This document shows, in pieces, positions 1-64,000 of a DNA stretch of 64,000 bases (positions are counted from its first letter, which is position 1; each line of letters begins with the position of its first letter). Both the position numbers and the translations under genes were made by a program. This stretch comes from a virus. Taxonomy: Duplodnaviria > Caudoviricetes. The DNA is taken from IMG/VR virus record IMGVR_UViG_3300031998_000004; one strand, 5' to 3'. The notes beneath the pieces are model-generated. The model had not been told where the DNA came from, did not search any database, and worked only from the letters and a program-made list of their open reading frames with translations.

Positions 1-48
1 AAACAGTTCTTCTTTTGTAATCGGAAAATTTTTAGTGGTGTCTTTCAT
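1..48 (-). CDS. 5' end of a gene running off the window (MKDTTKNFSDYKRRTV...)
   Basis: ATG at 48 preceded by the recurrent TTATTATTTATAC motif; frame open to position 1. Confidence 0.55.
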   Translation of the reverse strand, partial: MKDTTKNFPITKEELF

Positions 49-134
49 GTATAAATAATAATAAAACAACCAATAAAAATAAATCAACCCACAGCCACCC
101 GAGAATTTCAATCCAATAAAAAAAAAGAGATTGA

Positions 135-2279
135 TTACTCAACCTCTTTACTATAGATTCGTTTTGATTCTTCTATCTTTCGAGCATTTTCAAAGTTTTT
201 GACGGGGCGGAGATAACCAATAATTCTCGTCCAATCGGTTACTTCCTCCGATCCACACACAGGACAAACACTAAAATGTCTCTTTTCAATATGATTGCAA
301 TGATCACAGGAACATTGCTTTATATTAAAAGTATAGTAGTTTGTACCTTCACCAATTGCAAAATCCATCAACTTTAAGTATTGTTCTTTTGAAAGATGTG
401 AATCCAGGTTGATGTGGCACCCAACACCACCAGAAAGATTCTTTACAAAATCTCTACCGTGCATTCTGAGTTTATCAAGAACTGAAGTCTTGGGGTCATC
501 TGCAAGATAAAAATATGAATTGTAAAGAACTCTATCTTTAGGTACCCAATATCCATCTTCTCTGTCCCAGTTATAATTCTTTCCACCAAGGCTTTCTGCT
601 GGCACAAACTCAAGATTCATCTTGTATTTTTTATCCATTATCTTGTCTTCTTCTCTTGAGATCAGTCCGGTCAGATATTGACAAAATTCTTTATAATCAT
701 CATTACAACTACATTTCAAACCAACATATTCTGCAGCTTCATTAAATCCATTAACCCCTATTGTAGAGAACAATTTGTCCATTGTGATATATCCCGCCGT
801 TGATGCAGACAACATTCCTTTCTTCTCTACATCATACAGAAGATTTTTATAAGCGATATGATATTTGATGACTCTGTTAACAATATCGCAAAAATATGAT
901 TCAAACTCATTTGTTTTGTAATTGCGCCTTTTAACAACAGGGTCTCCATTCCCAATGGATCTAAAATAATTTTGAATTATTCTGTTAAGATTTAACGTAA
1001 TTACATTACACGACCCAGTGGCCACACCAGAGAGTCCGTTGGTAAAACTAAATTCTTTGGCGTCCGGTGACAGGGAATTGCGAAGCCTGCAACAGCTGGC
1101 CAGTGAGTCAGGACTATCAGAGAGATATAAGAAAAACGAATGCCCTTCTGACCACATTTCAGCGGTGAAGTTTTTGTATTCTTTATCAATAACATCTTGG
1201 CCATCTGTGAGAAGAGCCATAGTTTCAACAGGGAATGTGAGAAGCGTCTTGCTTCTTTCATTATTAAACCACTTCATAAAATCTTTTTGTAACCAACTTA
1301 CTCTTTCCCAAGATGGTTGTGTTCCGTCAGGAAAATAAAAGTTATCAAAAAGAGAATGCCAATAACCAGAATCATAATAAGAAATATTGGTGAATGGACT
1401 TTGGCTAGATCTGTTTCCGCTTGGTTGATTCCAGCAATAAATCACTTGTTGGAATGCCTGATGAATTTTTCCGTGTATGGTTTTTCTATTTTTTACAAAC
1501 TCGGTATCCGCCCAATCATCAAGATGATTTATGTAATCATCCCCAAATTCTTTTGTGCAGAAATAATCAAAGAAATTAAAAAACTCACCAAAAGCAACAG
1601 CACCTTTACATTGACTCGCTAAGAGAAATGTTAAATTAACCAATTGACCACAAAATGAATTGAGATTTTTTGGAGCAACAATATTCAAACCATCCATATT
1701 TTTGGTTCCATCAATCAACAATGGATACAGAGTAACTGCTTCACAATAATTCTTTACTGAAGGAGAAGACGCCTCATCATGGATATAAATAATGTGATTG
1801 TTTATATCCTTCTCATATTGATCTGCAACCTCTGGTGATGTTTTCTTTAATTCGCGACGCATTCTGTATCTATGACTTGCTCTGTTTGTGGTTTTATATA
1901 CCTCACCATCGAGATTTGATACATTTTTGTTTGTAACGTTTGCATTTGGATCTGTTTCTGAAGAGGATGCGGCATTATCAGACGAATCCATATATTCATC
2001 CATATATTTGATTCTGTTTTTTATAAAAGACAGATCTTCTCCATGTTTTATATATGAACGCGCTACTTTTTTATTGATAGACATCAGCTGATCCTCAACC
2101 ATTTCACGAATGTCTGCTGTGGATATTCCATCGAATATATCCAAGTTATTGACGATATCGTTAGCCAATCCTTCATCATATTTTTGTTTAGAATGTTTAT
2201 AGGCAGCATATATGCCACTTTTTACTTTACTGGGCTCGTAAAGTTCATACGAACCGTCACTCTTTCTAACATTAATCAT
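135..2279 (-). CDS. nrdD: Anaerobic ribonucleoside-triphosphate reductase (class III) with N-terminal ATP cone
   Basis: ATP cone (VRKSDG...KVKSGI), SCCRL active-site loop, CxxC..CxxC Zn site, C-terminal glycyl-radical motif RIIGYL. Confidence 0.95.
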   Translation of the reverse strand: MINVRKSDGSYELYEPSKVKSGIYAAYKHSKQKYDEGLANDIVNNLDIFDGISTADIREMVEDQLMSINKKVARSYIKHGEDLSFIKNRIKYMDEYMDSSDNAASSSETDPNANVTNKNVSNLDGEVYKTTNRASHRYRMRRELKKTSPEVADQYEKDINNHIIYIHDEASSPSVKNYCEAVTLYPLLIDGTKNMDGLNIVAPKNLNSFCGQLVNLTFLLASQCKGAVAFGEFFNFFDYFCTKEFGDDYINHLDDWADTEFVKNRKTIHGKIHQAFQQVIYCWNQPSGNRSSQSPFTNISYYDSGYWHSLFDNFYFPDGTQPSWERVSWLQKDFMKWFNNERSKTLLTFPVETMALLTDGQDVIDKEYKNFTAEMWSEGHSFFLYLSDSPDSLASCCRLRNSLSPDAKEFSFTNGLSGVATGSCNVITLNLNRIIQNYFRSIGNGDPVVKRRNYKTNEFESYFCDIVNRVIKYHIAYKNLLYDVEKKGMLSASTAGYITMDKLFSTIGVNGFNEAAEYVGLKCSCNDDYKEFCQYLTGLISREEDKIMDKKYKMNLEFVPAESLGGKNYNWDREDGYWVPKDRVLYNSYFYLADDPKTSVLDKLRMHGRDFVKNLSGGVGCHINLDSHLSKEQYLKLMDFAIGEGTNYYTFNIKQCSCDHCNHIEKRHFSVCPVCGSEEVTDWTRIIGYLRPVKNFENARKIEESKRIYSKEVE

Positions 2280-2359
2280 ATTGTAAAATATTTAATTTTC
2301 TGAGAAAAAATAGAGGCACCTGTAAAAACAACTGCCTCTGGTAAGGTATTTATTATGAA

Positions 2360-2830
2360 TTATTTACGTACAAATTTAAGATTTAAGTTTTGACAGGGGA
2401 AGATTTGTATTTCATCAAAGTCCCCATCTAACATATTTTGTTCCTGCCCAACCACATACCGGCCGTTCTTATAAATCTGAACAGAAACATGTTTATACTT
2501 CTCTGATAGGCTCGCTTGATAATATGGATGTAATATCAAATTAAGATAATCCTTAAAGAGGTCTGTGGTCTCAGTATCCGGAGTAAATTTAATCTCATTA
2601 ATTATTTTTAATAGCCCTCTGTATATTGTTTCATTCTCCGTATCACATTTAATTTTAGATTCTTTTCTAATTCTAACGGCACTCATATATTTTGAAAAGA
2701 ATATCGTGTTGTGATCACTAAAATATGTATTTAATATTGGAGATTCAACCAACTTAAATACGTCACCAAAGGTTAGATCTTTAGTGATATTCTTTTCTGT
2801 GTCAAATAGGCTTTCTACTAAACTCTTCAT
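2360..2830 (-). CDS. Hypothetical protein with CTS-like N-terminus (MKSLVESLFD)
   Basis: 156-aa ORF overlapping the upstream stop; shared N-terminal motif. Confidence 0.75.
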   Translation of the reverse strand: MKSLVESLFDTEKNITKDLTFGDVFKLVESPILNTYFSDHNTIFFSKYMSAVRIRKESKIKCDTENETIYRGLLKIINEIKFTPDTETTDLFKDYLNLILHPYYQASLSEKYKHVSVQIYKNGRYVVGQEQNMLDGDFDEIQIFPCQNLNLKFVRK

Positions 2831-3342
2831 GACTTTACTTTGTCCTTTTGGTATAGACGTTCCTTATACCAACCAGGGAGTTTTTTAAGGGAATCACAAT
2901 CATCAAACATACCATATATGTATTTTAGTTTACGGGGATTCCATTTCTCCAGATTTTGATTGAAACGTTCACATCCCTCAAACATGGATTCTGCATCTTT
3001 AAGATTACTTACATCCCACCCAGATATATCACAGTTAAAATACTTACAATTACAGAACATTTCATACATGCATGTTACTTTCTTTGTATTCCACTTTGAG
3101 ACATCATAGTTGTACAAATAATACGGTATATCACTTTCGGGATCATAGAATATATGTCCCATATCATCAACATCTTTGGTGTTTATCCAATTGAGATCAA
3201 CAGTTTCTCCTTCTTTGGGGTTAACTGTTTTTAAGTATTCGTATACAGTCTGGTGTAACTCCTCCCAAGACTTTGGGTGAGCATTAAATGTGTCTTTAGA
3301 AATCAAATCCTTATCAAACAAACTCTCTGCTAAACTCTTCAT
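2827..3342 (-). CDS. DUF285/BspA-type repeat protein with CTS-like N-terminus
   Basis: Repeats WNTKKVTCMYEMF..C..FN.DIS.WDVSN; likely start MKSLAESLFD at 3342. Confidence 0.8.
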   Translation of the reverse strand: MKSLAESLFDKDLISKDTFNAHPKSWEELHQTVYEYLKTVNPKEGETVDLNWINTKDVDDMGHIFYDPESDIPYYLYNYDVSKWNTKKVTCMYEMFCNCKYFNCDISGWDVSNLKDAESMFEGCERFNQNLEKWNPRKLKYIYGMFDDCDSLKKLPGWYKERLYQKDKVKS

Positions 3343-3382
3343 ACTAAACAATAAATTATTTAGATCTTTGATAATCAATTCA

Positions 3383-5083
3383 TTATCTTACTGCATAACC
3401 ATGTCCATCGAGGATTGGACGAGCCAAGTCATTGATGACACATTGTTCGTGATTAGTTGTATACTTTATAGTTTCCTTCAATATGTCTTCGTCAGACATC
3501 CAGCCACGATAGTATTTAATATTAGTCATAGCCACAGGCCACCCATGGATCTGACATTGTCCTTCAGAAATGAAATTACCCACAGTTTCGTTAGTGACAT
3601 TATTGGCGGAGTTCTTCTTTAAAACGTATGAAAGATTAAATGCTTTATTAAAGTCTCCTGTTTGATTAAATATGGGATTCTCAAAGTCCCACCAATACAT
3701 TTCTGGTTTTAAAAGATAAGGAGGCATGTCACTACGATGAACATAAAGATATACATTCATATCAATAGTTAGGTTACGGGCATTCCATTTGAGAATAACC
3801 ATATACGTACTAAACGGCTCAAGTTCTGCAGTAAAATCACTCCAAGATAAATAGAATTTTTCTCCATCCGAATTAACTGTAACGCTTATATCACCAAACC
3901 GCAATATTTCTTTTTCTGACAATACGGAAGGGTCACCGGGTGTCTCTATTATAAATGACAACCACCCAGCCTCTCCACATATAGGTTCTTGATAAATAAC
4001 ACAACCGTTTTCGTTTTTGAATCTATATATATTTCTTGCAGTTATATTATTGTGGTGACAATACAATTTATCTTGTACTGTTATATAATCTATTTGATTG
4101 TATTCGTTTGCCGATATTTGTTTTCTTACAGCATCCTCCATAAATATATCATATAAGTTTGTTGCCGAGAATCGTGGTGAACTCAACTGTGGGCTACCAC
4201 TCTCTCTTTCTTGCTCAATAGTTTCTTTCTCACCAAATGTATCTTCATACTTATTCACAAGCCATCCATCAATTAAGTCGCTAAAGTCTCCCTTATCCAC
4301 ATTAGTCTTTTCATTATATTTGACTAAAGCTAATTTCCATGTAGTAGGTCTCCATAAGAGTCCTTCATTCTTTTCATCGTATGCGCTGTTAACTTCCCAT
4401 AACCTCTTCATGAGTGGAACATAGACAAGGTCTCGTTGTTTTGGAAATGCTGTATCACCAAATGCTCTCGCAAACTGACTCTTACTTAACTCAGTCTCCC
4501 AGTCAATTTCCCAATCAAAATCAAAATCTGTGAGTTTTGGATTACTGGAAGGCATAGTACCATCAGGAATCATGAGTTTCATTTGTTTGATATCAACAAC
4601 ATTATGTAACGTCCACTCCTTGAAAGTATAGTCAACAGATTCTGGATTTGGAGTCACTCGTAAGTAGTAAATGGGAATACCCAACATACATATAATTGAA
4701 TCAGCCATTTGTTGTTGCAACTCTAATGCACAATCAAGCCCCGTATATGGTTGGAAGAGATTACTTCCTTCACAAAAATCCTTTAAGAATGCATTACTCT
4801 GATCAAAGCAGATACTATAACAATTAGTAAGCATACCATTATAGTACACTTTACTCAATCCACCAAAGATTAAGATTCTCAAAAAGTAATCACTTTCGAG
4901 ATTCTTTGCAAGTGTATTATACTGCATCCAACTAACCCAACTTGTCCAACAAGCCCCGTCAGTACTCCAACTGAACTGACACTCGGCTGTGACATCAACA
5001 TCAAGATTATCTACGATCTTTACAGGACCATAAACTACTGCTTCATTAAAGGTTATTATGCGTTTTATAGGACATCCAGTCAT
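3383..5083 (-). CDS. Neck / head-completion protein, T4 gp14-like with extra domains
   Basis: ADSIICMLGIPIYYL and PKQRDLVYVPLMKRLWEV resemble gp14 motifs. Confidence 0.7.
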   Translation of the reverse strand: MTGCPIKRIITFNEAVVYGPVKIVDNLDVDVTAECQFSWSTDGACWTSWVSWMQYNTLAKNLESDYFLRILIFGGLSKVYYNGMLTNCYSICFDQSNAFLKDFCEGSNLFQPYTGLDCALELQQQMADSIICMLGIPIYYLRVTPNPESVDYTFKEWTLHNVVDIKQMKLMIPDGTMPSSNPKLTDFDFDWEIDWETELSKSQFARAFGDTAFPKQRDLVYVPLMKRLWEVNSAYDEKNEGLLWRPTTWKLALVKYNEKTNVDKGDFSDLIDGWLVNKYEDTFGEKETIEQERESGSPQLSSPRFSATNLYDIFMEDAVRKQISANEYNQIDYITVQDKLYCHHNNITARNIYRFKNENGCVIYQEPICGEAGWLSFIIETPGDPSVLSEKEILRFGDISVTVNSDGEKFYLSWSDFTAELEPFSTYMVILKWNARNLTIDMNVYLYVHRSDMPPYLLKPEMYWWDFENPIFNQTGDFNKAFNLSYVLKKNSANNVTNETVGNFISEGQCQIHGWPVAMTNIKYYRGWMSDEDILKETIKYTTNHEQCVINDLARPILDGHGYAVR

Positions 5084-5086
5084 GTA

Positions 5087-5096
5087 TAAATAATAA
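5087..5096 (-). promoter_or_regulatory. Recurrent putative late-promoter motif TTATTATTTA
   Basis: Same or near-identical motif at 52-61, 6754-6763, 8793-8802, 15660-15669, 17639-17647, 19441-19450, 27618-27627, 45933-45942, 55423-55432, 62365-62373 (minus) and 30108-30117, 62471-62480 (plus), each upstream of a start codon. Confidence 0.7.
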
Positions 5097-5127
5097 AGGA
5101 GACCCTTGTGGATCTCCCGTATCTTTT

Positions 5128-5529
5128 TTATACAACCTCACTTGCTAGCTTTTGAGGATCACTTATCTTGAAGACATATTCCGATGGTCTACTTATTCTT
5201 TCAATTGATTCAGACCATGAATACCTACCTTCTTTTGGAAGGAAAAGAGCGATACTTACTTGTTTCTTTACAGCAATTGCTTTCCCTATATTAAGTCTCT
5301 TTCCTGTTCCCCAATGACCACCAGCATCCAAGAACACCACCCAATCACCGGGTTCAACCTTCCTACCGAGACAATCACATCCCGTTCCACTAATAGTTAC
5401 GCCGCCGTTACCAACAAGCCAATCAATTAATTGTTTCTCCCAGTTGGGTCCACTTTCGATGTTCTTATCAAGATCAAAGACGCTCTCGTCAACAGTAGCA
5501 TCTGATATGTATTCTTTAATGTCTTTCAT
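5128..5529 (-). CDS. Hypothetical protein, CTS-like N-terminus (MKDIKEYISD..DESVFD)
   Basis: ORF track; D.LGRKVEPGDWV motif; start revised to 5529. Confidence 0.7.
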   Translation of the reverse strand: MKDIKEYISDATVDESVFDLDKNIESGPNWEKQLIDWLVGNGGVTISGTGCDCLGRKVEPGDWVVFLDAGGHWGTGKRLNIGKAIAVKKQVSIALFLPKEGRYSWSESIERISRPSEYVFKISDPQKLASEVV

Positions 5530-5565
5530 ATTATCTTCCTTTTGTATATTTATTTTTGCCATTTC

Positions 5566-6099
5566 TTATACGAATATATTTTCAATTACATTTCCACCCA
5601 TATCATATACAATACCTCCACAGAGTTCAGGATGCTTATTAACCATCTTTTTAATAATTGGTTCAGCTTCGCGGATGGCTTTATTATCCTCGCGCGCTTT
5701 AAGAATAACCCTATCATAGTCTGCCTCTGTAGCACTATCATGGAGTTCGTCTTCGTCCACATCACCATTTTCATAGTCAGTCAGAACATCAGGATCGTAC
5801 TGAATAAATGCCACCTCGAACCCGTCTTGTGCTTCATTTAAAGACTCTGTGCAAACTTCTATATCATTTCTCTTAATAACATCATTGTCTAGGATAAAGT
5901 ATGAAGCAATGAAAAGTTTTTTACAATCATCTCCTTCTTTTTTATATACCGCCCAATTGTTTTTTGATGTTTTATGAACACATATATCTTTCATATCAAT
6001 GTTTGGATCATATGCTTTACACATACCAACAAACTCGCGATATTTGCGTTCACATCTATCAATATTGCCTTCGTTTATTATTTGAGCTAAATGTTTCAT
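5566..6099 (-). CDS. Hypothetical acidic protein, CTS-like N-terminus (MKHLAQIINEG)
   Basis: ORF track; shared motif. Confidence 0.7.
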   Translation of the reverse strand: MKHLAQIINEGNIDRCERKYREFVGMCKAYDPNIDMKDICVHKTSKNNWAVYKKEGDDCKKLFIASYFILDNDVIKRNDIEVCTESLNEAQDGFEVAFIQYDPDVLTDYENGDVDEDELHDSATEADYDRVILKAREDNKAIREAEPIIKKMVNKHPELCGGIVYDMGGNVIENIFV

Positions 6100-6117
6100 A
6101 TTCAATTAATTATATAT

Positions 6118-6750
6118 TTATTTCTTATCTTCATAAATAAAAAGAGTTACTTGAATACTATATTTTTCTTCGTTATAACTAGCTTTATCTGCAATCACAT
6201 TCCAAAGAGCCACTTTCCATCCATCAATATTCATAGTCGGTCTAGTATGTAACTGATTCAAATCTCTACCAGACAATACAATTTCTTGTTCATCCGTTAC
6301 AAATGGTACATTTGAAAAGTCTTTCGTCTTGAAGAAATCCACGAGTGTTAAATACATCTTATTGATATATTCATACTCTGGCATTTTCTTATTTATGTTG
6401 TTATCAAACACACTTTCTTCAATAGTTGTATTAAATAATTGTTCTATTGCTCGTGAAAGCGTGGACTTATTTATATTATTAGAGCCAAGATCAAGAGTGG
6501 TCATCAATACTATTTTATAACCGACATACTTGGTATTCTCACTTTTGTATCTTACAATATCCCCTTTATTCCACCACCATTTTCCAGCATCCACCTTTTC
6601 CCAACTTGATAGATTATTATCTTTATGATTTGGCCATTTTGGTAAAGTATCTACTAGTTCATCACATACTTCAGTTGCGACCTCTTTGTAGTTATCACTG
6701 GTCTTCCAGCGCCTCAATGCTTCGAATATGTAATTTACTAAATGCTTCAT
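6118..6750 (-). CDS. Hypothetical protein, CTS-like N-terminus (MKHLVNYIFEA)
   Basis: ORF track; promoter motif directly upstream; internal EESVFDNNI. Confidence 0.75.
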   Translation of the reverse strand: MKHLVNYIFEALRRWKTSDNYKEVATEVCDELVDTLPKWPNHKDNNLSSWEKVDAGKWWWNKGDIVRYKSENTKYVGYKIVLMTTLDLGSNNINKSTLSRAIEQLFNTTIEESVFDNNINKKMPEYEYINKMYLTLVDFFKTKDFSNVPFVTDEQEIVLSGRDLNQLHTRPTMNIDGWKVALWNVIADKASYNEEKYSIQVTLFIYEDKK

Positions 6751-6764
6751 GTATAAATAATAAA

Positions 6765-6783
6765 GGAGATCATTTAGATCTCC
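6765..6783 (-). terminator. Intrinsic terminator after portal gene
   Basis: GGAGATC-N5-GATCTCC hairpin followed by TTT on minus strand. Confidence 0.6.
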
Positions 6784-6794
6784 TAGATTTGAAT

Positions 6795-8789
6795 TTATTC
6801 TTCTTCGGAAGATTTCTTCTTTTTCTTTTTCTTTGTTTGTTTTTGATCGTCATCCTCAACAGGTTTGTTCTCTTTTTTCTTTTCTGCTTCTTTCTTTTGT
6901 TTATCCTTAATGAGATCTTCTACAACAAGTTTTAGTGAATCATCTTGAAGAAGTTTTTCTGTTATGTTTGCTGCTATCTTATTCACTATAGATTCCCAAT
7001 CATAGTTATCGCCATTTACCCTATCCAAGGCAGCAGAACCCTGATCCAAGGCAGCAGCGCCCTTATCTGCAGCAGCCATAGCTTCAGCATCAGATGCTTC
7101 GCCACCAGCGAGATGAAGTTCTTCAATTTCATCTTGTTTGAGTTTGTTATTGAGTTTGAGGTCTTGATCTGATAATTTCAGGTATTTCTTCACCAAGAAC
7201 TCAGATGAGAAGTACTTAATTTCATTTCCTTCAACATCCATATCAATCATACTGTCTTTCATTGTTTGGATATGGTCGACGCGCTTTTGCATCAACTCTA
7301 ATTCCATCATCTCTTCAAACAGATTGTAACTCTTAAACTGAAGGCTCACGGCTTCAAGAATTTGTTTATTCTCTTGTAGCTCTGGAATATCAAGTGCAAG
7401 CTGAATCTTAAGGGGTTTAAGCATAATTTGTGCAAATTGATTACGAAGTCTATTCACAAATCTTGCAAAGTCAATCTCAATCCTTGCAGTGTTTGTTGCA
7501 TCCGTACCAAACCATGTCTCACCACTTTCTTGGTCAAACCTACTGAGAGGAATCTTAGAAATCTTATAAAGTTGGTTCTTGAAGTACTTCAACTGATCGT
7601 TATCATTGAGATCAGGACCATCACCACCGATACTCTCAATCTGTGGGCTACCACTATCACCTTCGGGCATCCAATACTCTTTATTGAATGGCATTGTCGC
7701 CTGTCCGTTAATTGTCAATTCGCCAGTATCGCCAATGAACTTGATATCTTCTTTATATCTATTCATTGCACTCATAACAGTTTGTTGACCAGTGGCTTTG
7801 TTCATACCCTTAATAGGAATAGTGAACTTCATCTTATAGGAACTGTTAGTAATTGTCCAAATAAGTTGAGCCTGCTCAACAATACGATAGATATTAAACG
7901 GACGAATAAGTCTCTCGAGATAACTCACGCGCGAAATAGCATTGGTTTCTTGATATGCTATATAAATAACCTGACTATCAAGAAGAGTACGTTCACGTCC
8001 TTGAATACCCTTAAACTGCACCCAATACCATTTACCATTTTCATATTTTCTAGTGAGCGTGGCAGCATCAAGTGGAACAAGCCCAATGATTCTTGTAGGC
8101 TTCTCAAGCGAGTCATACACAATTTCCCAACTTAAGTTACCTTCAACTAACCATCTCTTAAAATCATCCCATGCATTATACTTCCAATTCAACATCTTAT
8201 AAAAACGACGAAAATGAGTATTCATAGAATCCTCTACTTTCTTCGCAGCTTCTTTAGCAAGATCTTGTATCTCAAGTGGTTCAATAAATGGTTCTGCAAA
8301 ATAAGTCAAATCACCATCATACACGATGCCTTCATTTGACATTGTATCCAGGATATCTTCAAGTTCTGGTTGAACTGCAAGTTTACGGAGAGCTTCTCTC
8401 TTCTGTGCATAATCCTTTTCAAAGAAGTTTTTATCAGCATTACTCTTTACCTTCCAAGAATTAATCATTTGATTGAATAAGTCTTGATTCTCGAGCTGTG
8501 TTTCTTTAGGAAGGAGATTCTTATCTGCAGGGATAGCGCGCATGTTTTTTACAACATCGTCTTCATAGTCCATTCCCCAACGGGCCATGTTAGAAAAGAA
8601 CTTTGCGATGGTTCTCTTCTTTTTCTTCTGCTCCTGTTCCTGTGCATATCTTGGACGGAAGTTTGTAGTTACATTAAATCCTGGTATATTCTTTGGATCA
8701 AGTGGTTGCCCGAGTTCATATCCTTCTCCAATAAACACACTACTGCCATCGCTTCCTGGTTTTCTTTCTATTTGAGTAGATTCATTCAT
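6795..8789 (-). CDS. Portal protein, T4 gp20-like
   Basis: PELEDILD..NE, SYLERLIRPFN, EYWMPEGD.G.PQIESIGG, YFKNQLYKISKIPLSRF, R.EI.FARFVNRLR. Confidence 0.92.
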   Translation of the reverse strand: MNESTQIERKPGSDGSSVFIGEGYELGQPLDPKNIPGFNVTTNFRPRYAQEQEQKKKKRTIAKFFSNMARWGMDYEDDVVKNMRAIPADKNLLPKETQLENQDLFNQMINSWKVKSNADKNFFEKDYAQKREALRKLAVQPELEDILDTMSNEGIVYDGDLTYFAEPFIEPLEIQDLAKEAAKKVEDSMNTHFRRFYKMLNWKYNAWDDFKRWLVEGNLSWEIVYDSLEKPTRIIGLVPLDAATLTRKYENGKWYWVQFKGIQGRERTLLDSQVIYIAYQETNAISRVSYLERLIRPFNIYRIVEQAQLIWTITNSSYKMKFTIPIKGMNKATGQQTVMSAMNRYKEDIKFIGDTGELTINGQATMPFNKEYWMPEGDSGSPQIESIGGDGPDLNDNDQLKYFKNQLYKISKIPLSRFDQESGETWFGTDATNTARIEIDFARFVNRLRNQFAQIMLKPLKIQLALDIPELQENKQILEAVSLQFKSYNLFEEMMELELMQKRVDHIQTMKDSMIDMDVEGNEIKYFSSEFLVKKYLKLSDQDLKLNNKLKQDEIEELHLAGGEASDAEAMAAADKGAAALDQGSAALDRVNGDNYDWESIVNKIAANITEKLLQDDSLKLVVEDLIKDKQKKEAEKKKENKPVEDDDQKQTKKKKKKKSSEEE

Positions 8790-8821
8790 AGTTAAATAAT
8801 AACGGTATAGTTAACATAAAA

Positions 8822-8847
8822 AAAGAACTTTCAAAAGAAAGTTCTTT
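8822..8847. terminator. Intrinsic terminator
   Basis: AAAGAACTTT...AAAGTTCTTT inverted repeat with T/A tails. Confidence 0.65.
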
Positions 8848-8851
8848 TAAA

Positions 8852-9338
8852 TTAACTTAACCAACCTTTACTCTTCCACTTTTTAAATATTGATGAAAGT
8901 TTGGCTGTTGCTGGGCTATGTTTACGTATCCAAAGAGATAATCCATTTTGTTTATAGACTTTCATTACATCTTTAACAGGAACTGATACTGAATAAACCT
9001 CAATATCATATCCACCACGATCTCCAACCTGACCCCAATAGGCATAATCTACATTAATATCATCAACCTTATTCCAATTCACTTTACCAATTATTCTATC
9101 GAGATTCTTAGGAATAGACCAATGTTTGCCATCATCCCATTTTACCCCTCCGTTTGCACACATATACCCACTACAATCTTCTGGAGTCCATATGAGACAT
9201 ACATGATTCCTACCTTTCATATGAAAGATTATCATCAACATGTTCTTTTGATACAAGTGCAAGAACATGTACATTATCATCACTGGTAGCTGGACCAGTG
9301 AGCATTGCTTCGTTTACTATATCGGTTAGATGTTTCAT
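8852..9338 (-). pseudogene. Probable single gene split by a frameshift near 9215 (MKHLTDIVNEA...SYE / GRNHVCLIW...)
   Basis: CTS-like start at 9338 stops at 9210; adjacent frame continues to 8852; removing one A from GAAAGGT joins them. Confidence 0.5.
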
Positions 9339-9339
9339 A

Positions 9340-9906
9340 TTAGAATCTTCCGTATTTCTTTTCAATATATTTCCATGCTTCAACTGGATCATCAATGAAT
9401 GTCCTTGGAACGTCGGACCATTCATCATACTTATGGTTGCTCTCTTCTGCGCTCTTTGGTTCGATCCACTCAACTGGACGAAGGGTCTTACCAACACGAC
9501 TTGCAGCTGCGGTTACAAGGAATGACCATTCGAACATATTTATCGAGATGAATGGGTTATATACTACGACATAACCTTTAGGATTAACTCCACGAGAAGT
9601 GTCAAAGTAGAGCTCAAGAACGTTACCATCTTTGGTGATTTTTGACTTCTGCCATTGTTTGATGTTATTGTCAACCATTATCTTATCAACCTCAATCATT
9701 GACTTCATCTTCTTCGCTAACTCCTCAGGTTTTTCGCGACCTTCTTTTATACGAGCAATAAGAATATCCTCAACTGTTGAGTTCTTATTATAAGGCATTA
9801 ATATTCTTTTGAATATATATCTCAAATCCTCACCAGAGAGTATATCTGCAAAATCCTTAACGGGATCGAAAATAGATTCTTTTACATATGATACAAGATG
9901 TTTCAT
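9340..9906 (-). CDS. Hypothetical protein, CTS-like N-terminus (MKHLVSYVKESIFD)
   Basis: ORF track; shared motif. Confidence 0.75.
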   Translation of the reverse strand: MKHLVSYVKESIFDPVKDFADILSGEDLRYIFKRILMPYNKNSTVEDILIARIKEGREKPEELAKKMKSMIEVDKIMVDNNIKQWQKSKITKDGNVLELYFDTSRGVNPKGYVVVYNPFISINMFEWSFLVTAAASRVGKTLRPVEWIEPKSAEESNHKYDEWSDVPRTFIDDPVEAWKYIEKKYGRF

Positions 9907-11027
9907 TATTCCATATCTTCTTTTTTAATATGAACACACTTGGTCTTGATATCCTTATACTGGAGATCAAATCCAGGGTTATCGACAATCACCCAACAGA
10001 GATTCTTACAAATCTTTGGATTACGCTTTACCTGGTCAATATAACCATCTGTGAAAATCATAACTATATCCGCAATCTTTCTACGGAACTGTGGATCTGT
10101 TGCAAGCATTCTAAAACAAGGTTCAACCTCAGTACCACCACCAGCTGCAATATTAGGAGCTTTCATTTCCTTTTTGAATTCGGTCAAACTCTTGAACACC
10201 ATTATCTTACTTACTCCACTACCAAAGTACATAAGAACGAGTTTAAGTGGTTTCTTTGCAAGCGCAACTCCATATACCTCACCGAGACACGCTTTGATAT
10301 CTTTTTCAGACATAGATCCTGATGTATCAACCATTGCAACCATATAGTCCATACTATCGTACTTATCCTTGTCCGCACGAGCAATACGATCCTGACTGAC
10401 AAGTGTGTTCTTATGTGCGAATGCCTGACGGGGGTCATCTGGTGTGATTGCTTGACCAACAACTCTCTTTAACTCTTTCCTCCAGTCTTTCGTAGGTTTA
10501 TAGATAGATTCAAGTCTTGCTGCAAAAGCAGCGGGTCCACCACCACGACTCTTATCTGTTTGTTGTTTGAGTTGTTTTGCCATTTTAAGGGCGTTGTCTT
10601 TCCAGTCGCGCGCGGTCTGGTCATCACTTCCTCCATCTCCTTTATCATATCCTTCGTTTTTAGCTATTTCATCGCCGGTTTTGCGGTCTATATAACCACC
10701 AGCAGTTCCAGGAACATCATCAAGACTATTAGGTCCAATACAATCTTCAGGCTGAACTACACCTTGGTTTCCACTTCCACGGCTACCGCTGCCGCTTCCA
10801 GCACCTTGACCTTGTGACTGTTGTCCCTGACCGGAACTCTGTCCTTGTTGTCCTTCGCCACTAGCGTCACCCATTCCCGGAGGCATCATTCGACCATCCT
10901 GTCCCTGTTGAGCTTGCCCGCCCTGACTCGGTTGTTGAGATTGACCATTCTTACGCTGTTGTTGTATCTGTTTGCGGATGGCATCTATAGCAGCCTGATA
11001 TCCACTATTATATTCTCTCTGATTCAT
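9906..11027 (-). CDS. vWA-domain protein (DUF2201 C-terminal half) with Q/G-rich linker
   Basis: MIDAS DTSGSM, GGGT, FTDGY; DWRKELK motif. Confidence 0.85.
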   Translation of the reverse strand: MNQREYNSGYQAAIDAIRKQIQQQRKNGQSQQPSQGGQAQQGQDGRMMPPGMGDASGEGQQGQSSGQGQQSQGQGAGSGSGSRGSGNQGVVQPEDCIGPNSLDDVPGTAGGYIDRKTGDEIAKNEGYDKGDGGSDDQTARDWKDNALKMAKQLKQQTDKSRGGGPAAFAARLESIYKPTKDWRKELKRVVGQAITPDDPRQAFAHKNTLVSQDRIARADKDKYDSMDYMVAMVDTSGSMSEKDIKACLGEVYGVALAKKPLKLVLMYFGSGVSKIMVFKSLTEFKKEMKAPNIAAGGGTEVEPCFRMLATDPQFRRKIADIVMIFTDGYIDQVKRNPKICKNLCWVIVDNPGFDLQYKDIKTKCVHIKKEDME

Positions 11028-11030
11028 ACC

Positions 11031-11738
11031 TTAGTTAATGCTTAATTTACCATCCATATAGTCTTTAACAGCATCATTCCATCCTTTAATATAGTCGGGA
11101 TCAAATTGTTGATTGCTATCACCAGATCCTCCACCCTGTCCTTGATTCTGTTGTCCTTGATTCTGTTGTGCTTGACCACTTTCGTCTTTATTATTCATAC
11201 TATTTGAGGGACCTGATGGATTATCTGCATAGATCTTTTCATAACCCCAAGTATGATACTTGTTATCAATTAATCCACCCATACCTTTAATAGTACTAGC
11301 TTTAATCAATTTAAGATCTTCAGCAAGAGTGATATTCACCTCATAATCAGCTGCAATATTAGACTTTTTTATAGGATGTCCAAGTTCTTCGGCTCGTCTG
11401 AGATGATTGAGAAGATTATGCATAATCTCATGAGCAAGAATGAATGTCTTACCGGTGAGATCAAGATGTGATGTGAATTGTGGATTAATAAAGATATTGT
11501 ATCCGTCGGTGGCCTGAGTATCAACACGGAATGTGTAAACTGGTCGAAGTTTACTAACAAATCCACCAAGGGCTGGAAGGAGATGTCCAAGTGCAGCACA
11601 TGCGCGCTGTTGCTCTTCAAGCAATTTCTGCATGTCTATGACCTCGCCGTCCGGACAAAGAATGGTATCATAATCTTCCCATTTCTTACCGTTGCTATCA
11701 CGACCACTGTCGAATGCTTCTTTGACTATTTTTGACAT
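11031..11738 (-). CDS. Zn metallopeptidase (DUF2201 N-terminal half)
   Basis: T.ATDG..IFINP.F, HEIMH, NIAADYEVN. Confidence 0.85.
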   Translation of the reverse strand: MSKIVKEAFDSGRDSNGKKWEDYDTILCPDGEVIDMQKLLEEQQRACAALGHLLPALGGFVSKLRPVYTFRVDTQATDGYNIFINPQFTSHLDLTGKTFILAHEIMHNLLNHLRRAEELGHPIKKSNIAADYEVNITLAEDLKLIKASTIKGMGGLIDNKYHTWGYEKIYADNPSGPSNSMNNKDESGQAQQNQGQQNQGQGGGSGDSNQQFDPDYIKGWNDAVKDYMDGKLSIN

Positions 11739-11768
11739 GTATATATTTACTAAATTTATCTCTAATCT

Positions 11769-12110
11769 TTAACTAATCGAATTAAGTAATGTAGTAGGGG
11801 CTGCTAATGTAAACACACCCGTAACTGGACCCGCAGCTGTAACTAATGTCGGCATCGGAGTCATAACAGTACCTATAGGAATCATTATTTGAGCTGATTT
11901 AATATATGTATCAATAGCTGATGCTATATCAGATGAACATTTACTCGCAGCATTTGCAAATGCTTCTATAGCAGAATCGGGATTAAACTCACTACCGTCG
12001 CCAAGATTTTTTGCATTATTTAATTGAGTATTCATATCATTAAAAGCATCTTTCATGGCTTTATATATAGCAGTTTCTATCTGTTTTTCTAATACACTTT
12101 TGACTAACAT
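11769..12110 (-). CDS. Hypothetical virion/baseplate-associated protein
   Basis: IASAIDTYIKSA..T..GPVTG pattern typical of small baseplate spike-associated proteins. Confidence 0.45.
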   Translation of the reverse strand: MLVKSVLEKQIETAIYKAMKDAFNDMNTQLNNAKNLGDGSEFNPDSAIEAFANAASKCSSDIASAIDTYIKSAQIMIPIGTVMTPMPTLVTAAGPVTGVFTLAAPTTLLNSIS

Positions 12111-12460
12111 ACTAACATTTTATTTTCTTTGTATCCGGTGACTTTTTCTAATATGTCATTATTTCTACAACAACAAACATTATCAAATATTACTAATCCA
12201 GTTGCTTCATATAATTGTTTTTCAAAAATTTCTTGAGACGACAAACAATTAATTATTGTATGGTCTTTACAAGAAAGTTTAAGATTGTCAAAAAAAGACA
12301 TTTTTAATTGAGATGTTTCAAAAATTACATTTTCATATTTGAATATGTCTTTTAAATGATCTTCTGATGTAACATATAAACAAGAGTCCTCAAATGATTC
12401 TTTTATTGAGGACATCCTGATATATGAATTAAGATTGATTATATTTGATTTATTAATCAT
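12104..12460 (-). CDS. Hypothetical protein
   Basis: ORF overlapping neighbours in operon. Confidence 0.6.
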   Translation of the reverse strand: MINKSNIINLNSYIRMSSIKESFEDSCLYVTSEDHLKDIFKYENVIFETSQLKMSFFDNLKLSCKDHTIINCLSSQEIFEKQLYEATGLVIFDNVCCCRNNDILEKVTGYKENKMLVC

Positions 12461-12800
12461 TCTGTACAGTCATTCCCGATACTATATCAATAACTCTGTC
12501 CCCTTCAGCTTCGGATAATTTTTCATATACTTTACCGATCTGAAATCTTTGATTGTTAATAATCCTAATTGTATATCCCTGTGTCATATTAGACACCGCC
12601 TCATTGAATGTATTGTATTCGTGTTCAAACACAAAATAACCCTTCACTACTTCTTCGGCTTCACCGAGAACTTTGGTTGACGGAGTAAAATAAGAATCCT
12701 CTATCATCCACTTCTCCATGAGTTCTTCAATATTAGATTTGAATGCGTCTCTTACAGCGAGATTCTCTCTGACTAATTGAATATTACTTTTTGTTTGCAT
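12453..12800 (-). CDS. Hypothetical protein
   Basis: ORF track, operon packing. Confidence 0.65.
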   Translation of the reverse strand: MQTKSNIQLVRENLAVRDAFKSNIEELMEKWMIEDSYFTPSTKVLGEAEEVVKGYFVFEHEYNTFNEAVSNMTQGYTIRIINNQRFQIGKVYEKLSEAEGDRVIDIVSGMTVQND

Positions 12801-12807
12801 ATGCTCG

Positions 12808-13632
12808 TTATTTATATATTTCTTCTAATTCTTTTGCACAGTTATTGAGTTCTTGGAAGTTAAGGTCATCATCATAATTAAAATCAACACATCCAACAAA
12901 CCCTATAGGATTCATCTGTCCGTCTCGTAGAAGATTGAGGGCAAATTGTTTTACTCCGTTTTTGATACATCTTCTATAAAGTATGTCGTCTATCTCCTCA
13001 AGTTCCGAACTTCCATCTTCTTGTATTTTGAAATACACGTAATCTTCTTGAGATATGACCATGGGGAGATTGTCGTGTACTATTATATCACTATTCTTAT
13101 ATATTGTTGTATATTCCCTGAGGTCCATATTATTACGACCAGGCTTAAACTTCTCTGCTACTATATCAAATTTACAATACGGAATTCCACTTATACTTGT
13201 AGAACCATTATGGAATGTACCAAAGAATATATGATCACATCCTATTCTCTCTCTATAGAGTTTAAGTATCCGATGTAGTTTTGGTGCCTGTGTAAACTGT
13301 TCAATTATCTTATTAAAATGTTCTTTGTCATCTTCTTTTTTTCTTTCAGCCATCTTATCCATAAAGGCTTCCGGACCAGCATCAATTCTCTTATTGAGTA
13401 ACTCATATTGAGTATCTACTTTATCATTAACAAGATCAATCCGTGTATTGACATCGTCAATTTTCTTGTCTACATGTCCTTCAAGTTTATCAATAGATTC
13501 GTCGAGTTTCTTCGATGACACCAAATTCTTCTTCTTATTCTTTAACGCATCCACAATCAAGTATATTATACCAGCAAGTATTAAGCCTAATACGCCAAAT
13601 TGTGATATTATTTCTACAAGCACTGCTCCCAT
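12808..13632 (-). CDS. Putative holin, T4 T-like (TM helix, coiled coil, GAF-like domain)
   Basis: N-terminal TM FGVLGLILAGIIYLIV, FHNG motif, ..PIGFV GAF-like end; start revised to MGAVLV. Confidence 0.6.
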   Translation of the reverse strand: MGAVLVEIISQFGVLGLILAGIIYLIVDALKNKKKNLVSSKKLDESIDKLEGHVDKKIDDVNTRIDLVNDKVDTQYELLNKRIDAGPEAFMDKMAERKKEDDKEHFNKIIEQFTQAPKLHRILKLYRERIGCDHIFFGTFHNGSTSISGIPYCKFDIVAEKFKPGRNNMDLREYTTIYKNSDIIVHDNLPMVISQEDYVYFKIQEDGSSELEEIDDILYRRCIKNGVKQFALNLLRDGQMNPIGFVGCVDFNYDDDLNFQELNNCAKELEEIYK

Positions 13633-13684
13633 TGTATTGTTATTTGATTTCCATATCTTTTTATGATATAAAAATAATGGATAA

Positions 13685-14275
13685 TCATTCAGAAATCTCG
13701 GGGTTGTAATGAGCCATGAAGAACGCATCTGCTAAGTCATCGCATTTAAACCATTCAGGAAGAGACTGTATTCGCTTATCAAGTTTTTTCCATGACATTA
13801 TCATTACAGACTTTTCGGCAGCTCCGTTCCCTACAGCATACTTCTTTACTTCCGTTGGTGCTACTATATAGAACTTTATTTTCTTTTCGTGTAACTTCAT
13901 TCTAATCATTGCATTAAGAAATGATAAGTCCACAAGAGCAGCTCCACTGACACTTCCATAACTCACCCCCTCCATCGTCACCCAGTCAACAATGTATTTA
14001 TGCATTATCATATCCAGGACAACCGATATTGTCTCCACGAGAACAGCAAGATTTCCAAACTTGATAAACTCTTTTTCGTAGTATTTATCTACATCTCTAA
14101 CAGATACTTTTTCATATTCACACACATTCAACCAATCAATCCCTTTTGAGTACTCAAGTGACTTTTTGGTTATCTTTGAAGGAATAAGATAATATATATT
14201 AAACCCCCGCCCAGAAACGCACACACCAGTACTATTAACCGACGGGTCTATACCTATTGTTACGTGTTGTTTCAT
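13685..14275 (-). CDS. RuvC-like Holliday junction resolvase
   Basis: IGIDPS, MEGVSYGS, PTEVKK, DDLADAF catalytic motifs. Confidence 0.85.
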   Translation of the reverse strand: MKQHVTIGIDPSVNSTGVCVSGRGFNIYYLIPSKITKKSLEYSKGIDWLNVCEYEKVSVRDVDKYYEKEFIKFGNLAVLVETISVVLDMIMHKYIVDWVTMEGVSYGSVSGAALVDLSFLNAMIRMKLHEKKIKFYIVAPTEVKKYAVGNGAAEKSVMIMSWKKLDKRIQSLPEWFKCDDLADAFFMAHYNPEISE

Positions 14276-15627
14276 ATTATATCGTCTTTTATTTGAACAA
14301 GGAGTTCATCGAGATCACACGTGAATATCTCTTTCCAGTTGAGATTATGGTCTTTTGCCCATTGGCGTTTGAGAGGATCCCGTTGAGTCCATGTTTCAAT
14401 ATTTTCAAGATACTGTTTTGTTCCTCTTTTCCTCCAATTATTTACTGTTTCAATATCTTTTGGATCATTAGGATTAAACGGATGTTTTCCATGACTCCAA
14501 TACCCCTGAATTTCCAAATAGAGGTTACCATTTGGAAAATAAAAGTCACATGCGAATGGATACTCATTACTTTTATATTGTCTCTTAAATATAATATTAT
14601 TTTCTATAAGCCATTGTTCAAACAGCTCTTCAATTGATGAAGTATTGAATGTTCCGTTTTCTTTTTTAGTATTATAGATTTTTTCTTGAATTTGAGGAGT
14701 GATTTCTTTGAGATGATCTTTATATTCTTGTGTTTGTGTGTAATATTCTACGCCATATTTCTCAATTGAAGTTTGTTTGGCTTTATTTTGAAAATCTTTT
14801 ACTTTTGCAACATTATCCGTATTATATCTTCCTATAACGGTCTGTTTAACTTTTTCTCTTACTTCTTTTGTCTTTGATGCATTATCTACTTTATATTTTT
14901 TCAAGCACGTTTGTTTAGCTTTTTCTCTGTTTGAATAATGTTCATTCCCATATCTTTCAAATTTTGTTTGTTTTGATTTTTCTTTTATTTCGGCAACTTG
15001 AAATACGTTTTCTGTCCCATAGCGTTCGAGATTGGTGAGTTTGATTTTCTTTTGATTTGAAACATTATCTACTCCGTACTTTTTAATTTTGTTATTTAAA
15101 GATCTTTCAGCAATTTCTTTAATTTTCATCGGAGAACTCACGCCATATCGTTCAATACATGTCTGCGTAGCCTTTTCGTGATTCAAATAATACGGATTTC
15201 CATATCTTTCAAGCTTGGTTTGTTTATTTTTTTCTGTATTATTATAGTGAGCATCACCATATTTTTTTAGTTTGGTTTGTTTTACCTTTTCATAAATAGA
15301 TAAATATCCTTCCCCATATCGTTCTTCTTTTTTCTCTAAATTCCTGGTGATAATTTCAGGATCGTTGGTTTGACATTTAACTGAACAATATATATGATAT
15401 CCATGCGCAAAATCTATATAATTCACTTTATTATCACAACATTTGCATTTTGGTCTATCGTTCATATTATGATAATACAAATAAAGTAACTCACTAAATT
15501 TTTTCCACGGAACATACTTATATGTATCCAATAAATATTGATAGAATTCAGAAAAGTGTTTTTGAATATAAAGTCTTCCTAAATAATTCCTATTTACAAT
15601 CAGTTCTTCGATTTTTGGTATCTCCAT
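14272..15627 (-). CDS. Putative homing endonuclease: Zn finger, KQTxxExYG repeats, C-terminal PD-(D/E)xK domain
   Basis: CKCC..YCSVKC; many K.KQT..E.YG repeats; CDFY...YLEIQG.W.HG. Confidence 0.75.
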   Translation of the reverse strand: MEIPKIEELIVNRNYLGRLYIQKHFSEFYQYLLDTYKYVPWKKFSELLYLYYHNMNDRPKCKCCDNKVNYIDFAHGYHIYCSVKCQTNDPEIITRNLEKKEERYGEGYLSIYEKVKQTKLKKYGDAHYNNTEKNKQTKLERYGNPYYLNHEKATQTCIERYGVSSPMKIKEIAERSLNNKIKKYGVDNVSNQKKIKLTNLERYGTENVFQVAEIKEKSKQTKFERYGNEHYSNREKAKQTCLKKYKVDNASKTKEVREKVKQTVIGRYNTDNVAKVKDFQNKAKQTSIEKYGVEYYTQTQEYKDHLKEITPQIQEKIYNTKKENGTFNTSSIEELFEQWLIENNIIFKRQYKSNEYPFACDFYFPNGNLYLEIQGYWSHGKHPFNPNDPKDIETVNNWRKRGTKQYLENIETWTQRDPLKRQWAKDHNLNWKEIFTCDLDELLVQIKDDII

Positions 15628-15704
15628 CGATTATCGTATTACTTAATTTATCTCACAATTAAATAATAATTTATTTACTTTAATATTTAATTATTTTGCA
15701 AAAA

Positions 15705-15730
15705 AAAAGACTCACTTCGTGAGTCTTTTT
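15705..15730. terminator. Intrinsic terminator
   Basis: AAAAGACTCAC-TTC-GTGAGTCTTTT. Confidence 0.8.
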
Positions 15731-15759
15731 TAATGATTAACTAATTGATAATTAATAAA

Positions 15760-17607
15760 TTAACCGAGAGCTTCTTGGCCGTCAACGACAGAATTTCTGA
15801 AGGTATCACCATATGCCTTACCAGCAACAGCAAGTCCTTTCTGGTAGTCAGGAGCGGTGTCCCAGTCGACATTCCAACGATCGAAGAACGGCTTGAAGAC
15901 TGCATCGTACAATCTCTTCTTTTCATCCTTATCAGGTTGCTTTGCAATATAATCCTTAATACCGTGAAGTACAAAGAGTTTATCACGTGTTACAGTATCC
16001 TTGATGTCGCCCATAAATGTTTGTTTAAATATATCAAGAACATAACTTGCGAGTTGGTCATTCTTCTGATCCGCGAGCCATGTAGCAAGATTTTCGAATT
16101 CCTTATCTGTAGGAAGACTATCAGCGTGTGATGTAATAATAAGCTGTGCAAGGGGGAGTGCAATCTTCATCAAATCCTTTGCAGAAATCTTAACACTCTT
16201 ACCACCGTTCTTCCAAACATCAGCGGTTACACGATCAAAATCACCAATACTATGGATAACTGAAAGGAATGCCATGAAGGAATCAACTGCGGATGTGGGA
16301 ACATACTTATTCAATACACGCCCAATTACATTATTAGGAATATCGAAGATTGTGAATCCCTGAAGATCCCCTGTATGTGAGAACTCGGCAAGGTCACGCA
16401 TTGCATTTGTCCATGCGCGAGGAGTACACAAAAGTGCTGTAGCAGAAGCGTTCTGGATATCCTCATTGGGGTCCATGTAATAATACTTACCACCACTCAT
16501 GTTCTCTGATTCGGGAAGAGAAAGCCATTGAAGAAGGAGAGGCGACATAAACCCTTGCTGATCTGCCCATTTTCTCCAAGTATGGACTGTAGGTTCATAG
16601 TAAATATGAGCAAAACGGTTTAACATAGCGTTACCAAGTGGTGCTTGACCTGCGTCTTCATCCTCTGGACGGTTTGATGCACAAACAATACACCAACCGC
16701 TACCCATTTGCCAGCCGTTGAACTGACCTTCATTGATAAGAGGAAGACACACATTAAGAACTTGCTGTGTTGCACGAGACAACTCGTCGATAAACAACAT
16801 ACCCTTACCGAGTGCAGCATCAAGAGCAGCATCCTTTGCAGGATCACCTGTGGGATGATAAACAGGAAGCCATGTCTTAGGGACATCCTCTGCCTTTATA
16901 TTACCTTCGCCAACCTCAACATACTTTGGAAGCATGAAGTTATCAGGAGTTTCGTTTGAAAGGGTCTTTACGATAAGGTTGTAGTCATTACCAGCAGCAC
17001 GGAAACCAGCTACTACATCATTAAGAATAGCGGTCTTACCAATACCAGGAGCACCCCAGATAAGGAGTCTCGCTAGATTAGCTTTCTTAATATGCCTTGT
17101 AATTTCATCACGGAGTTCGGCATCATCACAAATAATATTCCATTTTGCCTCCGGATCTTCTGTATGCATTTTCACTTCGTTAACATTTGCTTTATCGGGA
17201 GTTGAACTTTCATATATCTCCTGCCAGTATTTAAATGTCTCGGTCTTACCGTCCTTTATCAATCCCAAAGCATCTTTGAGATTAGAACGAAGTCCAGATA
17301 TCTTGGCAGCTTCTTTAGAATTATATACAAAAGTGAAGTCATCTTTAGCGACCCCTTCCTTATAAGCAACGCCGGCAGTCATAGGAGTGATTGCAGGTTG
17401 TACCTCTCCTTCGTTGGAAACAGGAAGAACGTAAGTACCAATCTTTACAACAAGACCACGAATCCACTGCCATACTTGTTTGAATTTGTCTTTAACAGAT
17501 TTAAATACATCTTTCAATGACTCATCAAGATTTGCTTCCATCTCATTATGATCAATCATCTGGGATATAGATAATCTATCATTGAATTTCTCGGTAATAT
17601 TTTTCAT
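15760..17607 (-). CDS. MoxR-like AAA+ ATPase
   Basis: Walker A GAPGIGKT, Walker B LFIDE, ASNRPED, NRF, TPRAW. Confidence 0.9.
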   Translation of the reverse strand: MKNITEKFNDRLSISQMIDHNEMEANLDESLKDVFKSVKDKFKQVWQWIRGLVVKIGTYVLPVSNEGEVQPAITPMTAGVAYKEGVAKDDFTFVYNSKEAAKISGLRSNLKDALGLIKDGKTETFKYWQEIYESSTPDKANVNEVKMHTEDPEAKWNIICDDAELRDEITRHIKKANLARLLIWGAPGIGKTAILNDVVAGFRAAGNDYNLIVKTLSNETPDNFMLPKYVEVGEGNIKAEDVPKTWLPVYHPTGDPAKDAALDAALGKGMLFIDELSRATQQVLNVCLPLINEGQFNGWQMGSGWCIVCASNRPEDEDAGQAPLGNAMLNRFAHIYYEPTVHTWRKWADQQGFMSPLLLQWLSLPESENMSGGKYYYMDPNEDIQNASATALLCTPRAWTNAMRDLAEFSHTGDLQGFTIFDIPNNVIGRVLNKYVPTSAVDSFMAFLSVIHSIGDFDRVTADVWKNGGKSVKISAKDLMKIALPLAQLIITSHADSLPTDKEFENLATWLADQKNDQLASYVLDIFKQTFMGDIKDTVTRDKLFVLHGIKDYIAKQPDKDEKKRLYDAVFKPFFDRWNVDWDTAPDYQKGLAVAGKAYGDTFRNSVVDGQEALG

Positions 17608-17667
17608 TTATAGCTATAAATTTATTTAATCATTTGCCTAAATAATAGTTGTAGAAGAACCTGGATT

Positions 17668-18318
17668 TTAGCTACTATGTTTATCCACCCACTTTCTCCA
17701 ATAATTTAATATTTGTTCTCGGGTTCTTTTTTTGAATCTTCCCTCAGTAAATACAGCTTTACTCCATTCCTTTGGTGGAACCGGACGAATATCATGCATG
17801 AGATTTGGGATATATTCTCGAACACCGAAATCTAGTCCTTGACTTTGTAACTGTTCAAGTAACATCTTATACTGCATATAGGACATTCCTTTTTTAAGAG
17901 GATCATTCCATGATTTTTCATAAATGGGTTTGAATATAGAGAAGATTCGGTCAGCCACAATATATCTCATCTTCGGTGGATAGTAGTGAAGATTGAATCC
18001 AAGAACGCGAGGTTGACCATCTTGGGTTTTGAACTCCGAAAAGAATATTGTCAGTGGGCATCCGTCATAGTATTCGAGTTCCTCTTTAGTAGCGGGTTCA
18101 AAGTAATTAAACATAATCAACTGGCCAGGCATGATACTACCTTTACCCATTGTTTTAATGTTTTCATCGACCCATTTTCTAACCTCAACATCCCTAACTC
18201 TTATATTACTTTTATATAATTTTTCTTCTCTTATGGCTTTTATAAGAGAATAATCTCGAGGGGGTTTATTTGGTGCCGGCTGTATTAACTTGCTTCCTTT
18301 TTTAGTTTTTTCATTCAT
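17668..18318 (-). CDS. DNA end protector protein, T4 gp2-like
   Basis: PGQLIMFNY.P..K..L.YYD..PL and GFNLHYYPP motifs. Confidence 0.8.
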   Translation of the reverse strand: MNEKTKKGSKLIQPAPNKPPRDYSLIKAIREEKLYKSNIRVRDVEVRKWVDENIKTMGKGSIMPGQLIMFNYFEPATKEELEYYDGCPLTIFFSEFKTQDGQPRVLGFNLHYYPPKMRYIVADRIFSIFKPIYEKSWNDPLKKGMSYMQYKMLLEQLQSQGLDFGVREYIPNLMHDIRPVPPKEWSKAVFTEGRFKKRTREQILNYWRKWVDKHSS

Positions 18319-19420
18319 GATTAATTTCATTTATCTTGTTTTCAAATAATGATATACATTCATCAATTTTTATACTATAAATTTCAAGATATCTAATATT
18401 ATTAATTTTAGCAATATTTCTTTTCTTTACATCAAAAATACTCCAAACATATACTGCTTGATCGTAAAATTTTGTACTTTTATGTTTCCATTCATCAATA
18501 ATTTTTAAATCATTATTGTCTCCGTTATATGGATGTTTTCCATGAGTCCAATGTCCTTGTATTTCTATATATAAATTATATTTTGGGATATAAAAATCAC
18601 ACAAATATGGGTATTCTTGTGATCTATATTGATATTCAAAATTTATATTATTATTAATCAAATAATTTTGAAATTCTTTTTCTATTTTAGATGGTGTTCT
18701 TTTCTTCCCATCGATATCATATTTACCATTTTTATGAGCTCTAATTAACGAATCTGATAATTTCCTAATAAGATTTTTATTTTGCATTGCATACTTCACT
18801 CCATATTTTGATAACATTGTATTGGTAAATTTGTTTTGAACATTATCATTTTTCATCGGATTATCGCAACCATATTTATTAATACATGTTTGTTTACTTT
18901 TTTCGCGATTACAATAATACGGATTTCCATATTTTTCTAATTTAGAATGACAACACTTATTTTGTATTGATTGGAGTTTAAACACGTTATCAACCCCGAA
19001 TTTTTCAATACATGTTTGTTTACTTTTTTCTTGTAATTCTACAGAAGCTAATCCCCGACCGCCGTATTTTTTATTCATGGTTTTTGTTGCTTTTTCTGAA
19101 TTATTATAATAAGGATCTCCATATTTTTCTAATTTAGAATTAAATATAGATTGTTTTCTTTCGTCACTCAATCCCATACATTTTTGAGAACAAAATTTAC
19201 CATAACCGGCCGGACTATTTCTATATGGAACCGGTTTACCACATACCGGACATATTGGTTTTATATCAATATTGTGCAAATATCTGTATAATTTTTCATT
19301 ATAATTTGGTGAATCATCATACATAGACATGATTGCTTTATAAAATTCGGGATATTTTGATGTGATAAGTTTTGTATTATATAAAGCTCTAATTTTGATA
19401 TCTGGAGGATGCAATTCCAT
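18311..19420 (-). CDS. Putative homing endonuclease, paralog of 14272-15627
   Basis: CPVCG..FCSQKC; KQTC..KYG repeats; CDFYIP..YIEIQGHWTHG. Confidence 0.75.
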   Translation of the reverse strand: MELHPPDIKIRALYNTKLITSKYPEFYKAIMSMYDDSPNYNEKLYRYLHNIDIKPICPVCGKPVPYRNSPAGYGKFCSQKCMGLSDERKQSIFNSKLEKYGDPYYNNSEKATKTMNKKYGGRGLASVELQEKSKQTCIEKFGVDNVFKLQSIQNKCCHSKLEKYGNPYYCNREKSKQTCINKYGCDNPMKNDNVQNKFTNTMLSKYGVKYAMQNKNLIRKLSDSLIRAHKNGKYDIDGKKRTPSKIEKEFQNYLINNNINFEYQYRSQEYPYLCDFYIPKYNLYIEIQGHWTHGKHPYNGDNNDLKIIDEWKHKSTKFYDQAVYVWSIFDVKKRNIAKINNIRYLEIYSIKIDECISLFENKINEINHE

Positions 19421-19523
19421 TTACTATCTTTTTATTTGAATAAATAATAATTTTTAATAAGATTCTATTAAATATTATGTATATTTTTAATAAATATATT
19501 CAAACAACAAATAAAACTCACGT

Positions 19524-19790
19524 ATGAAGACTCTCTATTATCACGAATTTGCAAAGTCCATCGATGACAATGGTAATCCCATCCCGGCAAAAAAACTCAA
19601 ATGGAAAGTTCCTAAGTGGTCCCGTATAGCATTCGAAGACCCCGAATATTGTCTCAAAGTTCGTCTGGAGAATCAGGAAAATCTCAAATATCACATCATT
19701 CGTGTGGTTCAGGCCGGACGGCTCAAAAGTATAGGCATCCGACTCAATGCCTGGCTCTGGAACGGAGATGATTGGACAATACTAAAATAA
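19524..19790 (+). CDS. Hypothetical protein
   Basis: Only ORF in gap, AT-rich upstream region, followed by terminator. Confidence 0.65.
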   Translation: MKTLYYHEFAKSIDDNGNPIPAKKLKWKVPKWSRIAFEDPEYCLKVRLENQENLKYHIIRVVQAGRLKSIGIRLNAWLWNGDDWTILK

Positions 19791-19815
19791 CTCCTCATAT
19801 TTGAGAGAAAAATTA

Positions 19816-19842
19816 AAGGATGACCATTTAGTCATCCTTTTT
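19816..19842. terminator. Bidirectional intrinsic terminator
   Basis: AAAGGATGAC-N6-GTCATCCTTT between convergent genes. Confidence 0.8.
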
Positions 19843-19886
19843 GTGTTTTTTAATTATACGCGAGTTTTGGTAGTATTATGATGATT

Positions 19887-20321
19887 TTACCAGATCCTGG
19901 TGTAGATAGCTCCACTCATGTGTTCTAGGCTTTGTCCAACTTTGAGTTTTTCGAGATCCTTTGCCCAATCATCAATCTCACCAAAATCGTCAACAAGATT
20001 CTTCCAACTATTCATGCTATATGTTGCAACTATTCCGGAATTTGGATCATAATACATATAACCAAACTTGCCGGTTTCTCTTACATCAATCATATCATTA
20101 TGATTTTCATTGATATATTCTTTAATGTCTTTCATATCTTCAAATCTTTCTTTTAATCCTTTGTGATCAGTCTTTGCGAAATCTTCGATTTCCTTATCCG
20201 ACATATCACTATCGACGATGTCAAGTACTTCTTTCCAGACATCACTTCTTTTCATCTCGCCTTTTCTCACGGCAAGAGCCATTCCAAACAACCTTTGTTG
20301 ACTTTTACTTTTAGCGGGCAT
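19887..20321 (-). CDS. DUF3008-like protein fused to a CTS-like module
   Basis: MPAKSKSQQRLFGMAL..RKGE..DFAKT.HKGL; internal MKDIKEYINE. Confidence 0.7.
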   Translation of the reverse strand: MPAKSKSQQRLFGMALAVRKGEMKRSDVWKEVLDIVDSDMSDKEIEDFAKTDHKGLKERFEDMKDIKEYINENHNDMIDVRETGKFGYMYYDPNSGIVATYSMNSWKNLVDDFGEIDDWAKDLEKLKVGQSLEHMSGAIYTRIW

Positions 20322-20970
20322 TGAGATCAATCTTTAATTTTTCATCAACAATCATATATTGATTATCGGCAGAGATGCGGAAACGAGTTTCGTCTATCTC
20401 ACGAGATTCTTTAAGATTCTCGATAATCTTCACTGCGTTACCTTCAGCATCCTTCCATGCATTAACAATATCCTTACTTTGAGTTTCTGTAAAGAATTCC
20501 TTGAAAGGATGAGGAATCTGTGACTCACCAAATGAACACACACAAGGACAACATGTAGCACAAGGTACAGCGCAGTCACAATAACCACCTTCTGGTGTAC
20601 CCGGAGCAGCCGCGGGTTCTGGTCTTTTGGTGAGTTTGATTACATAGTCACCGTTATATATATCGGGTTTCATCTCGTATCCATTAGTCCATACCATATT
20701 TTCAAGTGTATTATATCCGGACCCTAATTTAATATTAGTATTACCGTAGTAACTACAATACTTAAATCCTTCCCAGTAACGACTCTTCACAAAAGTACCA
20801 GTGATAATGTAACCATCTTCAACTGCACTCATATGAGTATCAGTTAAGAGCCCCCAAAGATTATTATAAGCCTTTACCATAGGATCAAGACTAGGTACAG
20901 GAGACCCGACTGGTTTCTCTTGGAAAGCAGCTACTCCTTTACTTATCATTTCACTAAAACGATCTCTCAT
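20311..20970 (-). CDS. Hypothetical protein with Cys-rich cluster
   Basis: YCDCAVPCATCCPCVCS. Confidence 0.7.
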   Translation of the reverse strand: MRDRFSEMISKGVAAFQEKPVGSPVPSLDPMVKAYNNLWGLLTDTHMSAVEDGYIITGTFVKSRYWEGFKYCSYYGNTNIKLGSGYNTLENMVWTNGYEMKPDIYNGDYVIKLTKRPEPAAAPGTPEGGYCDCAVPCATCCPCVCSFGESQIPHPFKEFFTETQSKDIVNAWKDAEGNAVKIIENLKESREIDETRFRISADNQYMIVDEKLKIDLNAR

Positions 20971-20972
20971 AA

Positions 20973-21590
20973 TTACTTTTTAATAATTTTAAGCATGTCT
21001 TCAATTTTATCCATCCAATCATTGGCAACTTTCTTTTCACCAGCTTCAGCCCAGTCAGCGATGGCACGTTCTGAGAGTTCACGATAAATGCCGTTAGTGA
21101 TAGCGGTAAATAGCTCGACAAAATCTTTATCTTTCCAACATTGTCTTGCCCATGATTCTGCGTAGTCCGTCATTGCTCTTAAATCAGTTTTTGATTCATC
21201 CACGAGCTTTAAGTAATCAACAAGACCAATATTCTCTTTAAGTTCTTTGAGTTTGTAGAGTACGCGCCCAATAAGTGAAAGAATTGCATCGGTATCACTT
21301 TGGAGTTCCGATGAATCCATTAACTCACGACCTTCTTTGGTAATCTTACGAAGCTCTGTAAGGTAGTCGATGGCGGTCTCGAATTTCTTATCTTTAAGGA
21401 GGTCAACATAATTCTCAATTTTCTCATGAGTTCCTTGCCATCCTTCGATAAGAGCATCAATAAGTTCTGGTGCTTCCTTATAGTATTCATCAAGTGCCAT
21501 GTGTGAGGAGTACTTCTTGGTCTTTAAGTGTTTTCTCCAAGTCATAACAACACTCTCTTGAAGTGTTCCGAAAAATTCTTCTATTTTCAT
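20973..21590 (-). CDS. Ferritin-like phage protein (DUF5856-like)
   Basis: H.KT..YSSHMALDEYY..IDALIE..QG; ends domain with LYKLK.L. Confidence 0.65.
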   Translation of the reverse strand: MKIEEFFGTLQESVVMTWRKHLKTKKYSSHMALDEYYKEAPELIDALIEGWQGTHEKIENYVDLLKDKKFETAIDYLTELRKITKEGRELMDSSELQSDTDAILSLIGRVLYKLKELKENIGLVDYLKLVDESKTDLRAMTDYAESWARQCWKDKDFVELFTAITNGIYRELSERAIADWAEAGEKKVANDWMDKIEDMLKIIKK

Positions 21591-21596
21591 GTTTAA

Positions 21597-21773
21597 TTAG
21601 TTCATTTTATCTACTTGAGATTTGAGTATATCATACCAGCCAGATAGATCTTTCGATGCTTTATCGGTAAGTTTGTTGTTATCGATGAAAGCAAGAATAT
21701 CTTCTGCCTGACCAAGAGTTAAAACGATGTTAGACTCTCTCTTCTCGTTTACGTAGTTAATAATATCTTTCAT
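21597..21773 (-). CDS. Small protein missing from ORF track (58 aa, MKDIINYVNE...)
   Basis: Translated manually; fills gap exactly; CTS-like start. Confidence 0.7.
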   Translation of the reverse strand: MKDIINYVNEKRESNIVLTLGQAEDILAFIDNNKLTDKASKDLSGWYDILKSQVDKMN

Positions 21774-21780
21774 AATTCAA

Positions 21781-22038
21781 TTAGTCTTCTTTTGTGAAAC
21801 CTTGTTCCCACATTCCAACAACTTCTGCCCACTTGTCGTCATCAACAAGGTCTTTGTTGTCATCAAGGAATTTGTCAACAGTCTCTTTGAACTTATCTTC
21901 ATCGAATTTATCACCGAATGCCTCTTTAGCCATCTTCTCGGCGAACTCGCGGAAATCCTTCTCTGAGGATACCTTACCTTCATTAACAGAAGCTGCAGCC
22001 TCAAATTGTTCGGTTAAAAATACTGTAATGTCTTTCAT
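21781..22038 (-). CDS. Small acidic protein, CTS-like N-terminus (MKDITVFLTE)
   Basis: ORF track. Confidence 0.75.
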   Translation of the reverse strand: MKDITVFLTEQFEAAASVNEGKVSSEKDFREFAEKMAKEAFGDKFDEDKFKETVDKFLDDNKDLVDDDKWAEVVGMWEQGFTKED

Positions 22039-22054
22039 ATCAATTTATATTTAT

Positions 22055-22252
22055 TTATTCAAAATAACCATCTTGTTCCATCCATTTATAGAGATTTTGT
22101 AATTCCCTATCTGAATAGTAATTCCATATTAATTTTAATATATCTTCTTGAGACATATTCTCCCAGACAGCAAGGATCTCATCAAATGCTTTATCACCTT
22201 TTGATCCAACCCATCCTTCAGATACATTTATGTAATCTTGTATTGTTTTCAT
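22055..22252 (-). CDS. Small protein, CTS-like N-terminus (MKTIQDYIN)
   Basis: ORF track. Confidence 0.7.
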   Translation of the reverse strand: MKTIQDYINVSEGWVGSKGDKAFDEILAVWENMSQEDILKLIWNYYSDRELQNLYKWMEQDGYFE

Positions 22253-22255
22253 ATC

Positions 22256-23638
22256 TTATTTATTAAATTTTTTCCAAGTTTCTTGTAACTCATGCATTCT
22301 ATCAATGATAGCAACATCACTCTTTCTTAAGAAGGTTTCTGTCGGATACATGCTAGATAAGAATGTTACAATAACTCTTTTATTTTTCTTATATCCACTA
22401 TCCAAGTCATCAAAAGAGCCGGCAAGCAAGTCTTTGATAACTTTAGTATCATCGTCTTTCATAGGTTCTATAGCATTATCGACAGCATCCATAAAGACGT
22501 CTTTCTTTGACCAACGGTTGATTTCCTCAAGAAGAATGAATGTATCGTCATTAAGGAGTGCTTCAAGAATTTGTTCGCGCCCCATATGAATCATCTCAAC
22601 CATAAGTCCTTCATTATAAATATCTTGGATATCCATAAGGATAGAAAGGAGTTCTTTATCTGTACGGAGATATGCTAATATCTTATTAATCACAGAGTTG
22701 CGAATATTACCTTCAGACATTCCATAAGATTTAGCAATATCCTTACTCTTCTCTTTCTTTCTTCCATTTAACCCAAAGTAACGATAAAAGATATCTACGT
22801 CACGAACTTTGAACTTATCTTCGATTGCTTTGAATACTTTCTTCCAATGTTCTGTATCGTCTTTCTCCTTATCTTCTACACCCAATGCTGCAAGATGATC
22901 GTTTGTCCAATCACCATCGTCATTCATAAATGAATCAAGGCTGGTGGCGTCTAGTTTTACTTCACCTTTCTTTGCTTTCTGTGCAGCATACCAGTTAGTA
23001 CCACTGAGACTATGTCCATATTCATTAATATCATTAAGAATCTGTTGACGTACACGATAAGATGCATAAGTCTTAAATGAAACCTGCTTGTCGTTATCTG
23101 GATCCCAGTCGTTTATAGCGTCATTAAATCCGACCATTGCAGCTGACATTAACTCTGCGCGATTTAACTTGAGTCCCTTACCCATAAACTGGTTAACTAT
23201 TTTGTTGAGAAGTGGAGTATACATTTTAACAACCTCACGTTTACCTTTCTCAGATTCAAGATCAATGGTGAGATCGCTTACACGAAGTTTTTTATTTATC
23301 ACTCCTTCTCTTTCCTGTGCGGACTGATATTGGGGAAGAACACGAAGTTCATTATCTTTCATCTTTGATATCACAGACCAAATATCTTCGAGATCCTCTA
23401 CAGGAACCCCTAGTTCTTTTGAACACTTGACCAAATCATTCTTTCCAAGAAGACGAATAGCCTCTATTTGATCTGTAGAGAAGAGAGAATATTTCTGTGT
23501 AAGGAAAAGTAGGTTTTGTATATCTCGAGATACTGTCTTCGAAACTGCCTTGATATATTCGGTCACCTCGGGTGCTTTAAGTACCTGAGATTCTAGTTTT
23601 TTACGAGTTTCTGTAATATACTGTGTAAAATTATGCAT
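22256..23638 (-). CDS. RNA polymerase sigma70-family factor with N- and C-terminal extensions
   Basis: Region 2 (ELMSAAMVGF..A...WDP...SFKTYASYRVR) and region 4 HTH (YFGL...KDIAKSYGMSEGNIR). Confidence 0.85.
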   Translation of the reverse strand: MHNFTQYITETRKKLESQVLKAPEVTEYIKAVSKTVSRDIQNLLFLTQKYSLFSTDQIEAIRLLGKNDLVKCSKELGVPVEDLEDIWSVISKMKDNELRVLPQYQSAQEREGVINKKLRVSDLTIDLESEKGKREVVKMYTPLLNKIVNQFMGKGLKLNRAELMSAAMVGFNDAINDWDPDNDKQVSFKTYASYRVRQQILNDINEYGHSLSGTNWYAAQKAKKGEVKLDATSLDSFMNDDGDWTNDHLAALGVEDKEKDDTEHWKKVFKAIEDKFKVRDVDIFYRYFGLNGRKKEKSKDIAKSYGMSEGNIRNSVINKILAYLRTDKELLSILMDIQDIYNEGLMVEMIHMGREQILEALLNDDTFILLEEINRWSKKDVFMDAVDNAIEPMKDDDTKVIKDLLAGSFDDLDSGYKKNKRVIVTFLSSMYPTETFLRKSDVAIIDRMHELQETWKKFNK

Positions 23639-23709
23639 GCTTTTTTAGATATTTATACGTATGAACAAATAATAAAGTTCGTAAAATCCAAAATAAAGAG
23701 TAAGAAATT

Positions 23710-24183
23710 GTGATAATATATAACTTCTTCAAAAACCTACTATTAAACATTAAGTATACAAAAATTATTAGGCGGGCGTTTAAGAATGAAAATCTTCTTG
23801 AAGGTCTTTCTAAAATATTTAAGACCAATTTTAAGGTGGATTGGATTGGCCGAGTATATACAGTACTTAATCCCAATCTTGACGAAAACGGACAATACTC
23901 TCCCAACACACAGATATTTGAATATGGAGAGAATGGATTGAATAATGAAAGGATGGTTGAACAGTGGGTGATGGAGAGGATGTCTGTAGTATCACAATTC
24001 ATCCAAACAAACAATCTGTTTGAACTCCTTACTTACTCCATTAAGAGGTTGGATAAATATGACAATTACTTGTTTATTCTAGAACCCATTACACTCAGTG
24101 ATTGTTTAAAATGGAGTAAGCGAATGGCTGGACTTGTTGGAGTTCTTGTATTAATAGGAATAATACTTTTAATAGTACTATAA
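23710..24183 (+). CDS. Hypothetical protein with C-terminal TM helix
   Basis: ORF track; hydrophobic C-terminus; GTG start. Confidence 0.7.
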   Translation: MIIYNFFKNLLLNIKYTKIIRRAFKNENLLEGLSKIFKTNFKVDWIGRVYTVLNPNLDENGQYSPNTQIFEYGENGLNNERMVEQWVMERMSVVSQFIQTNNLFELLTYSIKRLDKYDNYLFILEPITLSDCLKWSKRMAGLVGVLVLIGIILLIVL

Positions 24184-24191
24184 ATAAAATT

Positions 24192-24785
24192 ATGATCATG
24201 ATTGATATTAAAGAATTAAAAACAAAATCCTACGGTGAAGTAGCAGGGATTCTTGAGCAGACACTCAATGAATTCAAAGATGAAATCAATAAGGTTGTGG
24301 ATATAGATTCTCTCAAAAAGTTCGAAGAAGAACTCATGGAGGAACAGAAAGTCTGTGACGAATACATTAAAGGGGTTCAGTATACTCTTCCGGAAGCCGC
24401 GGAGTATGATGGTGAAAGGTTTACAAAAAACGCTATTGCCAAAATAGTTGCAGAATTCCTTAACAGAGCAGAAGTAGACTGGCAGTTTACGCTTGGTTAT
24501 TTTCAAATAGTAAAAATGTGGAAGTCCCAGGATTTAAAAACTATTGACTATAATGCGTTTGATAGCACTCTCAGAATGCTCAATAACCTTAAGTTTAAAG
24601 GATTCAACGACTGGAGAAATATTCTTGCAGTGAATGAGTATATGAAAGGATGTCACGAACCGTACTCAATTGATACTTCTTATATGATCTTCCTCAATCA
24701 AAAACACCAGGCTATTATGGATAGACTGACTATGGTTGAGAAACGCGAGCCTATAAATGAACAGCACGAGATGCCTGTAGAATAA
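24192..24785 (+). CDS. Hypothetical protein
   Basis: ORF track. Confidence 0.75.
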   Translation: MIMIDIKELKTKSYGEVAGILEQTLNEFKDEINKVVDIDSLKKFEEELMEEQKVCDEYIKGVQYTLPEAAEYDGERFTKNAIAKIVAEFLNRAEVDWQFTLGYFQIVKMWKSQDLKTIDYNAFDSTLRMLNNLKFKGFNDWRNILAVNEYMKGCHEPYSIDTSYMIFLNQKHQAIMDRLTMVEKREPINEQHEMPVE

Positions 24786-24805
24786 ACTTTGATTTAACTA
24801 CAAGA

Positions 24806-24831
24806 AAAGGAACCTTAACGGGTTCCTTTTT
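24806..24831. terminator. Bidirectional terminator
   Basis: AAAAGGAACC..GGTTCCTTTT between convergent genes. Confidence 0.7.
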
Positions 24832-25369
24832 TGTAATATTTATGTATTGATTCAATCAGTGCGTGAATGAGTTTTTGATCAAACTCATCATATGATTTAC
24901 GATTAGCTACCACCATAATCCAAGCGGGTTTTTGACTAATTATAATCCATTCATATAAATCCTCTTTTGGACCATATGACGCCCAAAAACTCCAAGGTAT
25001 CTCAAATGAGTTAGCATACATTTGATCGTTATATGAAAATCCTGTATGAATCTCTCCAAACTTTAACCAGTTTTTTGCTTCATTATCTCGGTCGTCCCAC
25101 GTGGTGTGATCATACATTCCTAGACACCCGGGAGACTTTGAATGTCTCCCAAAACAATACTTCTTATACATCTCTTCACTCCAGTTCACTATTAGTTGGT
25201 TCGAGACTTTGTCAAAATCTCCGTCCCCTAACCCACTACACCAATAAGCCAATTCACTAAAATTTGGTTTCTTTTTAAGATATTTGAGAAGTTTCTCATA
25301 AGGCAGATCTTTCTTTACAAGATCGCTATCAAATAACCCCTCATTCAATATTTCATTTAGACTTTTCAT
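24815..25369 (-). CDS. Hypothetical protein, CTS-like N-terminus (MKSLNEILNEGLFD)
   Basis: ORF track. Confidence 0.75.
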   Translation of the reverse strand: MKSLNEILNEGLFDSDLVKKDLPYEKLLKYLKKKPNFSELAYWCSGLGDGDFDKVSNQLIVNWSEEMYKKYCFGRHSKSPGCLGMYDHTTWDDRDNEAKNWLKFGEIHTGFSYNDQMYANSFEIPWSFWASYGPKEDLYEWIIISQKPAWIMVVANRKSYDEFDQKLIHALIESIHKYYKKGTR

Positions 25370-25386
25370 ATATTATATATAATCAT

Positions 25387-27069
25387 ATGATTAAAATCGT
25401 ATATAAACAAACAGATCAACGATATATATTTTTAACAGGGGATACTCACGAGATATCTGAACTAGAAAAGCACCTCAACAAAATCCCTTCATATATGTAC
25501 ATGCCGTCGTTCAGTGGCATTCCAAAACCCGAGGTGTTCCTAAACCGTTTTACTACAAAAAGCGGACAGACTGCTTGGTGGTGTCATAGTGGATTATATC
25601 GAGAAATCCAATTATGGTGTGAAAAAAATCATATAAATATAACCGGCATTGATCGATCCCTTAAGTATACTGGATTTAATATGAATTATGAAGACTTTGT
25701 TGAATATGTTGATAGTTGGGATTTAAATATTCAATTAAGAGATTATCAACTCAAAGCTGCCTGGTTAATTCTCAAATACAAAAAATCATTGAGTCAATTA
25801 TGCACTAGATCTGGAAAAACAGCTATTGGGTATGTGGTTTTCAGGACAATGCTTGAAAAGATGGGATGTAAGAAAGTACTTATGATCGTTCCATCTATTC
25901 AACTTGTCAAACAGGGTGTACAGGACATGTCTGAGTATCAAGAGTTCTTTAAGACAACTCAGGTATGGGCAAAAAGTGAGTACTGTGCTAGTCCAAACCT
26001 TATCATAGGTACTTTTCAGTCTCTTGTAAAACGCGCGGACCAGAGAGACCCAAAGTACGATCCTCATTTCTTTGATGGTATTGATGTAGTGTGTTGTGAT
26101 GAAGCACATAAGCTTCCTTGTAAATCTATTAATACTATCCTCGGTCGTCCCTTTATGAAGGATGTTAAGTTGAGGTTTGGATTCACGGGTACACTCCCCG
26201 AAGATAATAGTATTGAATGGTTCTCCTGTCAGGCGATGATGGGACCACAAATCCAGGACCTCCGGACAATGGAACTAGTTAAAGAAGGGTTCTTGGTTCC
26301 TCCGAATATTACACAGATCAGGTTAGGATATTCCTGGAAGGAAGTAGAGAAAGATATTATTAAGTGTGGTGAGTATCTATGTTCGAGTTATAAGACAGAT
26401 GAGAAAGGAAATAAGATACTACTTCCAAAAGAAGAACGTGAGTTTACTATTCGTGAAGTAAAGTCACTTCCTATGGCTCTCCGAGAAGCCAAACAAATGT
26501 ACGACTCGAAAGAGTATGCTCTGTACTTAATAGAGTTATGCAGAGCTCGCGGAGCAAACCTCCTTATGCTCGAACAGATGCTTGTACATAGGAGTGAGAA
26601 GAGGATAAAAGAAATCGAGAACTTGATTTCTAATATGACGGATGGTAACTGTATAGTGCTTGCTCATCATACAGAGTATATAGAATATCTTATTGAGAGA
26701 CTCAAGTCAGCATTCCCCGATCGGAAGGTTCTTAAGATTACTGGTTCGGTAAATCTAAAAAAGAGACAGAAGGTACTTGACGAGATGCTTGAAAACAACA
26801 ATGTTATTCTTGTTGGTTCGTTTGGTTGTATTAGTACGGGTATCACTTTCAAGAATGTCAACTATGCTATCTTTGCACAGTCATTCAAATCGGATATCAC
26901 TATTCTCCAATCTATAGGTCGTGGACTCTTACCTCAACCAGGTAAAGACGCATTCTATATATATGATATAATAGATGACTTCCCAAGTCATCAAATACTG
27001 AAACAAGGGAAGTCAAAAGTCAAATCGTATGAGAAACAGGAGTTTAAGTGGGCTGTGATTGATGGTTAA
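25387..27069 (+). CDS. uvsW: SF2 DNA helicase, UvsW-like
   Basis: LRDYQ, TRSGKT, DEAH, GFTGT, STGI, QSIGRGL. Confidence 0.88.
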   Translation: MIKIVYKQTDQRYIFLTGDTHEISELEKHLNKIPSYMYMPSFSGIPKPEVFLNRFTTKSGQTAWWCHSGLYREIQLWCEKNHINITGIDRSLKYTGFNMNYEDFVEYVDSWDLNIQLRDYQLKAAWLILKYKKSLSQLCTRSGKTAIGYVVFRTMLEKMGCKKVLMIVPSIQLVKQGVQDMSEYQEFFKTTQVWAKSEYCASPNLIIGTFQSLVKRADQRDPKYDPHFFDGIDVVCCDEAHKLPCKSINTILGRPFMKDVKLRFGFTGTLPEDNSIEWFSCQAMMGPQIQDLRTMELVKEGFLVPPNITQIRLGYSWKEVEKDIIKCGEYLCSSYKTDEKGNKILLPKEEREFTIREVKSLPMALREAKQMYDSKEYALYLIELCRARGANLLMLEQMLVHRSEKRIKEIENLISNMTDGNCIVLAHHTEYIEYLIERLKSAFPDRKVLKITGSVNLKKRQKVLDEMLENNNVILVGSFGCISTGITFKNVNYAIFAQSFKSDITILQSIGRGLLPQPGKDAFYIYDIIDDFPSHQILKQGKSKVKSYEKQEFKWAVIDG

Positions 27070-27596
27070 AAATTATCAACATTCATCCCAATAGCACTCA
27101 AATTGATAATTTTGTTTGGAGTACCTTTACCAAATACTACAGCAAGGTTTCCAGAATCTCTACTATCTCCACGTGGAATATCATACCAGAACTTTTTAGG
27201 GTTTTTTTCAGCAATCTTATATAGAGAATAAATATCAAGATTTCCATATTCTTTATATCTATCAAGAGGATCGTCGGCTACTAAATCAGTTCCGGTGATT
27301 GATTGATAAATAGTCAATCTACCATCATTACAAATATAAACACCAAGATCAAATACCTGTTTGTGTGCTGGGTTATAATCATATCCGCTATATCCCATTA
27401 CTAATAGGATATCACCAGGTTTCATAGGATTACCAAATGCATCTTTAGATCCATCTCCTTTGTTTGGCTTATAACTTGCCCATTTCTGAGTAAGCGCTTG
27501 TATGGTTAAAGCGATCTTATCGTTTTTATCAATATTATTATCAAATATACTTTCGTCAATTTGAGTATTGTTGATATAGTCAGCAATAGATTTCAT
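27066..27596 (-). CDS. Hypothetical protein, CTS-like N-terminus (MKSIADYIN..DESIFDNNI)
   Basis: ORF track; DAFGNPMKPGD similar to 5128-5529. Confidence 0.7.
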   Translation of the reverse strand: MKSIADYINNTQIDESIFDNNIDKNDKIALTIQALTQKWASYKPNKGDGSKDAFGNPMKPGDILLVMGYSGYDYNPAHKQVFDLGVYICNDGRLTIYQSITGTDLVADDPLDRYKEYGNLDIYSLYKIAEKNPKKFWYDIPRGDSRDSGNLAVVFGKGTPNKIINLSAIGMNVDNF

Positions 27597-27633
27597 ATAC
27601 AATTCAATTTAATTATCTAAATAATAACTAAGA

Positions 27634-27657
27634 AAAAAGGAACTCAGTTCCTTTTTT
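27634..27657 (-). terminator. Intrinsic terminator after sheath gene
   Basis: AAAAAAGGAAC-TCA-GTTCCTTTTTT. Confidence 0.75.
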
Positions 27658-27676
27658 CTTTTATTTCCTTCTAGGA

Positions 27677-30007
27677 TTAACCCTGAATGAGTTGTGAACG
27701 CATCTCACCTGTTCTGTAGATATAGAGCTGTTCAACCATCTTACCAGCACCTCTTGCGGGTTCAATGTGGGTATCGAGTACCAAGAACTCATTGTCGATT
27801 GCTTCGGCTGTGTTGTTTGAAGAATCACAGACATTCAAGTAATCATATACACCACCATTACCTCTAACCTGTTCAAGAATTGCATCAGCCTTTGCCTTTA
27901 CTCGGTCACGAAGGGTCTGAGTATTGAGTTCCCATCGATAACTTTCAAGCATATCAGCAATTTCATCCTGGAGATAGATAACAAGTTCGCGGATGTGGAT
28001 CTTTGAAAGAGCACTAACAGGGATCTGTTTTGCGGTCTGTTCAGAATTGATATAAGTACCACGACGAGGCTCGTAAACGATCACGTTGATACCGAATGGC
28101 TCAAGAATATCTCTATCATCCTTTGAGAACGCATAGTCAGGACCAACAAGAGCTCCGTTGAGAAGACGTCCATAGCTTGAACCAGCTACAATGTAGTAAG
28201 GTTGACGGCTTGACCATTTATCCATAAAGAGATTAGATACAAGCCCCGCTGAAGGAACAGTTGTTCTGATGGTACCATCGGTAAGAACGATCTGTGTGAA
28301 GTAACCACACCATGAAGCACCGTCAACTTCATCAGGAAGATGGAAATTAGCTGTTACTTTCTTGAAATCAAGAGTTTTGTTTGTATTGTATCCACCGTCC
28401 TTGATATAATCCTTAATCTTAGGGAAGTTAAGAATTGCGAAGCAGTTATCTTTCTTCTTTGCAAGAGCAGCAAGGGTAGTCTTGTCGTTATACAAAGCGG
28501 TATCGAATGTATCAACAAGATAATGATATTCAATATCTACGCGATTTGTTAATGCTTCCTGAAGGCCCTTACCATACTCACCAGTAATTACATTGAGACA
28601 ATCAGATGTTGTGATATTTCTACTATCATATGTAAATCCGGGGATATACAATGGTTTGATAGAAGCACCGGTTTCTGTGGTGAATTTAATATATTCAGGA
28701 GAAGCTGCTGTAATATCAGTTGTAGGTTTTACATCTACTTCAACTGCCTTCTTCTTAATAGTCTTTGTGACTTCTGCAGCAGGGATATCAACATATAAAT
28801 AAGATAACTTATAATATGTTTTTACGCTAGGATCCTGAGAATCCACTACATATACAATAGGTTTTGATGATGCATCAACAGGATTAACTGTATCAGGCGC
28901 CTCGTTATTTGCAGCCTGAACAGCAGCTGCCTTTTCTACATCTGTAGGGTTAGCAAGAACAGCATATTGACCCATAAGATGTGAATAGGTTATTGTATCA
29001 ACAGTTATATTAACTGGTTTCATAAGAGCGTCGATATCTGTTGCTTCGGTAAGACCATCAAGTTTGGTTTCATCCATATTCATCAACATCTTATGTTCTC
29101 CATAACCGGAATTAAAGAGGATATCAATAGATATATATGTACCATTCATATTCCTAAAGAAAGGAATAGTGGTTCCACGATAACCAGCAACATAACCAGA
29201 TGATTCGTCATTTGCGAGCGCAGTAAGAACATCAGCAGGCTCACCAAATGCATCAACGAAATTTTCCTCGAGAGTTATAACTGCATTATCTCCTGTACCA
29301 GTCACATTGAAGTACTTACCAAGAGGACCATCGGCTTTGCAAAGATCATATGTAAACTTACCACGGAATACATACACATCAAGGAAGTAATCATTAAGAT
29401 CATTTTCTTGAATTGGTTTAAGATAATCAGGCATCTCAAGACCCTGGCCTTCATACCAAGATCTGATAGATACTCCATATTCGGTAGGCATAGCCTTACG
29501 TACTATGATTGAGCATGAAGAATCAATAGAATCCGTTGCGGCTACTGTGATATACTTATTAACACCAAGATTAACAAGATCCTCAGCACGGAGTGTCCAG
29601 AATCTGTTCGTGTCATATAATTTTGTAACTTCTTCTTGACTAAGATCAGTGCTTGGATCTAAATCTGTAAACATGGTGCTACCAGAGAAACCAGTATAAG
29701 AAACCTTATTAGTAGCCGTGAATGGTTTAAGATTCATAGCAAGGATTGGTCCAGCAGCAAGAGCTTCGAGAGCAAGTCTGTGGAAGAAAATACCTTTTTT
29801 CTCAAGTCTTTTTGAGATACCTCCGTAAATTCTGAGAAATTCATCACGAGTTCTAATATAGACTGGAGTATTGAATGGTCCTTTGTCTGAGTAACCCACA
29901 AGAAGACGAAGAGTCTCTGCAGTCTCACCTGAGATAACAGACTTATCATAAACAAATCTATATACACCACTAGACTTGATATTTTGTAAATGTAATGGAA
30001 GACTCAT
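27677..30007 (-). CDS. Contractile tail sheath protein, T4 gp18-like
   Basis: SSGVY..YD.S, G.S.KGPFNTPV, C-terminal SALSKIHIREL..WELN....R, YDYLNVCD.SNNT..ID. Confidence 0.9.
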   Translation of the reverse strand: MSLPLHLQNIKSSGVYRFVYDKSVISGETAETLRLLVGYSDKGPFNTPVYIRTRDEFLRIYGGISKRLEKKGIFFHRLALEALAAGPILAMNLKPFTATNKVSYTGFSGSTMFTDLDPSTDLSQEEVTKLYDTNRFWTLRAEDLVNLGVNKYITVAATDSIDSSCSIIVRKAMPTEYGVSIRSWYEGQGLEMPDYLKPIQENDLNDYFLDVYVFRGKFTYDLCKADGPLGKYFNVTGTGDNAVITLEENFVDAFGEPADVLTALANDESSGYVAGYRGTTIPFFRNMNGTYISIDILFNSGYGEHKMLMNMDETKLDGLTEATDIDALMKPVNITVDTITYSHLMGQYAVLANPTDVEKAAAVQAANNEAPDTVNPVDASSKPIVYVVDSQDPSVKTYYKLSYLYVDIPAAEVTKTIKKKAVEVDVKPTTDITAASPEYIKFTTETGASIKPLYIPGFTYDSRNITTSDCLNVITGEYGKGLQEALTNRVDIEYHYLVDTFDTALYNDKTTLAALAKKKDNCFAILNFPKIKDYIKDGGYNTNKTLDFKKVTANFHLPDEVDGASWCGYFTQIVLTDGTIRTTVPSAGLVSNLFMDKWSSRQPYYIVAGSSYGRLLNGALVGPDYAFSKDDRDILEPFGINVIVYEPRRGTYINSEQTAKQIPVSALSKIHIRELVIYLQDEIADMLESYRWELNTQTLRDRVKAKADAILEQVRGNGGVYDYLNVCDSSNNTAEAIDNEFLVLDTHIEPARGAGKMVEQLYIYRTGEMRSQLIQG

Positions 30008-30140
30008 ATTTTTTTGTATTAAATTTATTTATTCTTTCGCTTATATGTCAAAATAATAATGATATCGGTTTCTCAAATTAAAACCATGACTTAAATGAAT
30101 TTGATCGTTATTATTTATATGATTAAAACCATTATAGAAT

Positions 30141-31379
30141 ATGAAAACTGTATGTAACATATTTAGACCTTTATTAAACGACACAGGCAATTTTCTTCTT
30201 TTTTCACAATATACGGACGACGTATCTAGATCTTTAGTAGAATCCGGATATGATATCAATCCATCACGATTTGTCTGCTTAAATTTGACTTCTGATGAAA
30301 TTGATAATCTTGAACACGTCGGTTTAGTAAATCCTGATATGAGTCAAACAAATAGCGAACTACCCAGATTCTTTCAAAACGTATTTGAAAACGGAATAAC
30401 AGCTACTCGAAATGGAATATGTGAGAATATTTCATTAAACGGGCATAATTTCTCCGTGGCATTTATGGGATGTATGTTGAATCTGTTTAATGAAATGGAG
30501 AAATTTAAATCCAGTATTGTATTTGATTCTGATATAGAATTATTTTCGTGGGAAGGCGGATTTTCGGATATTATACTCAATATTCCTTCAGGCTCGGCTA
30601 AAAAATATTATAAAACCACAGATTATTTTCCTTCCACAGCAAGCGATCCATATACATATATTAATTTTCTATCATCATACGGTGCAGGATATGAAAACCC
30701 GGGAGAATCTCCAGATTATCATATAATCGGATGGGATGAAAATGAAAGTATTCCATTAGATCAAACAGTTAATGAATTGGGATCCATATGCGTCAAATCA
30801 CCTTCTCCATATGAGTTATTTAACGAATCTGTATTTGATAAAACATTTGAATCATATAACCCAGAACCCGATCCACAGGAAAACTATTTTACTTTCAACT
30901 CAATAGTTATATTATACGACATAGTCAATAATGGTTCTGTTTTATTTAAAGATGTACCGTTGGGTATTTATTTCACTGGACTCATCGATGAACAAACACA
31001 TGATATATTAAATCCAGTTACTATATATACAAGCAATCCCGAATCTTATGGAGCTGGGTCAGGTTGGTCATTAAGAATATGTACTAGATTTGCTCCTACC
31101 CCTCATGGGTATATTAAAGTGGAAGATGTTGCAATAGAATCCGATGCTCTCGGAGAAACGATGTCTTCTTTGATGGCAGCTAATGCTGAATTATTAAAGA
31201 ATATTAATGAGATGTCTCAAAAGTCGTGGGTGGATTCTCAATCATATAGAAACCTACTTGCTATGTTTAAGAATGGTCGCGTAAACGTACCATATCCACA
31301 AAAAGTAAATGGTATTGATTACTGGTTTATTAACGGACGAAATACCGAGATGCCGGTTTATCCGCCGGAAAGCGAATAA
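30141..31379 (+). CDS. Hypothetical (probably structural) protein
   Basis: 412-aa ORF preceded by TTATTATTTA motif. Confidence 0.7.
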   Translation: MKTVCNIFRPLLNDTGNFLLFSQYTDDVSRSLVESGYDINPSRFVCLNLTSDEIDNLEHVGLVNPDMSQTNSELPRFFQNVFENGITATRNGICENISLNGHNFSVAFMGCMLNLFNEMEKFKSSIVFDSDIELFSWEGGFSDIILNIPSGSAKKYYKTTDYFPSTASDPYTYINFLSSYGAGYENPGESPDYHIIGWDENESIPLDQTVNELGSICVKSPSPYELFNESVFDKTFESYNPEPDPQENYFTFNSIVILYDIVNNGSVLFKDVPLGIYFTGLIDEQTHDILNPVTIYTSNPESYGAGSGWSLRICTRFAPTPHGYIKVEDVAIESDALGETMSSLMAANAELLKNINEMSQKSWVDSQSYRNLLAMFKNGRVNVPYPQKVNGIDYWFINGRNTEMPVYPPESE

Positions 31380-31389
31380 ATATCAAAAT

Positions 31390-31417
31390 AAAAGGAACTC
31401 AAACGAGTTCCTTTTTT
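31390..31417. terminator. Bidirectional terminator ending the Met/Arg tRNA array
   Basis: AAAAGGAACTC-AAAC-GAGTTCCTTTT. Confidence 0.8.
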
Positions 31418-31424
31418 AGTAGTC

Positions 31425-31516
31425 CGCGAGTGTTAGATTGGATACCAACTGTCTCTTATTTGGAAAGTCTCAATAAATGGATTGTTTCGGATAAGCGTGA
31501 AATGTCACCCTCTCGC
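31425..31516 (-). ncRNA. tRNA-like RNA with extended anticodon arm
   Basis: GCGAG/CTCGC acceptor, GTGA/TCAC D-stem, CTTAT/ATAAG stem with 31-nt insert, GTTGG-TATCCAAT-CTAAC T-like arm. Confidence 0.5.
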
Positions 31517-31546
31517 CCTACCATTATAATATCAATATCATTTTTG

Positions 31547-31617
31547 TACCCTCAAGAGGATTTGAACCCCTACAATTTCTTTAGAAGAGAAATGTGCATC
31601 CATTACACCATGAGGGC
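31547..31617 (-). tRNA. tRNA-Arg(TCT)
   Basis: Cloverleaf; TTTCT-CT TCT AA-AGAAA. Confidence 0.9.
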
Positions 31618-31810
31618 GTGATGGGTACTTTTAAGAAACTCTAACTACTAGTGCACCCTCGCTAGAGAAGAACCGGAGACGTACCCTGCCTTTGTCCGAT
31701 TGCACACACCTTTTTTGTTTTGTAGCGGCGGCAGCTGCGACTGTAAAAATAGACTGTGTTCTGTCCTGTTTGAACTATTGTACCGATTTGCAGGTAAGTC
31801 TCAGTCTACT

Positions 31811-31904
31811 TGGTAGCGGCGGCAGGATTCGAACCTACGGGGGACTTATTGACAATGCCAGAGGGTTATGAGCCCTCGCTGTGGACCACTTCAGGTACGC
31901 CGCG
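31811..31904 (-). tRNA. tRNA-Met(CAT), initiator-like, with 22-nt variable region
   Basis: C1 mismatch, GGG/CCC anticodon stem, encoded CCA. Confidence 0.85.
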
Positions 31905-31912
31905 ATGTTTAG

Positions 31913-31987
31913 TAGCGGGAGTGGGATTTGAACCGCACGACCTCAAGGTTATGAGCCTTGCAAGCTACCTGACTGCTCTATCCCGCA
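31913..31987 (-). tRNA. tRNA-Met(CAT), initiator-like
   Basis: 1:72 mismatch; CAAGG-CT CAT AA-CCTTG. Confidence 0.9.
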
Positions 31988-31999
31988 ATTTTCTGGTTG

Positions 32000-32074
32000 T
32001 ACCGATAGGTAGACTCGAACTACCAACGACGGTCTTATGAGAACCGCGCTCTTATCCAGTTGAGCTATATCGGC
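32000..32074 (-). tRNA. tRNA-Met/Ile2(CAT)
   Basis: Cloverleaf, G1:U72 paired, anticodon CAT; elongator Met vs lysidine-Ile not resolved. Confidence 0.88.
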
Positions 32075-32082
32075 ATATGAAA

Positions 32083-32198
32083 AAGAATAGTGTTTTCTCC
32101 TTTATCTTATCACAACGCTATCTCAAGCGAACTATCCCTGATCAGTCTGACTCCTTGCTGTGTCGGGAGGTGGTTGTCGATCCACCATCTCTATTCTT
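32083..32198 (-). ncRNA. Unassigned multibranch structured RNA
   Basis: AAGAATAG/CTATTCTT closing helix enclosing GGTGG/CCACC, GAC/GTC and CGCT/AGCG hairpins. Confidence 0.4.
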
Positions 32199-32206
32199 AA
32201 TCGGTT

Positions 32207-32464
32207 TTATTCGTTCTTTGGAGCTCCAGAATCTACATTTTCTGTATCTTTGGCTTCTTCGTTGACCTTAACCTGAGCTTCCTTGAAAGCCTTCATCACA
32301 GCCGCACTCCTGGTATCCATCTTATAGTGCTGGATGACCTTTCCGTCTGGAGTAATCTGAATGTGGTCCTTCTGCATACCGCGGTGACGAATTTTGTTAA
32401 TCCTGTGACTCCTGGAATCTTTTGTTCCCTGTGTCTTTGCGACACTTCTTTTGCTTGCGTACAT
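32207..32464 (-). CDS. Hypothetical basic protein
   Basis: ORF track. Confidence 0.65.
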   Translation of the reverse strand: MYASKRSVAKTQGTKDSRSHRINKIRHRGMQKDHIQITPDGKVIQHYKMDTRSAAVMKAFKEAQVKVNEEAKDTENVDSGAPKNE

Positions 32465-32500
32465 AATTTATAATAATTGTTGTTAAACTTTGTTCAAATA

Positions 32501-32743
32501 TTATATACTAAATGGACTCCTGATCTTTAGTTTTAACCACCGTAAAAATTTTACTTCTAACCAAAGAGGAACAAAAAGAGGTCTTAATATATTAACTAAT
32601 ATAAATGAATTGATGTCATCAGAAGGGTTATCTTCTTCAAGTATAAAAGGGTTTACGTGATTTAACTTTGCAAACCCATACATGATTGGCCCGAGTAAGA
32701 TTAACCCACCAATTACTATCAATATAATCCACCAAATACTCAT
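32501..32743 (-). CDS. Small membrane protein
   Basis: N-terminal TM helix. Confidence 0.6.
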   Translation of the reverse strand: MSIWWIILIVIGGLILLGPIMYGFAKLNHVNPFILEEDNPSDDINSFILVNILRPLFVPLWLEVKFLRWLKLKIRSPFSI

Positions 32744-32868
32744 TCTTCTTCGTTGTCTTTTTTATTGTCCTCGTCTTCTAAATCATCTATATCGTATCCT
32801 TTCAATCCGTATTGTTTTTTAATAACATCACTTTCAATATCTCTTAACCATTCTTCCGTAGATTTCAT
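32740..32868 (-). CDS. Small acidic protein missing from ORF track (42 aa, MKSTEEWLRD...)
   Basis: Manual translation; ATGA overlap with downstream gene. Confidence 0.55.
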   Translation of the reverse strand: MKSTEEWLRDIESDVIKKQYGLKGYDIDDLEDEDNKKDNEEE

Positions 32869-32869
32869 A

Positions 32870-33205
32870 CTAAAATAATAACACGTCTTCTCCTCTCCAC
32901 TTACGTATTGTTCCATGTAAGTCCTGAGTCCTACATATCTCCATATACATCTCTTCAGTGTCTCCTTTGACGTATTCGTATGGCTCTACATCCTGTATAA
33001 GTTTTGGATTAAGAGTCTTTCCTGTTTTCTTATGAAAGTACTCCGCTTGCGTTGGTGTTACATTCTGAAAAGTACATACAGCCCAAAGAAACCAATCAAG
33101 GTCACGATCGATGACCTCTTCCATGGTCATACCTTTCTTTTTAGTATACCACCAACGTACTATTGGCCATTCACCAAATCTATTCTTGTCTATTTTGTGT
33201 CTCAC
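32870..33205 (-). CDS. DUF3820-like protein
   Basis: FG...KG.T.EEV...D.DW..W pattern. Confidence 0.5.
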   Translation of the reverse strand: MRHKIDKNRFGEWPIVRWWYTKKKGMTMEEVIDRDLDWFLWAVCTFQNVTPTQAEYFHKKTGKTLNPKLIQDVEPYEYVKGDTEEMYMEICRTQDLHGTIRKWRGEDVLLF

Positions 33206-33605
33206 TTGTATTAAAATTAGCAGCCCATTTTAAGGTTTCATCGTCAAGTTTTATAATAGTTGCATATCTAAAATCTTCATCAAAAACACCATATCCTATA
33301 CGATCACCTTCATATAAATATATTACCATCACATCAGTAACCATATGATAATTATATCGTTCTCCATCAGATTCTATCCAATATGTAACTATATTTCCAG
33401 CAGATTCAAAAGATATAATTTTGATATGTACAAAAGATACATCACTATCCAATAAATATCCCCTATCAGATTCATCGATAAAGTAACCTATAGGTTTTAC
33501 TATTTCGACATTCTTGTTGATAAGTTTATAATTAACTTCTGGTTCCTGTGCTGCTGCCAAAAAACCAAACATACAAAAGATAAGCGTAATAATAAATTTC
33601 TTCAT
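33180..33605 (-). CDS. Secreted protein with signal peptide
   Basis: MKKFIITLIFCMFGFLAAAQ (Bacteroidota-type signal, Gln after cleavage). Confidence 0.7.
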   Translation of the reverse strand: MKKFIITLIFCMFGFLAAAQEPEVNYKLINKNVEIVKPIGYFIDESDRGYLLDSDVSFVHIKIISFESAGNIVTYWIESDGERYNYHMVTDVMVIYLYEGDRIGYGVFDEDFRYATIIKLDDETLKWAANFNTSETQNRQE

Positions 33606-33665
33606 ATTGTAATATATTAAAAAAGGAGCCTTTATCAAGCTCCTTTTCTTTGTTTGTTTAATTCA

Positions 33666-35306
33666 TTAATAGTCCCAAACATGATAGTCAGTACCACTTA
33701 ATGTCCATCCAGAAACGAGAGCATTGAAGTTAACCACATCACCATCGAATCTAAAGTTGTAGATATACTTATTACTTGCTCCCCAAGATGCTACGTAGTC
33801 AGCATCCTGATCAGCATCCTTACCAGTATTGATTGTTCTAGTGATTTTACGATCGGTAAATACCACATCATCACCACTAGGGTTAGCAATGCAGATATCG
33901 AACACAACAGTGATATTCTGAGGAACCGGCTGGGGGATTACAAGAGAGTTACCAAGTACCACGTGGTCTCCAGTGAAGAGTGTGTCGGTCTGTGCACTTA
34001 CGTAATTGAGAGTAGTGTCTTTCTGTGTACCATACATGGCAGCAGGAGTATCAGTAAGAAGACTTGCAGTAGGAAGACGAAACCATCCATCTACATAAAC
34101 ACCTTCTGAACCGCTTGCGGGCACTGCAGGAACCGCAGCTACACCAGGAACCGCATCGTGATGTTCAATAGTGTGTTGAGGAGCAGCGTTACTATCCCAA
34201 CAGTTAAGACCAACTACTGTATAAGCAGCGCCATTTACAAATGCATCAATAAGAACATAGTCCCAAACATCTGGTTTACCACCACTGTTTGCGGGTTGAA
34301 TGTCATAGCCATTATCCTGAAGATACTTCCATCCATTGAAGAAATGCATAATTTCTCCACCAGTCATCTCAACAGCAAGGTCATACTCGGCTGGGATCGC
34401 CTTGTCTGTTTTTCTGAGTTGTTTGATAACATTGCTAGCCCATACTGTGTTACCCATATGGAGGTCATAGTCACCAGCAGCTCCATTATCAACTGTATAG
34501 TAAGACTTAATCTCTGCAACAAGAGCATCTGGGAGTGGTGCGGCGTTTGTGTAAGCACCCCAAGTATCTCCTTCTTTTACTCTTAATTTAGTTGCTGATG
34601 CAACAGCACTATAGGTCTTCTTAAGGTTTACCCAAGTATCAGTAGTGTCGTCATATGCAGGAACCTCAGGAACTGCAGCAACACCGGGGATAGAATCGCG
34701 ATATTCACCGAAACTGATCTGCTTTACTCGCACCCACTTGATATTAGGATTGATAACCTCACCACGGAACTGAAGCCATGAGAGAGCGTGTCTGAATGTG
34801 AGTTCTACACGTTCGTGCTCTGCACCAACAGCACCATTCTGATGATGATTGTAAGCGGTCTGTGCCCAAAGAACATCATCAAACCCATCGGGATCATCAA
34901 TAAGACTCTGTGTAAGAGCAGGGATATTTAATTTTAATGTATCGTTAACCCACTCAACAGTGTTGTCATACTGTGAGTATGCAGTAAATATAAAGTCGAT
35001 ACCTGTATAGTTATCGGACTTAGGCCAGTAGTAAGGACCACCGACGGCATTACCATCTTTATCATATTCTGCGTTCTTCATAAGATAACCACCGTTCACT
35101 GAAAACTCTCCAGGAACTACATAACCATAAACACCAAAATTGTCCTCCATTGCTGTGGTGTCTACAATAGCTTTAGTAGCAACAGAGGTGCCTGTGTTGA
35201 AGGTAATCTCTGATCTACCGAAGTTTCCGATTGTCATATCTTCCACCTTTGCACATCCGGCAAGGAGAAGCATAGCTGTAAATAAAATTGCAAAAAACTT
35301 TTTCAT
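33666..35306 (-). CDS. Fimbrillin family (type V pilin, Mfa-like) lipoprotein
   Basis: Lipobox LLLAGC, ATKA processing site, YYWP, LTFRHALS, C-terminal KYIYNF..V.GW. Confidence 0.85.
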   Translation of the reverse strand: MKKFFAILFTAMLLLAGCAKVEDMTIGNFGRSEITFNTGTSVATKAIVDTTAMEDNFGVYGYVVPGEFSVNGGYLMKNAEYDKDGNAVGGPYYWPKSDNYTGIDFIFTAYSQYDNTVEWVNDTLKLNIPALTQSLIDDPDGFDDVLWAQTAYNHHQNGAVGAEHERVELTFRHALSWLQFRGEVINPNIKWVRVKQISFGEYRDSIPGVAAVPEVPAYDDTTDTWVNLKKTYSAVASATKLRVKEGDTWGAYTNAAPLPDALVAEIKSYYTVDNGAAGDYDLHMGNTVWASNVIKQLRKTDKAIPAEYDLAVEMTGGEIMHFFNGWKYLQDNGYDIQPANSGGKPDVWDYVLIDAFVNGAAYTVVGLNCWDSNAAPQHTIEHHDAVPGVAAVPAVPASGSEGVYVDGWFRLPTASLLTDTPAAMYGTQKDTTLNYVSAQTDTLFTGDHVVLGNSLVIPQPVPQNITVVFDICIANPSGDDVVFTDRKITRTINTGKDADQDADYVASWGASNKYIYNFRFDGDVVNFNALVSGWTLSGTDYHVWDY

Positions 35307-35336
35307 ACGTAAATTTCTATTCTAATAATTTTTTCA

Positions 35337-36413
35337 TCAAAATACATCATAAGTGTGTTGTTTCCATTCGTTCAAGTCAATCCCGAATGTATTATCTCCT
35401 ACAGGCGTTTCTTTTTTTAATTCGGAGTTAAGAATGATTACTGTTATGACTCCACCTTTAGGATTTTCTTGTAACTGTTTCGTAATGTCTTTTGTACCAG
35501 TGACTTCTCCGTAATTATAAGTATCAACATCTATGTTGGTGTAATAAAGATAGTCAATCTGGGATGTCCAAGAGCTATTAATATCATCAGGCAACAGGTC
35601 CAAAATTGTAACTCGACTAGCAAACACAAGACTATCTGGTGTATGGAACTGCCCTGGTTTAATATCAAAAGTTGATATCTGTTTATTACCTGTCCAGACT
35701 GGGGTGTTTGTGAACATATTCTTTTTTGTTGATATTCCACTCACTGTGAAGTTTACTATGTCTCGAGCCTCAATCAGAGGACTATGATCGTCGTTAACTA
35801 CAATGAACTGAATGACATATATGTATGATACGGGTTCGAGCATTTCATCAATATTATACACATACACGAGTTTTCCATTCTCAATAACCTCTTCAAAATC
35901 TGAGATGTCATTTGAGAGATATATCTCACGTTTATTCATTGCGAACACCTCACCTGGTTGATTCACTGTCTCATACTCATTACTAATAGGATTTCTTGCC
36001 CGTGTGCTCTTTGTAGAAGGAGTTTCCACATAGTATCGCCCACCTTCGTAATAAGTCTCTGTCCAAGGATTATCTTTACTATATATCAACAAGTCATATG
36101 TGTTATTCAATTCAACATCAATGAGTTCCCTCTTTCCTGTCTGTACTCGAGTCTCGGATAAAATCTTTCCCTGATTGAAAATCACAACGTTACATGTTGT
36201 TGGAAGAGTATAAAAGAGTGGTCCATAAAGGTCTTCATCCCAGTTATACTTAAGGGTATCTTGCCATCCTTCCTTCCACATAGCATTGATGTTTGCTTGT
36301 ACCTGTACGTTAATCTTCAATGCAGTGTCTCCTTGGAGGTAGAGAGGTTTGCGCTCACACCCTATGAGTATACTCATTAATAACATTAATCCCAATACAA
36401 CTTTCTTCCACAT
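35337..36413 (-). CDS. DUF5119-like fimbrial accessory lipoprotein
   Basis: Lipobox ILIGC-ERKPL; DIT.QL...GG; FGID...W. Confidence 0.75.
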   Translation of the reverse strand: MWKKVVLGLMLLMSILIGCERKPLYLQGDTALKINVQVQANINAMWKEGWQDTLKYNWDEDLYGPLFYTLPTTCNVVIFNQGKILSETRVQTGKRELIDVELNNTYDLLIYSKDNPWTETYYEGGRYYVETPSTKSTRARNPISNEYETVNQPGEVFAMNKREIYLSNDISDFEEVIENGKLVYVYNIDEMLEPVSYIYVIQFIVVNDDHSPLIEARDIVNFTVSGISTKKNMFTNTPVWTGNKQISTFDIKPGQFHTPDSLVFASRVTILDLLPDDINSSWTSQIDYLYYTNIDVDTYNYGEVTGTKDITKQLQENPKGGVITVIILNSELKKETPVGDNTFGIDLNEWKQHTYDVF

Positions 36414-37624
36414 ATCAAATCAAATGTTAAATTAAATCCAACTTCGGTTGGACCAAAATAGTTCATATTAAATCGTCTTGGAACAAAGTCACTAGCTCGT
36501 AAGTACCAGTTATAATAGTATTTAGTATCCCATGGCTGAGAGGCGTGATAGGCATCAAACCTCGTATTAAACCATCCAATCCGACCATACAACTCAAACT
36601 TCCATCTCGGGTGTTTCTTACATTGGAATACATATCCGTATCCCAATCCACATCCATATACTTCTCCTTGATATCCCAGGTCTTTGTTCCAAGCGCAGAA
36701 GTCATAGATAGCGGTATTTGCATAAACTCCAATCCAATGCCCTGTGTACTTGTTATTAAGATATTTTCGGATACCCGCGATTCCATTCAAGAGTTGATAG
36801 TAGAAGTAACTGTCATAATCCTTATGCCACCAAGGGAACGTATAATCAAACTCAAGACTCAACCCCCACAGGTGTGTGTAGAGTTCTGCTTGGACGTTTG
36901 GTGTGATTGCAAGATCGCTCAAAAGATTCGTTTTAACAGCGAGTATTGGGATAACCTTAAGGTTTGGTCGAATTAGGATTGTATCGCGAAAATAGATAGG
37001 TTTTTGGATGAATATAGTATCGTGTTTGAGCTCGGTTAAGATTATAGTGTCTCTTTCGATTTCTTTCATCACTTCCTTTATCACTACCGTGTCTCTTTCA
37101 ATCTCTTTTATGACTTGTGGATATAAGAAATACACCTTAATATCAATTCTTCTGAGTCGTGGGAAGTACTTTTGATTAAGCTCTTTCCAATAGCCAGACC
37201 GAATAAGATCGTGTTTGACATCGTTGCTTGTAGAGAGAATCTTTAAGATTTTACCCTTCCAAGGTTCATTACTCGCTTCAATCAACTTATACAGCCCATC
37301 ATAGTCTTCCGATATAGTTATCTCGTCATCAAGATTCAATATATCACGAACCGCATCAACACGTCCTTGAGCGAGTGCTCGGTTGCCTGAATAAGTACCT
37401 TCTGGTGAAGCAGTACCTGTGATTTTAATATATTTGATGTCGTCTTGATGTTCTTGGATGAACGGGAGTTGACTATTGACGAACTCTTGATAGTTTTCAT
37501 CCTGGATGAACTCTGTAGTGTTGACTTTGAAGTAAAGTGTTGATGTCACTACGGTATCCCGTTGTTGGCTGTATCCGAGCCAACACATACAAAGTAAGGA
37601 CAATATGAGTAGAAGTCTGCGCAT
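36386..37624 (-). CDS. OmpA-like plus DUF3575 outer-membrane protein (fimbrial anchor/assembly)
   Basis: G.ASPEG...N..LA..R, FPRLRR, AVKTNLL.D, YFGPT. Confidence 0.8.
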   Translation of the reverse strand: MRRLLLILSLLCMCWLGYSQQRDTVVTSTLYFKVNTTEFIQDENYQEFVNSQLPFIQEHQDDIKYIKITGTASPEGTYSGNRALAQGRVDAVRDILNLDDEITISEDYDGLYKLIEASNEPWKGKILKILSTSNDVKHDLIRSGYWKELNQKYFPRLRRIDIKVYFLYPQVIKEIERDTVVIKEVMKEIERDTIILTELKHDTIFIQKPIYFRDTILIRPNLKVIPILAVKTNLLSDLAITPNVQAELYTHLWGLSLEFDYTFPWWHKDYDSYFYYQLLNGIAGIRKYLNNKYTGHWIGVYANTAIYDFCAWNKDLGYQGEVYGCGLGYGYVFQCKKHPRWKFELYGRIGWFNTRFDAYHASQPWDTKYYYNWYLRASDFVPRRFNMNYFGPTEVGFNLTFDLICGRKLYWD

Positions 37625-37638
37625 TTATATAAAATATA

Positions 37639-37665
37639 AGGATTCTTAAATAACTTTAAGAATCC
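37639..37665 (-). terminator. Terminator at end of the 10-tRNA array
   Basis: GGATTCTTAAA..TTTAAGAATCC inverted repeat; U-tract weak. Confidence 0.55.
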
Positions 37666-37669
37666 CGCG

Positions 37670-37741
37670 AGCCCCTGAGAAGAATCGAACTCCCATTTGA
37701 TGATTACGAAACATCCGTACTAGCCGTTATACTACAAGGGC
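37670..37741 (-). tRNA. tRNA-Thr(CGT)
   Basis: Cloverleaf, anticodon CGT. Confidence 0.88.
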
Positions 37742-37744
37742 ATT

Positions 37745-37820
37745 TGGTAGCAGTGGAACGACTCGAACGTTCAACCGACAACTTCAGAGGCTGCTGCTCT
37801 ACCAATTGCGCTACACTGCT
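37745..37820 (-). tRNA. tRNA-Gln(CTG)
   Basis: Cloverleaf, anticodon CTG, encoded CCA; acceptor atypical for Gln (A1:U72, A73). Confidence 0.85.
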
Positions 37821-37825
37821 ATCTG

Positions 37826-37899
37826 AGCAATCAACCGGGATCGAACCGATGTCTTATCCATACCAAGGATATGTTCTCGACCTGCTAAACTATGACTGC
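37826..37899 (-). tRNA. tRNA-Thr(GGT)
   Basis: Cloverleaf, TATCC-TT GGT AT-GGATA. Confidence 0.9.
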
Positions 37900-37904
37900 A
37901 TAAA

Positions 37905-38000
37905 ATAGTTGGAAGAGTGTTTGCTATAGACATTGACGATATGTTCTATATAATTTGTCAAAGAGGCTCTTATCGTATATTCGTCTACTATCCTAACTAT
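37905..38000 (-). ncRNA. Unassigned rod-like structured RNA in tRNA array
   Basis: ATAGTT/AACTAT, AAGAG/CTCTT, TTTG/CAAA, TATAGA/TCTATA nested helices. Confidence 0.45.
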
Positions 38001-38003
38001 TTG

Positions 38004-38074
38004 TACCCGGTAGAAGATTCGAACTCCTATGATCAGATCCGTATTCTGAAATCCTTCCATTGAATGAACCGGGC
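38004..38074 (-). tRNA. tRNA-Arg(ACG)
   Basis: TCAGA-AT ACG GA-TCTGA. Confidence 0.9.
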
Positions 38075-38102
38075 ATTAACCTATTGATTATTAATTACTT
38101 AG

Positions 38103-38177
38103 GGAGAAAGACGGGACTCGAACCCGCATAAACTACATCCACAGTGTAGTGCCTAAACCAATTCGGCCACCTCCTCC
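38103..38177 (-). tRNA. tRNA-His(GTG)
   Basis: G-1:C73, CTACA-CT GTG GA-TGTAG. Confidence 0.9.
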
Positions 38178-38183
38178 ATGTAG

Positions 38184-38257
38184 TCGAGAGACCCAGATTC
38201 GAACTGGGATTGGATCGGTATCAGCGATCTAGCCTTGACCTGTTAGCTGATCTCTCG
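38184..38257 (-). tRNA. tRNA-Ile(GAT)
   Basis: GATCG-CT GAT AC-CGATC. Confidence 0.88.
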
Positions 38258-38263
38258 AATTTG

Positions 38264-38335
38264 CAGGAGTTACAGGACTCGAACCCATATCGTTTGATTT
38301 GGAGTCAAAAATGCTAACCATTACACCAAACTCCT
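38264..38335 (-). tRNA. tRNA-Trp(CCA)
   Basis: TTTGA-CT CCA AA-TCAAA, G73. Confidence 0.92.
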
Positions 38336-38361
38336 GTATAACCTATTGATTATCAATGTAG

Positions 38362-38433
38362 TGCAGGTAACCGGAATCGAACCGACATCTCAGGAGTGGA
38401 AGTCCTATACACTAGCCGTTGTGCTATACCTGC
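38362..38433 (-). tRNA. tRNA-Gly(TCC)
   Basis: TAGGA-CT TCC AC-TCCTG. Confidence 0.9.
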
Positions 38434-38443
38434 AATTTATTCG

Positions 38444-38515
38444 AGCAGCATACTGGTAACGCTCCAGCGTCTCGACATTGGCAATGTCGCATAATTACTT
38501 TTATACGAATGCTGC
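38444..38515 (-). tRNA. tRNA-Gly(GCC), non-canonical D/T loops
   Basis: CGACA-TT GCC AA-TGTCG; T-loop AGCGTTA; D-loop lacks GG. Confidence 0.8.
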
Positions 38516-38520
38516 TTAGG

Positions 38521-38606
38521 AGTCTGGGATAGGACTCGAACCTACGTAAGTCATTGACTATCAACGGTTTTGCAGACCGCCTCCTGACCAACTCGGACAC
38601 CCAGAC
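38521..38606 (-). tRNA. tRNA-Cys(GCA) with 18-nt variable region
   Basis: GCGGT-CT GCA AA-ACCGT, U73, variable region TGATAGTCAATGACTTAC. Confidence 0.88.
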
Positions 38607-38610
38607 ATAA

Positions 38611-38624
38611 TATTTCAAAGATCA
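38611..38624 (-). promoter_or_regulatory. boxA-like antitermination element TGATCTTTGAAATA
   Basis: Resembles rrn boxA (TGCTCTTTAACA / GATCTTTGAAA variants); lies between attenuator and first tRNA. Confidence 0.5.
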
Positions 38625-38659
38625 AAAAAAATCACCCGAACTATCTCAGCTCAAGCGAT
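38624..38659 (-). terminator. Attenuator terminator of tRNA array 1
   Basis: ATCGCTTGAGCT-GAGAT-AGTTCGGGTGAT followed by T7. Confidence 0.8.
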
Positions 38660-38694
38660 CTCGTTTTATATGCGTAAAATTATTTTCTGAGACC

Positions 38695-38772
38695 TTACTT
38701 GAGCATAGTAGTGCGACCACACCAACCTTGATGCTGTCCGCGAATACCGATATGTCCAATGTTTGTTCTCAT
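38695..38772 (-). CDS. Putative attenuator leader peptide 1 (MRTNIGHIGIRGQHQGWCGRTTMLK)
   Basis: 25-codon ORF; 17 of codons 5-22 are read by the downstream array; 3' end complementary to terminator 5' arm. Confidence 0.8.
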   Translation of the reverse strand: MRTNIGHIGIRGQHQGWCGRTTMLK

Positions 38773-38803
38773 GTTATTATAATACAAAATATCTCTTAAA
38801 AAT

Positions 38804-39346
38804 TTAAACCTTCATATACTTTTTTATTATATCTTGTGCTTTTTTAGAGATTGTTCCAGGAATATATTCAAGTCCACTATCCCAACCAGCATCTTCAAGC
38901 TTCTTTATTGATGATCTACCATCACCAATACTTAACCATTTAATATATGGGTCCCAGTTAAAACATATATCAAAGTCGTTTGCATCATCTATGTCAGTAA
39001 GTGAAAATGTATATTGTCTTCCATTGCATATCTCTTGTGCTTCGTGACGCATGTATATTGTCTCGGGGCAGAGAATATAAATATCATAGTTATCAATATC
39101 TTCAACCGCAATATCTTCAACCGCAACTATACAATCGTCTTCATTATATACTACTTCATATTCATCATCAAGGTCTCCAAGAGTCACATTCGACTTATTA
39201 CCAAAGTACTTCTTACGCCTCTTCTGGTAGTACTCTTCACACTTCTTCCAATCGGGTTCATAGATAGTCACACCGTTGATTTTGATAGCAGATTTGATAT
39301 TGTCATTAAAGACTCCTTCGTTTATAAATTCACTTAAACTTTTCAT
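38804..39346 (-). CDS. Hypothetical protein, CTS-like N-terminus (MKSLSEFINEGVFNDNI)
   Basis: ORF track. Confidence 0.75.
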   Translation of the reverse strand: MKSLSEFINEGVFNDNIKSAIKINGVTIYEPDWKKCEEYYQKRRKKYFGNKSNVTLGDLDDEYEVVYNEDDCIVAVEDIAVEDIDNYDIYILCPETIYMRHEAQEICNGRQYTFSLTDIDDANDFDICFNWDPYIKWLSIGDGRSSIKKLEDAGWDSGLEYIPGTISKKAQDIIKKYMKV

Positions 39347-39349
39347 ATC

Positions 39350-39784
39350 TTACCATCTTTTCCATTCATCCCAACCACGTTGAGTAACACCTTTCTGATC
39401 CTGAGGAAGAGCACCGCTTTCGTAGAACTCTTTACTTACATGTACTCTTTTTTCTCCATACTTAACTGTATTTAAATACATCCAATACTTATCATCACCA
39501 ATTCTGTATCCTTTGACTGTTCCAAATCCTGGTAGCATGTCTTGCTCTACATCTAGTCCATCAACCTTTTTACAGTAGTTGATGATTCTAGCATAAAGAT
39601 TTCGTCCATCTTTAACTGTTACCGTCGAAGGATTTATCTCATACCACTCTCTACTACTTCCCTGATAGTCACGGCAAAGAGCAACCCCGTCTCCGAAGAA
39701 CTTCTTAATTACATAAGCAAGTTTCTCGGGAACTATTTTACTTTTGACGTTATCTGTAAAGAGACTTTCTTGTAGTGATTTCAT
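39350..39784 (-). CDS. Hypothetical protein, CTS-like N-terminus (MKSLQESLFTDN)
   Basis: ORF track. Confidence 0.75.
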   Translation of the reverse strand: MKSLQESLFTDNVKSKIVPEKLAYVIKKFFGDGVALCRDYQGSSREWYEINPSTVTVKDGRNLYARIINYCKKVDGLDVEQDMLPGFGTVKGYRIGDDKYWMYLNTVKYGEKRVHVSKEFYESGALPQDQKGVTQRGWDEWKRW

Positions 39785-41064
39785 ACTAAACTTTCTTGTA
39801 AGGATTTTGGTTTCATAGTGTATTTACTATAACCAATGATACGGTTGAGTGGAACGAATCCACCAGTCCACTTCATCATCTTGCCTTTATAACTGAATAC
39901 TATACCTTCGGCACTTCTGAGATTCTCTTCACCAATCTCCCTTAAAACATCTAACCACTTCTGTAAGAATTCGTTATCTTCGAGAGAACCTTCCCTTCTG
40001 ATCTTTTCGGTGGCAACTTTCAAATCACCAAGAAGACTCTTGATGGTTCCATCTTGCCCGTCATTAACAAAACCACTGGTCACTTTAATAACATCAGCAC
40101 CCATACTATAGAAGAAATTTTGAAGTGGTGTGAGTACAGTATTAACTACTTTACTAGATGTCTTATCAAGTTTAACAAAACCATCAAGATTATCCTGATA
40201 TATTGCTTTGAGGTCCTTGAGAGATGCAGCTGTCTTATCTCCAAACACCCATCTCCTACAACAATCCATTGCTGCTTTATGATCCTCGCCTAACCACGGT
40301 TCATATTTCTCAACCCATTTAAAGAAGAGACTATATTTGAGACCTTCTATAGTAACATCTGGAGCACAATCGCATTGTTTTAAGAACTTCTGCCACTCAC
40401 CCAACCATTTCTTTTCGAGTTTTGCAGTTTCCTCACTATACTTAATGATAACAGGAGGAGTGATCTTCGCATTGTCGATTCCCTCACAAGCCTTTTCCAA
40501 CACATCTAGTCCTTTCTTGGTTACTTCTGTATTCTTCCATTCACTATCACTTTCTTGTTTTTCGTATATCCATATATTATGAAAGTCTACTTGATCAGAA
40601 GGATAGGGAATAGTATTTGTAGTTCCTGCAAGGATACATTCGCAGTTAACAACAAGTCTCTTAAGGGGCGATGGATTAAACCACTCTGGTCCGATCTTCC
40701 TAAACACAGCTTCAATGATCTTACCACCACGCGTGTAGTTATCAAGAGCATGGGGATTCTCCTTCCATTGTTCTGCAAAATCACTTAATGTCATTCCACC
40801 TTTCTCACTATTGAGATTGGTTTTATTGCGAATGAATACGACATCCCCTTTAGGATTCATACTTGCTTGCATACCAAATCCATCCATCTTCTCTGTCATA
40901 CCTTCCATCTTGCCCCCGAACATGGTACGGATAAGTTCTTCGATATCATATCCAGTAAACTCATCCACATCATATGGATGGAGCATATGTCCACTTGCTC
41001 CACCTTCAAGAACTGGCTCATTAATAGATAGTCTTTCTGTAAAATATTGTGAAAAGTGTTTCAT
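39781..41064 (-). CDS. DUF6267-like protein with ligase/nucleotidyltransferase-like motifs
   Basis: EGGA.GHM.HP.D, TEKMDG (KxDG), EGIV, K.TG.F.P.N.I. Confidence 0.6.
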   Translation of the reverse strand: MKHFSQYFTERLSINEPVLEGGASGHMLHPYDVDEFTGYDIEELIRTMFGGKMEGMTEKMDGFGMQASMNPKGDVVFIRNKTNLNSEKGGMTLSDFAEQWKENPHALDNYTRGGKIIEAVFRKIGPEWFNPSPLKRLVVNCECILAGTTNTIPYPSDQVDFHNIWIYEKQESDSEWKNTEVTKKGLDVLEKACEGIDNAKITPPVIIKYSEETAKLEKKWLGEWQKFLKQCDCAPDVTIEGLKYSLFFKWVEKYEPWLGEDHKAAMDCCRRWVFGDKTAASLKDLKAIYQDNLDGFVKLDKTSSKVVNTVLTPLQNFFYSMGADVIKVTSGFVNDGQDGTIKSLLGDLKVATEKIRREGSLEDNEFLQKWLDVLREIGEENLRSAEGIVFSYKGKMMKWTGGFVPLNRIIGYSKYTMKPKSLQESLV

Positions 41065-42029
41065 TACTTAAGATCTTTAAATTTAGCCCCATTAAGGAGA
41101 ATATTGAGTGCGGATCCTGTATTTGCTGGAGCCGCGTCATCAGGTCCAGTTATCCCAGCACGATCAGTCTGTGGCATAACAGGACGTGGTGCTGCCCATG
41201 AAGGAGGAGTCTGTTTACGAGAAACAAATATGTCTCTATTCTTCTCTACAAGTTTGCCAATATCTTCTGCAGATTTGACATCTACACCAGCATCATTCAA
41301 ATACTTAATTGCATCTGCAAGTATATTATCGTGTCCTTTGAAAAGTTCTACAACGCGCTTTGCAAGCTTATCACCTTTAAGAGCGGAACCAAAGATATTG
41401 TTTTGAGGAGCAGCCTTACCAACAGGAAGTTTTCCTCCGTCCCCTTTATTAGGTTTACTATCATCACCAATAATAGCTGCAATCATTCCCTGAACTATTT
41501 TAAGAAAATCCTGCACAGGCTCAGGGCCTTCAACCACCATACAACTAACATGAGCATCTGGATTCATAAGTCCGACCTGACTCCATCTGTGATGACCATC
41601 AATAATCCAGTTTTTACCTTTATCCTTATATACAAGCACAGGTACTGCAAAGTTTGCTCCAAAAGCACTACCATCAAACATCTGTGGAATACATCTTACT
41701 CCCCAGTCCTTCGTCGCCCACTTTGCCGAGTTCTCAATATCGATTTCTGATTGTGTAGGATAGAGGTCTGCACAAGAGATACTCTGGCCAGGAGAGGCTG
41801 TATATTTCTTTCCTTCCTCATTCTGTCCGTCAAAGAGGTCTTTAAGAGCAGCCATCCAAAGTTTAGTATTATCTCCACTCTGTGTCTTTCCAAGAATCTT
41901 ATTTAGTTCATCAACAAAAACCTTCAAGTTGCCTTTCTTACTAAGGTCCTGAAGCATTTTATCACTGAGTTCTTTAACGTCTTCTGATTTTTCAAGCTTT
42001 TCAATTATATATTGTACAAGATGTTTCAT
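41064..42029 (-). CDS. ParB/Srx-like domain protein, CTS-like N-terminus
   Basis: LYPTQSEID, IIDGHHRW, PR..MPQ. Confidence 0.75.
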   Translation of the reverse strand: MKHLVQYIIEKLEKSEDVKELSDKMLQDLSKKGNLKVFVDELNKILGKTQSGDNTKLWMAALKDLFDGQNEEGKKYTASPGQSISCADLYPTQSEIDIENSAKWATKDWGVRCIPQMFDGSAFGANFAVPVLVYKDKGKNWIIDGHHRWSQVGLMNPDAHVSCMVVEGPEPVQDFLKIVQGMIAAIIGDDSKPNKGDGGKLPVGKAAPQNNIFGSALKGDKLAKRVVELFKGHDNILADAIKYLNDAGVDVKSAEDIGKLVEKNRDIFVSRKQTPPSWAAPRPVMPQTDRAGITGPDDAAPANTGSALNILLNGAKFKDLK

Positions 42030-42047
42030 GGATAAATAATCATCAAA

Positions 42048-42074
42048 AAAGGACCTCCCTTAAAGAGATCCTTT
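42048..42074 (-). terminator. Terminator at end of Ser/Leu tRNA unit
   Basis: AAAGGATCTC..GAGGTCCTTTTTT on minus strand. Confidence 0.7.
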
Positions 42075-42076
42075 CG

Positions 42077-42154
42077 TGGTAGCCCGGGTGGGATTCGAAC
42101 CCACATCTTTTTCGCTTTTGAGGCGAACACGTCTCCCAGTTGCGTCACCGGGCC
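42077..42154 (-). tRNA. tRNA-Leu(CAA) with short variable region
   Basis: TTCGC-CT CAA AA-GCGAA, A73, encoded CCA. Confidence 0.88.
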
Positions 42155-42160
42155 ATTATA

Positions 42161-42664
42161 CTATTTCTTCACAACCCAGTCAGCAAGAGTAGTGATAAGA
42201 GGACCGAAGGTCTTATAACGAACCTCGAATCCATATGACTCAAGCCATCCCTTTGAAGAAGCATAAGCTACATTGGAGCCAGCGTCTTCACGTGGGTTGA
42301 TATCAATGTCTATGTAACGGACAGGAACACCGCTTTCACGAATCCTCATGGCGACATCAAGTGATGCCTGCGTCTCAGCAGTCATTCTATCGAAGATTTC
42401 GGTCTTCTTGTAGCGTCTGGTCTTCCAACGACTGAACACACAGTGAGCGCCGTGCCCGTGTCCATCCCCATCACCTTTGTCATACATAGCGACTATAGTT
42501 GAGAATACAGTGTATGGTCCTTTGTTCTGTGAGTCGGTTCCAACCATCACATCAATATTCTGGTGGGTACTGTAGTACTCTTTCACATACTGCTCAATGT
42601 TGTCTAGCTTCTCTCCAGTAAACTTCTTAAATGAGAAAGCTCCATTTATCTTCTCTTGTTCCAT
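42161..42664 (-). CDS. RNase H-like YkuK/DUF458 family protein
   Basis: VGTDSQ, R...E...S, IDIDIN, AD. Confidence 0.8.
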   Translation of the reverse strand: MEQEKINGAFSFKKFTGEKLDNIEQYVKEYYSTHQNIDVMVGTDSQNKGPYTVFSTIVAMYDKGDGDGHGHGAHCVFSRWKTRRYKKTEIFDRMTAETQASLDVAMRIRESGVPVRYIDIDINPREDAGSNVAYASSKGWLESYGFEVRYKTFGPLITTLADWVVKK

Positions 42665-42687
42665 GACTATATTTATTTAATCTTTTG

Positions 42688-42776
42688 CGGAGAGCACTGG
42701 AGTCGAACCAGATCCGGGTTTTAACCGAACGAACCGCCTTCCAAACGGACGCCCTCACCGTCGGGCTTTACTCTCC
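42688..42776 (-). tRNA. tRNA-Ser(GGA)
   Basis: Long variable arm, G73, anticodon GGA. Confidence 0.88.
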
Positions 42777-42785
42777 ATTATAATG

Positions 42786-42874
42786 CGGAAGAAGGAGGAG
42801 TCGAACCCCAAGCCTTGTTTAAGGGCTCAATCCGCTTTCGAGACGGTTTCGGTCACCGTTCCGATTCTTCTTCC
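42786..42874 (-). tRNA. tRNA-Ser(CGA)
   Basis: Long variable arm, G73, anticodon CGA. Confidence 0.88.
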
Positions 42875-42882
42875 AAACCGTG

Positions 42883-42966
42883 CGGAGGGAAGAGGAGTCG
42901 AACCCCAGCCCAAAAGGACCAATCCGCTTTCAAGACGGTTCCCATCTCCGTCAGGGTTTGCCCTCC
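42883..42966 (-). tRNA. tRNA-Ser(TGA)
   Basis: Long variable arm, G73, anticodon TGA. Confidence 0.88.
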
Positions 42967-42975
42967 ACAGTGTTG

Positions 42976-43066
42976 CGGTGGGAGTGGGGCTCGAACCCAC
43001 GCGCCGGGTTTTAACCGACCTAACGGTTTAGCAAACCGTCCCCTTCACCAACTTGGGTATCCCACC
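42976..43066 (-). tRNA. tRNA-Ser(GCT)
   Basis: Long variable arm, G73, anticodon GCT. Confidence 0.92.
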
Positions 43067-43073
43067 GGGTACT

Positions 43074-43409
43074 TTATATCTCTTTATTCTGTAACATCCT
43101 CAGAGCTTCACGAGTACCAGGACATTTGTCATTGACATAGTCTTCATCGAATGCCCCGTTCTTGTCCCAACAAGCTTCTACGATTGCAATGTTGGAAACA
43201 ATCACACCATCGATATTTTTACTCAGACCTTTGATCGCGGGTGTGAGATCATCGATGTTGGCCGGTTTCTCTCGCCCGACTAGCCAGACTTCATTGTGTC
43301 TGGTTACAACCTGACCCCATGTGACCTTGAAGATGTTTTTAAGGAACTCTCCTACCTGTGGCGTCTTCTTACCACGTTTTGAAATGATAATGCTGTAAAC
43401 GTTATACAT
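43074..43409 (-). CDS. Hypothetical protein within Ser/Leu tRNA unit
   Basis: ORF track, A-rich upstream region. Confidence 0.7.
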   Translation of the reverse strand: MYNVYSIIISKRGKKTPQVGEFLKNIFKVTWGQVVTRHNEVWLVGREKPANIDDLTPAIKGLSKNIDGVIVSNIAIVEACWDKNGAFDEDYVNDKCPGTREALRMLQNKEI

Positions 43410-43449
43410 ACTTAATGTTTTGTTTTTTGTTTATTGAGTTATATATAAC

Positions 43450-43478
43450 AAAAAAGAGCTGCATCTTTTGTGCAACTC
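43450..43478 (-). terminator. Attenuator terminator of Ser/Leu tRNA unit
   Basis: GAGTTGCA-CAAAAGA-TGCAGCTC followed by T6. Confidence 0.8.
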
Positions 43479-43511
43479 CGAAAAAAATCACTCGTATACT
43501 AAATTGCACAA

Positions 43512-43577
43512 CTAACCGATAGTCCTATCGAGAGAACTACTCAATGACAATTCAATATTCGCATATGTTCTTTTCAT
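43512..43577 (-). CDS. Putative attenuator leader peptide 2 (MKRTYANIELSLSSSLDRTIG)
   Basis: Codons 10-15 TTG TCA TTG AGT AGT TCT match downstream Leu(CAA)/Ser tRNAs; TTGTGCAATTT after the stop pairs with terminator 5' arm. Confidence 0.75.
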   Translation of the reverse strand: MKRTYANIELSLSSSLDRTIG

Positions 43578-43581
43578 ATCC

Positions 43582-43657
43582 TGGAGCAGCACGCGAGATT
43601 CGAACTCGTACCTTAACCTTGGGAAGGTCATATGCTAACCACTAACACTAGTGCTGC
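43582..43657 (-). tRNA. tRNA-Gly(CCC)
   Basis: TGACC-TT CCC AA-GGTTA, U73, encoded CCA. Confidence 0.9.
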
Positions 43658-43689
43658 ATTTATGTAACTTATTGATTATCAATCAAATG

Positions 43690-44115
43690 CGGAAGGTAAG
43701 AGATTCGAACTCCTGGGCCGCTCACGCGACCAACGGTTTTCCTTACACACATTCCTTTCGGATCGTGGTCTGGACTCTATCTTAACCATATTGAAATCTT
43801 GCAAGATACCTTTAGCAGTGTTCCAATACACTATATTAATTCGGACTGGATTTCTTTTTAACCGAACTAAAGATAATTTCAACTTAGGTTCCTCCTGTAT
43901 AGTCTCTACACACTGTCTAACTTATCGGTCTCACTACGTCAAGCTGGGAATTACTCCAACTCCGGACTTAAAAGTTTTAACATTGGCTCGGTATTACCAT
44001 CAGCATTACCTGTTAAGGTTCTACCGAATTAGGGAGGTTCTACTTCTTTTCTTTCAAAAAGAGCACTCGAATTAAAAATCAAGACCGCCGCTTTAGACCA
44101 CTCAGCCAACCTTCC
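43690..44115 (-). tRNA. tRNA-Ser(TGA) interrupted by group I intron
   Basis: Exons 44115-44081 and 43741-43690 reconstitute GCGGT-CT TGA AA-ACCGT, long variable arm, G73. Confidence 0.88.
43742..44080 (-). mobile_element. Group I self-splicing intron (339 nt, no ORF) inserted after anticodon U34
   Basis: P AATTCGGTAGAAC, Q AATACCGAGC, R GTAGAGACTA, S AAGATAGAGTCC; P1 U.G pair at 5' splice site; terminal G. Confidence 0.88.
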
Positions 44116-44134
44116 AATATTTATATTAAAAATA

Positions 44135-44662
44135 CTAATAACCCTTCAATTCTTTAAGTTTCTGTAATTCCTTTTTTGGTAACTCCCGTAGAGTAGCTCT
44201 CCAAATATCTGTTTCTACTGCATCATCAAGTTGTAATCCAAATATTCCACCCGCGGTTTCCGGAAAGAGATGATTGCATATAGTTTGATAAATACTCGAC
44301 TGACCACCAAAGTTATAATACCAGCATCCCGACCATCCTTGGTGTTTATACCGTTCGATGTCTAATCCCATTATCTCTGCGAACGCATCTCGAATCTCAA
44401 TTGATCTTGTATGATTCATCCAACGAAGATAATCCGGATCTCTCTTGATGCGCTTCTCTATAGAAGTCCCTCTTAACACCATCCGCACCCAATTCATAAT
44501 CCTCAAGATGCACTTATTGTGGTCGCTCTCCGCAGCAATATAGTTTTTATACTCATGATCATCCGACTTTTGTATCTCTCGTCGAATCTCTCGTTGTCTC
44601 TCGGACAAGAGTTTGATCAGTCTGTTAAGTTCAATTACTTTACTTTTTAAGAATGGCGTCAT
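44135..44662 (-). CDS. Hypothetical protein, paralog of 45992-46486
   Basis: ILRIMNWVRMVLRGTSIE vs ILKIIQWVRYLLKGDSIE; start revised to MTPFLK. Confidence 0.7.
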   Translation of the reverse strand: MTPFLKSKVIELNRLIKLLSERQREIRREIQKSDDHEYKNYIAAESDHNKCILRIMNWVRMVLRGTSIEKRIKRDPDYLRWMNHTRSIEIRDAFAEIMGLDIERYKHQGWSGCWYYNFGGQSSIYQTICNHLFPETAGGIFGLQLDDAVETDIWRATLRELPKKELQKLKELKGY

Positions 44663-44773
44663 ACAAATATATATAACAAAAAAGAGAGCCTTGTTTAAGA
44701 CTCTCTTTTCTCGACACAACACCAATTAGTTATTTTGATATGAAGGATAGTTACCATAATTTGTACGGTTACT

Positions 44774-45304
44774 TCACACTTCTATATTAGTATTTTCGTC
44801 TGTTATAGCATAGTTATCAAGTGAATCCAATACCTTGAGATGATACACGTATACGCCAGATACTCCTGGATTGGGAATAGTGAATGGAACGGGAGTGCCT
44901 TTATCAATATTTGTATATTCCTGAAGATATACTTCATTTCCATTTATAACCTGATATAATACCGCACGCTTCACGCCAGTACCACCATCAATCTTAAACT
45001 GTCCATTGATAATCTCGCCTTCTTCAGCATTAAAATCATTATCTCCAATAAGATGAAGTGTAAGAGATAACTGTTCCACTTTTTGAACAAGATCTTCATC
45101 TTTAATACCAGTCTTCCACTGATACTCTTCGAAATTATTTTCGGTTTCGATGGCAACAGTTAATCCGCGACGTCTTCTGGCTATAGGTATATTTGCACAA
45201 GCTTCCTCTATTGATGACCATGGACCATAAAGCGCGTCTACATTGGCTACAGGAGACGTTACAAGAACCGGTTTTGATATATTAAACGATTTTGGCAATA
45301 CCAT
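44774..45304 (-). CDS. Tail-fibre-associated protein
   Basis: VDALYGPW.S..EA...IP...R..GLTV.I motif typical of Bacteroidota phage tail proteins. Confidence 0.55.
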   Translation of the reverse strand: MVLPKSFNISKPVLVTSPVANVDALYGPWSSIEEACANIPIARRRRGLTVAIETENNFEEYQWKTGIKDEDLVQKVEQLSLTLHLIGDNDFNAEEGEIINGQFKIDGGTGVKRAVLYQVINGNEVYLQEYTNIDKGTPVPFTIPNPGVSGVYVYHLKVLDSLDNYAITDENTNIEV

Positions 45305-45326
45305 ATATTATATGTATGATTTTTTT

Positions 45327-45929
45327 TTACTTAATAAATGATAAAGAAACATTGGTATTGGGGGATATTCCGGGAAAATATATTTCGTATAGATTATACT
45401 CGATATCATTAAGAACAAATGTCCCGTTTAATTTAACAAAATCATCAAGTAATGATTCGTTGTTTGCTGTTATGGCTTTGCTTATTCTATAGTTTTTATA
45501 TAACGCCACATATAAGTATTGTTGGCTTGTGCCAGTAACCACAGACATCGATGTTGTATGTGCGAGCGCAGGTACTCGTTCGGGTGCGGTTTGAATAGTC
45601 ACTGCTGTACTCAATGATCCGTAATAAGCGGGATAATCAAGTGTTTGAGGAGGTGTTGGTGTCCCACCATGATAACTAGTCCATTGACAAATAAGCAAGT
45701 CATTATATTCTATTGGATTACTTTCCCATAGAATATAATCTTCTCTATCAGCGAATGCTCTACATAGATTATTATCTATATCATCAAACACATATCCTAT
45801 ACGTGCTTGTAATGAGTCTTTTATAAATTTTTGTACCTTCTCACCGGACACTGGGCGTCCAAATGTTGATTCATCCCCTTCCCAATCCTGATGTTTGTTT
45901 ATATCAATATTCCAAATCTTTTTACTCAT
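45327..45929 (-). CDS. Tail-associated protein sharing N-terminal domain with the 2706-aa protein
   Basis: G.P.SG..VQ..IKD...IG...D..F.D....W...P in both. Confidence 0.6.
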   Translation of the reverse strand: MSKKIWNIDINKHQDWEGDESTFGRPVSGEKVQKFIKDSLQARIGYVFDDIDNNLCRAFADREDYILWESNPIEYNDLLICQWTSYHGGTPTPPQTLDYPAYYGSLSTAVTIQTAPERVPALAHTTSMSVVTGTSQQYLYVALYKNYRISKAITANNESLLDDFVKLNGTFVLNDIEYNLYEIYFPGISPNTNVSLSFIK

Positions 45930-45991
45930 ACATAAATAATAACAAAAAAAGAGACCCGTTAAGAGTCTCTATTGTAGAAATTCATTTTAGT

Positions 45992-46486
45992 CTATCCTAT
46001 AAATTCCAATATTTCTTTTTTGATTTCATGTAATCGAACCGAACCATAATCACCACCCATCAAATCAAATAAGCTCCCATCTCGAGGGAAGTACGTGTCT
46101 ACAATATGTAATATTAGATTTCGATATGTTATCCAGGTTCTCCACGAGGTGTGTTCAATCTCGCCTTCTTTCAATCCGAGCGCTTCCTGAATCCAAGGAT
46201 ATATATTTACGCCTTGATATCCTTTAAACATCCGCTGATTGATAAGCCCAGATGTTTTCATTGACGCGATCTCAATTGAGTCTCCTTTCAGTAGGTATCT
46301 CACCCATTGAATTATCTTGAGAATAGCTTGATCACAACACCTCTCCAAGTATTCGGGAGAATCAGAATGTGTAAGTTTACAGGATTTCCTTAATGTCTCT
46401 AGTCTCTCCATGAACTTTTGAAGTAGGTCAGTTACCCGATCAAGTGTCTCTCTGTGTTGTGAATCAAGATGATTTAAGTCGTACAT
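45992..46486 (-). CDS. Hypothetical protein, paralog of 44135-44662
   Basis: Shared motif; same upstream TTTTGTTATATA element. Confidence 0.7.
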   Translation of the reverse strand: MYDLNHLDSQHRETLDRVTDLLQKFMERLETLRKSCKLTHSDSPEYLERCCDQAILKIIQWVRYLLKGDSIEIASMKTSGLINQRMFKGYQGVNIYPWIQEALGLKEGEIEHTSWRTWITYRNLILHIVDTYFPRDGSLFDLMGGDYGSVRLHEIKKEILEFIG

Positions 46487-46537
46487 AAATTTATATAACA
46501 AAAGAAGGCCCTACCTTTAGTAAGACCTTTCTTATGG

Positions 46538-46915
46538 TTATGCATTATCATACATCTCCATTACAATCTCACGAGATTTTCGTTTACACTCTTCACAGTA
46601 ATCAAAATACTCTTGAAAGGCCTCTGGTTTGGTGTCTCGTTGTCTGTTGATAGCTATCTCGTCATCGACAGTATACTTCTCGCGAATAAACCCGACAATC
46701 AACTCCACATACTTATCTCGGTTCTCCTCGAAGTATTCGTCTCCAGATACTTCGTCATAATCGCTAATTTTTTCAAGATAAGGCTCATCTAACTTCACAC
46801 CATCTCTATAGTATATATATCCAAGAGACCACTCGGCACCCACAACCACACCATCCTCTATATGACGGAGTTTCTTCCCTTCATCTGCTATTATTGTATT
46901 TCCTTTTATTATCAT
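46538..46915 (-). CDS. Tail-fibre assembly/chaperone-like protein
   Basis: IIADEGK.L, IREKYT.DDEIAI.RQ...EY..YCEECK; follows fibre gene. Confidence 0.6.
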   Translation of the reverse strand: MIIKGNTIIADEGKKLRHIEDGVVVGAEWSLGYIYYRDGVKLDEPYLEKISDYDEVSGDEYFEENRDKYVELIVGFIREKYTVDDEIAINRQRDTKPEAFQEYFDYCEECKRKSREIVMEMYDNA

Positions 46916-46931
46916 ATTTTTACATGTTAAT

Positions 46932-49900
46932 TTATGCTATTGCTGAAATTATTGATGCGTAAGAATTCCAGTTTGATGCAGTCTGATAATCTATTACACT
47001 TCCTGATGGAACATAGATATTTTGCACAACAGTGGTTCCTGGGAGAGTATACGGATATATTGTCGGTGGAGTGGTTGGGAGACTGGTGATGGTCGTTAGG
47101 TGAGAGCAACCATTAAATGCATTACTTCCAATGCTAGTAACAGAACTACCAATTGTAACTGATATTAACCCTGTACAGTCACCAAACGCGGAGTTGCCAA
47201 TAGTTGTGACGGAATTGCCAATTATAATTGTTGTTAATCCAGTACATTTATAAAACACACTATTATTAATTGTTGTAACAGTATTTGGAATATTGATAGA
47301 ATTAAGCCACGTTTGTTCATAAAACGCATATGTTCCAATTATATTAACACCTTCTCCTAAAATTACACGTTCTATTGAAGAACATTGATAAAACACAGCA
47401 TTACTACTATCTATACGGAAACAATTATTTGGTATATCACAGCATATTGTCACCTCAACCAATCCGGTACAAGAGTAGAACGCCCCCGAACTAATTGATG
47501 TAATAGATGATGGAAGAGTAATTGAATTTAATCCGGAGCAATTTTGAAAAGCGTATTGTCTGATTGTTGTGACTGAATTTGGAATATTGATTGATGTCAA
47601 CCCAGTACATCCTTCAAATGCATAAGAATCAATTGATGTAACTGTATTCGGAATAACTGAGTTTTTACACCCAAAATAAAGAATATTAGTTGATGTTCCA
47701 ATAATACAATCATGTCCCCCATTAGAGCTACCATCATTATATACAGTATTACTAGAATCAACCGTTATACTTGATAAAGAAGTGCACCCAGCAAACGCTT
47801 CATACATAATACTAGTACAAGCAATTGGAATATTAATTGAAGTTAATCCTGTACAATTTTGGAATGCGTTTGATCCAATTGATGTAATAGATGATGGGAG
47901 AGTGATTGAAGTTAATCCAGTACACCCATAAAAAGCCCCATTTCCAATATTTAAAACTCCTTGGGGAATGACTGAATTTTTACACCCAATATATAAATAA
48001 TTATTCGATTTCCTAATAATACAATTACTACCACCAACATTTCTACCATCATAATATGTGGAGTTACCATAATCAACTGTTATGCTTGACACCGAATAAC
48101 ATCCATAAAATGAGTTAGACTGCAGTGATGTAACCGAAGATGGAATATTGATTGATGCTAAATTCGAACAGAAATAAAATGCAGAATAATCAATTGTAGT
48201 AACAGTATTAGGAATATTGATTGAAGTCAATCCTGTACATTCATCAAATGCATAATTATTGATTCTTACAACCCCTTGTGGAATAACTGAATTTTTACAT
48301 CCACAATAAAGAATATTATTCGATGTCCCAATAATACAATCATGTCCATCAGCAGCACTACCATCATTAAATGTTGGATTGCTAGGATCAACTGTTATAC
48401 TTGCTAATAATGGACAATTCTTAAACACTGAAGTTTCAATTGTTGTAACAGAACTACCTATAGTTATCGATGTTAACCCGGAGCAATTTTGAAAAGCGTA
48501 TTGTCTGATTGTTGTGACGGAATTTGGAATAACAATTGTATCTATCCAATCGATTCCATCAAACACATTTGACCCAATATCGACTATTCCTTCACCCAAA
48601 GTAATGCTTTCAATATTTTCACACCCATTAAATGCTGAATATGATTTATCAAAATCAAAACAATGAGATGGAATATTACAATACATTGTAACATCTGTTA
48701 ATCCTGTACAATTTCTGAATACTCCCCCTCCCATTGATGTAACAGATGAAGGAAGAGTGATTGATATTAATCCCGTACAACCCTCAAACGCACCAGAAAC
48801 AATTGTTGTAACGGATGACGGAATATTGATTGATACCAATCCAGTACAGTTTTGAAATGCCCTATTATTAATTGTTGTAACGGATGATGGAATATTGATT
48901 GATGTCAATCCAGTACAATTCTGGAACGTATAATTATTAATTGTTGTAACGGATGATGGAATATTGATTGATGTCAATCCAGTACATCCATAAAATGCCG
49001 AACTACCAATCGATGTAACTGATGATGGGAGAGTGATCGATGTTATATTTGGACAATTAGAAAATGCACTATTACCAATAGCTGTAACGGAATTTCCCAT
49101 TGTAACAGATGTTAATCCAGTACATCCATCGAATACATCCTGACCAATTGTTATAACTGAATTTGGGATAATAATGGATGTCAACCATTGTTGAACATTA
49201 AACGCTCGTGATCCAATATTAATAACTCCTTCCCCCAAAGTAACGTTCCTGATATTTGGACAATTAAAAAAACAACTGTATGTTTGTGATATATTAAAAC
49301 AATTGTCGGGTACATCACAATACATTATAACATCTGTTAATCCCGTACAACCCTCAAACGCTTGATTAGCAATCGTAGTAACAGTGCTGGGGATAGTTAT
49401 AGAATCCAACCAATCCAGCCAATTATTGTAACCATAAAAAGCTCGTTGTCCGATCGATGTTACACCTTCTCCTAAAGTAATACTTCTTATATTTGCACAA
49501 TTATAAAAGCGCGCGCTGTCTGTTCTTGAAAAACAATAGGATGGAACATCACAATACATAGTTACACTAGTTAATCCAGTACAATTCTGAAAAGCCTGCG
49601 CTTCTAGTGTTATGACTGATGATGGAATGGTGATTGATGTTATTCCCACACTAGTGAACACATAACTCTTAATTGTTGTAACTGATGATGGGATATTAAT
49701 TGAAGATAATTTCGAACAATTATAAAATGCATTATATTCAATAGTCTGAATATTATTTGGAATAATGACTGATTCTAATTTTGTGCACCCGTAGAAACAT
49801 CCTTTAGGTATAGTTCTCAATCCAGTAAAATGTCTAAATTCATCAAAATTGGTGCAGTTGTCTCTAAATGCATTATCATATGAGAATATACTATAATTCT

Positions 49901-52900
49901 GTGTAGCTACGATATCAGAATCCAACACCTGTTCAGCTTCTTCTATAAGCATTTTATCATAACTTGCACAAAGACCTTTACTATGGAGATTATTATAAAC
50001 TACATCCATAGCCCATGGGTTAACAGCACGTGAGATAGCAATAGTATCGTCTTGATAACCAAAGGTCTTTGTTGGGGGGTTAGATTGATTAGTAACATAA
50101 GAATCATCCACAACCTTTCTCAATACAAGAACAACTGAACCTGATACGTAACCTGCAGCGGGTTCTTGTAATAAAGCAACTGTACAAGATTCATTATCAT
50201 AAGTCACTATACTTGCATACTGTGCAATATCTCCGGTCAGAGACCAAGCAGCATACATATTACCAGTAATACCTTCAGTACTATAAACAACACTATATAC
50301 GTTTTGTTCTTCAAGAGTTATCTGGCCAGGACCATCAATGGAAATCTGTGAAGATGAAGGATATTTACGTTTCTGTACTTCAACCTCTAGTCTACCAGAA
50401 ATAGTACCACCACCAGTTCGATGATAGGTACATACTATCTCGATAGTCTGAGTGGCTCCACCAGTTTCAGATGATGTATAAATACCAGTGTCTGATCCGA
50501 TTTGATCGTCATGCCTTAATCCACTTGTGGCTATTCTATATGTATAATATCCATCCTGATCTTCGATACCCACAGCAACACCGGTATATTGAATAGAACC
50601 ACTACCTTCAAGTACTGTAGTAGGACCTGTGATATAAATAGCGGGTGGAGCAACGATATAGAATGCTGCGGAGGGGTCAAATACATTAGGACCAAAGACA
50701 TTAATGAAGAAATCCACATCTTCTTGAGAACGGATACTCTCAACGGATGCGTGTCCCAGGAGAGTTACTTTACCAGTTTTCTCTGGATCTGCCGCGAGAA
50801 TAAATTCACCAATAGAATGAAGATCATCTATATCTATATTCTCCCATACAATATTATCCATATATACCGAACAATCAGCATCCGGTGTGGTCTTATTATC
50901 TAACCAATTAAGGAAGAAAGTAGGATCATTTGTGAGATTAGGACAGTTAGTTATATCGATTGTGTGAATATTTGCCGCATTATTCTGTACAGTTACTGTA
51001 TTGAGTGAGAAAAAGTTATCAAGAACCAATGACTGAATTAATCCTGGCAACATAAGGGTTGAAAGTGGTGCCGCATGCGGAAGATCAATACTCGCAAGGT
51101 TGGTGCAGTTTCTCACATCAACTGTTTTTAAATAATTATTCTCACTGAGATCCACTCTACCAATACCAGTATATCCAACCATCTGGAAATCCTCAAGATA
51201 CTTGAAGTTAGCTAATCCCTCAAGTCTTGTCATACCAGTATTCACCTGGGAGCTGAGAGTACCGAGTACGAGAGTAGTGAGATTAGAGTCAAATGCTGTA
51301 GTGTTTACTCTTCCAAAATTAATTTCATCAATCTGTTGACTAATTTTTGAAAGATCTAACTCTTTAAAATATACAGCATTATATACCTTAATGGTCGTAC
51401 CAATATAGTATCTTTCTGTCATTGTGAAGTCGATAGGTACATCTTCTTGCCCTTCAACTCCAAGAACCATTGGTCTCTCCAATCCATAACCAAAGATCTG
51501 TCCATTAACCGCAGGAATCACAGTGATAATATCATTTGGAGTAGGATCACCACCAAATGGTTTAATTTCGACACGATTACCAAGATAAGCGTCGGTACCA
51601 TTGATTGCATCATAGTTTGCAAACCTATGACTTAACCACCACTGCCTATGACTCTTACGAGGGCCTTGAAGTTTTGCGAGTTGGGTTTTATCAGAGATAT
51701 TTATATACTTATATTTATAATCTTCATTGTGTGTTCTTTCTGCCCATGATGCTGATTGTTTGATATTAAACATATCAATAACATTAGCATAGCTCATTCC
51801 AGCGTTATAGATAGCCCCATCCATCTTTCTCACTATCTCCATAAACTCATCATCAGACTCGAGGTTATTCCACAACACACTATCGTGTCCAGCATAACAA
51901 TAAGCCGCTGGATTATCAGGATCCTTACTTTGACGGTCAATATTATATCCGAATTTCAAAGCGCCATCATTACGAACACCATTAATAGTATCATTATCAT
52001 AATTGATATAATACCAATGAAGTCCATCTTCTGTGGTAAACATAGCGTTCTTAACGGTCTGGTCGACTGCACCAAAACGCATAAGGTAGACATAGTAAGC
52101 GGCTACTTTATAAACATCAAGATAATTCCACTTTTCTGATTTAAACTTATTCCAAAGAGTGTCATTATCTTTAACCATTTTACCATCTTGTACTTTAGAT
52201 GCCCCCATGGTACTATTAATCCAAGTAGCGACTCTCTTCAAAGCGCTGTTGGGTCCTTCCGCGCGCTCCGCCTCGGATGGCTTGCCACTATCATCAGGAT
52301 AACGAGCTTCAAACGAATACCTCCACCCATCATGATCGGTGCTTGTCCAGTGGGATACGTCGGTAAATAAGTTACATGGGTAATCGCCGTTCACCACTTC
52401 CCAACACTCCATATGACTATTGTCAAACCCAGGAATTGACTTAAATCCAAATACAGATTCCGTACTCTTATCATTATTCCAGTTATACTTACCTAGGAAT
52501 ATAAGAGGATCACCTTCATGCTCGTGATAGAAAAGAGTGATAGGGAAACCATCCACAGTTGTTCTTACATCATATTCATAATCTTCCTGCTCCGCACAGA
52601 ATTGTGCCATGGTCTTACCAGGAGCAATAGTCTCCGCACCGCTTCCAACAAATGTTGATTTAAGATAGAATCTATCATCAACATCGTTTACGTTCAAACG
52701 AGCATTCTTCATATAGTTATTCCACATCCTAGCAACGCCCGTATTATGTGTTGATGATGATTCTGCATAGTCTGCCTTCAAACACCACGTCTTAACAGGT
52801 TGAGCACCGTCTTTAAATGAATATAAACGATCGTCACCGGTCAACTCATTTCCTTCCCAGTCATACATCTGTGTGGTATAACGAGGTTGAGTTTCATCTT

Positions 52901-55052
52901 TGTTATCCGCTTGCGTGTAGAATCGGAAGTTCTTTCGAGGATATGCCATTGACGATGTACCCTGACAACGCATAGATGGGTTAATGAGAGTCATATTCTT
53001 AGTTGGATCTTGATAGTTAATAACTTCTATCTTATCCATCCTCACATAAGTACCTTTATCATCTTTAGTGAAATGTTGAAGTCTATCTACGTCGCCCGTG
53101 ATAACGATAATTGGTGTACGAGCAGCAAGTTTATTATCTGACATTCTCTCTGTGTTCTCTACGTAGACATCGTTTCTATCATATGCACTGACTAAATCTT
53201 CAACAGTATCCTGATAAAGAATGAAGTTATTAAGAACTTCGTTATCGGTGAGTGCGCGGGGATAACAACGAATCTGTTTTACTCGGACATTTGCGTCGTC
53301 TGTTCCAATAAACTCAATTGTTTTTGGTGATATAAACGAGTCGGATGCTGCGTAATCTGCAGCTCCTGTCATAATACCATCAACATATATAAACATCATT
53401 CCTGGATGTGCCCCTGTGTTGAGTGGGTATACTACGACATCAATACGTATATTCTCCTCGGGTTTGTATCTAGTTGCTAGTGTTGTTCCTGTGGCTGTGG
53501 AGCTTGTTATAAATGATATTTCGCTGGTGGTGATTAAAAGACCATTTCCATTGTTTGTTAGGTCGAGCACCGGAGTGGTCTCATCAAGGACTCTGGCGGT
53601 TTCAAATTCAATACCGAAAGTAAATCCTGTACCTTTAATATCATTTGCAAATGGTGCATAATCTGTCACGAATGAAGCACCATCCGGAATAACCAATCTA
53701 CCATTACTCCATCCCGAGTTTTCGTTCCAATCAAACCCATTCAATTCCCCGGCCCACCCAGCAAACGACCAGTCATCTCTATCTTCAGAACTATTAGTAC
53801 GGTCAGAACCAGAGAACTCAAAGACTGTTCCTGTTATCTGGTGAAGGTCATAACTTGATGTTTCTATATAAGCGTTAAATGTAAGAGTGGTGTTATCGCA
53901 AGAGAACTCCAAAGGAGTAGTTGTATCTGTATATGAACGAATAACATACTCATATGCTGTTCTATTCCTAAGCTCATATGAAGACTCGGATTGTCCGAGA
54001 GTGATTGTCATTGGATAAGATGCTTTATTGGTTTTAGAATAGATGCTATATCCAATAGTATATTCTTCATACTGAACAGGCCCATGAAGAGGAATTGGTT
54101 GAGTAAATGCATCAATAATCCCTATGTTCTGTGGAATAGAGAATTTGGTTAAGATTGTGGTTCCTGTGAGATTATCATCATTGATAATAAAATCTCTGTA
54201 TAGAACATCGGAATAGAATCTCACACCATTAGATGTCTCCACATAAATACGATACTGAAGGTTGTGTCGTCCAGAAGCCATGCCAGAAAGAGGAATGGTC
54301 TTAACACCAGATCCCTGAACAGCTATATAGTTATCTGTATGAGCATCGTATGGTAGTTTGTTGCCATCAATATACCACTCCAGGTACTTCACTCCTGAAC
54401 CGGCATAGTCGAACGCTACTGTAAGATTGTCTTGATTTGTATAAATGGTTGTAGTATCAAAGTCATCTGAAAGTGAGAGATTAACTGCATCAAAAGTGGC
54501 GCCAATAGTGGTTGATGCTTTTGATATCTGGCCTTTGATAGTAATCAATATTTCATTTGTCCCCTCATGGAGATATTTATCTATATTAAAATTCGCAGTA
54601 GCGCCAGCATGATAACTCTCGTTTACGGTAGTAATAGTTCCGCTATGCTGAATAGTATATATTACATTAACGGATTCGGCGAATGGTTGATCGTCTTTGT
54701 TTTTAGTAATAAAGGTAAATCTAATATAATTTCCAGTTGATCCATAGAACACAGCAGTATATCCACCAGCTGGGTCAATGAGAGTGGCTTCCATTTTATA
54801 TAGAGCCTCCATCTGTATTTCATCAACAATAAGATCTGTACGGGTTGGATCCTCTATCCAAGCATCACGCGCCACATCGTCTTTAAAAAACAAATGACGA
54901 GCCGTATCTGCATCGTAATACCCAACTCCAATTTTATCTTTAATATAATTTTGTACAGCATAGCCGCTTGCAGGTTCACCGTGAGGACCCGCTGCTGCAA
55001 AATCCATAAAACTATTTAATTTACCATTATATAAATCTTTTGCCATATTCAT
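46932..55052 (-). CDS. Giant tail fibre/adhesin: LamG-like region, CotH-kinase-like core, Ig-like domains, many BspA (LRR_5) repeats
   Basis: QGTSS..YPRKN, LKADYAESS, GKYNWNNDK, YDNDT; tandem IPSSVTTIG..AF..CTGLTSI repeats. Confidence 0.8.
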   Translation of the reverse strand: MNMAKDLYNGKLNSFMDFAAAGPHGEPASGYAVQNYIKDKIGVGYYDADTARHLFFKDDVARDAWIEDPTRTDLIVDEIQMEALYKMEATLIDPAGGYTAVFYGSTGNYIRFTFITKNKDDQPFAESVNVIYTIQHSGTITTVNESYHAGATANFNIDKYLHEGTNEILITIKGQISKASTTIGATFDAVNLSLSDDFDTTTIYTNQDNLTVAFDYAGSGVKYLEWYIDGNKLPYDAHTDNYIAVQGSGVKTIPLSGMASGRHNLQYRIYVETSNGVRFYSDVLYRDFIINDDNLTGTTILTKFSIPQNIGIIDAFTQPIPLHGPVQYEEYTIGYSIYSKTNKASYPMTITLGQSESSYELRNRTAYEYVIRSYTDTTTPLEFSCDNTTLTFNAYIETSSYDLHQITGTVFEFSGSDRTNSSEDRDDWSFAGWAGELNGFDWNENSGWSNGRLVIPDGASFVTDYAPFANDIKGTGFTFGIEFETARVLDETTPVLDLTNNGNGLLITTSEISFITSSTATGTTLATRYKPEENIRIDVVVYPLNTGAHPGMMFIYVDGIMTGAADYAASDSFISPKTIEFIGTDDANVRVKQIRCYPRALTDNEVLNNFILYQDTVEDLVSAYDRNDVYVENTERMSDNKLAARTPIIVITGDVDRLQHFTKDDKGTYVRMDKIEVINYQDPTKNMTLINPSMRCQGTSSMAYPRKNFRFYTQADNKDETQPRYTTQMYDWEGNELTGDDRLYSFKDGAQPVKTWCLKADYAESSSTHNTGVARMWNNYMKNARLNVNDVDDRFYLKSTFVGSGAETIAPGKTMAQFCAEQEDYEYDVRTTVDGFPITLFYHEHEGDPLIFLGKYNWNNDKSTESVFGFKSIPGFDNSHMECWEVVNGDYPCNLFTDVSHWTSTDHDGWRYSFEARYPDDSGKPSEAERAEGPNSALKRVATWINSTMGASKVQDGKMVKDNDTLWNKFKSEKWNYLDVYKVAAYYVYLMRFGAVDQTVKNAMFTTEDGLHWYYINYDNDTINGVRNDGALKFGYNIDRQSKDPDNPAAYCYAGHDSVLWNNLESDDEFMEIVRKMDGAIYNAGMSYANVIDMFNIKQSASWAERTHNEDYKYKYINISDKTQLAKLQGPRKSHRQWWLSHRFANYDAINGTDAYLGNRVEIKPFGGDPTPNDIITVIPAVNGQIFGYGLERPMVLGVEGQEDVPIDFTMTERYYIGTTIKVYNAVYFKELDLSKISQQIDEINFGRVNTTAFDSNLTTLVLGTLSSQVNTGMTRLEGLANFKYLEDFQMVGYTGIGRVDLSENNYLKTVDVRNCTNLASIDLPHAAPLSTLMLPGLIQSLVLDNFFSLNTVTVQNNAANIHTIDITNCPNLTNDPTFFLNWLDNKTTPDADCSVYMDNIVWENIDIDDLHSIGEFILAADPEKTGKVTLLGHASVESIRSQEDVDFFINVFGPNVFDPSAAFYIVAPPAIYITGPTTVLEGSGSIQYTGVAVGIEDQDGYYTYRIATSGLRHDDQIGSDTGIYTSSETGGATQTIEIVCTYHRTGGGTISGRLEVEVQKRKYPSSSQISIDGPGQITLEEQNVYSVVYSTEGITGNMYAAWSLTGDIAQYASIVTYDNESCTVALLQEPAAGYVSGSVVLVLRKVVDDSYVTNQSNPPTKTFGYQDDTIAISRAVNPWAMDVVYNNLHSKGLCASYDKMLIEEAEQVLDSDIVATQNYSIFSYDNAFRDNCTNFDEFRHFTGLRTIPKGCFYGCTKLESVIIPNNIQTIEYNAFYNCSKLSSINIPSSVTTIKSYVFTSVGITSITIPSSVITLEAQAFQNCTGLTSVTMYCDVPSYCFSRTDSARFYNCANIRSITLGEGVTSIGQRAFYGYNNWLDWLDSITIPSTVTTIANQAFEGCTGLTDVIMYCDVPDNCFNISQTYSCFFNCPNIRNVTLGEGVINIGSRAFNVQQWLTSIIIPNSVITIGQDVFDGCTGLTSVTMGNSVTAIGNSAFSNCPNITSITLPSSVTSIGSSAFYGCTGLTSINIPSSVTTINNYTFQNCTGLTSINIPSSVTTINNRAFQNCTGLVSINIPSSVTTIVSGAFEGCTGLISITLPSSVTSMGGGVFRNCTGLTDVTMYCNIPSHCFDFDKSYSAFNGCENIESITLGEGIVDIGSNVFDGIDWIDTIVIPNSVTTIRQYAFQNCSGLTSITIGSSVTTIETSVFKNCPLLASITVDPSNPTFNDGSAADGHDCIIGTSNNILYCGCKNSVIPQGVVRINNYAFDECTGLTSINIPNTVTTIDYSAFYFCSNLASINIPSSVTSLQSNSFYGCYSVSSITVDYGNSTYYDGRNVGGSNCIIRKSNNYLYIGCKNSVIPQGVLNIGNGAFYGCTGLTSITLPSSITSIGSNAFQNCTGLTSINIPIACTSIMYEAFAGCTSLSSITVDSSNTVYNDGSSNGGHDCIIGTSTNILYFGCKNSVIPNTVTSIDSYAFEGCTGLTSINIPNSVTTIRQYAFQNCSGLNSITLPSSITSISSGAFYSCTGLVEVTICCDIPNNCFRIDSSNAVFYQCSSIERVILGEGVNIIGTYAFYEQTWLNSINIPNTVTTINNSVFYKCTGLTTIIIGNSVTTIGNSAFGDCTGLISVTIGSSVTSIGSNAFNGCSHLTTITSLPTTPPTIYPYTLPGTTVVQNIYVPSGSVIDYQTASNWNSYASIISAIA

Positions 55053-55225
55053 TAACTATTTTTCCACGCATCTGTATTGACCCATGGTTTATCATTTATC
55101 CAATACCCTTTTCCAAAACAAGACCTAATTGCAGTCCACACAAGAACAAGTCCCTTGTAGACAGCAGATATTGCTCGTTCTCCAAAGAACTCTTGTGACT
55201 GACCATAATAATCCTTATATATCAT
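55052..55225 (-). CDS. Small Trp-rich tail protein missing from ORF track (57 aa, ...AIRSCFGKGYWINDKPWVNTDAWKN)
   Basis: Manual translation; TAATG overlaps at both ends. Confidence 0.7.
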   Translation of the reverse strand: MIYKDYYGQSQEFFGERAISAVYKGLVLVWTAIRSCFGKGYWINDKPWVNTDAWKNS

Positions 55226-55419
55226 TATTCTTCGTAGATATGATAAATTTTATCTTCATCAATCTGTCCTGATTGAACTAATGCATTATACTCATCTTCT
55301 GTTAAAAAAACGTCACGATCAAACATATCCAACAACACCTTTTGAAGGACGTCGCCGGTAATCGCCATATGAGAATTTTCGTAAATTCTATTTATAATTT
55401 CTTGTCTGATATTGCTCAT
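55225..55419 (-). CDS. Small tail-fibre-associated protein
   Basis: ITG.VLQ.VL.DM; LTEDEYNAL....ID...IY.IYEE motif; promoter motif upstream. Confidence 0.7.
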   Translation of the reverse strand: MSNIRQEIINRIYENSHMAITGDVLQKVLLDMFDRDVFLTEDEYNALVQSGQIDEDKIYHIYEE

Positions 55420-55491
55420 ACATAAATAATAAAAGACCACCGAGTGGTGGTCTCTTAGTTGAATATTTATAAATATAGATAATAATTAAAA

Positions 55492-56592
55492 TTATTTCAT
55501 TCCCATTAACCAACCATCATCTAAATATTGTTGAATTAATTCAGGACTAACTCTTTTTATTTGATTTTCTTTATGAATATATTTTAATCCTTTACAGGGA
55601 CCACATTTGCCATTGTTATAATTTTTGAATGCTGACATTTTGAGTTCTCCTGATAAATATCTGTGGTCATTAATTGAAACAGAAAAACTTTTTTCTTCTG
55701 GGTGATTTGGATCATAAACAGTTATCATTCCTTTATTTCGAGACGTCATTCTTTTCTCCCAACCGTCATCCAAATATTCATCAAGTTCTGATGGATCAAT
55801 GTATTTATTAATTCCATTTTTACATATACCTATAAAATTTTTTATAGGATGCACATTTCTTCCAACCATCCATCCATCATTAACGTATGAATCGATTAAA
55901 GACTTGTTAATGCATAATCTTCTATCATCTTTATATATCCATATTTTACCTTTAGTTGGACTTATTCTACCTCTACATTTATTTCTGATTTCCCATCCAT
56001 CTTTAAGATAATCATTTAATTCTATTTTTTTGATTGTTTTATATTCGCCGTTTTTATACACACATGTATAATCCTTGAATCCTTTATTACCTTTAGAAAC
56101 AATTGTTAGTTCACCCGATTGATATCGTGGGTCTGTTGTAAAAGTTCTAAAACAATCTCCATTTCTATCTCTTACTGTGACCAATCCGGAATTTACAGAC
56201 ACCAATTCTCCTGATAAATATCTCGGATCGTTAACAGACACATCAAAACATTTATCATTTGAATCTTTTACTGTTACTAATCCTTTAGTTGAACAATCTG
56301 TATAAGACCCCACACCACCTTCCAACATATTTAAACACAATATATTAGATAACATTTTTTCATTAACTATTTCCTTTTCATAATTTAACGCTTCTTCTCT
56401 AGTATCAAAATATTTAAGTATTTCTTTAACAAATTGTTCTTTTCCAAATAACTTACATAACCGAGTTATTCTAACTCCACTACCCATATAGTTATCATTA
56501 ATATTATTTGTACTGTGAATTCCATAATAATATTCCCCGGTCTTTGTGTTGGTTATCTTATAAAAATAATGATATTTCTTTTGACTGTGCAT
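55492..56592 (-). CDS. GIY-YIG (Seg-like) homing endonuclease with repeated DNA-binding modules
   Basis: YFYKITN...YYGIH..YMGSG..E..N; DPRY.SGEL and YL.DGW repeats. Confidence 0.8.
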   Translation of the reverse strand: MHSQKKYHYFYKITNTKTGEYYYGIHSTNNINDNYMGSGVRITRLCKLFGKEQFVKEILKYFDTREEALNYEKEIVNEKMLSNILCLNMLEGGVGSYTDCSTKGLVTVKDSNDKCFDVSVNDPRYLSGELVSVNSGLVTVRDRNGDCFRTFTTDPRYQSGELTIVSKGNKGFKDYTCVYKNGEYKTIKKIELNDYLKDGWEIRNKCRGRISPTKGKIWIYKDDRRLCINKSLIDSYVNDGWMVGRNVHPIKNFIGICKNGINKYIDPSELDEYLDDGWEKRMTSRNKGMITVYDPNHPEEKSFSVSINDHRYLSGELKMSAFKNYNNGKCGPCKGLKYIHKENQIKRVSPELIQQYLDDGWLMGMK

Positions 56593-56670
56593 AGATTCTT
56601 AATGTTTTTATATATAAAAAATAAAGACCTTTCGGTCTTTAATTAAATTATTAACTTATTAAATTTCAAT

Positions 56671-57627
56671 CTACACCATCAAATCTTTATATTCTCCAAT
56701 ATTGATGTGATGATTAAATATTGATCCTGAAACACCCTTTGTTATAACAGAATGACAATCAAAATTATGAATAGACTCACGATGCACACAAACTACCCTC
56801 CAATCTCTAATTCGGTTATCACTGTTTAATTCTTCAGCCATTTTTCTTACAGCTTCTTCAACAAACATTGGCTGTGCCCCCATTTCACCATGTGCCTGTT
56901 CATCTTCCCTTTTACAAAACACCATAGTTTCATTAGGGAGAGCATTTCTACAATGATCAATAATATCTTCAATCCAAATAATCTCTTCAGATTCTACAGA
57001 CACACGACACACACTTCTCTGATTATGAGGAGCAGCATATACTCCTCGGGTCATAGCTGCATGTTGAGCAAGTGCAGTGCTGCATGTGCAAACGCTTTGA
57101 TATATATAATCTACAATGACAACTTTCTTAAATTCACCACTTTTATCAATATTACAATCAAATGTAACATTATAAACCTGATAACCACCGTTCAAATTTC
57201 CATTTTCATCCCTACTTCTCAGAGACGGCAACCAAAGATAATAAGGAAAGTTCATTAGTACATGAGCATCAAAAGAATTCATTTTCTTTTGATAATCGCG
57301 AAGGATACCCTCAAGACGATTGATATCAAAAATAACATCTCTGGTTGGAATCCATTCTCGAATAAGTCTTGACATATTTATTCCAAAATGATCACTATCT
57401 AAATCATTTTCGGCATAAATTGTGGCGAGAACCTGTTGAGTTCCCCCATCTTTTTGTTTTACTGTAACAGGAACCTTGAAATTTTGAATACCAACAAATG
57501 GGATAGCCAATCCCTTAAACTCCCCATTCTGCAGATCTGGCATCGAATCGAGATATTCCTGAGAAGGAACAAAATCTTTATCATAGGATCTCTTAAGATC
57601 CATCACTTTTACATCTTTATTCATCAT
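56671..57627 (-). CDS. folE2: GTP cyclohydrolase I type B (FolE2)
   Basis: PDLQ, GINMSR, SVCTCS, HNQRS, KREDE, FVEE.VR, ESIH. Confidence 0.88.
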   Translation of the reverse strand: MMNKDVKVMDLKRSYDKDFVPSQEYLDSMPDLQNGEFKGLAIPFVGIQNFKVPVTVKQKDGGTQQVLATIYAENDLDSDHFGINMSRLIREWIPTRDVIFDINRLEGILRDYQKKMNSFDAHVLMNFPYYLWLPSLRSRDENGNLNGGYQVYNVTFDCNIDKSGEFKKVVIVDYIYQSVCTCSTALAQHAAMTRGVYAAPHNQRSVCRVSVESEEIIWIEDIIDHCRNALPNETMVFCKREDEQAHGEMGAQPMFVEEAVRKMAEELNSDNRIRDWRVVCVHRESIHNFDCHSVITKGVSGSIFNHHINIGEYKDLMV

Positions 57628-57768
57628 GATAAAATATATTTAATGTTCACTAATAATTAAAACATTATAAAATTTTTGATTTAACAGAGAGAAAAAGAAA
57701 AGATGACCAATAAGTCACCTTTTCAAAAATTTTTAATTATACGCGAGTTTTGATAGCAATAATCTTAA

Positions 57769-58368
57769 TTATTCAGCAGATGCGTTATTTCCAGGAACCG
57801 CATCAACATCTGTCCACCAGTCTGACTTAAACTTAACAGTAAGTTCAGCGGCATCAAGGGTTTCATAGTTATACTCGTTAAGACCATCTGGAGAATCAGC
57901 CATCATAACATCCTTAAATACTACATCTTCAATAACATCACCTGCGCGGTTTGCGATTTTAACTTCAAAGGCTTCGGCGCAGTAGTCCTTTTTAAGAACC
58001 TTCTCACCAGTAAGGATATTATAACCGAGTCTTGCCCATGCCTTAATTAATCTATAAAGATAATTGTCGGTTTCATTTTTAAGGTTAAGAGCAAATTTAA
58101 TTTCTATTTCAGCACTTGTATCATCAAGACCTGGCAGAATGTATGTACGGGTTGTACCCATGAACTTTTGTGTGTTTGTACCAGCGGTCTTATGAAGTGC
58201 GCCGAGACCAGAGATACTTAATACTTGTTCTGTTATTTGAGTTTCTTCCTCTGGAAAATCTGCTTTAAGAGCAGCAGGTAGTGTGAAAGATACCTCAAAC
58301 ATATTAACATGCATAGGATCCCATTTATTGATCCCAGCTTTTGAATTCGTTATGTGTGGTAAAGCCAT
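57769..58368 (-). CDS. Tail tube protein, T4 gp19-like
   Basis: LPH..N..FEV.F.LP, QKF....R.Y, KKDY, NRAGD, F.SD.W. Confidence 0.75.
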   Translation of the reverse strand: MALPHITNSKAGINKWDPMHVNMFEVSFTLPAALKADFPEEETQITEQVLSISGLGALHKTAGTNTQKFMGTTRTYILPGLDDTSAEIEIKFALNLKNETDNYLYRLIKAWARLGYNILTGEKVLKKDYCAEAFEVKIANRAGDVIEDVVFKDVMMADSPDGLNEYNYETLDAAELTVKFKSDWWTDVDAVPGNNASAE

Positions 58369-58469
58369 ATTATTGTCTATTTATTTATTTAATTTAATAA
58401 TAAACCTTAAGAACAAACTAAATTAAACATTAGAGTTTGTTAATTATATTCATAAACAGAAACAAAAGT

Positions 58470-58811
58470 ATGAATGAGAAAGTAACTGAAAAGTGGTTTG
58501 AGGAAAATGGCTGGACTCCTTCGATATTTTATCTTAATAACACTATTGATGGTCGTGGCCGAGTCACTACCGAACGTATAATCACTTATATGTTGAATAA
58601 CGGAAGTACCACTTTAAAGGGTTATAGCCAGGCCCGTTGGGACCACACCATTCGTGTAACTCGAGATAAGAGAGGTAAGGTTGTGGGAGCAAGTAACTGG
58701 TATAGTCTTTCGGTATCCGGAAAGGGATTTCATATTGAAAATAGGATTGCGTATCGCAGGTTTAGTATCGAGCAGGTGGAGTCCGCTCTTAAAATAGTTG
58801 GATTGAAGTAG
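58470..58811 (+). CDS. Hypothetical protein
   Basis: First gene of plus-strand cluster; start revised to MNEKVTE. Confidence 0.65.
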   Translation: MNEKVTEKWFEENGWTPSIFYLNNTIDGRGRVTTERIITYMLNNGSTTLKGYSQARWDHTIRVTRDKRGKVVGASNWYSLSVSGKGFHIENRIAYRRFSIEQVESALKIVGLK

Positions 58812-58813
58812 AT

Positions 58814-58990
58814 ATGTTTCACTGGGAGACAATGGAGATGGTGTTTCGGGTGCCTGGTAAAGGGAGGCCGAGGATGATGAAGGTCGAAGGTTGTAAAAGA
58901 CTCCTTGATGGGTTTGCAGCAGTCTTAAAGAAGTACCCGGATGCCGAGTTTATTTCATTTAATGGTTATCAGTATAAAACTAAAGCATAA
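58814..58990 (+). CDS. Small protein missing from ORF track (58 aa, MFHWETMEMVFRVPG...)
   Basis: Manual translation; fills gap tightly. Confidence 0.6.
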   Translation: MFHWETMEMVFRVPGKGRPRMMKVEGCKRLLDGFAAVLKKYPDAEFISFNGYQYKTKA

Positions 58991-58991
58991 T

Positions 58992-59156
58992 ATGATAAAC
59001 TCAGATATAATAAACCCGGAAAACGCTCTTTGGTACTACACTAAAGGAGAAATAACAAAGGAAGAATATTTGCAATTATGTCCTTGGGAAAGAAAATATT
59101 ACGAAAAGAAAAATATTGATGATGAATGGCGCAAGATAGAGGAGTTGGATTTATAA
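58992..59156 (+). CDS. Small hypothetical protein
   Basis: MINSDIINPENALWYYTKGEIT.EEY; start revised. Confidence 0.6.
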   Translation: MINSDIINPENALWYYTKGEITKEEYLQLCPWERKYYEKKNIDDEWRKIEELDL

Positions 59157-59180
59157 CATAAGAAGATAAAAATTAGATTT

Positions 59181-59645
59181 ATGACACCAGAAGAAAAACA
59201 ACTGTTACTGAAAGACCTTTTTACAAGGTTGCCTTTTGGAGTAAAAGCACACATTATTGGAGATGGCTTTTATGATGCGAGAGAGCCATACGATACAACA
59301 CTGACTGCCAGACAACACTATGTCTTAGTCGATTTTCTTAGAGATAGAGAACTAATCATAGAGCCATATCTTCGCCCACTAATTGATATGACCGAAGAGG
59401 AGAGGAAAGAACTTGAAGACAAAGCCTGGTGTATTGCGGTAGCAAATGAGGTAATGACTACGCCAGAAGGGTTTGATTGGCTTAATGAACATCATTTTGA
59501 CTATCGGGGTTTAATTGAGAAAGGTCTTGCATTGGTGGCGCCCGCAGGAATGTATGTGAAAGAAACGGTTGGAGTGAAGGAATCACCCCTAAAAACATTC
59601 CCAAAAATAAATGAATTTGATGAGGATTCGAGTTATAGAGGATAA
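59181..59645 (+). CDS. Hypothetical protein, paralog of 59822-60214
   Basis: LLLKDL..R.P, PYLRP...MT, DWLN.H.FDYRGLIEKGLAL.AP.GMY. Confidence 0.75.
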   Translation: MTPEEKQLLLKDLFTRLPFGVKAHIIGDGFYDAREPYDTTLTARQHYVLVDFLRDRELIIEPYLRPLIDMTEEERKELEDKAWCIAVANEVMTTPEGFDWLNEHHFDYRGLIEKGLALVAPAGMYVKETVGVKESPLKTFPKINEFDEDSSYRG

Positions 59646-59649
59646 AATT

Positions 59650-59820
59650 ATGACACAGGAAGAAAGAATAACAATATGTAAGATATTACGAAAAGAAACT
59701 TGTTGTGGTATGATGGATGCCTCAAATGCGTTAAATACAATTATTGAGGCACTAAAAGCAAAGCCGGTAGTTATTTTAGATAATCCGCGACGTTTACATA
59801 TAACTTATAATTGGATATAA
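59650..59820 (+). CDS. Small protein with EF-Ts N-terminal-like motif
   Basis: K.LRKET.CGMMDA..AL resembles EF-Ts N-terminal helix (KELR..TG.GMMDCK.AL). Confidence 0.5.
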   Translation: MTQEERITICKILRKETCCGMMDASNALNTIIEALKAKPVVILDNPRRLHITYNWI

Positions 59821-59821
59821 T

Positions 59822-60214
59822 ATGAAACAAGAAGATAAGGAGCTATTACTGAAAGACCTATGCGCTAGATTTCCTCACGATGTTATAGTAGAAAGACTAT
59901 ATATACCAGAAAATAATGGATTCTCTTGCGAATTGTCTTACCGAGATTTCGAATTATTGAATGATGATAATTGGAGTATTAAACCATATCTCCGTCCAAT
60001 GTCAAGTATGACCAAGGAAGAGAAGTACACATACAGGCACATGCTTGGGGCTACGCTCAACAGTGAGGGAGAATCCATTATGTTTGTTTATGTGGAAGAT
60101 TTTCCTACGGTCATTGATTGGCTCAATGCTCATTACTTCGACTATCGTGGTTTAATTGAGAAAGGTCTTGCTCTTGAAGCGCCAGAAGGAATGTATAGAT
60201 TGGTGAAAAAATGA
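59822..60214 (+). CDS. Hypothetical protein, paralog of 59181-59645
   Basis: Shared motifs. Confidence 0.75.
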   Translation: MKQEDKELLLKDLCARFPHDVIVERLYIPENNGFSCELSYRDFELLNDDNWSIKPYLRPMSSMTKEEKYTYRHMLGATLNSEGESIMFVYVEDFPTVIDWLNAHYFDYRGLIEKGLALEAPEGMYRLVKK

Positions 60215-60636
60215 GAATCAACACAGGAATACCAGTAAAGAACCTGAGTGATGAGCACTTGAGAGCCGAAGAAGCAGAAATCGCTATGTGTCCGGGTTTT
60301 TATAATAGAGTATGGAAAGGGAAGTCGGACATCCCTTTAAAGTTCACTCTTAATAAAGGTCACATCTCGTTTTTTATGAATAAAAAGACATGGACTCTAA
60401 AAAGATACAAAGAGCTTCATGAAGAATGTCTTCGAAGAGGATTTACAGGGATTAAAGATAAGTCTGAGAGGTGGAATACATGGAATTCAAAAGAAGATAT
60501 AGATTATACGCCTACAATTAGGGATTCGCTAATCGTTAAAGAACGAATCATATCTAAAATAAAAAACTCAACAGGACAGTTTCATTATCATCGAAAAAGG
60601 ATAGAAAAAGGAGATCTTATTGATCTCCTTTTTTAA
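60211..60636 (+). CDS. denV: Pyrimidine dimer DNA glycosylase, T4 endonuclease V-like
   Basis: RIN....L.D.HL.AE..E, F.L..GH..FF..K, ECL.RGF. Confidence 0.8.
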   Translation: MRINTGIPVKNLSDEHLRAEEAEIAMCPGFYNRVWKGKSDIPLKFTLNKGHISFFMNKKTWTLKRYKELHEECLRRGFTGIKDKSERWNTWNSKEDIDYTPTIRDSLIVKERIISKIKNSTGQFHYHRKRIEKGDLIDLLF

Positions 60637-62353
60637 TCCATATCCACTTCGTTTGTCCGCTGTCATATATTCGCAAATACCCCGCTTCATCCATCACTTG
60701 ACGTTCAGTCCAGGTTCCGTCGTTTTTTTCCTTGATGCCTTTTTTTACAATTGCACCTTTAGTAAATGAAGTTCTATGATATCTTATTAAAGTCTTAGGA
60801 TCAATATACCAATACGAACTATTAATTTGTCCATCGGACTCAAATCCTAACTTATCATATACATTACCATTACTTATATCGTTTGAAGCATATGAATACA
60901 CCATATTTGGTTTATAATCATTAACAAAATGTTTGAACAATTTACCGGCTGCCCCAATAACTTGCGTATTTAATAATGAACAGAATCGGATAAGTTCCCA
61001 CTCATTTTTATCGGTCTTCAAGACAGACGAACCCACAGCTCCTCGTTTGTGACCAAAAGTCATTACACTAACCAACTTACCTTCATAACGAAGACCAAGA
61101 CCAACCTTAAAAATAGATTTCCCCTGAATGTGATTCTTATCCAAAAAATCTAAATACTCCGAGTTGTTTTCACAAATTTCTACTATGCATTTCCTAGCAT
61201 ATATTTTGTTTTCAGAACACCCAAGCTTGGAAAGTATCATACTTCTAACAATGTCTGGTTTCCATCGAATCCAGTCTTCCCAAATATGTAATAACCTAAT
61301 ATTCCTCTCTTTACATCTCATAGTTTTGGATTCGTGATATCTATGGTCTTTATATCTATCACTATGAGACAACACACCATTACATTCAATAGCAAAATGT
61401 TTTGATGGGATGTATATATCTAATTCTTTCTTATCATGCATCAGTCCGCGAGCATTTGTCTTATATTGAATATTATATTCATCTAATATTTGTTGAACAA
61501 ACAATTCAATTGATGTATTTTTCGTATTATCATCGCCAACAGGCAATATCTTTGTACATGGTTCAGTATGATCACGAACTCGATCTCGATATATACCAGA
61601 CGGACATATAAAGAACTTCTCTGTACATTTGTTACATAGAGGATGAGGACATTTGCATATCCATTCGTCATTCTCTGTATATCCTATAAGAAAATCCTTC
61701 CTAGTTATCTCTTTAGTCTTCCAAGTATTTGCTGTTTTGATTTTAAATTCATCCGTCTTACTATAACTATCAACCCCATACTTTTCGATACAAGATTCTT
61801 TCATTTTATCCTTACACTCTTGAGTTAATGCATAGTTATCTACACCATATCTCTGTTTGTTGGTTTCTTTGTATTTAGTCAATATAATCTCGGATGAATT
61901 ACCCGGTCCACCATATCGTTCAATCAAGATATCCTTAGACTTTTGAGCAATATCTTTGTTTTGCATCGCATTCTTGACACCATATCTTTTGAGACTGGTT
62001 TGTTCCATTTTATATTTAACAGTTCTGTTCTGTGCTGGAGCTTTGGTGCCGAATTTTTCCATACAAGTATCTTCAACCTTCTTTATTTTATTTGGGTCGC
62101 TATTAAGACATTTGTATGAACAGTATTCTCTATATCCTATCCTGGCATTATTAAATTTAGTTGGAGACCCGCAGCATTTACAAATTGGGCGTTCCGTAAT
62201 GTTATTAAAATACCAATAAAGTTTTTCTTGAAATGTAAGATTCAGATTTTTATATTTCTCATTAAGAAATTCAAGAAATTCTGGGTAATGAAATTGAAAG
62301 TGTTTTTCTGTAAATTGTGGTCCAGAAAGACTATTTATGTCTGGAATAGTCAT
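60617..62353 (-). CDS. Putative Hef-like homing endonuclease (Zn finger, KYG repeats, PD-(D/E)xK, GNAT-like C-terminal domain)
   Basis: ELDIYIP...AIECNG..H, IWED, ARKC, FL..NHIQG, WELIRFC, IYDSG. Confidence 0.75.
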   Translation of the reverse strand: MTIPDINSLSGPQFTEKHFQFHYPEFLEFLNEKYKNLNLTFQEKLYWYFNNITERPICKCCGSPTKFNNARIGYREYCSYKCLNSDPNKIKKVEDTCMEKFGTKAPAQNRTVKYKMEQTSLKRYGVKNAMQNKDIAQKSKDILIERYGGPGNSSEIILTKYKETNKQRYGVDNYALTQECKDKMKESCIEKYGVDSYSKTDEFKIKTANTWKTKEITRKDFLIGYTENDEWICKCPHPLCNKCTEKFFICPSGIYRDRVRDHTEPCTKILPVGDDNTKNTSIELFVQQILDEYNIQYKTNARGLMHDKKELDIYIPSKHFAIECNGVLSHSDRYKDHRYHESKTMRCKERNIRLLHIWEDWIRWKPDIVRSMILSKLGCSENKIYARKCIVEICENNSEYLDFLDKNHIQGKSIFKVGLGLRYEGKLVSVMTFGHKRGAVGSSVLKTDKNEWELIRFCSLLNTQVIGAAGKLFKHFVNDYKPNMVYSYASNDISNGNVYDKLGFESDGQINSSYWYIDPKTLIRYHRTSFTKGAIVKKGIKEKNDGTWTERQVMDEAGYLRIYDSGQTKWIWIKKGDQ

Positions 62354-62485
62354 TTATATATTTTATTTTATGTATAAATAATAGATAATTATATACTAAA
62401 ATTTAAACTATTACATATATTTTATCATATAGATTTTGTGTTAAGATACTAAAGTTTGTGTTGGAATTAATTATTATTTATACAT

Positions 62486-64000
62486 ATGAATATTCCTGAC
62501 GAACAATTTTTTGAACATCCAATAATTAATCCGAGATATATCAAAAAGAATTATCCCGAGTTTTATGAATATCTTGAATCTCATTATCCTGAAGTAAAAA
62601 GTATATCGGAAAAAATATATCTTTGGAGAAACTACATGACCACACACCCGGTATGTCATAACTGTGGTGGTCCTGTAAAGTTCATTAATATAAATAGTGG
62701 GTACTCAAAGTACTGTTCATATAAGTGTTCTAACCAAAACCCCGACAAAAAAGAACTAACTAAAAAGACCTGTCTTGAGAGATATGGAGTAGAGAATCCA
62801 CAACAATCAGATGATGTTAAAAGTAAGTTTGTCAATTACTTTTCTATCCCCGAGAACCAGGAGAAGATAAGACGGGAGAGATTTCAAAGAACTGGAGTGT
62901 ACTATTCAGGACAGCTAGAGGAAACCAAGAATAAAATTAAAAGTACTTGTCTTGAAAGATATGGTGTGGGTTCGGGAGTGCAATTAAGTATAGCAAAAGA
63001 GAATCTTAATGAAGCAAGAAAACGGTATCAATTATCAAAACATCAGGATATAATAGACTGTGGGTTTATTGATGGAAATTGGATGTATACTTGTACTTGT
63101 AATCACCCTGAATGTTCCAAATGTTCTCTGAAAACATTCAACATAGAACCGCAGATGTACTTTGATAGGAAAAGGGATAATACAGAATTGTGTACTCATC
63201 TATTACCAGCACGTGAAAATCAATATAGTTCTTTAGAGTTGGTTGTCGTTGGGTGGTTAAAAGAATATAATATAGAATATGAACTACATAGAAGAGACCT
63301 ACTTGGAAATGGACAGGAAATTGATATTTATATACCATCAAGACATATAGCTATAGAGTGTAATGGTGAGTGGTATCATTGTACTAAGGTGAAGCCGAAT
63401 GACTATCATATAAACAAGTGGAGGATAGCTAAGGAACGAGGAATACAATTAATATCATTATGGGGTGTTTGGATCAACACTAAACCGGAGATAACTAAGT
63501 CTCTTTTACTTTCAAAACTTAATGTTATTACCAATAGAATACAAGCGAGAAAGTGTGAGGTGAAGGATATATCGTCTCTGACGTGTAATAAGTTTTTAAA
63601 CGATAACCACATCCAAGGTGAAACCAGAGCTCGGGCACATCTAGGATTGTATTGCGAGGGACAATTAGTATCTGTTATGACTTTTGGTAAACAAATGGCT
63701 TGTAGTGGGAAGAAAGGAGACGAAACATGGATACTATCTAGATTTTGTTCGTTAATTAATTACAAAGTTATCGGGGCGGCTGGTAAGTTATTTAAATACT
63801 TTATAAATCATTATAATCCAGATACAGTTTATTCATTTTCATCTAATGATATTAGTAATGGGGGATTGTATCAAATACTTGGATTTAAAGAAGGAAGAGT
63901 CAATCAATCTTATTGGTACTATGATCTTAAACGAGATAAAAGATATCATCGTTCAGCATTTACTAAATCCCATTTGAAGGAACTTGGATGGGATGACGGG
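62486..64000 (+). CDS. Hef-like homing endonuclease paralog, truncated at window end (missing from ORF track)
   Basis: MNIPDEQFF.., CHNCG..YCSYKC, EIDIYIP..AIECNG, ARKC, NHIQG; frame consistent to 64000; TTATTATTTA upstream. Confidence 0.8.
   Translation, partial: MNIPDEQFFEHPIINPRYIKKNYPEFYEYLESHYPEVKSISEKIYLWRNYMTTHPVCHNCGGPVKFININSGYSKYCSYKCSNQNPDKKELTKKTCLERYGVENPQQSDDVKSKFVNYFSIPENQEKIRRERFQRTGVYYSGQLEETKNKIKSTCLERYGVGSGVQLSIAKENLNEARKRYQLSKHQDIIDCGFIDGNWMYTCTCNHPECSKCSLKTFNIEPQMYFDRKRDNTELCTHLLPARENQYSSLELVVVGWLKEYNIEYELHRRDLLGNGQEIDIYIPSRHIAIECNGEWYHCTKVKPNDYHINKWRIAKERGIQLISLWGVWINTKPEITKSLLLSKLNVITNRIQARKCEVKDISSLTCNKFLNDNHIQGETRARAHLGLYCEGQLVSVMTFGKQMACSGKKGDETWILSRFCSLINYKVIGAAGKLFKYFINHYNPDTVYSFSSNDISNGGLYQILGFKEGRVNQSYWYYDLKRDKRYHRSAFTKSHLKELGWDDG

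Follow-up and report, generated by a model that had tools for sequence, protein, structure and literature searches.

Leader-peptide attenuation is known for amino-acid genes. In E. coli it operates at trpL, hisL and leuL, and multivalent forms exist in the leader of ilvGMEDA (Ile/Leu/Val) and in thrL (Thr/Ile). The pheM attenuator controls the E. coli pheST synthetase operon, and T-box riboswitches bind tRNA directly, with no translation needed. Among arrays of tRNA genes, the trn operon of Anabaena is reportedly controlled by a protein repressor. This operon is an inducible bacterial tRNA L-array, and the text describing such L-arrays does not mention attenuation or a leader (PMC8421152). Phage tRNAs can counter tRNA-cleaving defences, as described for PARIS (PMC11464382) and for retron Eco7 and PrrC (PMC11555353). 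Rescue hinges on expression level, with a strong promoter, and the study of Eco7 and PrrC leaves a leader or attenuator unmentioned (PMC11555353). In the literature covered, which includes few subscription journals, we found no description of attenuator control of tRNA genes.

The DNA analysed here is a 64,000-nt stretch (the window) from a giant phage of the cattle gut; all features below are on its minus strand. Two loci in the window carry, ahead of tRNA genes, a leader ORF with control codons, an intrinsic terminator and a mutually exclusive antiterminator. We hold with good confidence that these cassettes are ribosome-coupled transcription attenuators of the phage tRNA blocks, and that the output of a tRNA block probably rises when ribosomes falter at the codons it serves. 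As in ilvGMEDA, thrL, trpL, hisL and leuL, a short leader ORF with control codons is combined with an alternative antiterminator and an intrinsic terminator, the stop codon adjoins the antiterminator, and multiple amino acids would be sensed together. Unlike the amino-acid operon attenuators, the phage cassettes govern tRNA genes and not enzymes, their leaders would sense up to 8-13 amino acids, mostly through one to five codons per amino acid without long runs, and several cassettes partition the genetic code, with each product decoding its own leader. Since the controlled genes are tRNAs and there is no Rfam leader match, the cassettes fall outside the classical trpL, hisL, ilvL and pheM family and work like its members. 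In pheM too, a leader that senses charged tRNA governs the component of translation by which that tRNA is restored; pheM, unlike the phage cassettes, serves one amino acid, has a protein product and is chromosomal. The Anabaena trn operon shares the linkage of a reserve tRNA array to translational stress (PMC8421152). The T-box shares a terminator/antiterminator switch responding to tRNA charging, and no Rfam T-box match was found at the cassettes at E values up to 0.1-0.5.

Cassette 1 begins with leader ORF 1 (38772-38695), 25 codons from an ATG with A at -3. The ten tRNAs of block 1 (37669..38606) follow in the order Cys-GCA, Gly-GCC, Gly-TCC, Trp-CCA, Ile-GAT, His-GTG, Arg-ACG, Thr-GGT, Gln-CTG and Thr-CGT, with Gly-GCC (38444-38515) detected by Rfam only. 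A hairpin (37639..37666) closes the block, and the spacer at 37898-38004 within it folds no better than shuffled sequences. These tRNAs decode 17 of the 24 leader codons (background 0.23; P 7.6e-7), which places leader 1 first of 2,617 small ORFs genome-wide for its match to block 1. Within codons 5-22 the count is 17/18, the sole exception being CAA. The codon tally also confirmed that leader 1 contains no Ser codon, as an earlier reading of the window (the first-pass annotation) had noted. Nine of the ten block 1 tRNAs are represented in the leader, and the missing one reads ACG.

Antiterminator 1 (38704-38689) overlaps the leader stop codon and is complementary to the 5' arm of intrinsic terminator 1 (38624..38660), a hairpin of about -15 kcal/mol (38660-38631) followed by an 8-T tract. 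Their pairing reaches -15.8 kcal/mol (shuffle P 0.002-0.008), the strongest such complementarity among 70 terminators of the genome. The distance from terminator 1 to tRNA-Cys is about 18 nt. Immediately 3' of the terminator lies a boxA-like 9-mer (38613..38621), found downstream of 6 of 19 leader terminators with about 0.02 expected per 90-nt window; it is possibly a Nus antitermination signal serving the untranslated tRNA array. A putative AT-rich promoter-like element (38776..38787) sits just 5' of leader 1 and is kept in a sister phage; no sigma-70 consensus was seen in support of leader promoters. The upstream 180-aa gene ends at 38804 with no terminator between it and leader 1, and transcripts running on from upstream genes may therefore reach the leader as well. 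Of the two loci, cassette 1 is the one for which we are most confident, and highly so, of a ribosome-coupled transcription attenuator.

Cassette 2 is differently placed. The ATG of leader 2 falls 4 nt 3' of tRNA-Gly(CCC) (43582..43657), and further upstream, outside leader 2 gating, is a tRNA-Ser(UGA) with a group I intron (43689..44115; intron matched by Rfam RF00028 at E 1.3e-5, under the gathering score). Cassette 2 is therefore internal to a longer transcript, and the first-pass description of each tRNA unit as starting with its leader does not apply to unit 2. Leader ORF 2 (43577-43512) has 21 codons and a weak start context (G at -3). It is free of Cys, Trp, His and Gln codons, as first noted, and each of its codons 10-15 (L, S, L, S, S, S) is decoded by Ser-GCT, Ser-TGA, Ser-GGA or Leu-CAA, the only run of six consecutive block-2-decoded codons genome-wide; the block 2 tRNA lacking a codon there reads TCG. 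The whole leader matches at only 6/20 (P 0.003 versus coding codon usage) and ranks 112 of 2,617 small ORFs. The proposal that leader codons are those read by their own tRNAs is thus well supported at leader 1 and weaker at leader 2, where the six-codon Ser/Leu run carries it.

Antiterminator 2 (43511-43501) begins right after the leader stop codon and pairs with the 5' arm of intrinsic terminator 2 (43479-43450, about -11 kcal/mol, with a T tract) at an energy of -10.5 (P 0.008-0.02). The 5' half of leader 2 can itself pair with antiterminator 2 (1:2 hairpin predicted, z -3.35), a prediction that is weak in cassette 1. A leader ORF, a complement of the terminator arm and an intrinsic terminator had been reported at both units, and the coordinates, pairing energies and shuffle P values given here substantiate this. 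The terminator 2 T tract overlaps with a promoter-like AT motif (43442..43451), the motif enriched ahead of ordinary genes in this phage; a similar one lies 40-55 nt behind the leader terminators of several relatives. Basal or late transcription may thus bypass the switch, and the motif at 43442..43451 is a possible bypass promoter for block 2. Next come a 111-aa ORF of unknown family (43074..43409), present in the sister phage, and block 2a (42687..43066) with Ser-GCT, Ser-TGA (42884-42966, called by Rfam and by eye), Ser-CGA and Ser-GGA. A 167-aa RNase H-like protein (PF04308; 42161..42664), also seen within the tRNA arrays of several other phages, precedes the final gene, tRNA-Leu(CAA) (42077..42154), which has a terminator near 42073-42045. 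Leader 2 does precede four Ser tRNAs and Leu(CAA), as claimed, with the 111-aa and 167-aa ORFs interposed. We regard cassette 2 as a likely ribosome-coupled transcription attenuator, with a bypass promoter possible.

A third leader cassette is present in the same genome, outside the window, and its leader matches its block at 16/20 codons and 20/20 amino acids. The three tRNA blocks have no anticodon in common. Across the three leaders the own-block match is 39/64 versus a cross-block match of 21/128 (Fisher 7e-10); no block 2 codon occurs in leaders 1 and 3, and no block 1 codon in leader 3. Matching is strong for amino acids and only suggestive for synonymous codons (12/20, expected 8.7, P 0.09). 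When 70 terminators are ordered by upstream complementarity, those of the three blocks take places 1, 4 and 8; at the ordinary terminators of the phage this complementarity is weak. The other high-ranking terminators (genome positions 49671, 165090, 4071 and 17162) have no fitting leader, and no comparable leader was found for the Met/Met/Met/Arg-TCT cluster or the Ser-UGA and Gly-CCC genes. A 20-codon ORF at 44757-44695 was rejected as an attenuator: it runs into its own terminator and its upstream complementarity is nearly nil (-1.9). In blocks 1 and 3 the gap from U tract to first tRNA is about 15-20 nt, and both blocks look fully read-through-dependent. The motif behind terminator 2 argues against the earlier suggestion that the tRNAs are transcribed only upon depletion.

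Both cassettes are kept in the sister phage (L029). Sister leader 1 (L029:12289-12366) has the same length and frame, with three amino-acid changes in codons 5-20 that all stay within the block 1 codon set, and one G-U pair of antiterminator 1 is A-U there. The Thr codons 21-22 are absent there, despite three Thr tRNAs. By position, the counterpart of leader 2 is a 27-codon ORF (L029:6347-6430) that can be aligned with it only in a few patches. It has three AGT, three TTG and one TCG codon and no TCA, and the sister also lacks the downstream Ser-TGA. The first-pass generalisation that the unrepresented tRNA reads an NCG codon describes leaders 1 and 2 here (ACG, TCG) and fails as a rule, given the TCG in the sister. 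The sequence of sister terminator 2 is completely different, yet it is matched by a perfect 10-bp antiterminator lying 7-16 nt past the stop, its complement read directly from the sequence; in the model of this cassette the terminator arm is free without a ribosome. Further close homologues were sought with patterns for leader 1 and for tRNA-Gly-CCC and by tblastn of the 111-aa ORF; apart from this sister, the matches were unrelated. In L030 (G013), blocks 1 and 2 are absent except for Leu-CAA, and a cassette-3 homologue is present.

A scan of other phages for co-variation of leader codons and array anticodons had been suggested. The own-block match exceeds the cross-block match in four further phages, G012 (P 3e-6), G014 (2e-11), G009 (3e-10) and G005 (1e-4), and in G009 an Arg triplet stands in the leader ahead of an Arg-only block. 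When 8 cassettes belonging to three lineages were permuted exactly, P was 2.5e-5, the lowest attainable; the 14 cassettes of the cross-phage comparison were picked after the candidates were known. Leaders of single-array phages have 17-20 amino-acid types. Applied to this genome, a codon-blind rule finds leaders 1 and 2, takes a different frame for cassette 3 and misses some cassettes. In the previously unseen Prevotella phage Lak-A1, the codon-blind leader matches its His/Pro/Arg/Gly/Cys/Met block at 21/41 residues (background 0.135, P 1e-8; antiterminator P 0.008). What is conserved from phage to phage is block matching, not the sequence of the leader peptides. The within-genome controls, the compensatory change in the sister and these independent phages all uphold the attenuator architecture and leader-block matching that were first proposed. 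The ORFs, pairings, terminators, leader-to-block matching and conservation are all seen in the sequence.

From this arrangement we infer that the leaders are translated, along with a switch, its kinetics and its physiological trigger. The ribosome would follow RNA polymerase, translating the leader. Once at the final codons or the stop codon, it would cover the antiterminator, the terminator hairpin would form and transcription would end before the tRNAs. Where charged tRNA for a leader codon is short, an earlier stall would let the antiterminator pair with the emerging 5' arm, and the block would be transcribed. Since the block tRNAs decode their own leader, decoding capacity would be under direct negative feedback. 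A leader in which most tRNAs have one to a few codons would behave as an OR gate needing a marked stall, and it cannot distinguish cleaved tRNA from uncharged tRNA or general slowing. In a footprint model, the terminator 1 arm remains sequestered (0.7-0.8) while codons 2-20 occupy the A site and becomes free (0.2-0.4) from codon 21 onwards; Thr codons 21-22 of leader 1 fall outside this modelled sensing window. With a 12-nt footprint, cassette 1 switches clearly, cassette 2 only partly and cassette 3 not at the stop. Because most cassettes favour the terminator at equilibrium, switching would have to be kinetic. The RNA material consisted of assembled contigs from two runs. Exact-match contigs of run X1 (bovine gut) cover leader 1, block 1, the 111-aa ORF and also protein genes at a depth of 1-7; they carry no ends or strand, may be DNA and are uninformative on expression or termination. 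A deep RNA signal at 43724-44325 was rejected as a phage transcript, as it comes from group I introns of other organisms.

The cassettes could instead be general sensors of translation speed or coupling that allow read-through upon any slowing, largely irrespective of codon identity, much like the whiB7 or vmlR leaders that respond to antibiotics. The weak synonymous matching points this way, as does the model without a ribosome, where the terminator 1 arm is also sequestered (0.85), so that an untranslated leader may give read-through. We nevertheless consider this quite improbable, since it fails to predict an own-block amino-acid match in five genomes with differing partitions, or the Arg triplet before the Arg-only block of G009. 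Less probable still is that the small ORFs encode functional peptides or arose by chance, with terminators that act constitutively as leaky ends of upstream operons. Terminator 1 doubles as the end of the upstream protein operon, which has no terminator of its own before leader 1, and sister leader 2 is similar to short Bacteroidota peptides beginning Met-Lys-Lys-x-Tyr. Against this, no Pfam or NCBIfam family was found (one 15-bit match was under the cut-off), it is block matching and not peptide sequence that is conserved, and P is about 1e-6 to 1e-10 versus chance.

The alternative with most to commend it concerns cassette 2 alone, and we consider it unlikely: cassette 1 would be an attenuator, terminator 2 would merely end the Ser-UGA/Gly-CCC transcript, block 2 would have its own promoter and leader 2 would be chance or vestigial. 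A hairpin, T tract, AT motif and gene form an ordinary gene junction in this phage, and leader 2 has its low rank and weak start context. This account leaves unexplained why leader 2 holds the genome's only six consecutive block 2 codons, why the sister has at the same place an ORF with three AGT, three TTG and one TCG codon that lacks TCA, in a phage also lacking the downstream Ser-TGA, why the sister's new terminator 2 has a matching new antiterminator, and why ordinary terminators show such weak upstream complementarity. Bypass promoter and attenuator may both be real at cassette 2.

If the cassettes are attenuators, they might serve as inducible counter-defence, with ribosome-read sensors that jointly sample nearly the whole genetic code, sense loss of particular tRNA species (for example by host anticodon nucleases) and induce only the replacement block, in direct negative feedback. 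We offer this reading tentatively and put it at somewhat less than even. Phage tRNAs acting against PARIS, Eco7 and PrrC suggest a likely benefit of extra phage tRNA.

For the dozens of tRNA genes in large phages, codon bias, refilling of degraded pools and counter-defence are candidate reasons. A dedicated sensor ahead of each block would mean that the tRNA genes respond to decoding shortage, and it makes their purpose directly testable by asking which insult opens the terminator. The leaders would also give a rule for tRNA operon boundaries and intended decoding, and the cassettes would be compact, codon-programmable reporters of tRNA damage. Leader-peptide attenuation would thereby be extended to tRNA genes.

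Both cassettes of the window, each a leader ORF, an antiterminator and an intrinsic terminator on the minus strand, lie where the first-pass annotation had placed them. Leader 1 (38772-38695; 25 codons) is followed after 34 nt by terminator 1, with ten tRNAs (block 1) directly behind. As had been claimed, its codons fit these tRNAs: 17 of the 24 post-start codons are decoded under standard wobble, against a background of 0.228 in phage coding sequence (P 7.6e-7), and it ranks first for block match among the genome's 2,617 ATG-initiated ORFs 15-45 codons long. For leader 2 (43577-43512; 21 codons) the claimed fit to block 2, four Ser tRNAs and Leu-CAA, stood in part: 6 of 20 codons match (P 0.003), all in one single run, but the overall rank is only 112 of 2,617. 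In the small-ORF scan, it is the sole locus in the genome with a run of six block-2 codons. Unit 2, where two protein genes sit among the tRNA genes, does not begin with its own leader as had been thought. Leader 2 starts 4 nt past tRNA-Gly(CCC), so cassette 2 is internal. Among the synonymous codons for a given amino acid, the one used fits the leader's own block in 12 of the 20 cases that are informative (expected 8.7, P 0.09), or in 12 of 17 (P 0.018) when codons 2-3 were dropped post hoc. Because this match is weak, we go only as far as suggesting that the leaders may sense single tRNA species.

A third cassette (genome 46170-46010, or L002:12171-12010; minus strand) precedes a 10-kb tRNA array outside the window (block 3). 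All 20 residues of its 21-codon leader (46170-46105) are amino acids carried by that array, and 16 of 20 match strictly by codon. Of the four misses, one is codon 2; the other three are codons for Pro, Val and Ala with C or U in the third position, which a modified U34 may decode. No anticodon is common to any two of the three blocks, which with a few ungated tRNAs cover 53 of the 61 sense codons. Across the three leaders, own-block match is 39/64 compared to 21/128 for cross-block match (Fisher 7e-10). No leader/terminator cassette was found for Arg-TCT and three CAU tRNAs (window 31546-32074, minus strand), which are apparently ungated.

Several tRNA genes are unusual in themselves. Group I introns interrupt tRNA-Ser(UGA) within the anticodon (window 43689-44115, minus strand; shorter at the same site in the sister phage, L029) and tRNA-Lys(UUU) of block 3 (genome 39832-40443). 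An atypical tRNA-like gene (genome 40780-40701, minus strand) has a UAU anticodon, a reduced D arm, a long variable arm and a weak Rfam tmRNA match; we take it to resemble allo-tRNAs. Block 3 also contains a paired short motif, present four times around tRNA-like elements, with long structured spacers (genome 41470-37690, minus strand), and a 9-T tract following a hairpin, with no leader ORF, right ahead of tRNA-Leu(TAG) (genome 37363-37305). A34 anticodons, unusual in bacteria, occur in Leu-AAG (genome 44591-44506) and an AAT tRNA (genome 37782-37711), both on the minus strand. Relatives have Leu-AAG as well, and CTC occurs twice in leader 3.

The cassette layout recurs in tRNA arrays of other large phages, found via the RNase H-like gene of unit 2, with cassettes chosen after candidates were seen. 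The first-pass annotation had proposed comparing leader codons with related arrays, and here too own-block exceeded cross-block match (P 3e-6 to 2e-11 in G012, G014 and G009; P 1e-4 in G005), although tRNAs are partitioned differently among blocks across these four phages. An exact permutation over eight cassettes from three lineages gave P 2.5e-5. One G009 leader has three consecutive Arg codons ahead of a nearly Arg-only block. Leaders of one-array phages contain 17-20 amino-acid types (all 20 within 41 residues in G004); one lacks Thr only, and a Thr tRNA lies upstream of that leader. As these cassettes were hand-picked, we wrote a geometry-only rule that ignores codon identity. It recovered leaders 1 and 2 and chose a different frame for cassette 3, and own-block match still exceeded cross-block match (P 4e-6). 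In Prevotella phage Lak-A1 (MK250015.1), new to the rule, the selected leader matches its His/Pro/Arg/Gly/Cys/Met block at 21/41 residues (P 1e-8) and 15/41 codons (P 4e-7), and has an antiterminator (P 0.008). The RNase H-like PF04308 gene itself (window 42161-42664, minus strand) lies within tRNA arrays of several unrelated phages (L013, L014, L017, L019 and L020), hinting at a tRNA-related role. Related jumbo phages L035, L039 and L041 have CTA-anticodon tRNAs, possibly amber suppressors.

In L029 (81% protein identity), leader 1 keeps its length and frame. The three amino-acid changes in codons 5-20 each give a block-decoded codon, one antiterminator G-U pair is A-U, and neither Thr codon of positions 21-22, which lie beyond the modelled sensing range, is retained. 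Its block 1 additionally has Gln-TTG and Thr-TGT, which would read CAA and ACA, both unmatched in the window. Behind tRNA-Gly(CCC) is a 27-codon ORF (L029:6347-6430) in which AGT and TTG each occur three times and TCG once; TCA is absent from this leader 2 and Ser-TGA from its block. Terminator 2 differs in sequence, and its altered 5' arm has a perfect 10-bp complement 7-16 nt past the stop. In a second relative, G013, the cassette-3 homologue has no final AGG, and Arg-CCT is not among the tRNAs called in its array. These co-changes are single events, given without a statistic. The L029 leader 2, which had no Pfam or NCBIfam match, resembles widespread short Bacteroidota peptides starting Met-Lys-Lys-x-Tyr, and may have been co-opted.

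Relative to the stop-codon end, antiterminators 1, 2 and 3 span -10 to +5, +2 to +12 and +5 to +20, and pair with the terminator 5' arm at -15.8, -10.5 and -11.7 kcal/mol (shuffle P 0.002-0.03). For upstream complementarity, the cassette terminators rank 1, 4 and 8 among 70 strong genome terminators (hypergeometric ~0.001, cut-off post hoc). In a footprint model masking RNA up to 12 nt past the A site, with folding limited to RNA present as the 5' arm emerges, the cassette 1 arm is sequestered with the ribosome at codons 2-20 and free from codon 21. Release is just partial at the final codons of cassette 2 and absent in cassette 3. Because the terminator mostly wins at equilibrium, and given this incomplete modelled release, the switch would have to be kinetic.

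Transcription may not always pass a leader. The T tract of terminator 2 overlaps an AT-rich motif that is enriched ahead of this phage's genes, an arrangement also seen at its ordinary gene junctions. Several relatives have a similar motif behind leader terminators. An additional promoter outside leader control may lie at these places; blocks 1 and 3 have little space for one. A boxA-like 9-mer follows terminator 1 (window 38621-38613, minus strand), recurs near 37964 inside block 1 and, in relatives, lies behind 6 of 19 leader terminators. It may recruit Nus factors and protect the untranslated tRNA array.

The virus record (239,809 bases, 37% GC) contains ~40 credible tRNA genes and two sigma-70-like genes, and contigs from a bovine gut run match the phage exactly. 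A DUF3575/OmpA gene, A-rich start contexts without Shine-Dalgarno and tRNA likeness to Prevotella Lak phages suggest a Bacteroidota host. The window also encodes a 2,706-aa protein in which many BspA-like, leucine-rich repeats were recognised by eye (46932-55052, minus strand), and a Bacteroidota-type cluster of DUF3575/OmpA and lipoprotein genes (33666-37624, minus strand). Between blocks 1 and 2, a 427-aa protein (39781-41064, minus strand) has a weak RNA-ligase Pfam match below cut-off (E 6.5e-4) and is possibly an RNA repair enzyme.

The tRNA-block cassettes are a real feature and, judged from sequence, most likely trp/ilv-type transcription attenuators. Unhindered translation to the leader end would place the ribosome over the antiterminator and halt transcription; a stall at a control codon would let the antiterminator pair and the block be transcribed, and the new tRNAs would relieve the stall. 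Multivalent amino-acid attenuators share this working and these sequence features; the difference is that the genes controlled here are tRNAs. Rfam leader and T-box models had no match at the cassettes. A literature search covering few subscription journals found no account of leader attenuators on tRNA arrays; the nearest, a stress-linked cyanobacterial array (PMC8421152), has no leader or attenuation in its text. Against PARIS and retron defences, phage tRNAs are known to restore infection (PMC11464382, PMC11555353), but nothing found here ties this phage to such a defence. Since extra tRNA would remedy a shortage of tRNA and not of amino acid, and few leader codons per tRNA would require a deep shortage, we infer that pool depletion or nuclease attack fits these cassettes better than fine metabolic tuning.

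Follow-up and report, generated by a model that had tools for sequence, protein, structure and literature searches.

A short open reading frame (ORF) that lies just ahead of ten phage tRNA genes, together with the RNA structures that overlap and follow it, is likely a multivalent ribosome-mediated transcription attenuator controlling the tRNA operon downstream, a conclusion that we draw without transcript or ribosome data. The element, here called leader 1, takes up about 150 nt of the window, that is, the whole 64,000-nt stretch of viral DNA that we analysed (Table 1). What our analysis demonstrates is the match between the leader codons and the array, its conservation, the alternative RNA structures, the geometry of a switch in silico, and array-specific matching across phages. 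The criteria for an attenuator are met in that there is a translatable ORF with cognate codons, a terminator, an antiterminator (segments 2:3) that excludes it, and a switch that depends on the position of the ribosome, the last in silico only.

Table 1. Features of leader 1, the tRNA array behind it, and leader 2 (window positions). Counts over 12 sequences refer to leader 1 plus eleven orthologs.
Feature	Positions	Strand	Basis or remark
AT-rich promoter-like and/or translation-initiation region	38773..38789	-	directly 5' of ATG; A at -3 in 12/12, at -6 in 11/12
Leader ORF 1, 25 aa + stop (26 codons)	38695..38772	-	start, frame and stop kept in 11 orthologs; indels are multiples of 3
Segment 1, 5' part of ORF, predicted protector pairing with segment 2 without a ribosome	38751..38771	-	MFE fold, duplex energy
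Control codons 5-19 (Ile, Gly, His, Arg, Gln, Trp, Cys), effective sensing zone	38716..38760	-	in-set ortholog codons and masking switch
Inner hairpin over codons 13-18	38719..38734	-	95.5% of cells paired, one-sided changes only
Segment 2, antiterminator arm over last codons and stop, core GCTCAAGT at 38704-38697	38689..38709	-	2:3 hairpin, 94% paired
Segment 3, terminator 5' arm, also used by antiterminator	38649..38662	-	folding
Segment 4, terminator 3' arm and U tract	38624..38642	-	99% of cells paired
boxA-like word GATCTTTGAAAT	38612..38623	-	between terminator and first tRNA
Regulated tRNA array (array 1)	37669..38606	-	ARAGORN and Rfam
Leader 2 unit (ORF, complementary segment, terminator)	43455..43577	-	Leu(TTG)/Ser run before Ser/Leu tRNAs

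The virus record comprises 239,809 bases, is rated 100% complete, and has a GC content of 37%. It contains about 40 tRNA genes, which form four blocks and are encoded on the minus strand without exception. The phage encodes a tail sheath whose nearest relatives in GenBank, at 25-32% identity, belong to an uncultured 462-kb phage, the Tenacibaculum phages pT24 and PTm1, PAU, and the Lak phages. Directly 3' of the ten-tRNA array, and in synteny with it in most relatives, are DUF3575/OmpA and Mfa-like fimbrial genes of Bacteroidales type (window 33666-37624, minus strand). From the tail-sheath relatives and these neighbours, we infer that the host is likely a member of the Bacteroidota. No RNA polymerase beta subunit was found in the phage genome, yet two sigma-70-region-2 proteins are encoded there, which argues for transcription by the host RNA polymerase. 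Array 1 carries, in order, Cys-GCA, Gly-GCC, Gly-TCC, Trp-CCA, Ile-GAT, His-GTG, Arg-ACG, Thr-GGT, Gln-CTG, and Thr-CGT. ARAGORN called nine of these; the Gly(GCC) tRNA at 38515-38444, which it missed, was detected by Rfam (41.7 bits) and is called Gly(gcc) in orthologs.

The preliminary description, made from sequence alone, had spelled out the ORF codon by codon, counted ten tRNAs downstream with nine of them covered, and reported that 17 of the 18 codons from 5 to 22 belong to the array. The sequence, which lies at 38772-38695 on the minus strand, held exactly, and so did the counts, the tenth tRNA being the one that needs Rfam; the tRNA left uncovered is Thr-CGT, for which leader 1 has no ACG. 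The tRNAs of array 1 read 18 sense codons, equivalent to 22.6% of phage codon usage, and a binomial test of the 17 matches against genome codon usage gives p = 1.4e-10. This value covers a window of codons that was chosen after the fact. When the whole ORF is taken without selection, 17 of about 24 codons are in the set, with p of ~2e-6 by codon and 2e-7 by amino acid. Moreover, no other of the ~204,000 stop-free 18-codon windows in the six frames of the genome reaches 17/18, and the best unrelated one has 14/18. The control codons are dispersed, with Trp and Cys present once each and no tandem runs, so that shortage of a single tRNA may stall the ribosome only weakly. Isoacceptor choice in the control zone also tends to follow the array, with ATT/ATC preferred over ATA and CGC over AGA (p ~0.01); we regard matching at this level as only suggestive and not decisive. 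An assembly error can be set aside, since eight further contigs that encode an identical neighbouring protein have an identical leader.

Orthologous loci, eleven in number, were gathered by means of a neighbouring 180-aa gene and a degenerate pattern; two of them (L087 and L093) are nearly identical. As bait, the phage's RNase H-like gene retrieved distant phages and was rejected, while BLASTn against GenBank phages returned single tRNAs only. All eleven orthologs retain the ATG, the frame (insertions come in multiples of three), the stop (TAA or TGA), and the terminator. Among the nine gap-free leaders, 27 of the 28 distinct codons found at positions 5-19 lie within the array set (counting CAA as a member), compared with 2/8 at positions 2-4 and 7/13 at positions 20-22. 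The substitutions at codons 5-19 include changes of amino acid (R/C, H/R, G/C). The single codon that had been named as an exception, CAA, is not a true one, because array 1 of the relatives contains Gln(TTG), which is present in all ten orthologous arrays long enough to check. In the studied genome, Gln-TTG is found in the large array outside the window (genome 39755-39826, minus strand), where a tRNA called Ser(TGA) by ARAGORN is better read as Gln(TTG). The re-read tRNA shares its acceptor-stem ends with Gln-TTG in the relatives' array 1, and the leader of the large array contains a CAA.

Conservation extends to the region directly upstream of the start codon, where the A residues at -3 and -6 are known to favour translation initiation in Bacteroidota (PMC6847099). 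In L088, the DNA immediately upstream of leader 1 has gained a citrate synthase gene (L088:8550-9830), which is oriented in the other direction. The AT-rich upstream motif is kept there despite the insertion, which suggests that leader 1 has its own promoter.

The terminator stem occupies 38659-38631 and is followed by a run of eight T to 38624, where seven had been counted before. Across 11 sequences the stem is 99% paired, with seven further pair types and two pairs showing double-sided change, although these covariation counts are inflated by relatedness. Pairing between 38709-38689 and 38662-38640, which the preliminary description had proposed to sequester the 5' arm of the terminator, proved exact in its coordinates and has a duplex energy of -20.9 kcal/mol. 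In leader 1, the 2:3 hairpin has an energy of -16.0 kcal/mol versus -15.9 kcal/mol for the terminator, and in each of the 12 sequences the two lie within ~4 kcal/mol of each other. The 2:3 duplex is also stronger than that formed by shuffled segment 2 in 12/12 sequences (p at most 0.018). Column-wise covariation is absent from the antiterminator core in the 11 sequences examined, because the core is nearly invariant in 10 of them. In L096, segments 2 and 3 have both been replaced by new sequences that still pair (-21.9 vs -20.1 kcal/mol).

Less of the earlier proposal survived for the RNA without a ribosome. A 1:2 protector built from AGCAT/ATGCT and GTGGT/ACTAC was half supported, with 93% versus 73% paired over 11 sequences; we rejected GTGGT/ACTAC as a conserved element, and neither helix occurs in the predicted fold. 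The model instead predicts a protector formed by the 5' end of the ORF, in which codons 1-8 pair with segment 2 around the inner hairpin at codons 13-18. For each of the 12 sequences, the segment 1/segment 2 duplex comes out at -10 to -21 kcal/mol, a lower energy than most shuffles give, and its helix is 91% paired; it is predicted in 12/12 but lacks column covariation. The inner hairpin might act as a pause site, although this is only an inference.

To relate these structures to translation, we folded the RNA with a ribosome mask that covers up to 13 nt from the P site; a 16-nt mask shifts the profile by one codon. For leader 1, the probability of the terminator is 0.90 without a ribosome, 0.00-0.26 when codons 2-17 are in the A site, 0.36-0.86 at codons 18-20, and 0.90-0.97 at codons 21-26. 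A synonymous change in segment 2 abolishes the in silico switch, which survives in only 1 of 150 shuffles of that segment. The claim that a ribosome at the stop leads to termination and one stalled earlier to read-through therefore held in masked folding of leader 1, while function in cells is untested. Within the matching stretch (codons 5-22), the effective sensing zone is roughly codons 5-19, and the two Thr codons (21-22) fall outside it, because a ribosome waiting there already covers the antiterminator. That the switch point (codons 18-21) coincides with the end of codon conservation is an independent agreement between the two analyses.

A terminator favoured regardless of masking, the outcome that had been named as refuting the switch, was not seen for leader 1. 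It was seen in five orthologs (L064, L088, L089, L092, L096), in which the terminator wins wherever the ribosome is placed when the full-length RNA is folded at equilibrium. When the transcripts of these five were truncated before the 3' arm, capture of segment 3 was 0.6-0.98 for early stalls and 0-0.3 at the stop. Their switch thus needs co-transcriptional folding, and in most orthologs it is clear only on the truncated transcript. Escherichia coli controls run through the same pipeline (NC_000913.3) behaved comparably: pheL resembles leader 1, thrL and trpL switch on the truncated transcript, and hisL switches only weakly. We rejected full-length equilibrium folding as a sole test, as thrL, hisL, and trpL of E. 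coli fail it too.

An argument can be made that the peptide, and not its codons, is what matters. The cores G-H-I-G and Q-G-W-C-G are strongly conserved, and the terminal M-L-K is invariant in 11/12 sequences, as might be expected if some ligand or condition led the nascent peptide itself to arrest the ribosome, as TnaC does, and this arrest set the terminator switch. We consider this very unlikely. The M-L-K codons form the antiterminator arm, which explains their invariance, and the C terminus differs in L096. Furthermore, substitutions in leader 1 follow the codon set of the array, and the leaders of other arrays share its logic of composition without sharing its sequence.

Attenuation by codon content is also supported by the other tRNA arrays of the genome. 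Leader 2 consists of a 21-aa ORF with a Leu(TTG)/Ser run (43577-43512), a complementary segment (43511-43504), and a terminator (43479-43455), and stands before array 2, which comprises four Ser tRNAs and Leu-CAA (43066-42077). Its place in L064 and L093 is taken by an unrelated Ser/Leu-rich leader. Leader 3 (genome 46170-46105) precedes the large block for Pro, Phe, Glu, Leu, Tyr, Arg, Lys, Asp, Asn, Ala, and Val. None of the 20 codons of leader 3 belongs to array 1, and none of 23 in leader 1 belongs to array 2. In swap tests, which use amino acids exclusive to one array and array contents taken from ARAGORN calls with some manual corrections, the matching is significant for leaders 1 vs 3 (p = 2e-6), 1 vs 2 (p = 0.003), and 2 vs 3 (p = 0.03). 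Spacing alone is not decisive, since five of the 31 strong terminators in the genome have a short ORF at a comparable distance, leaders 1 and 3 included; the codon match is what sets these leaders apart. No codon-matched leader precedes the fourth array (32074-31546), which consists of three CAT tRNAs and Arg-TCT, and the element upstream of it is common only to L064. That structured-looking element (window 32080-32200, minus strand) has complementary ends and an internal hairpin, with no Rfam match and no codon-matched ORF.

These comparisons bear on the possibility that the attenuator senses a general slowing of ribosomes, whether through infection stage, host shut-off, or translation stress, and that the codon match is secondary. 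In its favour, the identity of the codon makes no difference in silico, where the terminator is opened by every stall that precedes codon 18, and the control codons are dispersed without runs. However, a general sensor would have no need for each array's leader to hold its own, mutually exclusive vocabulary, nor for substitutions to be kept inside the array set. We therefore regard it as unlikely and favour sensing of the cognate codons.

Matched leaders are not confined to close relatives. Among distant jumbo phages in IMG/VR, swap tests support matching in G011 (p = 2e-6), G001 (p = 7e-4), and G005 (p = 0.02), and matched leaders with terminators are also found in Lak-A1 (MK250015; p = 1e-3), Lak-B1 (MK250020; p = 4e-4), and LR756500 (p = 5e-6). 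In G007, where a single array covers nearly all amino acids, a 43-aa leader contains all twenty by hand count. The first leader of G003 lacks I, E, Y, D, N, A, and T; from these gaps a second, internal leader was predicted and then found, directly 5' of a block for Ile, Glu, Tyr, Asp, Gln, Asn, Ala, and Thr. Seventeen of its codons 2-19 encode those amino acids, although the U tail of its hairpin is weak. The feature is not universal, given that inspection of the tRNA arrays of L011-L018 revealed no evident leader or terminator and that no such leader was found before the arrays of PAU and pT24. Among the phages examined, we found no cultured carrier of a codon-matched tRNA leader.

Between the U tract and tRNA-Cys there are only ~17 nt. 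A TCTTTG core is found in this spacer in 12/12 sequences, and the length of the spacer is otherwise variable. The same boxA-like word follows tRNA-Ala in Bacteroidota genomes, and at one such locus, in Segatella copri (L160), the site was shown to be the 16S-23S spacer, which is the usual position of boxA. The spacer thus has what an rrn-type site calls for, a boxA word where a stable-RNA transcript begins. It is possible that a polymerase that reads through is converted to an rrn-type antiterminated complex, but this is inferred by analogy with E. coli rrn, and there are no data on NusB/NusE binding or Rho protection. A second boxA-like word lies between Arg-ACG and Thr-GGT (window 37920-37990, minus strand), in a segment with inverted-repeat character.

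The spacer also constrains a further alternative, namely that leader 1 encodes a small functional peptide followed by a constitutive terminator, with the tRNAs expressed from a separate promoter or by means of a protein that drives antitermination at the boxA-like word. Across orthologs, the peptide shows good conservation with few synonymous changes, longer AT-rich spacers after the terminator in distant phages could hold a second promoter, and the phage encodes the two sigma-70-region-2 proteins. Nevertheless, this reading appears very unlikely. The Bacteroidota promoter element has the consensus TAnnTTTG, which occurs in none of the 12 spacers, and with ~17 nt available a second sigma-A promoter is unsupported. 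In each of the 12 sequences, shuffled controls pair less strongly than 2:3 does, and the equivalent place before other arrays holds unrelated peptides.

We favour attenuation, for which translation of the leader, transcription-translation coupling (including in Bacteroidota), termination in cells, and the signal are all inferred. Host RNA polymerase would transcribe the leader with a ribosome translating behind it. Given an ample supply of charged tRNAs for Ile, Gly, His, Arg(CGN), Gln, Trp, and Cys, the ribosome would reach codon 21 or beyond and cover segment 2, the 3:4 terminator would form, and transcription would stop near 38624. Without a ribosome, segment 1 would hold segment 2 and the terminator would form too. 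A ribosome lingering at codons 5-19 would instead leave segment 2 to capture the 5' arm of the terminator, and the polymerase, having read through, may enter a boxA-type antitermination complex and transcribe the ten tRNAs. These would relieve the stall, closing a negative feedback loop.

The product of the operon is tRNA and not an enzyme of amino-acid metabolism, which makes a shortage of functional tRNA, through cleavage by host defences or the heavy demand of infection, the likeliest signal. In addition, making more tRNA would end a stall only where tRNA is the limiting factor, a point in favour of loss or overload of tRNA as the signal. The isoacceptor choice in the control zone points in that direction too, without deciding the matter. 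In our judgement, such an inferred shortage has a modest edge over plain amino-acid starvation. A bolder reading, towards which the evidence does not quite carry us, is that jumbo and megaphages of Bacteroidota split the genetic code among tRNA operons, each with a codon-matched attenuator, and that these form a panel that senses which host tRNAs anti-phage anticodon nucleases are destroying and replenishes only the block concerned. If so, it would constitute an inducible counter-defence, and leader codons would reveal which tRNAs host immunity attacks.

It is still an open question why tRNAs are carried by phages and how their expression is regulated. Previous studies have shown that the tRNA-Tyr of T5/SP15 counters retron Eco7 and that tRNA-Lys counters PrrC (PMC11555353), while SegB of T6 amplifies tRNA-Tyr against Septu (PMC13096335). 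In both cases, whether a phage escapes the tRNA-cleaving defence depends on its tRNA dose (PMC11555353, PMC13096335), which offers a reason for control on demand. In those systems, however, tRNA is raised by a strong promoter or by gene amplification, and attenuation of tRNA genes is not described in PMC11555353. Nor did we find attenuators on tRNA genes in the literature that we searched, which mostly excluded subscription journals and included two Lak papers and a survey of viral tRNA clusters.

The closest parallels are the attenuators of enterobacteria (E. coli trpL, hisL, pheL, and thrL, and the multivalent thrL and ilvL). They share with leader 1 a short ORF with cognate control codons, a four-segment 1:2 / 2:3 / 3:4 layout, an intrinsic terminator before the first gene, and, for thrL, trpL, and pheL, the masked-folding profile. 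Their targets are enzymes, whereas here the proposed targets are tRNAs in a phage. They also respond to one to three amino acids through runs of codons, compared with seven or eight at once through dispersed codons, and do not divide the genetic code among several parallel attenuators as this genome would. In E. coli, the leader-peptide attenuator pheM controls pheST. Like leader 1, it acts on the supply chain of translation via charged tRNA, but its target is the synthetase for one amino acid, encoded on a bacterial chromosome, and not tRNA genes. T-box riboswitches likewise sense tRNA charging and switch a terminator, but bind uncharged tRNA directly without translation; a T-box was rejected here, as Rfam returned no match to one, either at the gathering threshold or with E relaxed to 1. 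As far as our search of the literature reaches, there is no precedent for tRNA operons as the target, for the phage setting, or for so broad a range of codons. If confirmed, our reading would extend textbook leader-peptide attenuation to a new class of targets, tRNA genes, and would mean that phages keep track of the charged tRNA available in an infected cell and adjust their response one block at a time. The occurrence of such elements in Lak megaphages of gut Prevotella and several other jumbo phages indicates that leader 1 is not a one-off.

Leaders that predict the content of their arrays could also help to annotate odd or intron-split phage tRNAs. A tRNA-Ser(TGA) in the window (43690-44115, minus strand) is split by a group I intron (Rfam RF00028, 34.3 bits, below the gathering score), and a similar intron interrupts a Lys(TTT) tRNA at genome ~39830-40450. 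Outside the window, the tRNA at genome 45766-45839 (minus strand) is called an ochre suppressor (TTA) by ARAGORN and reads in another register as Lys(TTT) with C33. ARAGORN also places a CTA-anticodon, amber-reading tRNA near the Ser array in L083, L086, L091, and L096, but not in the window. The RNase H-like gene (PF04308; window 42161-42664, minus strand) sits within the Ser/Leu array and is also found inside the tRNA arrays of the unrelated phages L011-L021, and may be tied to tRNA handling. Finally, a 427-aa ORF between two tRNA arrays (window 39781-41064, minus strand) has a weak match to RNA ligases (PF09414, E 6.5e-4, below the cut-off) and could conceivably serve in tRNA repair.

Follow-up and report, generated by a model that had tools for sequence, protein, structure and literature searches.

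A possible ribosome-read attenuator, apparently derived from a small-protein gene, ahead of serine and leucine tRNA genes in a 240-kb phage genome

Several amino-acid operons of E. coli are controlled by leader-peptide attenuators, among them trpL, hisL, leuL, thrL, and pheL. The pheM leader attenuator acts on pheST, the operon of phenylalanyl-tRNA synthetase, by stalling at Phe codons. T-boxes, which occur mainly in Firmicutes, require no open reading frame (ORF); they bind uncharged tRNA directly, by means of a specifier loop and a UGGN bulge. To our knowledge, essentially nothing is known about the regulation of phage tRNAs. Phage tRNAs have been viewed as countermeasures to host tRNA-cleaving defences (PMC10264068, PMC11555353), and candidate sORF leaders have been noted in the 5' UTRs of Bacteroides (PMC7366714). 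Our literature search found no publication in which a leader peptide controls tRNA genes or phage tRNA arrays.

The window analysed here is a stretch of 64,000 nucleotides (bases 53845–117844) of a 239,809-bp IMG/VR virus record judged complete, a phage genome with a G+C content of about 36% and at least 37 tRNA genes. All features of the locus, i.e., tRNAs, leader ORF, terminator, and downstream unit, were on the minus strand. The upstream unit contained an intron-bearing tRNA-Ser(TGA) (43690–44115) and, as its final gene, tRNA-Gly(CCC) (43582–43657; ARAGORN, and Rfam tRNA with 47 bits), the CCA of which ended at 43582; both lay upstream of the leader, as originally predicted. They were followed by a 21-codon ORF, MKRTYANIELSLSSSLDRTIG (43512–43577, stop codon TAG at 43514–43512), the putative leader peptide, and then by an intrinsic terminator. 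The first gene past the terminator was an ORF of 111 aa without assigned function (43074–43409), found in the ORF list. Behind it came tRNA-Ser(GCT), Ser(TGA), Ser(CGA), and Ser(GGA) (42687–43066; ARAGORN and Rfam, with this second Ser(TGA) detected by Rfam only), an RNaseH-like ORF of the YkuK type (42161–42664; PF04308), and tRNA-Leu(CAA) (42077–42154; ARAGORN), with which the putative gated unit ends. The composition of this downstream unit, too, agreed with the prediction.

The intron of the upstream tRNA-Ser(TGA) measured approximately 339 nt and was placed by ARAGORN at position 37; the Rfam group I intron model gave 34.3 bits, short of its gathering score of 50. At the same place in the relatives L028, L045, L047, and L049 the gene was intron-less. 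Two genes downstream, a 427-aa ORF (39781–41064, minus strand) contained EKMDG, which by eye resembled the KxDG nucleotidyl-transferase motif of RNA/DNA ligases and, if ligase-like, would fit a tRNA-repair neighbourhood.

All three of the predicted pairings were recovered between the leader and the downstream unit. Regions 3 and 4 (43455–43479) formed a hairpin with a 9-bp stem and the loop CAAAAGA (−11.1 kcal/mol; pattern scan and folding), followed by a T6 tract (43449–43454), which placed a factor-independent terminator ahead of the genes that would be regulated. Region 2 (43480–43511), located by folding, directly abutted the leader stop codon and had two alternative partners: region 1, through 43507–43480, or the 5' arm of the terminator, through TTGTGCAATTT. 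Region 1 (43547–43575, codons 1–11) supplied the 5' strand of the long 1:2 helix (43575–43547 with 43507–43480; −25.1 kcal/mol), which was present in the MFE fold. The 2:3 helix joined TTGTGCAATTT (43511–43501) to GAGTTGCACAA (43478–43468) over 11 bp including two G-U pairs (−13.3 kcal/mol). These energies were computed on each element in isolation. The unconstrained fold of 43581–43430 (−38.4 kcal/mol, z = −2.9) was made up of the terminator and an inner hairpin besides the long 1:2 helix. In 30000–46000, no Rfam family, be it a T-box, a riboswitch, or a protein-binding leader, matched at E ≤ 1.

The locus resembles trpL, hisL, leuL, thrL, and pheL (for pheL, PMC3082878) in its short ORF with a run of putatively regulatory codons, its mutually exclusive 1:2, 2:3, and 3:4 helices, its intrinsic terminator with a U tract, and its stop codon near region 2. 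Unlike in these amino-acid attenuators, the genes that would be gated are phage tRNA genes and two ORFs rather than biosynthetic enzymes, the codon run mixes two amino acids, and the ORF probably descends from a protein-coding gene; furthermore, only 4 nt separate the start codon from the tRNA before it, a possible promoter sits behind the terminator, and an Rfam leader match is lacking. The closest logic is that of pheM-pheST, where a translation component for an amino acid is controlled by stalling at the codons of that amino acid; pheST encodes a synthetase, whereas here tRNAs would be controlled, making the loop one on tRNA abundance and not on charging. With T-boxes the locus shares a terminator/antiterminator decision that would report tRNA status, but neither the stem I specifier loop nor the antiterminator bulge was seen, and RF00230 gave no match in the Rfam search.

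At equilibrium, the full transcript kept the terminator at P ≥ 0.75 for every ribosome position; any switch must therefore be kinetic. The trp attenuator also relies on kinetic switching. Because full-length equilibrium folding did not discriminate between ribosome positions, it was replaced by ribosome-masked folding of a transcript ending ahead of region 4, and the probability that region 3 (the 5' arm of the terminator) is paired served as the readout. Without a ribosome region 3 was mostly unpaired (0.31), since the 1:2 helix formed; with a ribosome at codons 2–16 the value rose to 0.98, and at codons 18–22 it was 0.29–0.61. When the upstream part was shuffled with its dinucleotide content preserved, 7 of 400 sequences reached this switch score. 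A cruder version of the masked folding, applied as an empirical background to the 89 hairpin-plus-T-run sites of the genome, ranked the terminator at 43455 first for switch behaviour (0.04 free, 0.99 with the distal upstream part masked), the next-best differences being 0.42 and 0.32. By masked folding, shuffles, and genomic rank alike, 1:2 and 2:3 were mutually exclusive and dependent on ribosome position; the three-helix architecture is real and statistically unusual, and it recurred in diverged relatives. In the same crude test, the terminator near 38631 had its 5' arm paired at 0.83 and 0.74 with and without the upstream mask, i.e., no switch, a result to be taken as a flag only since the masks were fixed and not fitted to the leader of that terminator.

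The best single explanation of the locus, to which we give slightly less than an even chance, is a translation-coupled transcription attenuator read by the ribosome, standing where the Ser(TGA, intron)/Gly(CCC) unit gives way to that of the 111-aa ORF, the four tRNA-Ser, the YkuK-type ORF, and tRNA-Leu(CAA). In the mechanism that we infer, which involves translation of the leader, its coupling to the polymerase, and regulated read-through, polymerase arriving from upstream would transcribe the 21-codon ORF with its stop codon abutting region 2. Without a ribosome, regions 1 and 2 would pair and the terminator 3:4 would form; a ribosome at the last codons or the stop would cover region 2, and the terminator would form again. 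A ribosome held anywhere in codons 2–16, the Leu/Ser run included, would cover region 1, so that region 2 could pair with the 5' arm of the terminator and polymerase would read through. A sensor specific for Ser and Leu is a less likely sub-case of this explanation.

Close relatives were recovered neither from GenBank phages (megablast or tblastn, with the region or the 111-aa ORF as query) nor from IMG/VR (scans for the terminator, the 111-aa ORF, or the 196-aa ORF upstream), and homologues of the YkuK-type protein (up to 53% identity, in different contexts) did not lead to any. In contigs with an identical 111-aa protein the leader was 100% identical as well; the window version exists only in identical copies, and within-lineage covariation is consequently unavailable. 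Relatives were found through a 90%-identical neighbour protein (L026), a profile of the 111-aa ORF (L028–L032), HMMER (L033 and L045), and a tRNA-Gly(CCC) pattern (L044 and L046–L054). Almost all of these had a small ORF beginning 16–19 nt after tRNA-Gly(CCC), the exceptions being L033, without an upstream tRNA, and L045, with the small ORF behind tRNA-Ser(TGA). The Ser/Leu(CAA) tRNA block was downstream of the small ORF wherever the contig extended far enough. Behind the long forms of the ORF (48–53 aa, e.g., MKKTYVTPFTETVDLNLEQNLLNSSWDSSSSSSYSSRPSNCPCRNCPYGK), a terminator was absent, or only a hairpin with a weak T-run was present. Each short form (27 aa; ending in NSS(F/S)E in L026, L028, L044, and L053, and reading MKFEYIVPTIEVINADLDNSLLSSSDD in L048) was followed by an antiterminator, a strong terminator, and a homologue of the 111-aa ORF. 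Region 2 began 0–9 nt behind the stop codon (0 in the window, 7–9 nt in the 27-codon forms), and every short form kept an open frame as far as region 2. A 3-codon mini-ORF (ATG AAT TTT TAA; L053:255-266) stood between tRNA-Gly(CCC) and the 27-codon ORF in L053.

Both the L026 group (AAAGACCAA/TTGGTCTTT) and L048 (ATTGAAGGACTAT/ATGGTCTTTTAAT) had helix sequences unlike those of the window (TTGTGCAA/TTGCACAA), and L026, L028, L044, and L048 kept the plan of ORF, 2:3, and 3:4 with these other sequences. A joint alignment of all short-form leaders was too register-shifted for a formal covariation count, and each sequence was therefore tested singly. Region 3 was paired at 0.26 without a ribosome, 0.7–0.8 with a stalled one, and 0.24 with a late one in L026 (matched by 2 of 400 shuffles), and at 0.21, 0.90, and 0.34, respectively, in the divergent L048 (0 of 250 shuffles). 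L028 (26 of 400 shuffles), in which the three-state behaviour was weak, and L053 (80 of 250) did not pass the test; in L053 the antiterminator was constitutive, the default state, with the helices kept and the 1:2 state not. L026 and L028 shared approximately 96% identity over the element (codon 11 to the T-run), far above the adjacent gene (85.8% nucleotide identity, 79% at third codon positions); stem changes were wobble-compatible, and variation was concentrated in the antiterminator loop and codons 1–10. Together with the recurrence of the three-state behaviour, this conservation argues that the 2:3/3:4 alternative is under selection.

The same results weigh on the main rival reading, which we regard as unlikely though still deserving serious attention: an ordinary terminator-promoter junction beside a decaying gene, in which the hairpin and T6 would end the Ser(TGA)/Gly(CCC) unit, a promoter at TTGTTATATATAAC would serve the downstream genes, and the pairings would be non-regulatory. 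A plain junction does not lead one to expect switch behaviour that is first of 89 sites in the genome, rare among shuffles, and present in three diverged lineages with different helix sequences, an element conserved much above nearby neutral sites, or a frame open to region 2 in every short form. In its favour are the degenerate, shortened state of the window ORF and the absence of the attenuator from full-length relatives, both of which follow from the history of the ORF.

This history could be traced through a family of hypothetical proteins of 43–74 aa, in more than 100 clusters, which share MKKTYIxPxxExVxLxxxQxLLxxS (HMMER scan of 1.8 billion representatives and word-index search); the family has no Pfam or NCBIfam model, and neither collection had a credible match to any version of the small ORF. 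In bacterium-like contigs (family loci L036–L043), members adjoined large surface-type proteins (CHB_HEX_C_1/Fn3_assoc, LRR_5/Dockerin, Big_2) or were the last gene of a row, opposite a convergent gene, and in those examined there were no tRNAs nearby. The tails of the family are variable and often Ser/Asp-rich or Cys-containing, and the layout resembles a leader-plus-core peptide. In the long forms of the phages (L031:2287-2439, L032:272-424, L030:2322-2477, and L033:1148-1294) the Cys-rich tail was conserved, and its presence also in the more distant P0010 and P0011 indicates a real protein. It follows that the short forms are truncations of a small-protein gene.

The window ORF aligned to the N-terminus of the family (MK[KR]xY...L.L...L; 33% identity to L031) and occupied, after tRNA-Gly(CCC), the same position as the 50-aa members in related phages. 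It was the most degenerate copy, with 21 aa, five codons missing, and the conserved P8 and E11 lost, and it was without the whole C-terminal part of the family, e.g., SNCPCRNCPYGK. It has neither the complete N-terminal motif nor the 43–74 aa by which the family is defined and is, judged by its sequence, a relic and not a full member. Full-length members are without antiterminator and terminator, whereas the window copy has both. Apparently, then, the leader was not purpose-built but is a truncated N-terminal relic, co-opted once a terminator and an antiterminator had arisen behind it.

Initiation on the leader is a difficulty for ribosome-read attenuation. The ATG at 43577 lies only 4 nt past the CCA of tRNA-Gly(CCC), and the sole purine-rich stretch nearby, AGGA, is 1 nt away from it, which makes a translation start at this codon doubtful. 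The relatives have an A/T-rich spacer of 16–19 nt between the tRNA and the small ORF; the window leader is almost without a 5' spacer, and because of the short distance to the 3' end of the tRNA, initiation would need the tRNA-Gly to be unfolded or cleaved off. The poor start context is a further point for the junction reading. It would also suit a real switch that is controlled without the ribosome, e.g., through an RNA-binding protein of phage or host, an sRNA, or tRNA-Gly processing, with the ORF incidental. We hold such a factor to be improbable. The RNA-level conservation and the switch statistics need no translation, and the antiterminator is the default state in L053; against this, the stop codon precedes region 2 by 0–9 nt in all short forms with the frame open, and no Rfam family for such factors matched the locus.

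Read-through of the leader TAG was considered because relatives carry a tRNA with the anticodon CTA (amber-suppressor type, labelled 'Pyl' by ARAGORN), which lies directly upstream of their 112-aa gene (L030:3377-3448 and L031:3377-3448; also in L046, L047, L049, and L052). It was unsupported: TAG ended 24 of the 256 long ORFs of the genome (TAA, 177), and no tRNA(CTA) was found in this genome. Outside the window, the genome has a tRNA with the anticodon TTA, of the ochre-suppressor type (G000:C1:45766-45839).

Codons 10–15 of the leader (43550–43533) read TTG TCA TTG AGT AGT TCT and are cognate to Leu(CAA), Ser(TGA), Ser(GCT), and Ser(GGA), exactly as in the original prediction. Runs of at least six Ser or TTG codons occurred four times in all six frames of the 240-kb genome, the leader run among them. 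Codons cognate to the downstream tRNAs made up 6 of 21 in the leader vs. 7.4% expected from genome codon usage (p = 0.003), in which Ser accounts for 6.2% and TTG for 1.1%. A codon-matched sensor, in which stalling at TTG, TCA, AGT, and TCT when charged Leu(CAA) and Ser tRNAs run short would open the gate, e.g., after host tRNA cleavage, and the phage would then make exactly those tRNAs, is rather unlikely in our judgement. In its support, the six cognate codons are consecutive and lie where stalling gives an antiterminator probability of 0.98, and no publication on such a loop was found. Short forms also gained Ser codons relative to long forms (VDLNL to VSLSL, and F to S in L028), and the L026 codons AGT, TCG, and TTG match its own Ser(GCT), Ser(CGA), and Leu(CAA).

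The composition of the leader, however, seems at least partly, perhaps largely, inherited from the protein family, because full-length homologues without a terminator are already rich in Ser and Leu: a long form has 5 cognate codons in its homologous first 27 and 13 Ser in 50 codons overall. The synonymous shifts TTG to TTA in L044 and L053 and TCG to TCA in L053 lead away from cognate codons and argue against strict selection on them. In L026, the change from AAT to AGT makes the 1:2 helix stronger as well, so that RNA pairing could explain it; CTC and CTT of the run have no tRNA in the unit. In the folding model, moreover, a stall anywhere in codons 2–16 had the same outcome, an open gate. 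Of the attenuator as originally proposed, the three-helix switch and the conservation of the element hold up, and the part resting on codon matching is weakened by a Ser/Leu run that is in part inherited, by a gate that any stall in codons 2–16 would open, and by the possible promoter behind the terminator together with the short distance from the tRNA to the ATG. That a Ser/Leu-rich gene stump in a jumbo phage of a Bacteroidota-type host became a leader gating four tRNA-Ser and tRNA-Leu(CAA) by stalling at cognate codons is a speculative proposition, more probably wrong than right.

The caveat attached to the prediction, a promoter-like motif overlapping the U-tract, was borne out as far as the motif is concerned: TTGTTATATATAAC was present at 43438–43451, overlapping the T tract, as a recurrent post-hairpin motif that is kept in relatives, and a role as an independent promoter is only possible. 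The conserved motif behind the terminator is of the TTTGTTAT type, and TTTTTTGTTATATATA occurred twice in the window, each time after a terminator. Genome-wide, TTTGTTA was found upstream of ORFs 16 times vs. 3.4 expected, and modules of a hairpin with TTT(G/A)TTAT(T/A).. precede many genes of this phage. A similar TTTGTTA(T/A)... motif stood ahead of the 111-aa gene in all relatives, and its presence in the terminator-less ones suggests a function of its own, possibly as a promoter. Both the frequent modules and the terminator-less occurrences favour the ordinary junction. The motif often abuts the ATG by 1–8 nt, which fits a −10 box and a 5' UTR poorly and speaks against that reading.

A host-type Bacteroides promoter (−33 TTTG/−7 TAnnTTTG) was not fitted by the post-terminator motif in the window. 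The recurrent intergenic module consists of a G+C-rich hairpin with a T-run merging into (G/A)TTAT(T/A)ATTTATA(C), often 1–8 nt before an ATG (window positions 44711–44668, the region of 45929–45950, 46486–46520, 5083–5120, and 6750–6790, and many further genome sites). As there is no room for a promoter between an efficient terminator and the ATG, the module hairpins may be leaky or the mRNAs leaderless.

If the locus were an ordinary terminator, the analysis would still define a large family of unannotated small proteins and, for this phage group, a recurrent module of hairpin plus motif. The locus also offers a traceable case in which a protein-coding gene gave rise to a regulatory leader; in related phages, full-length, truncated, and degenerate copies share one position. 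A ribosome-read attenuator placed before tRNA genes would sense decoding capacity directly. In the codon-matched version, it would give the phage feedback on a shortage of tRNAs, e.g., following attack by a host anticodon nuclease, and no earlier leader-peptide attenuator is known to act on tRNA genes.
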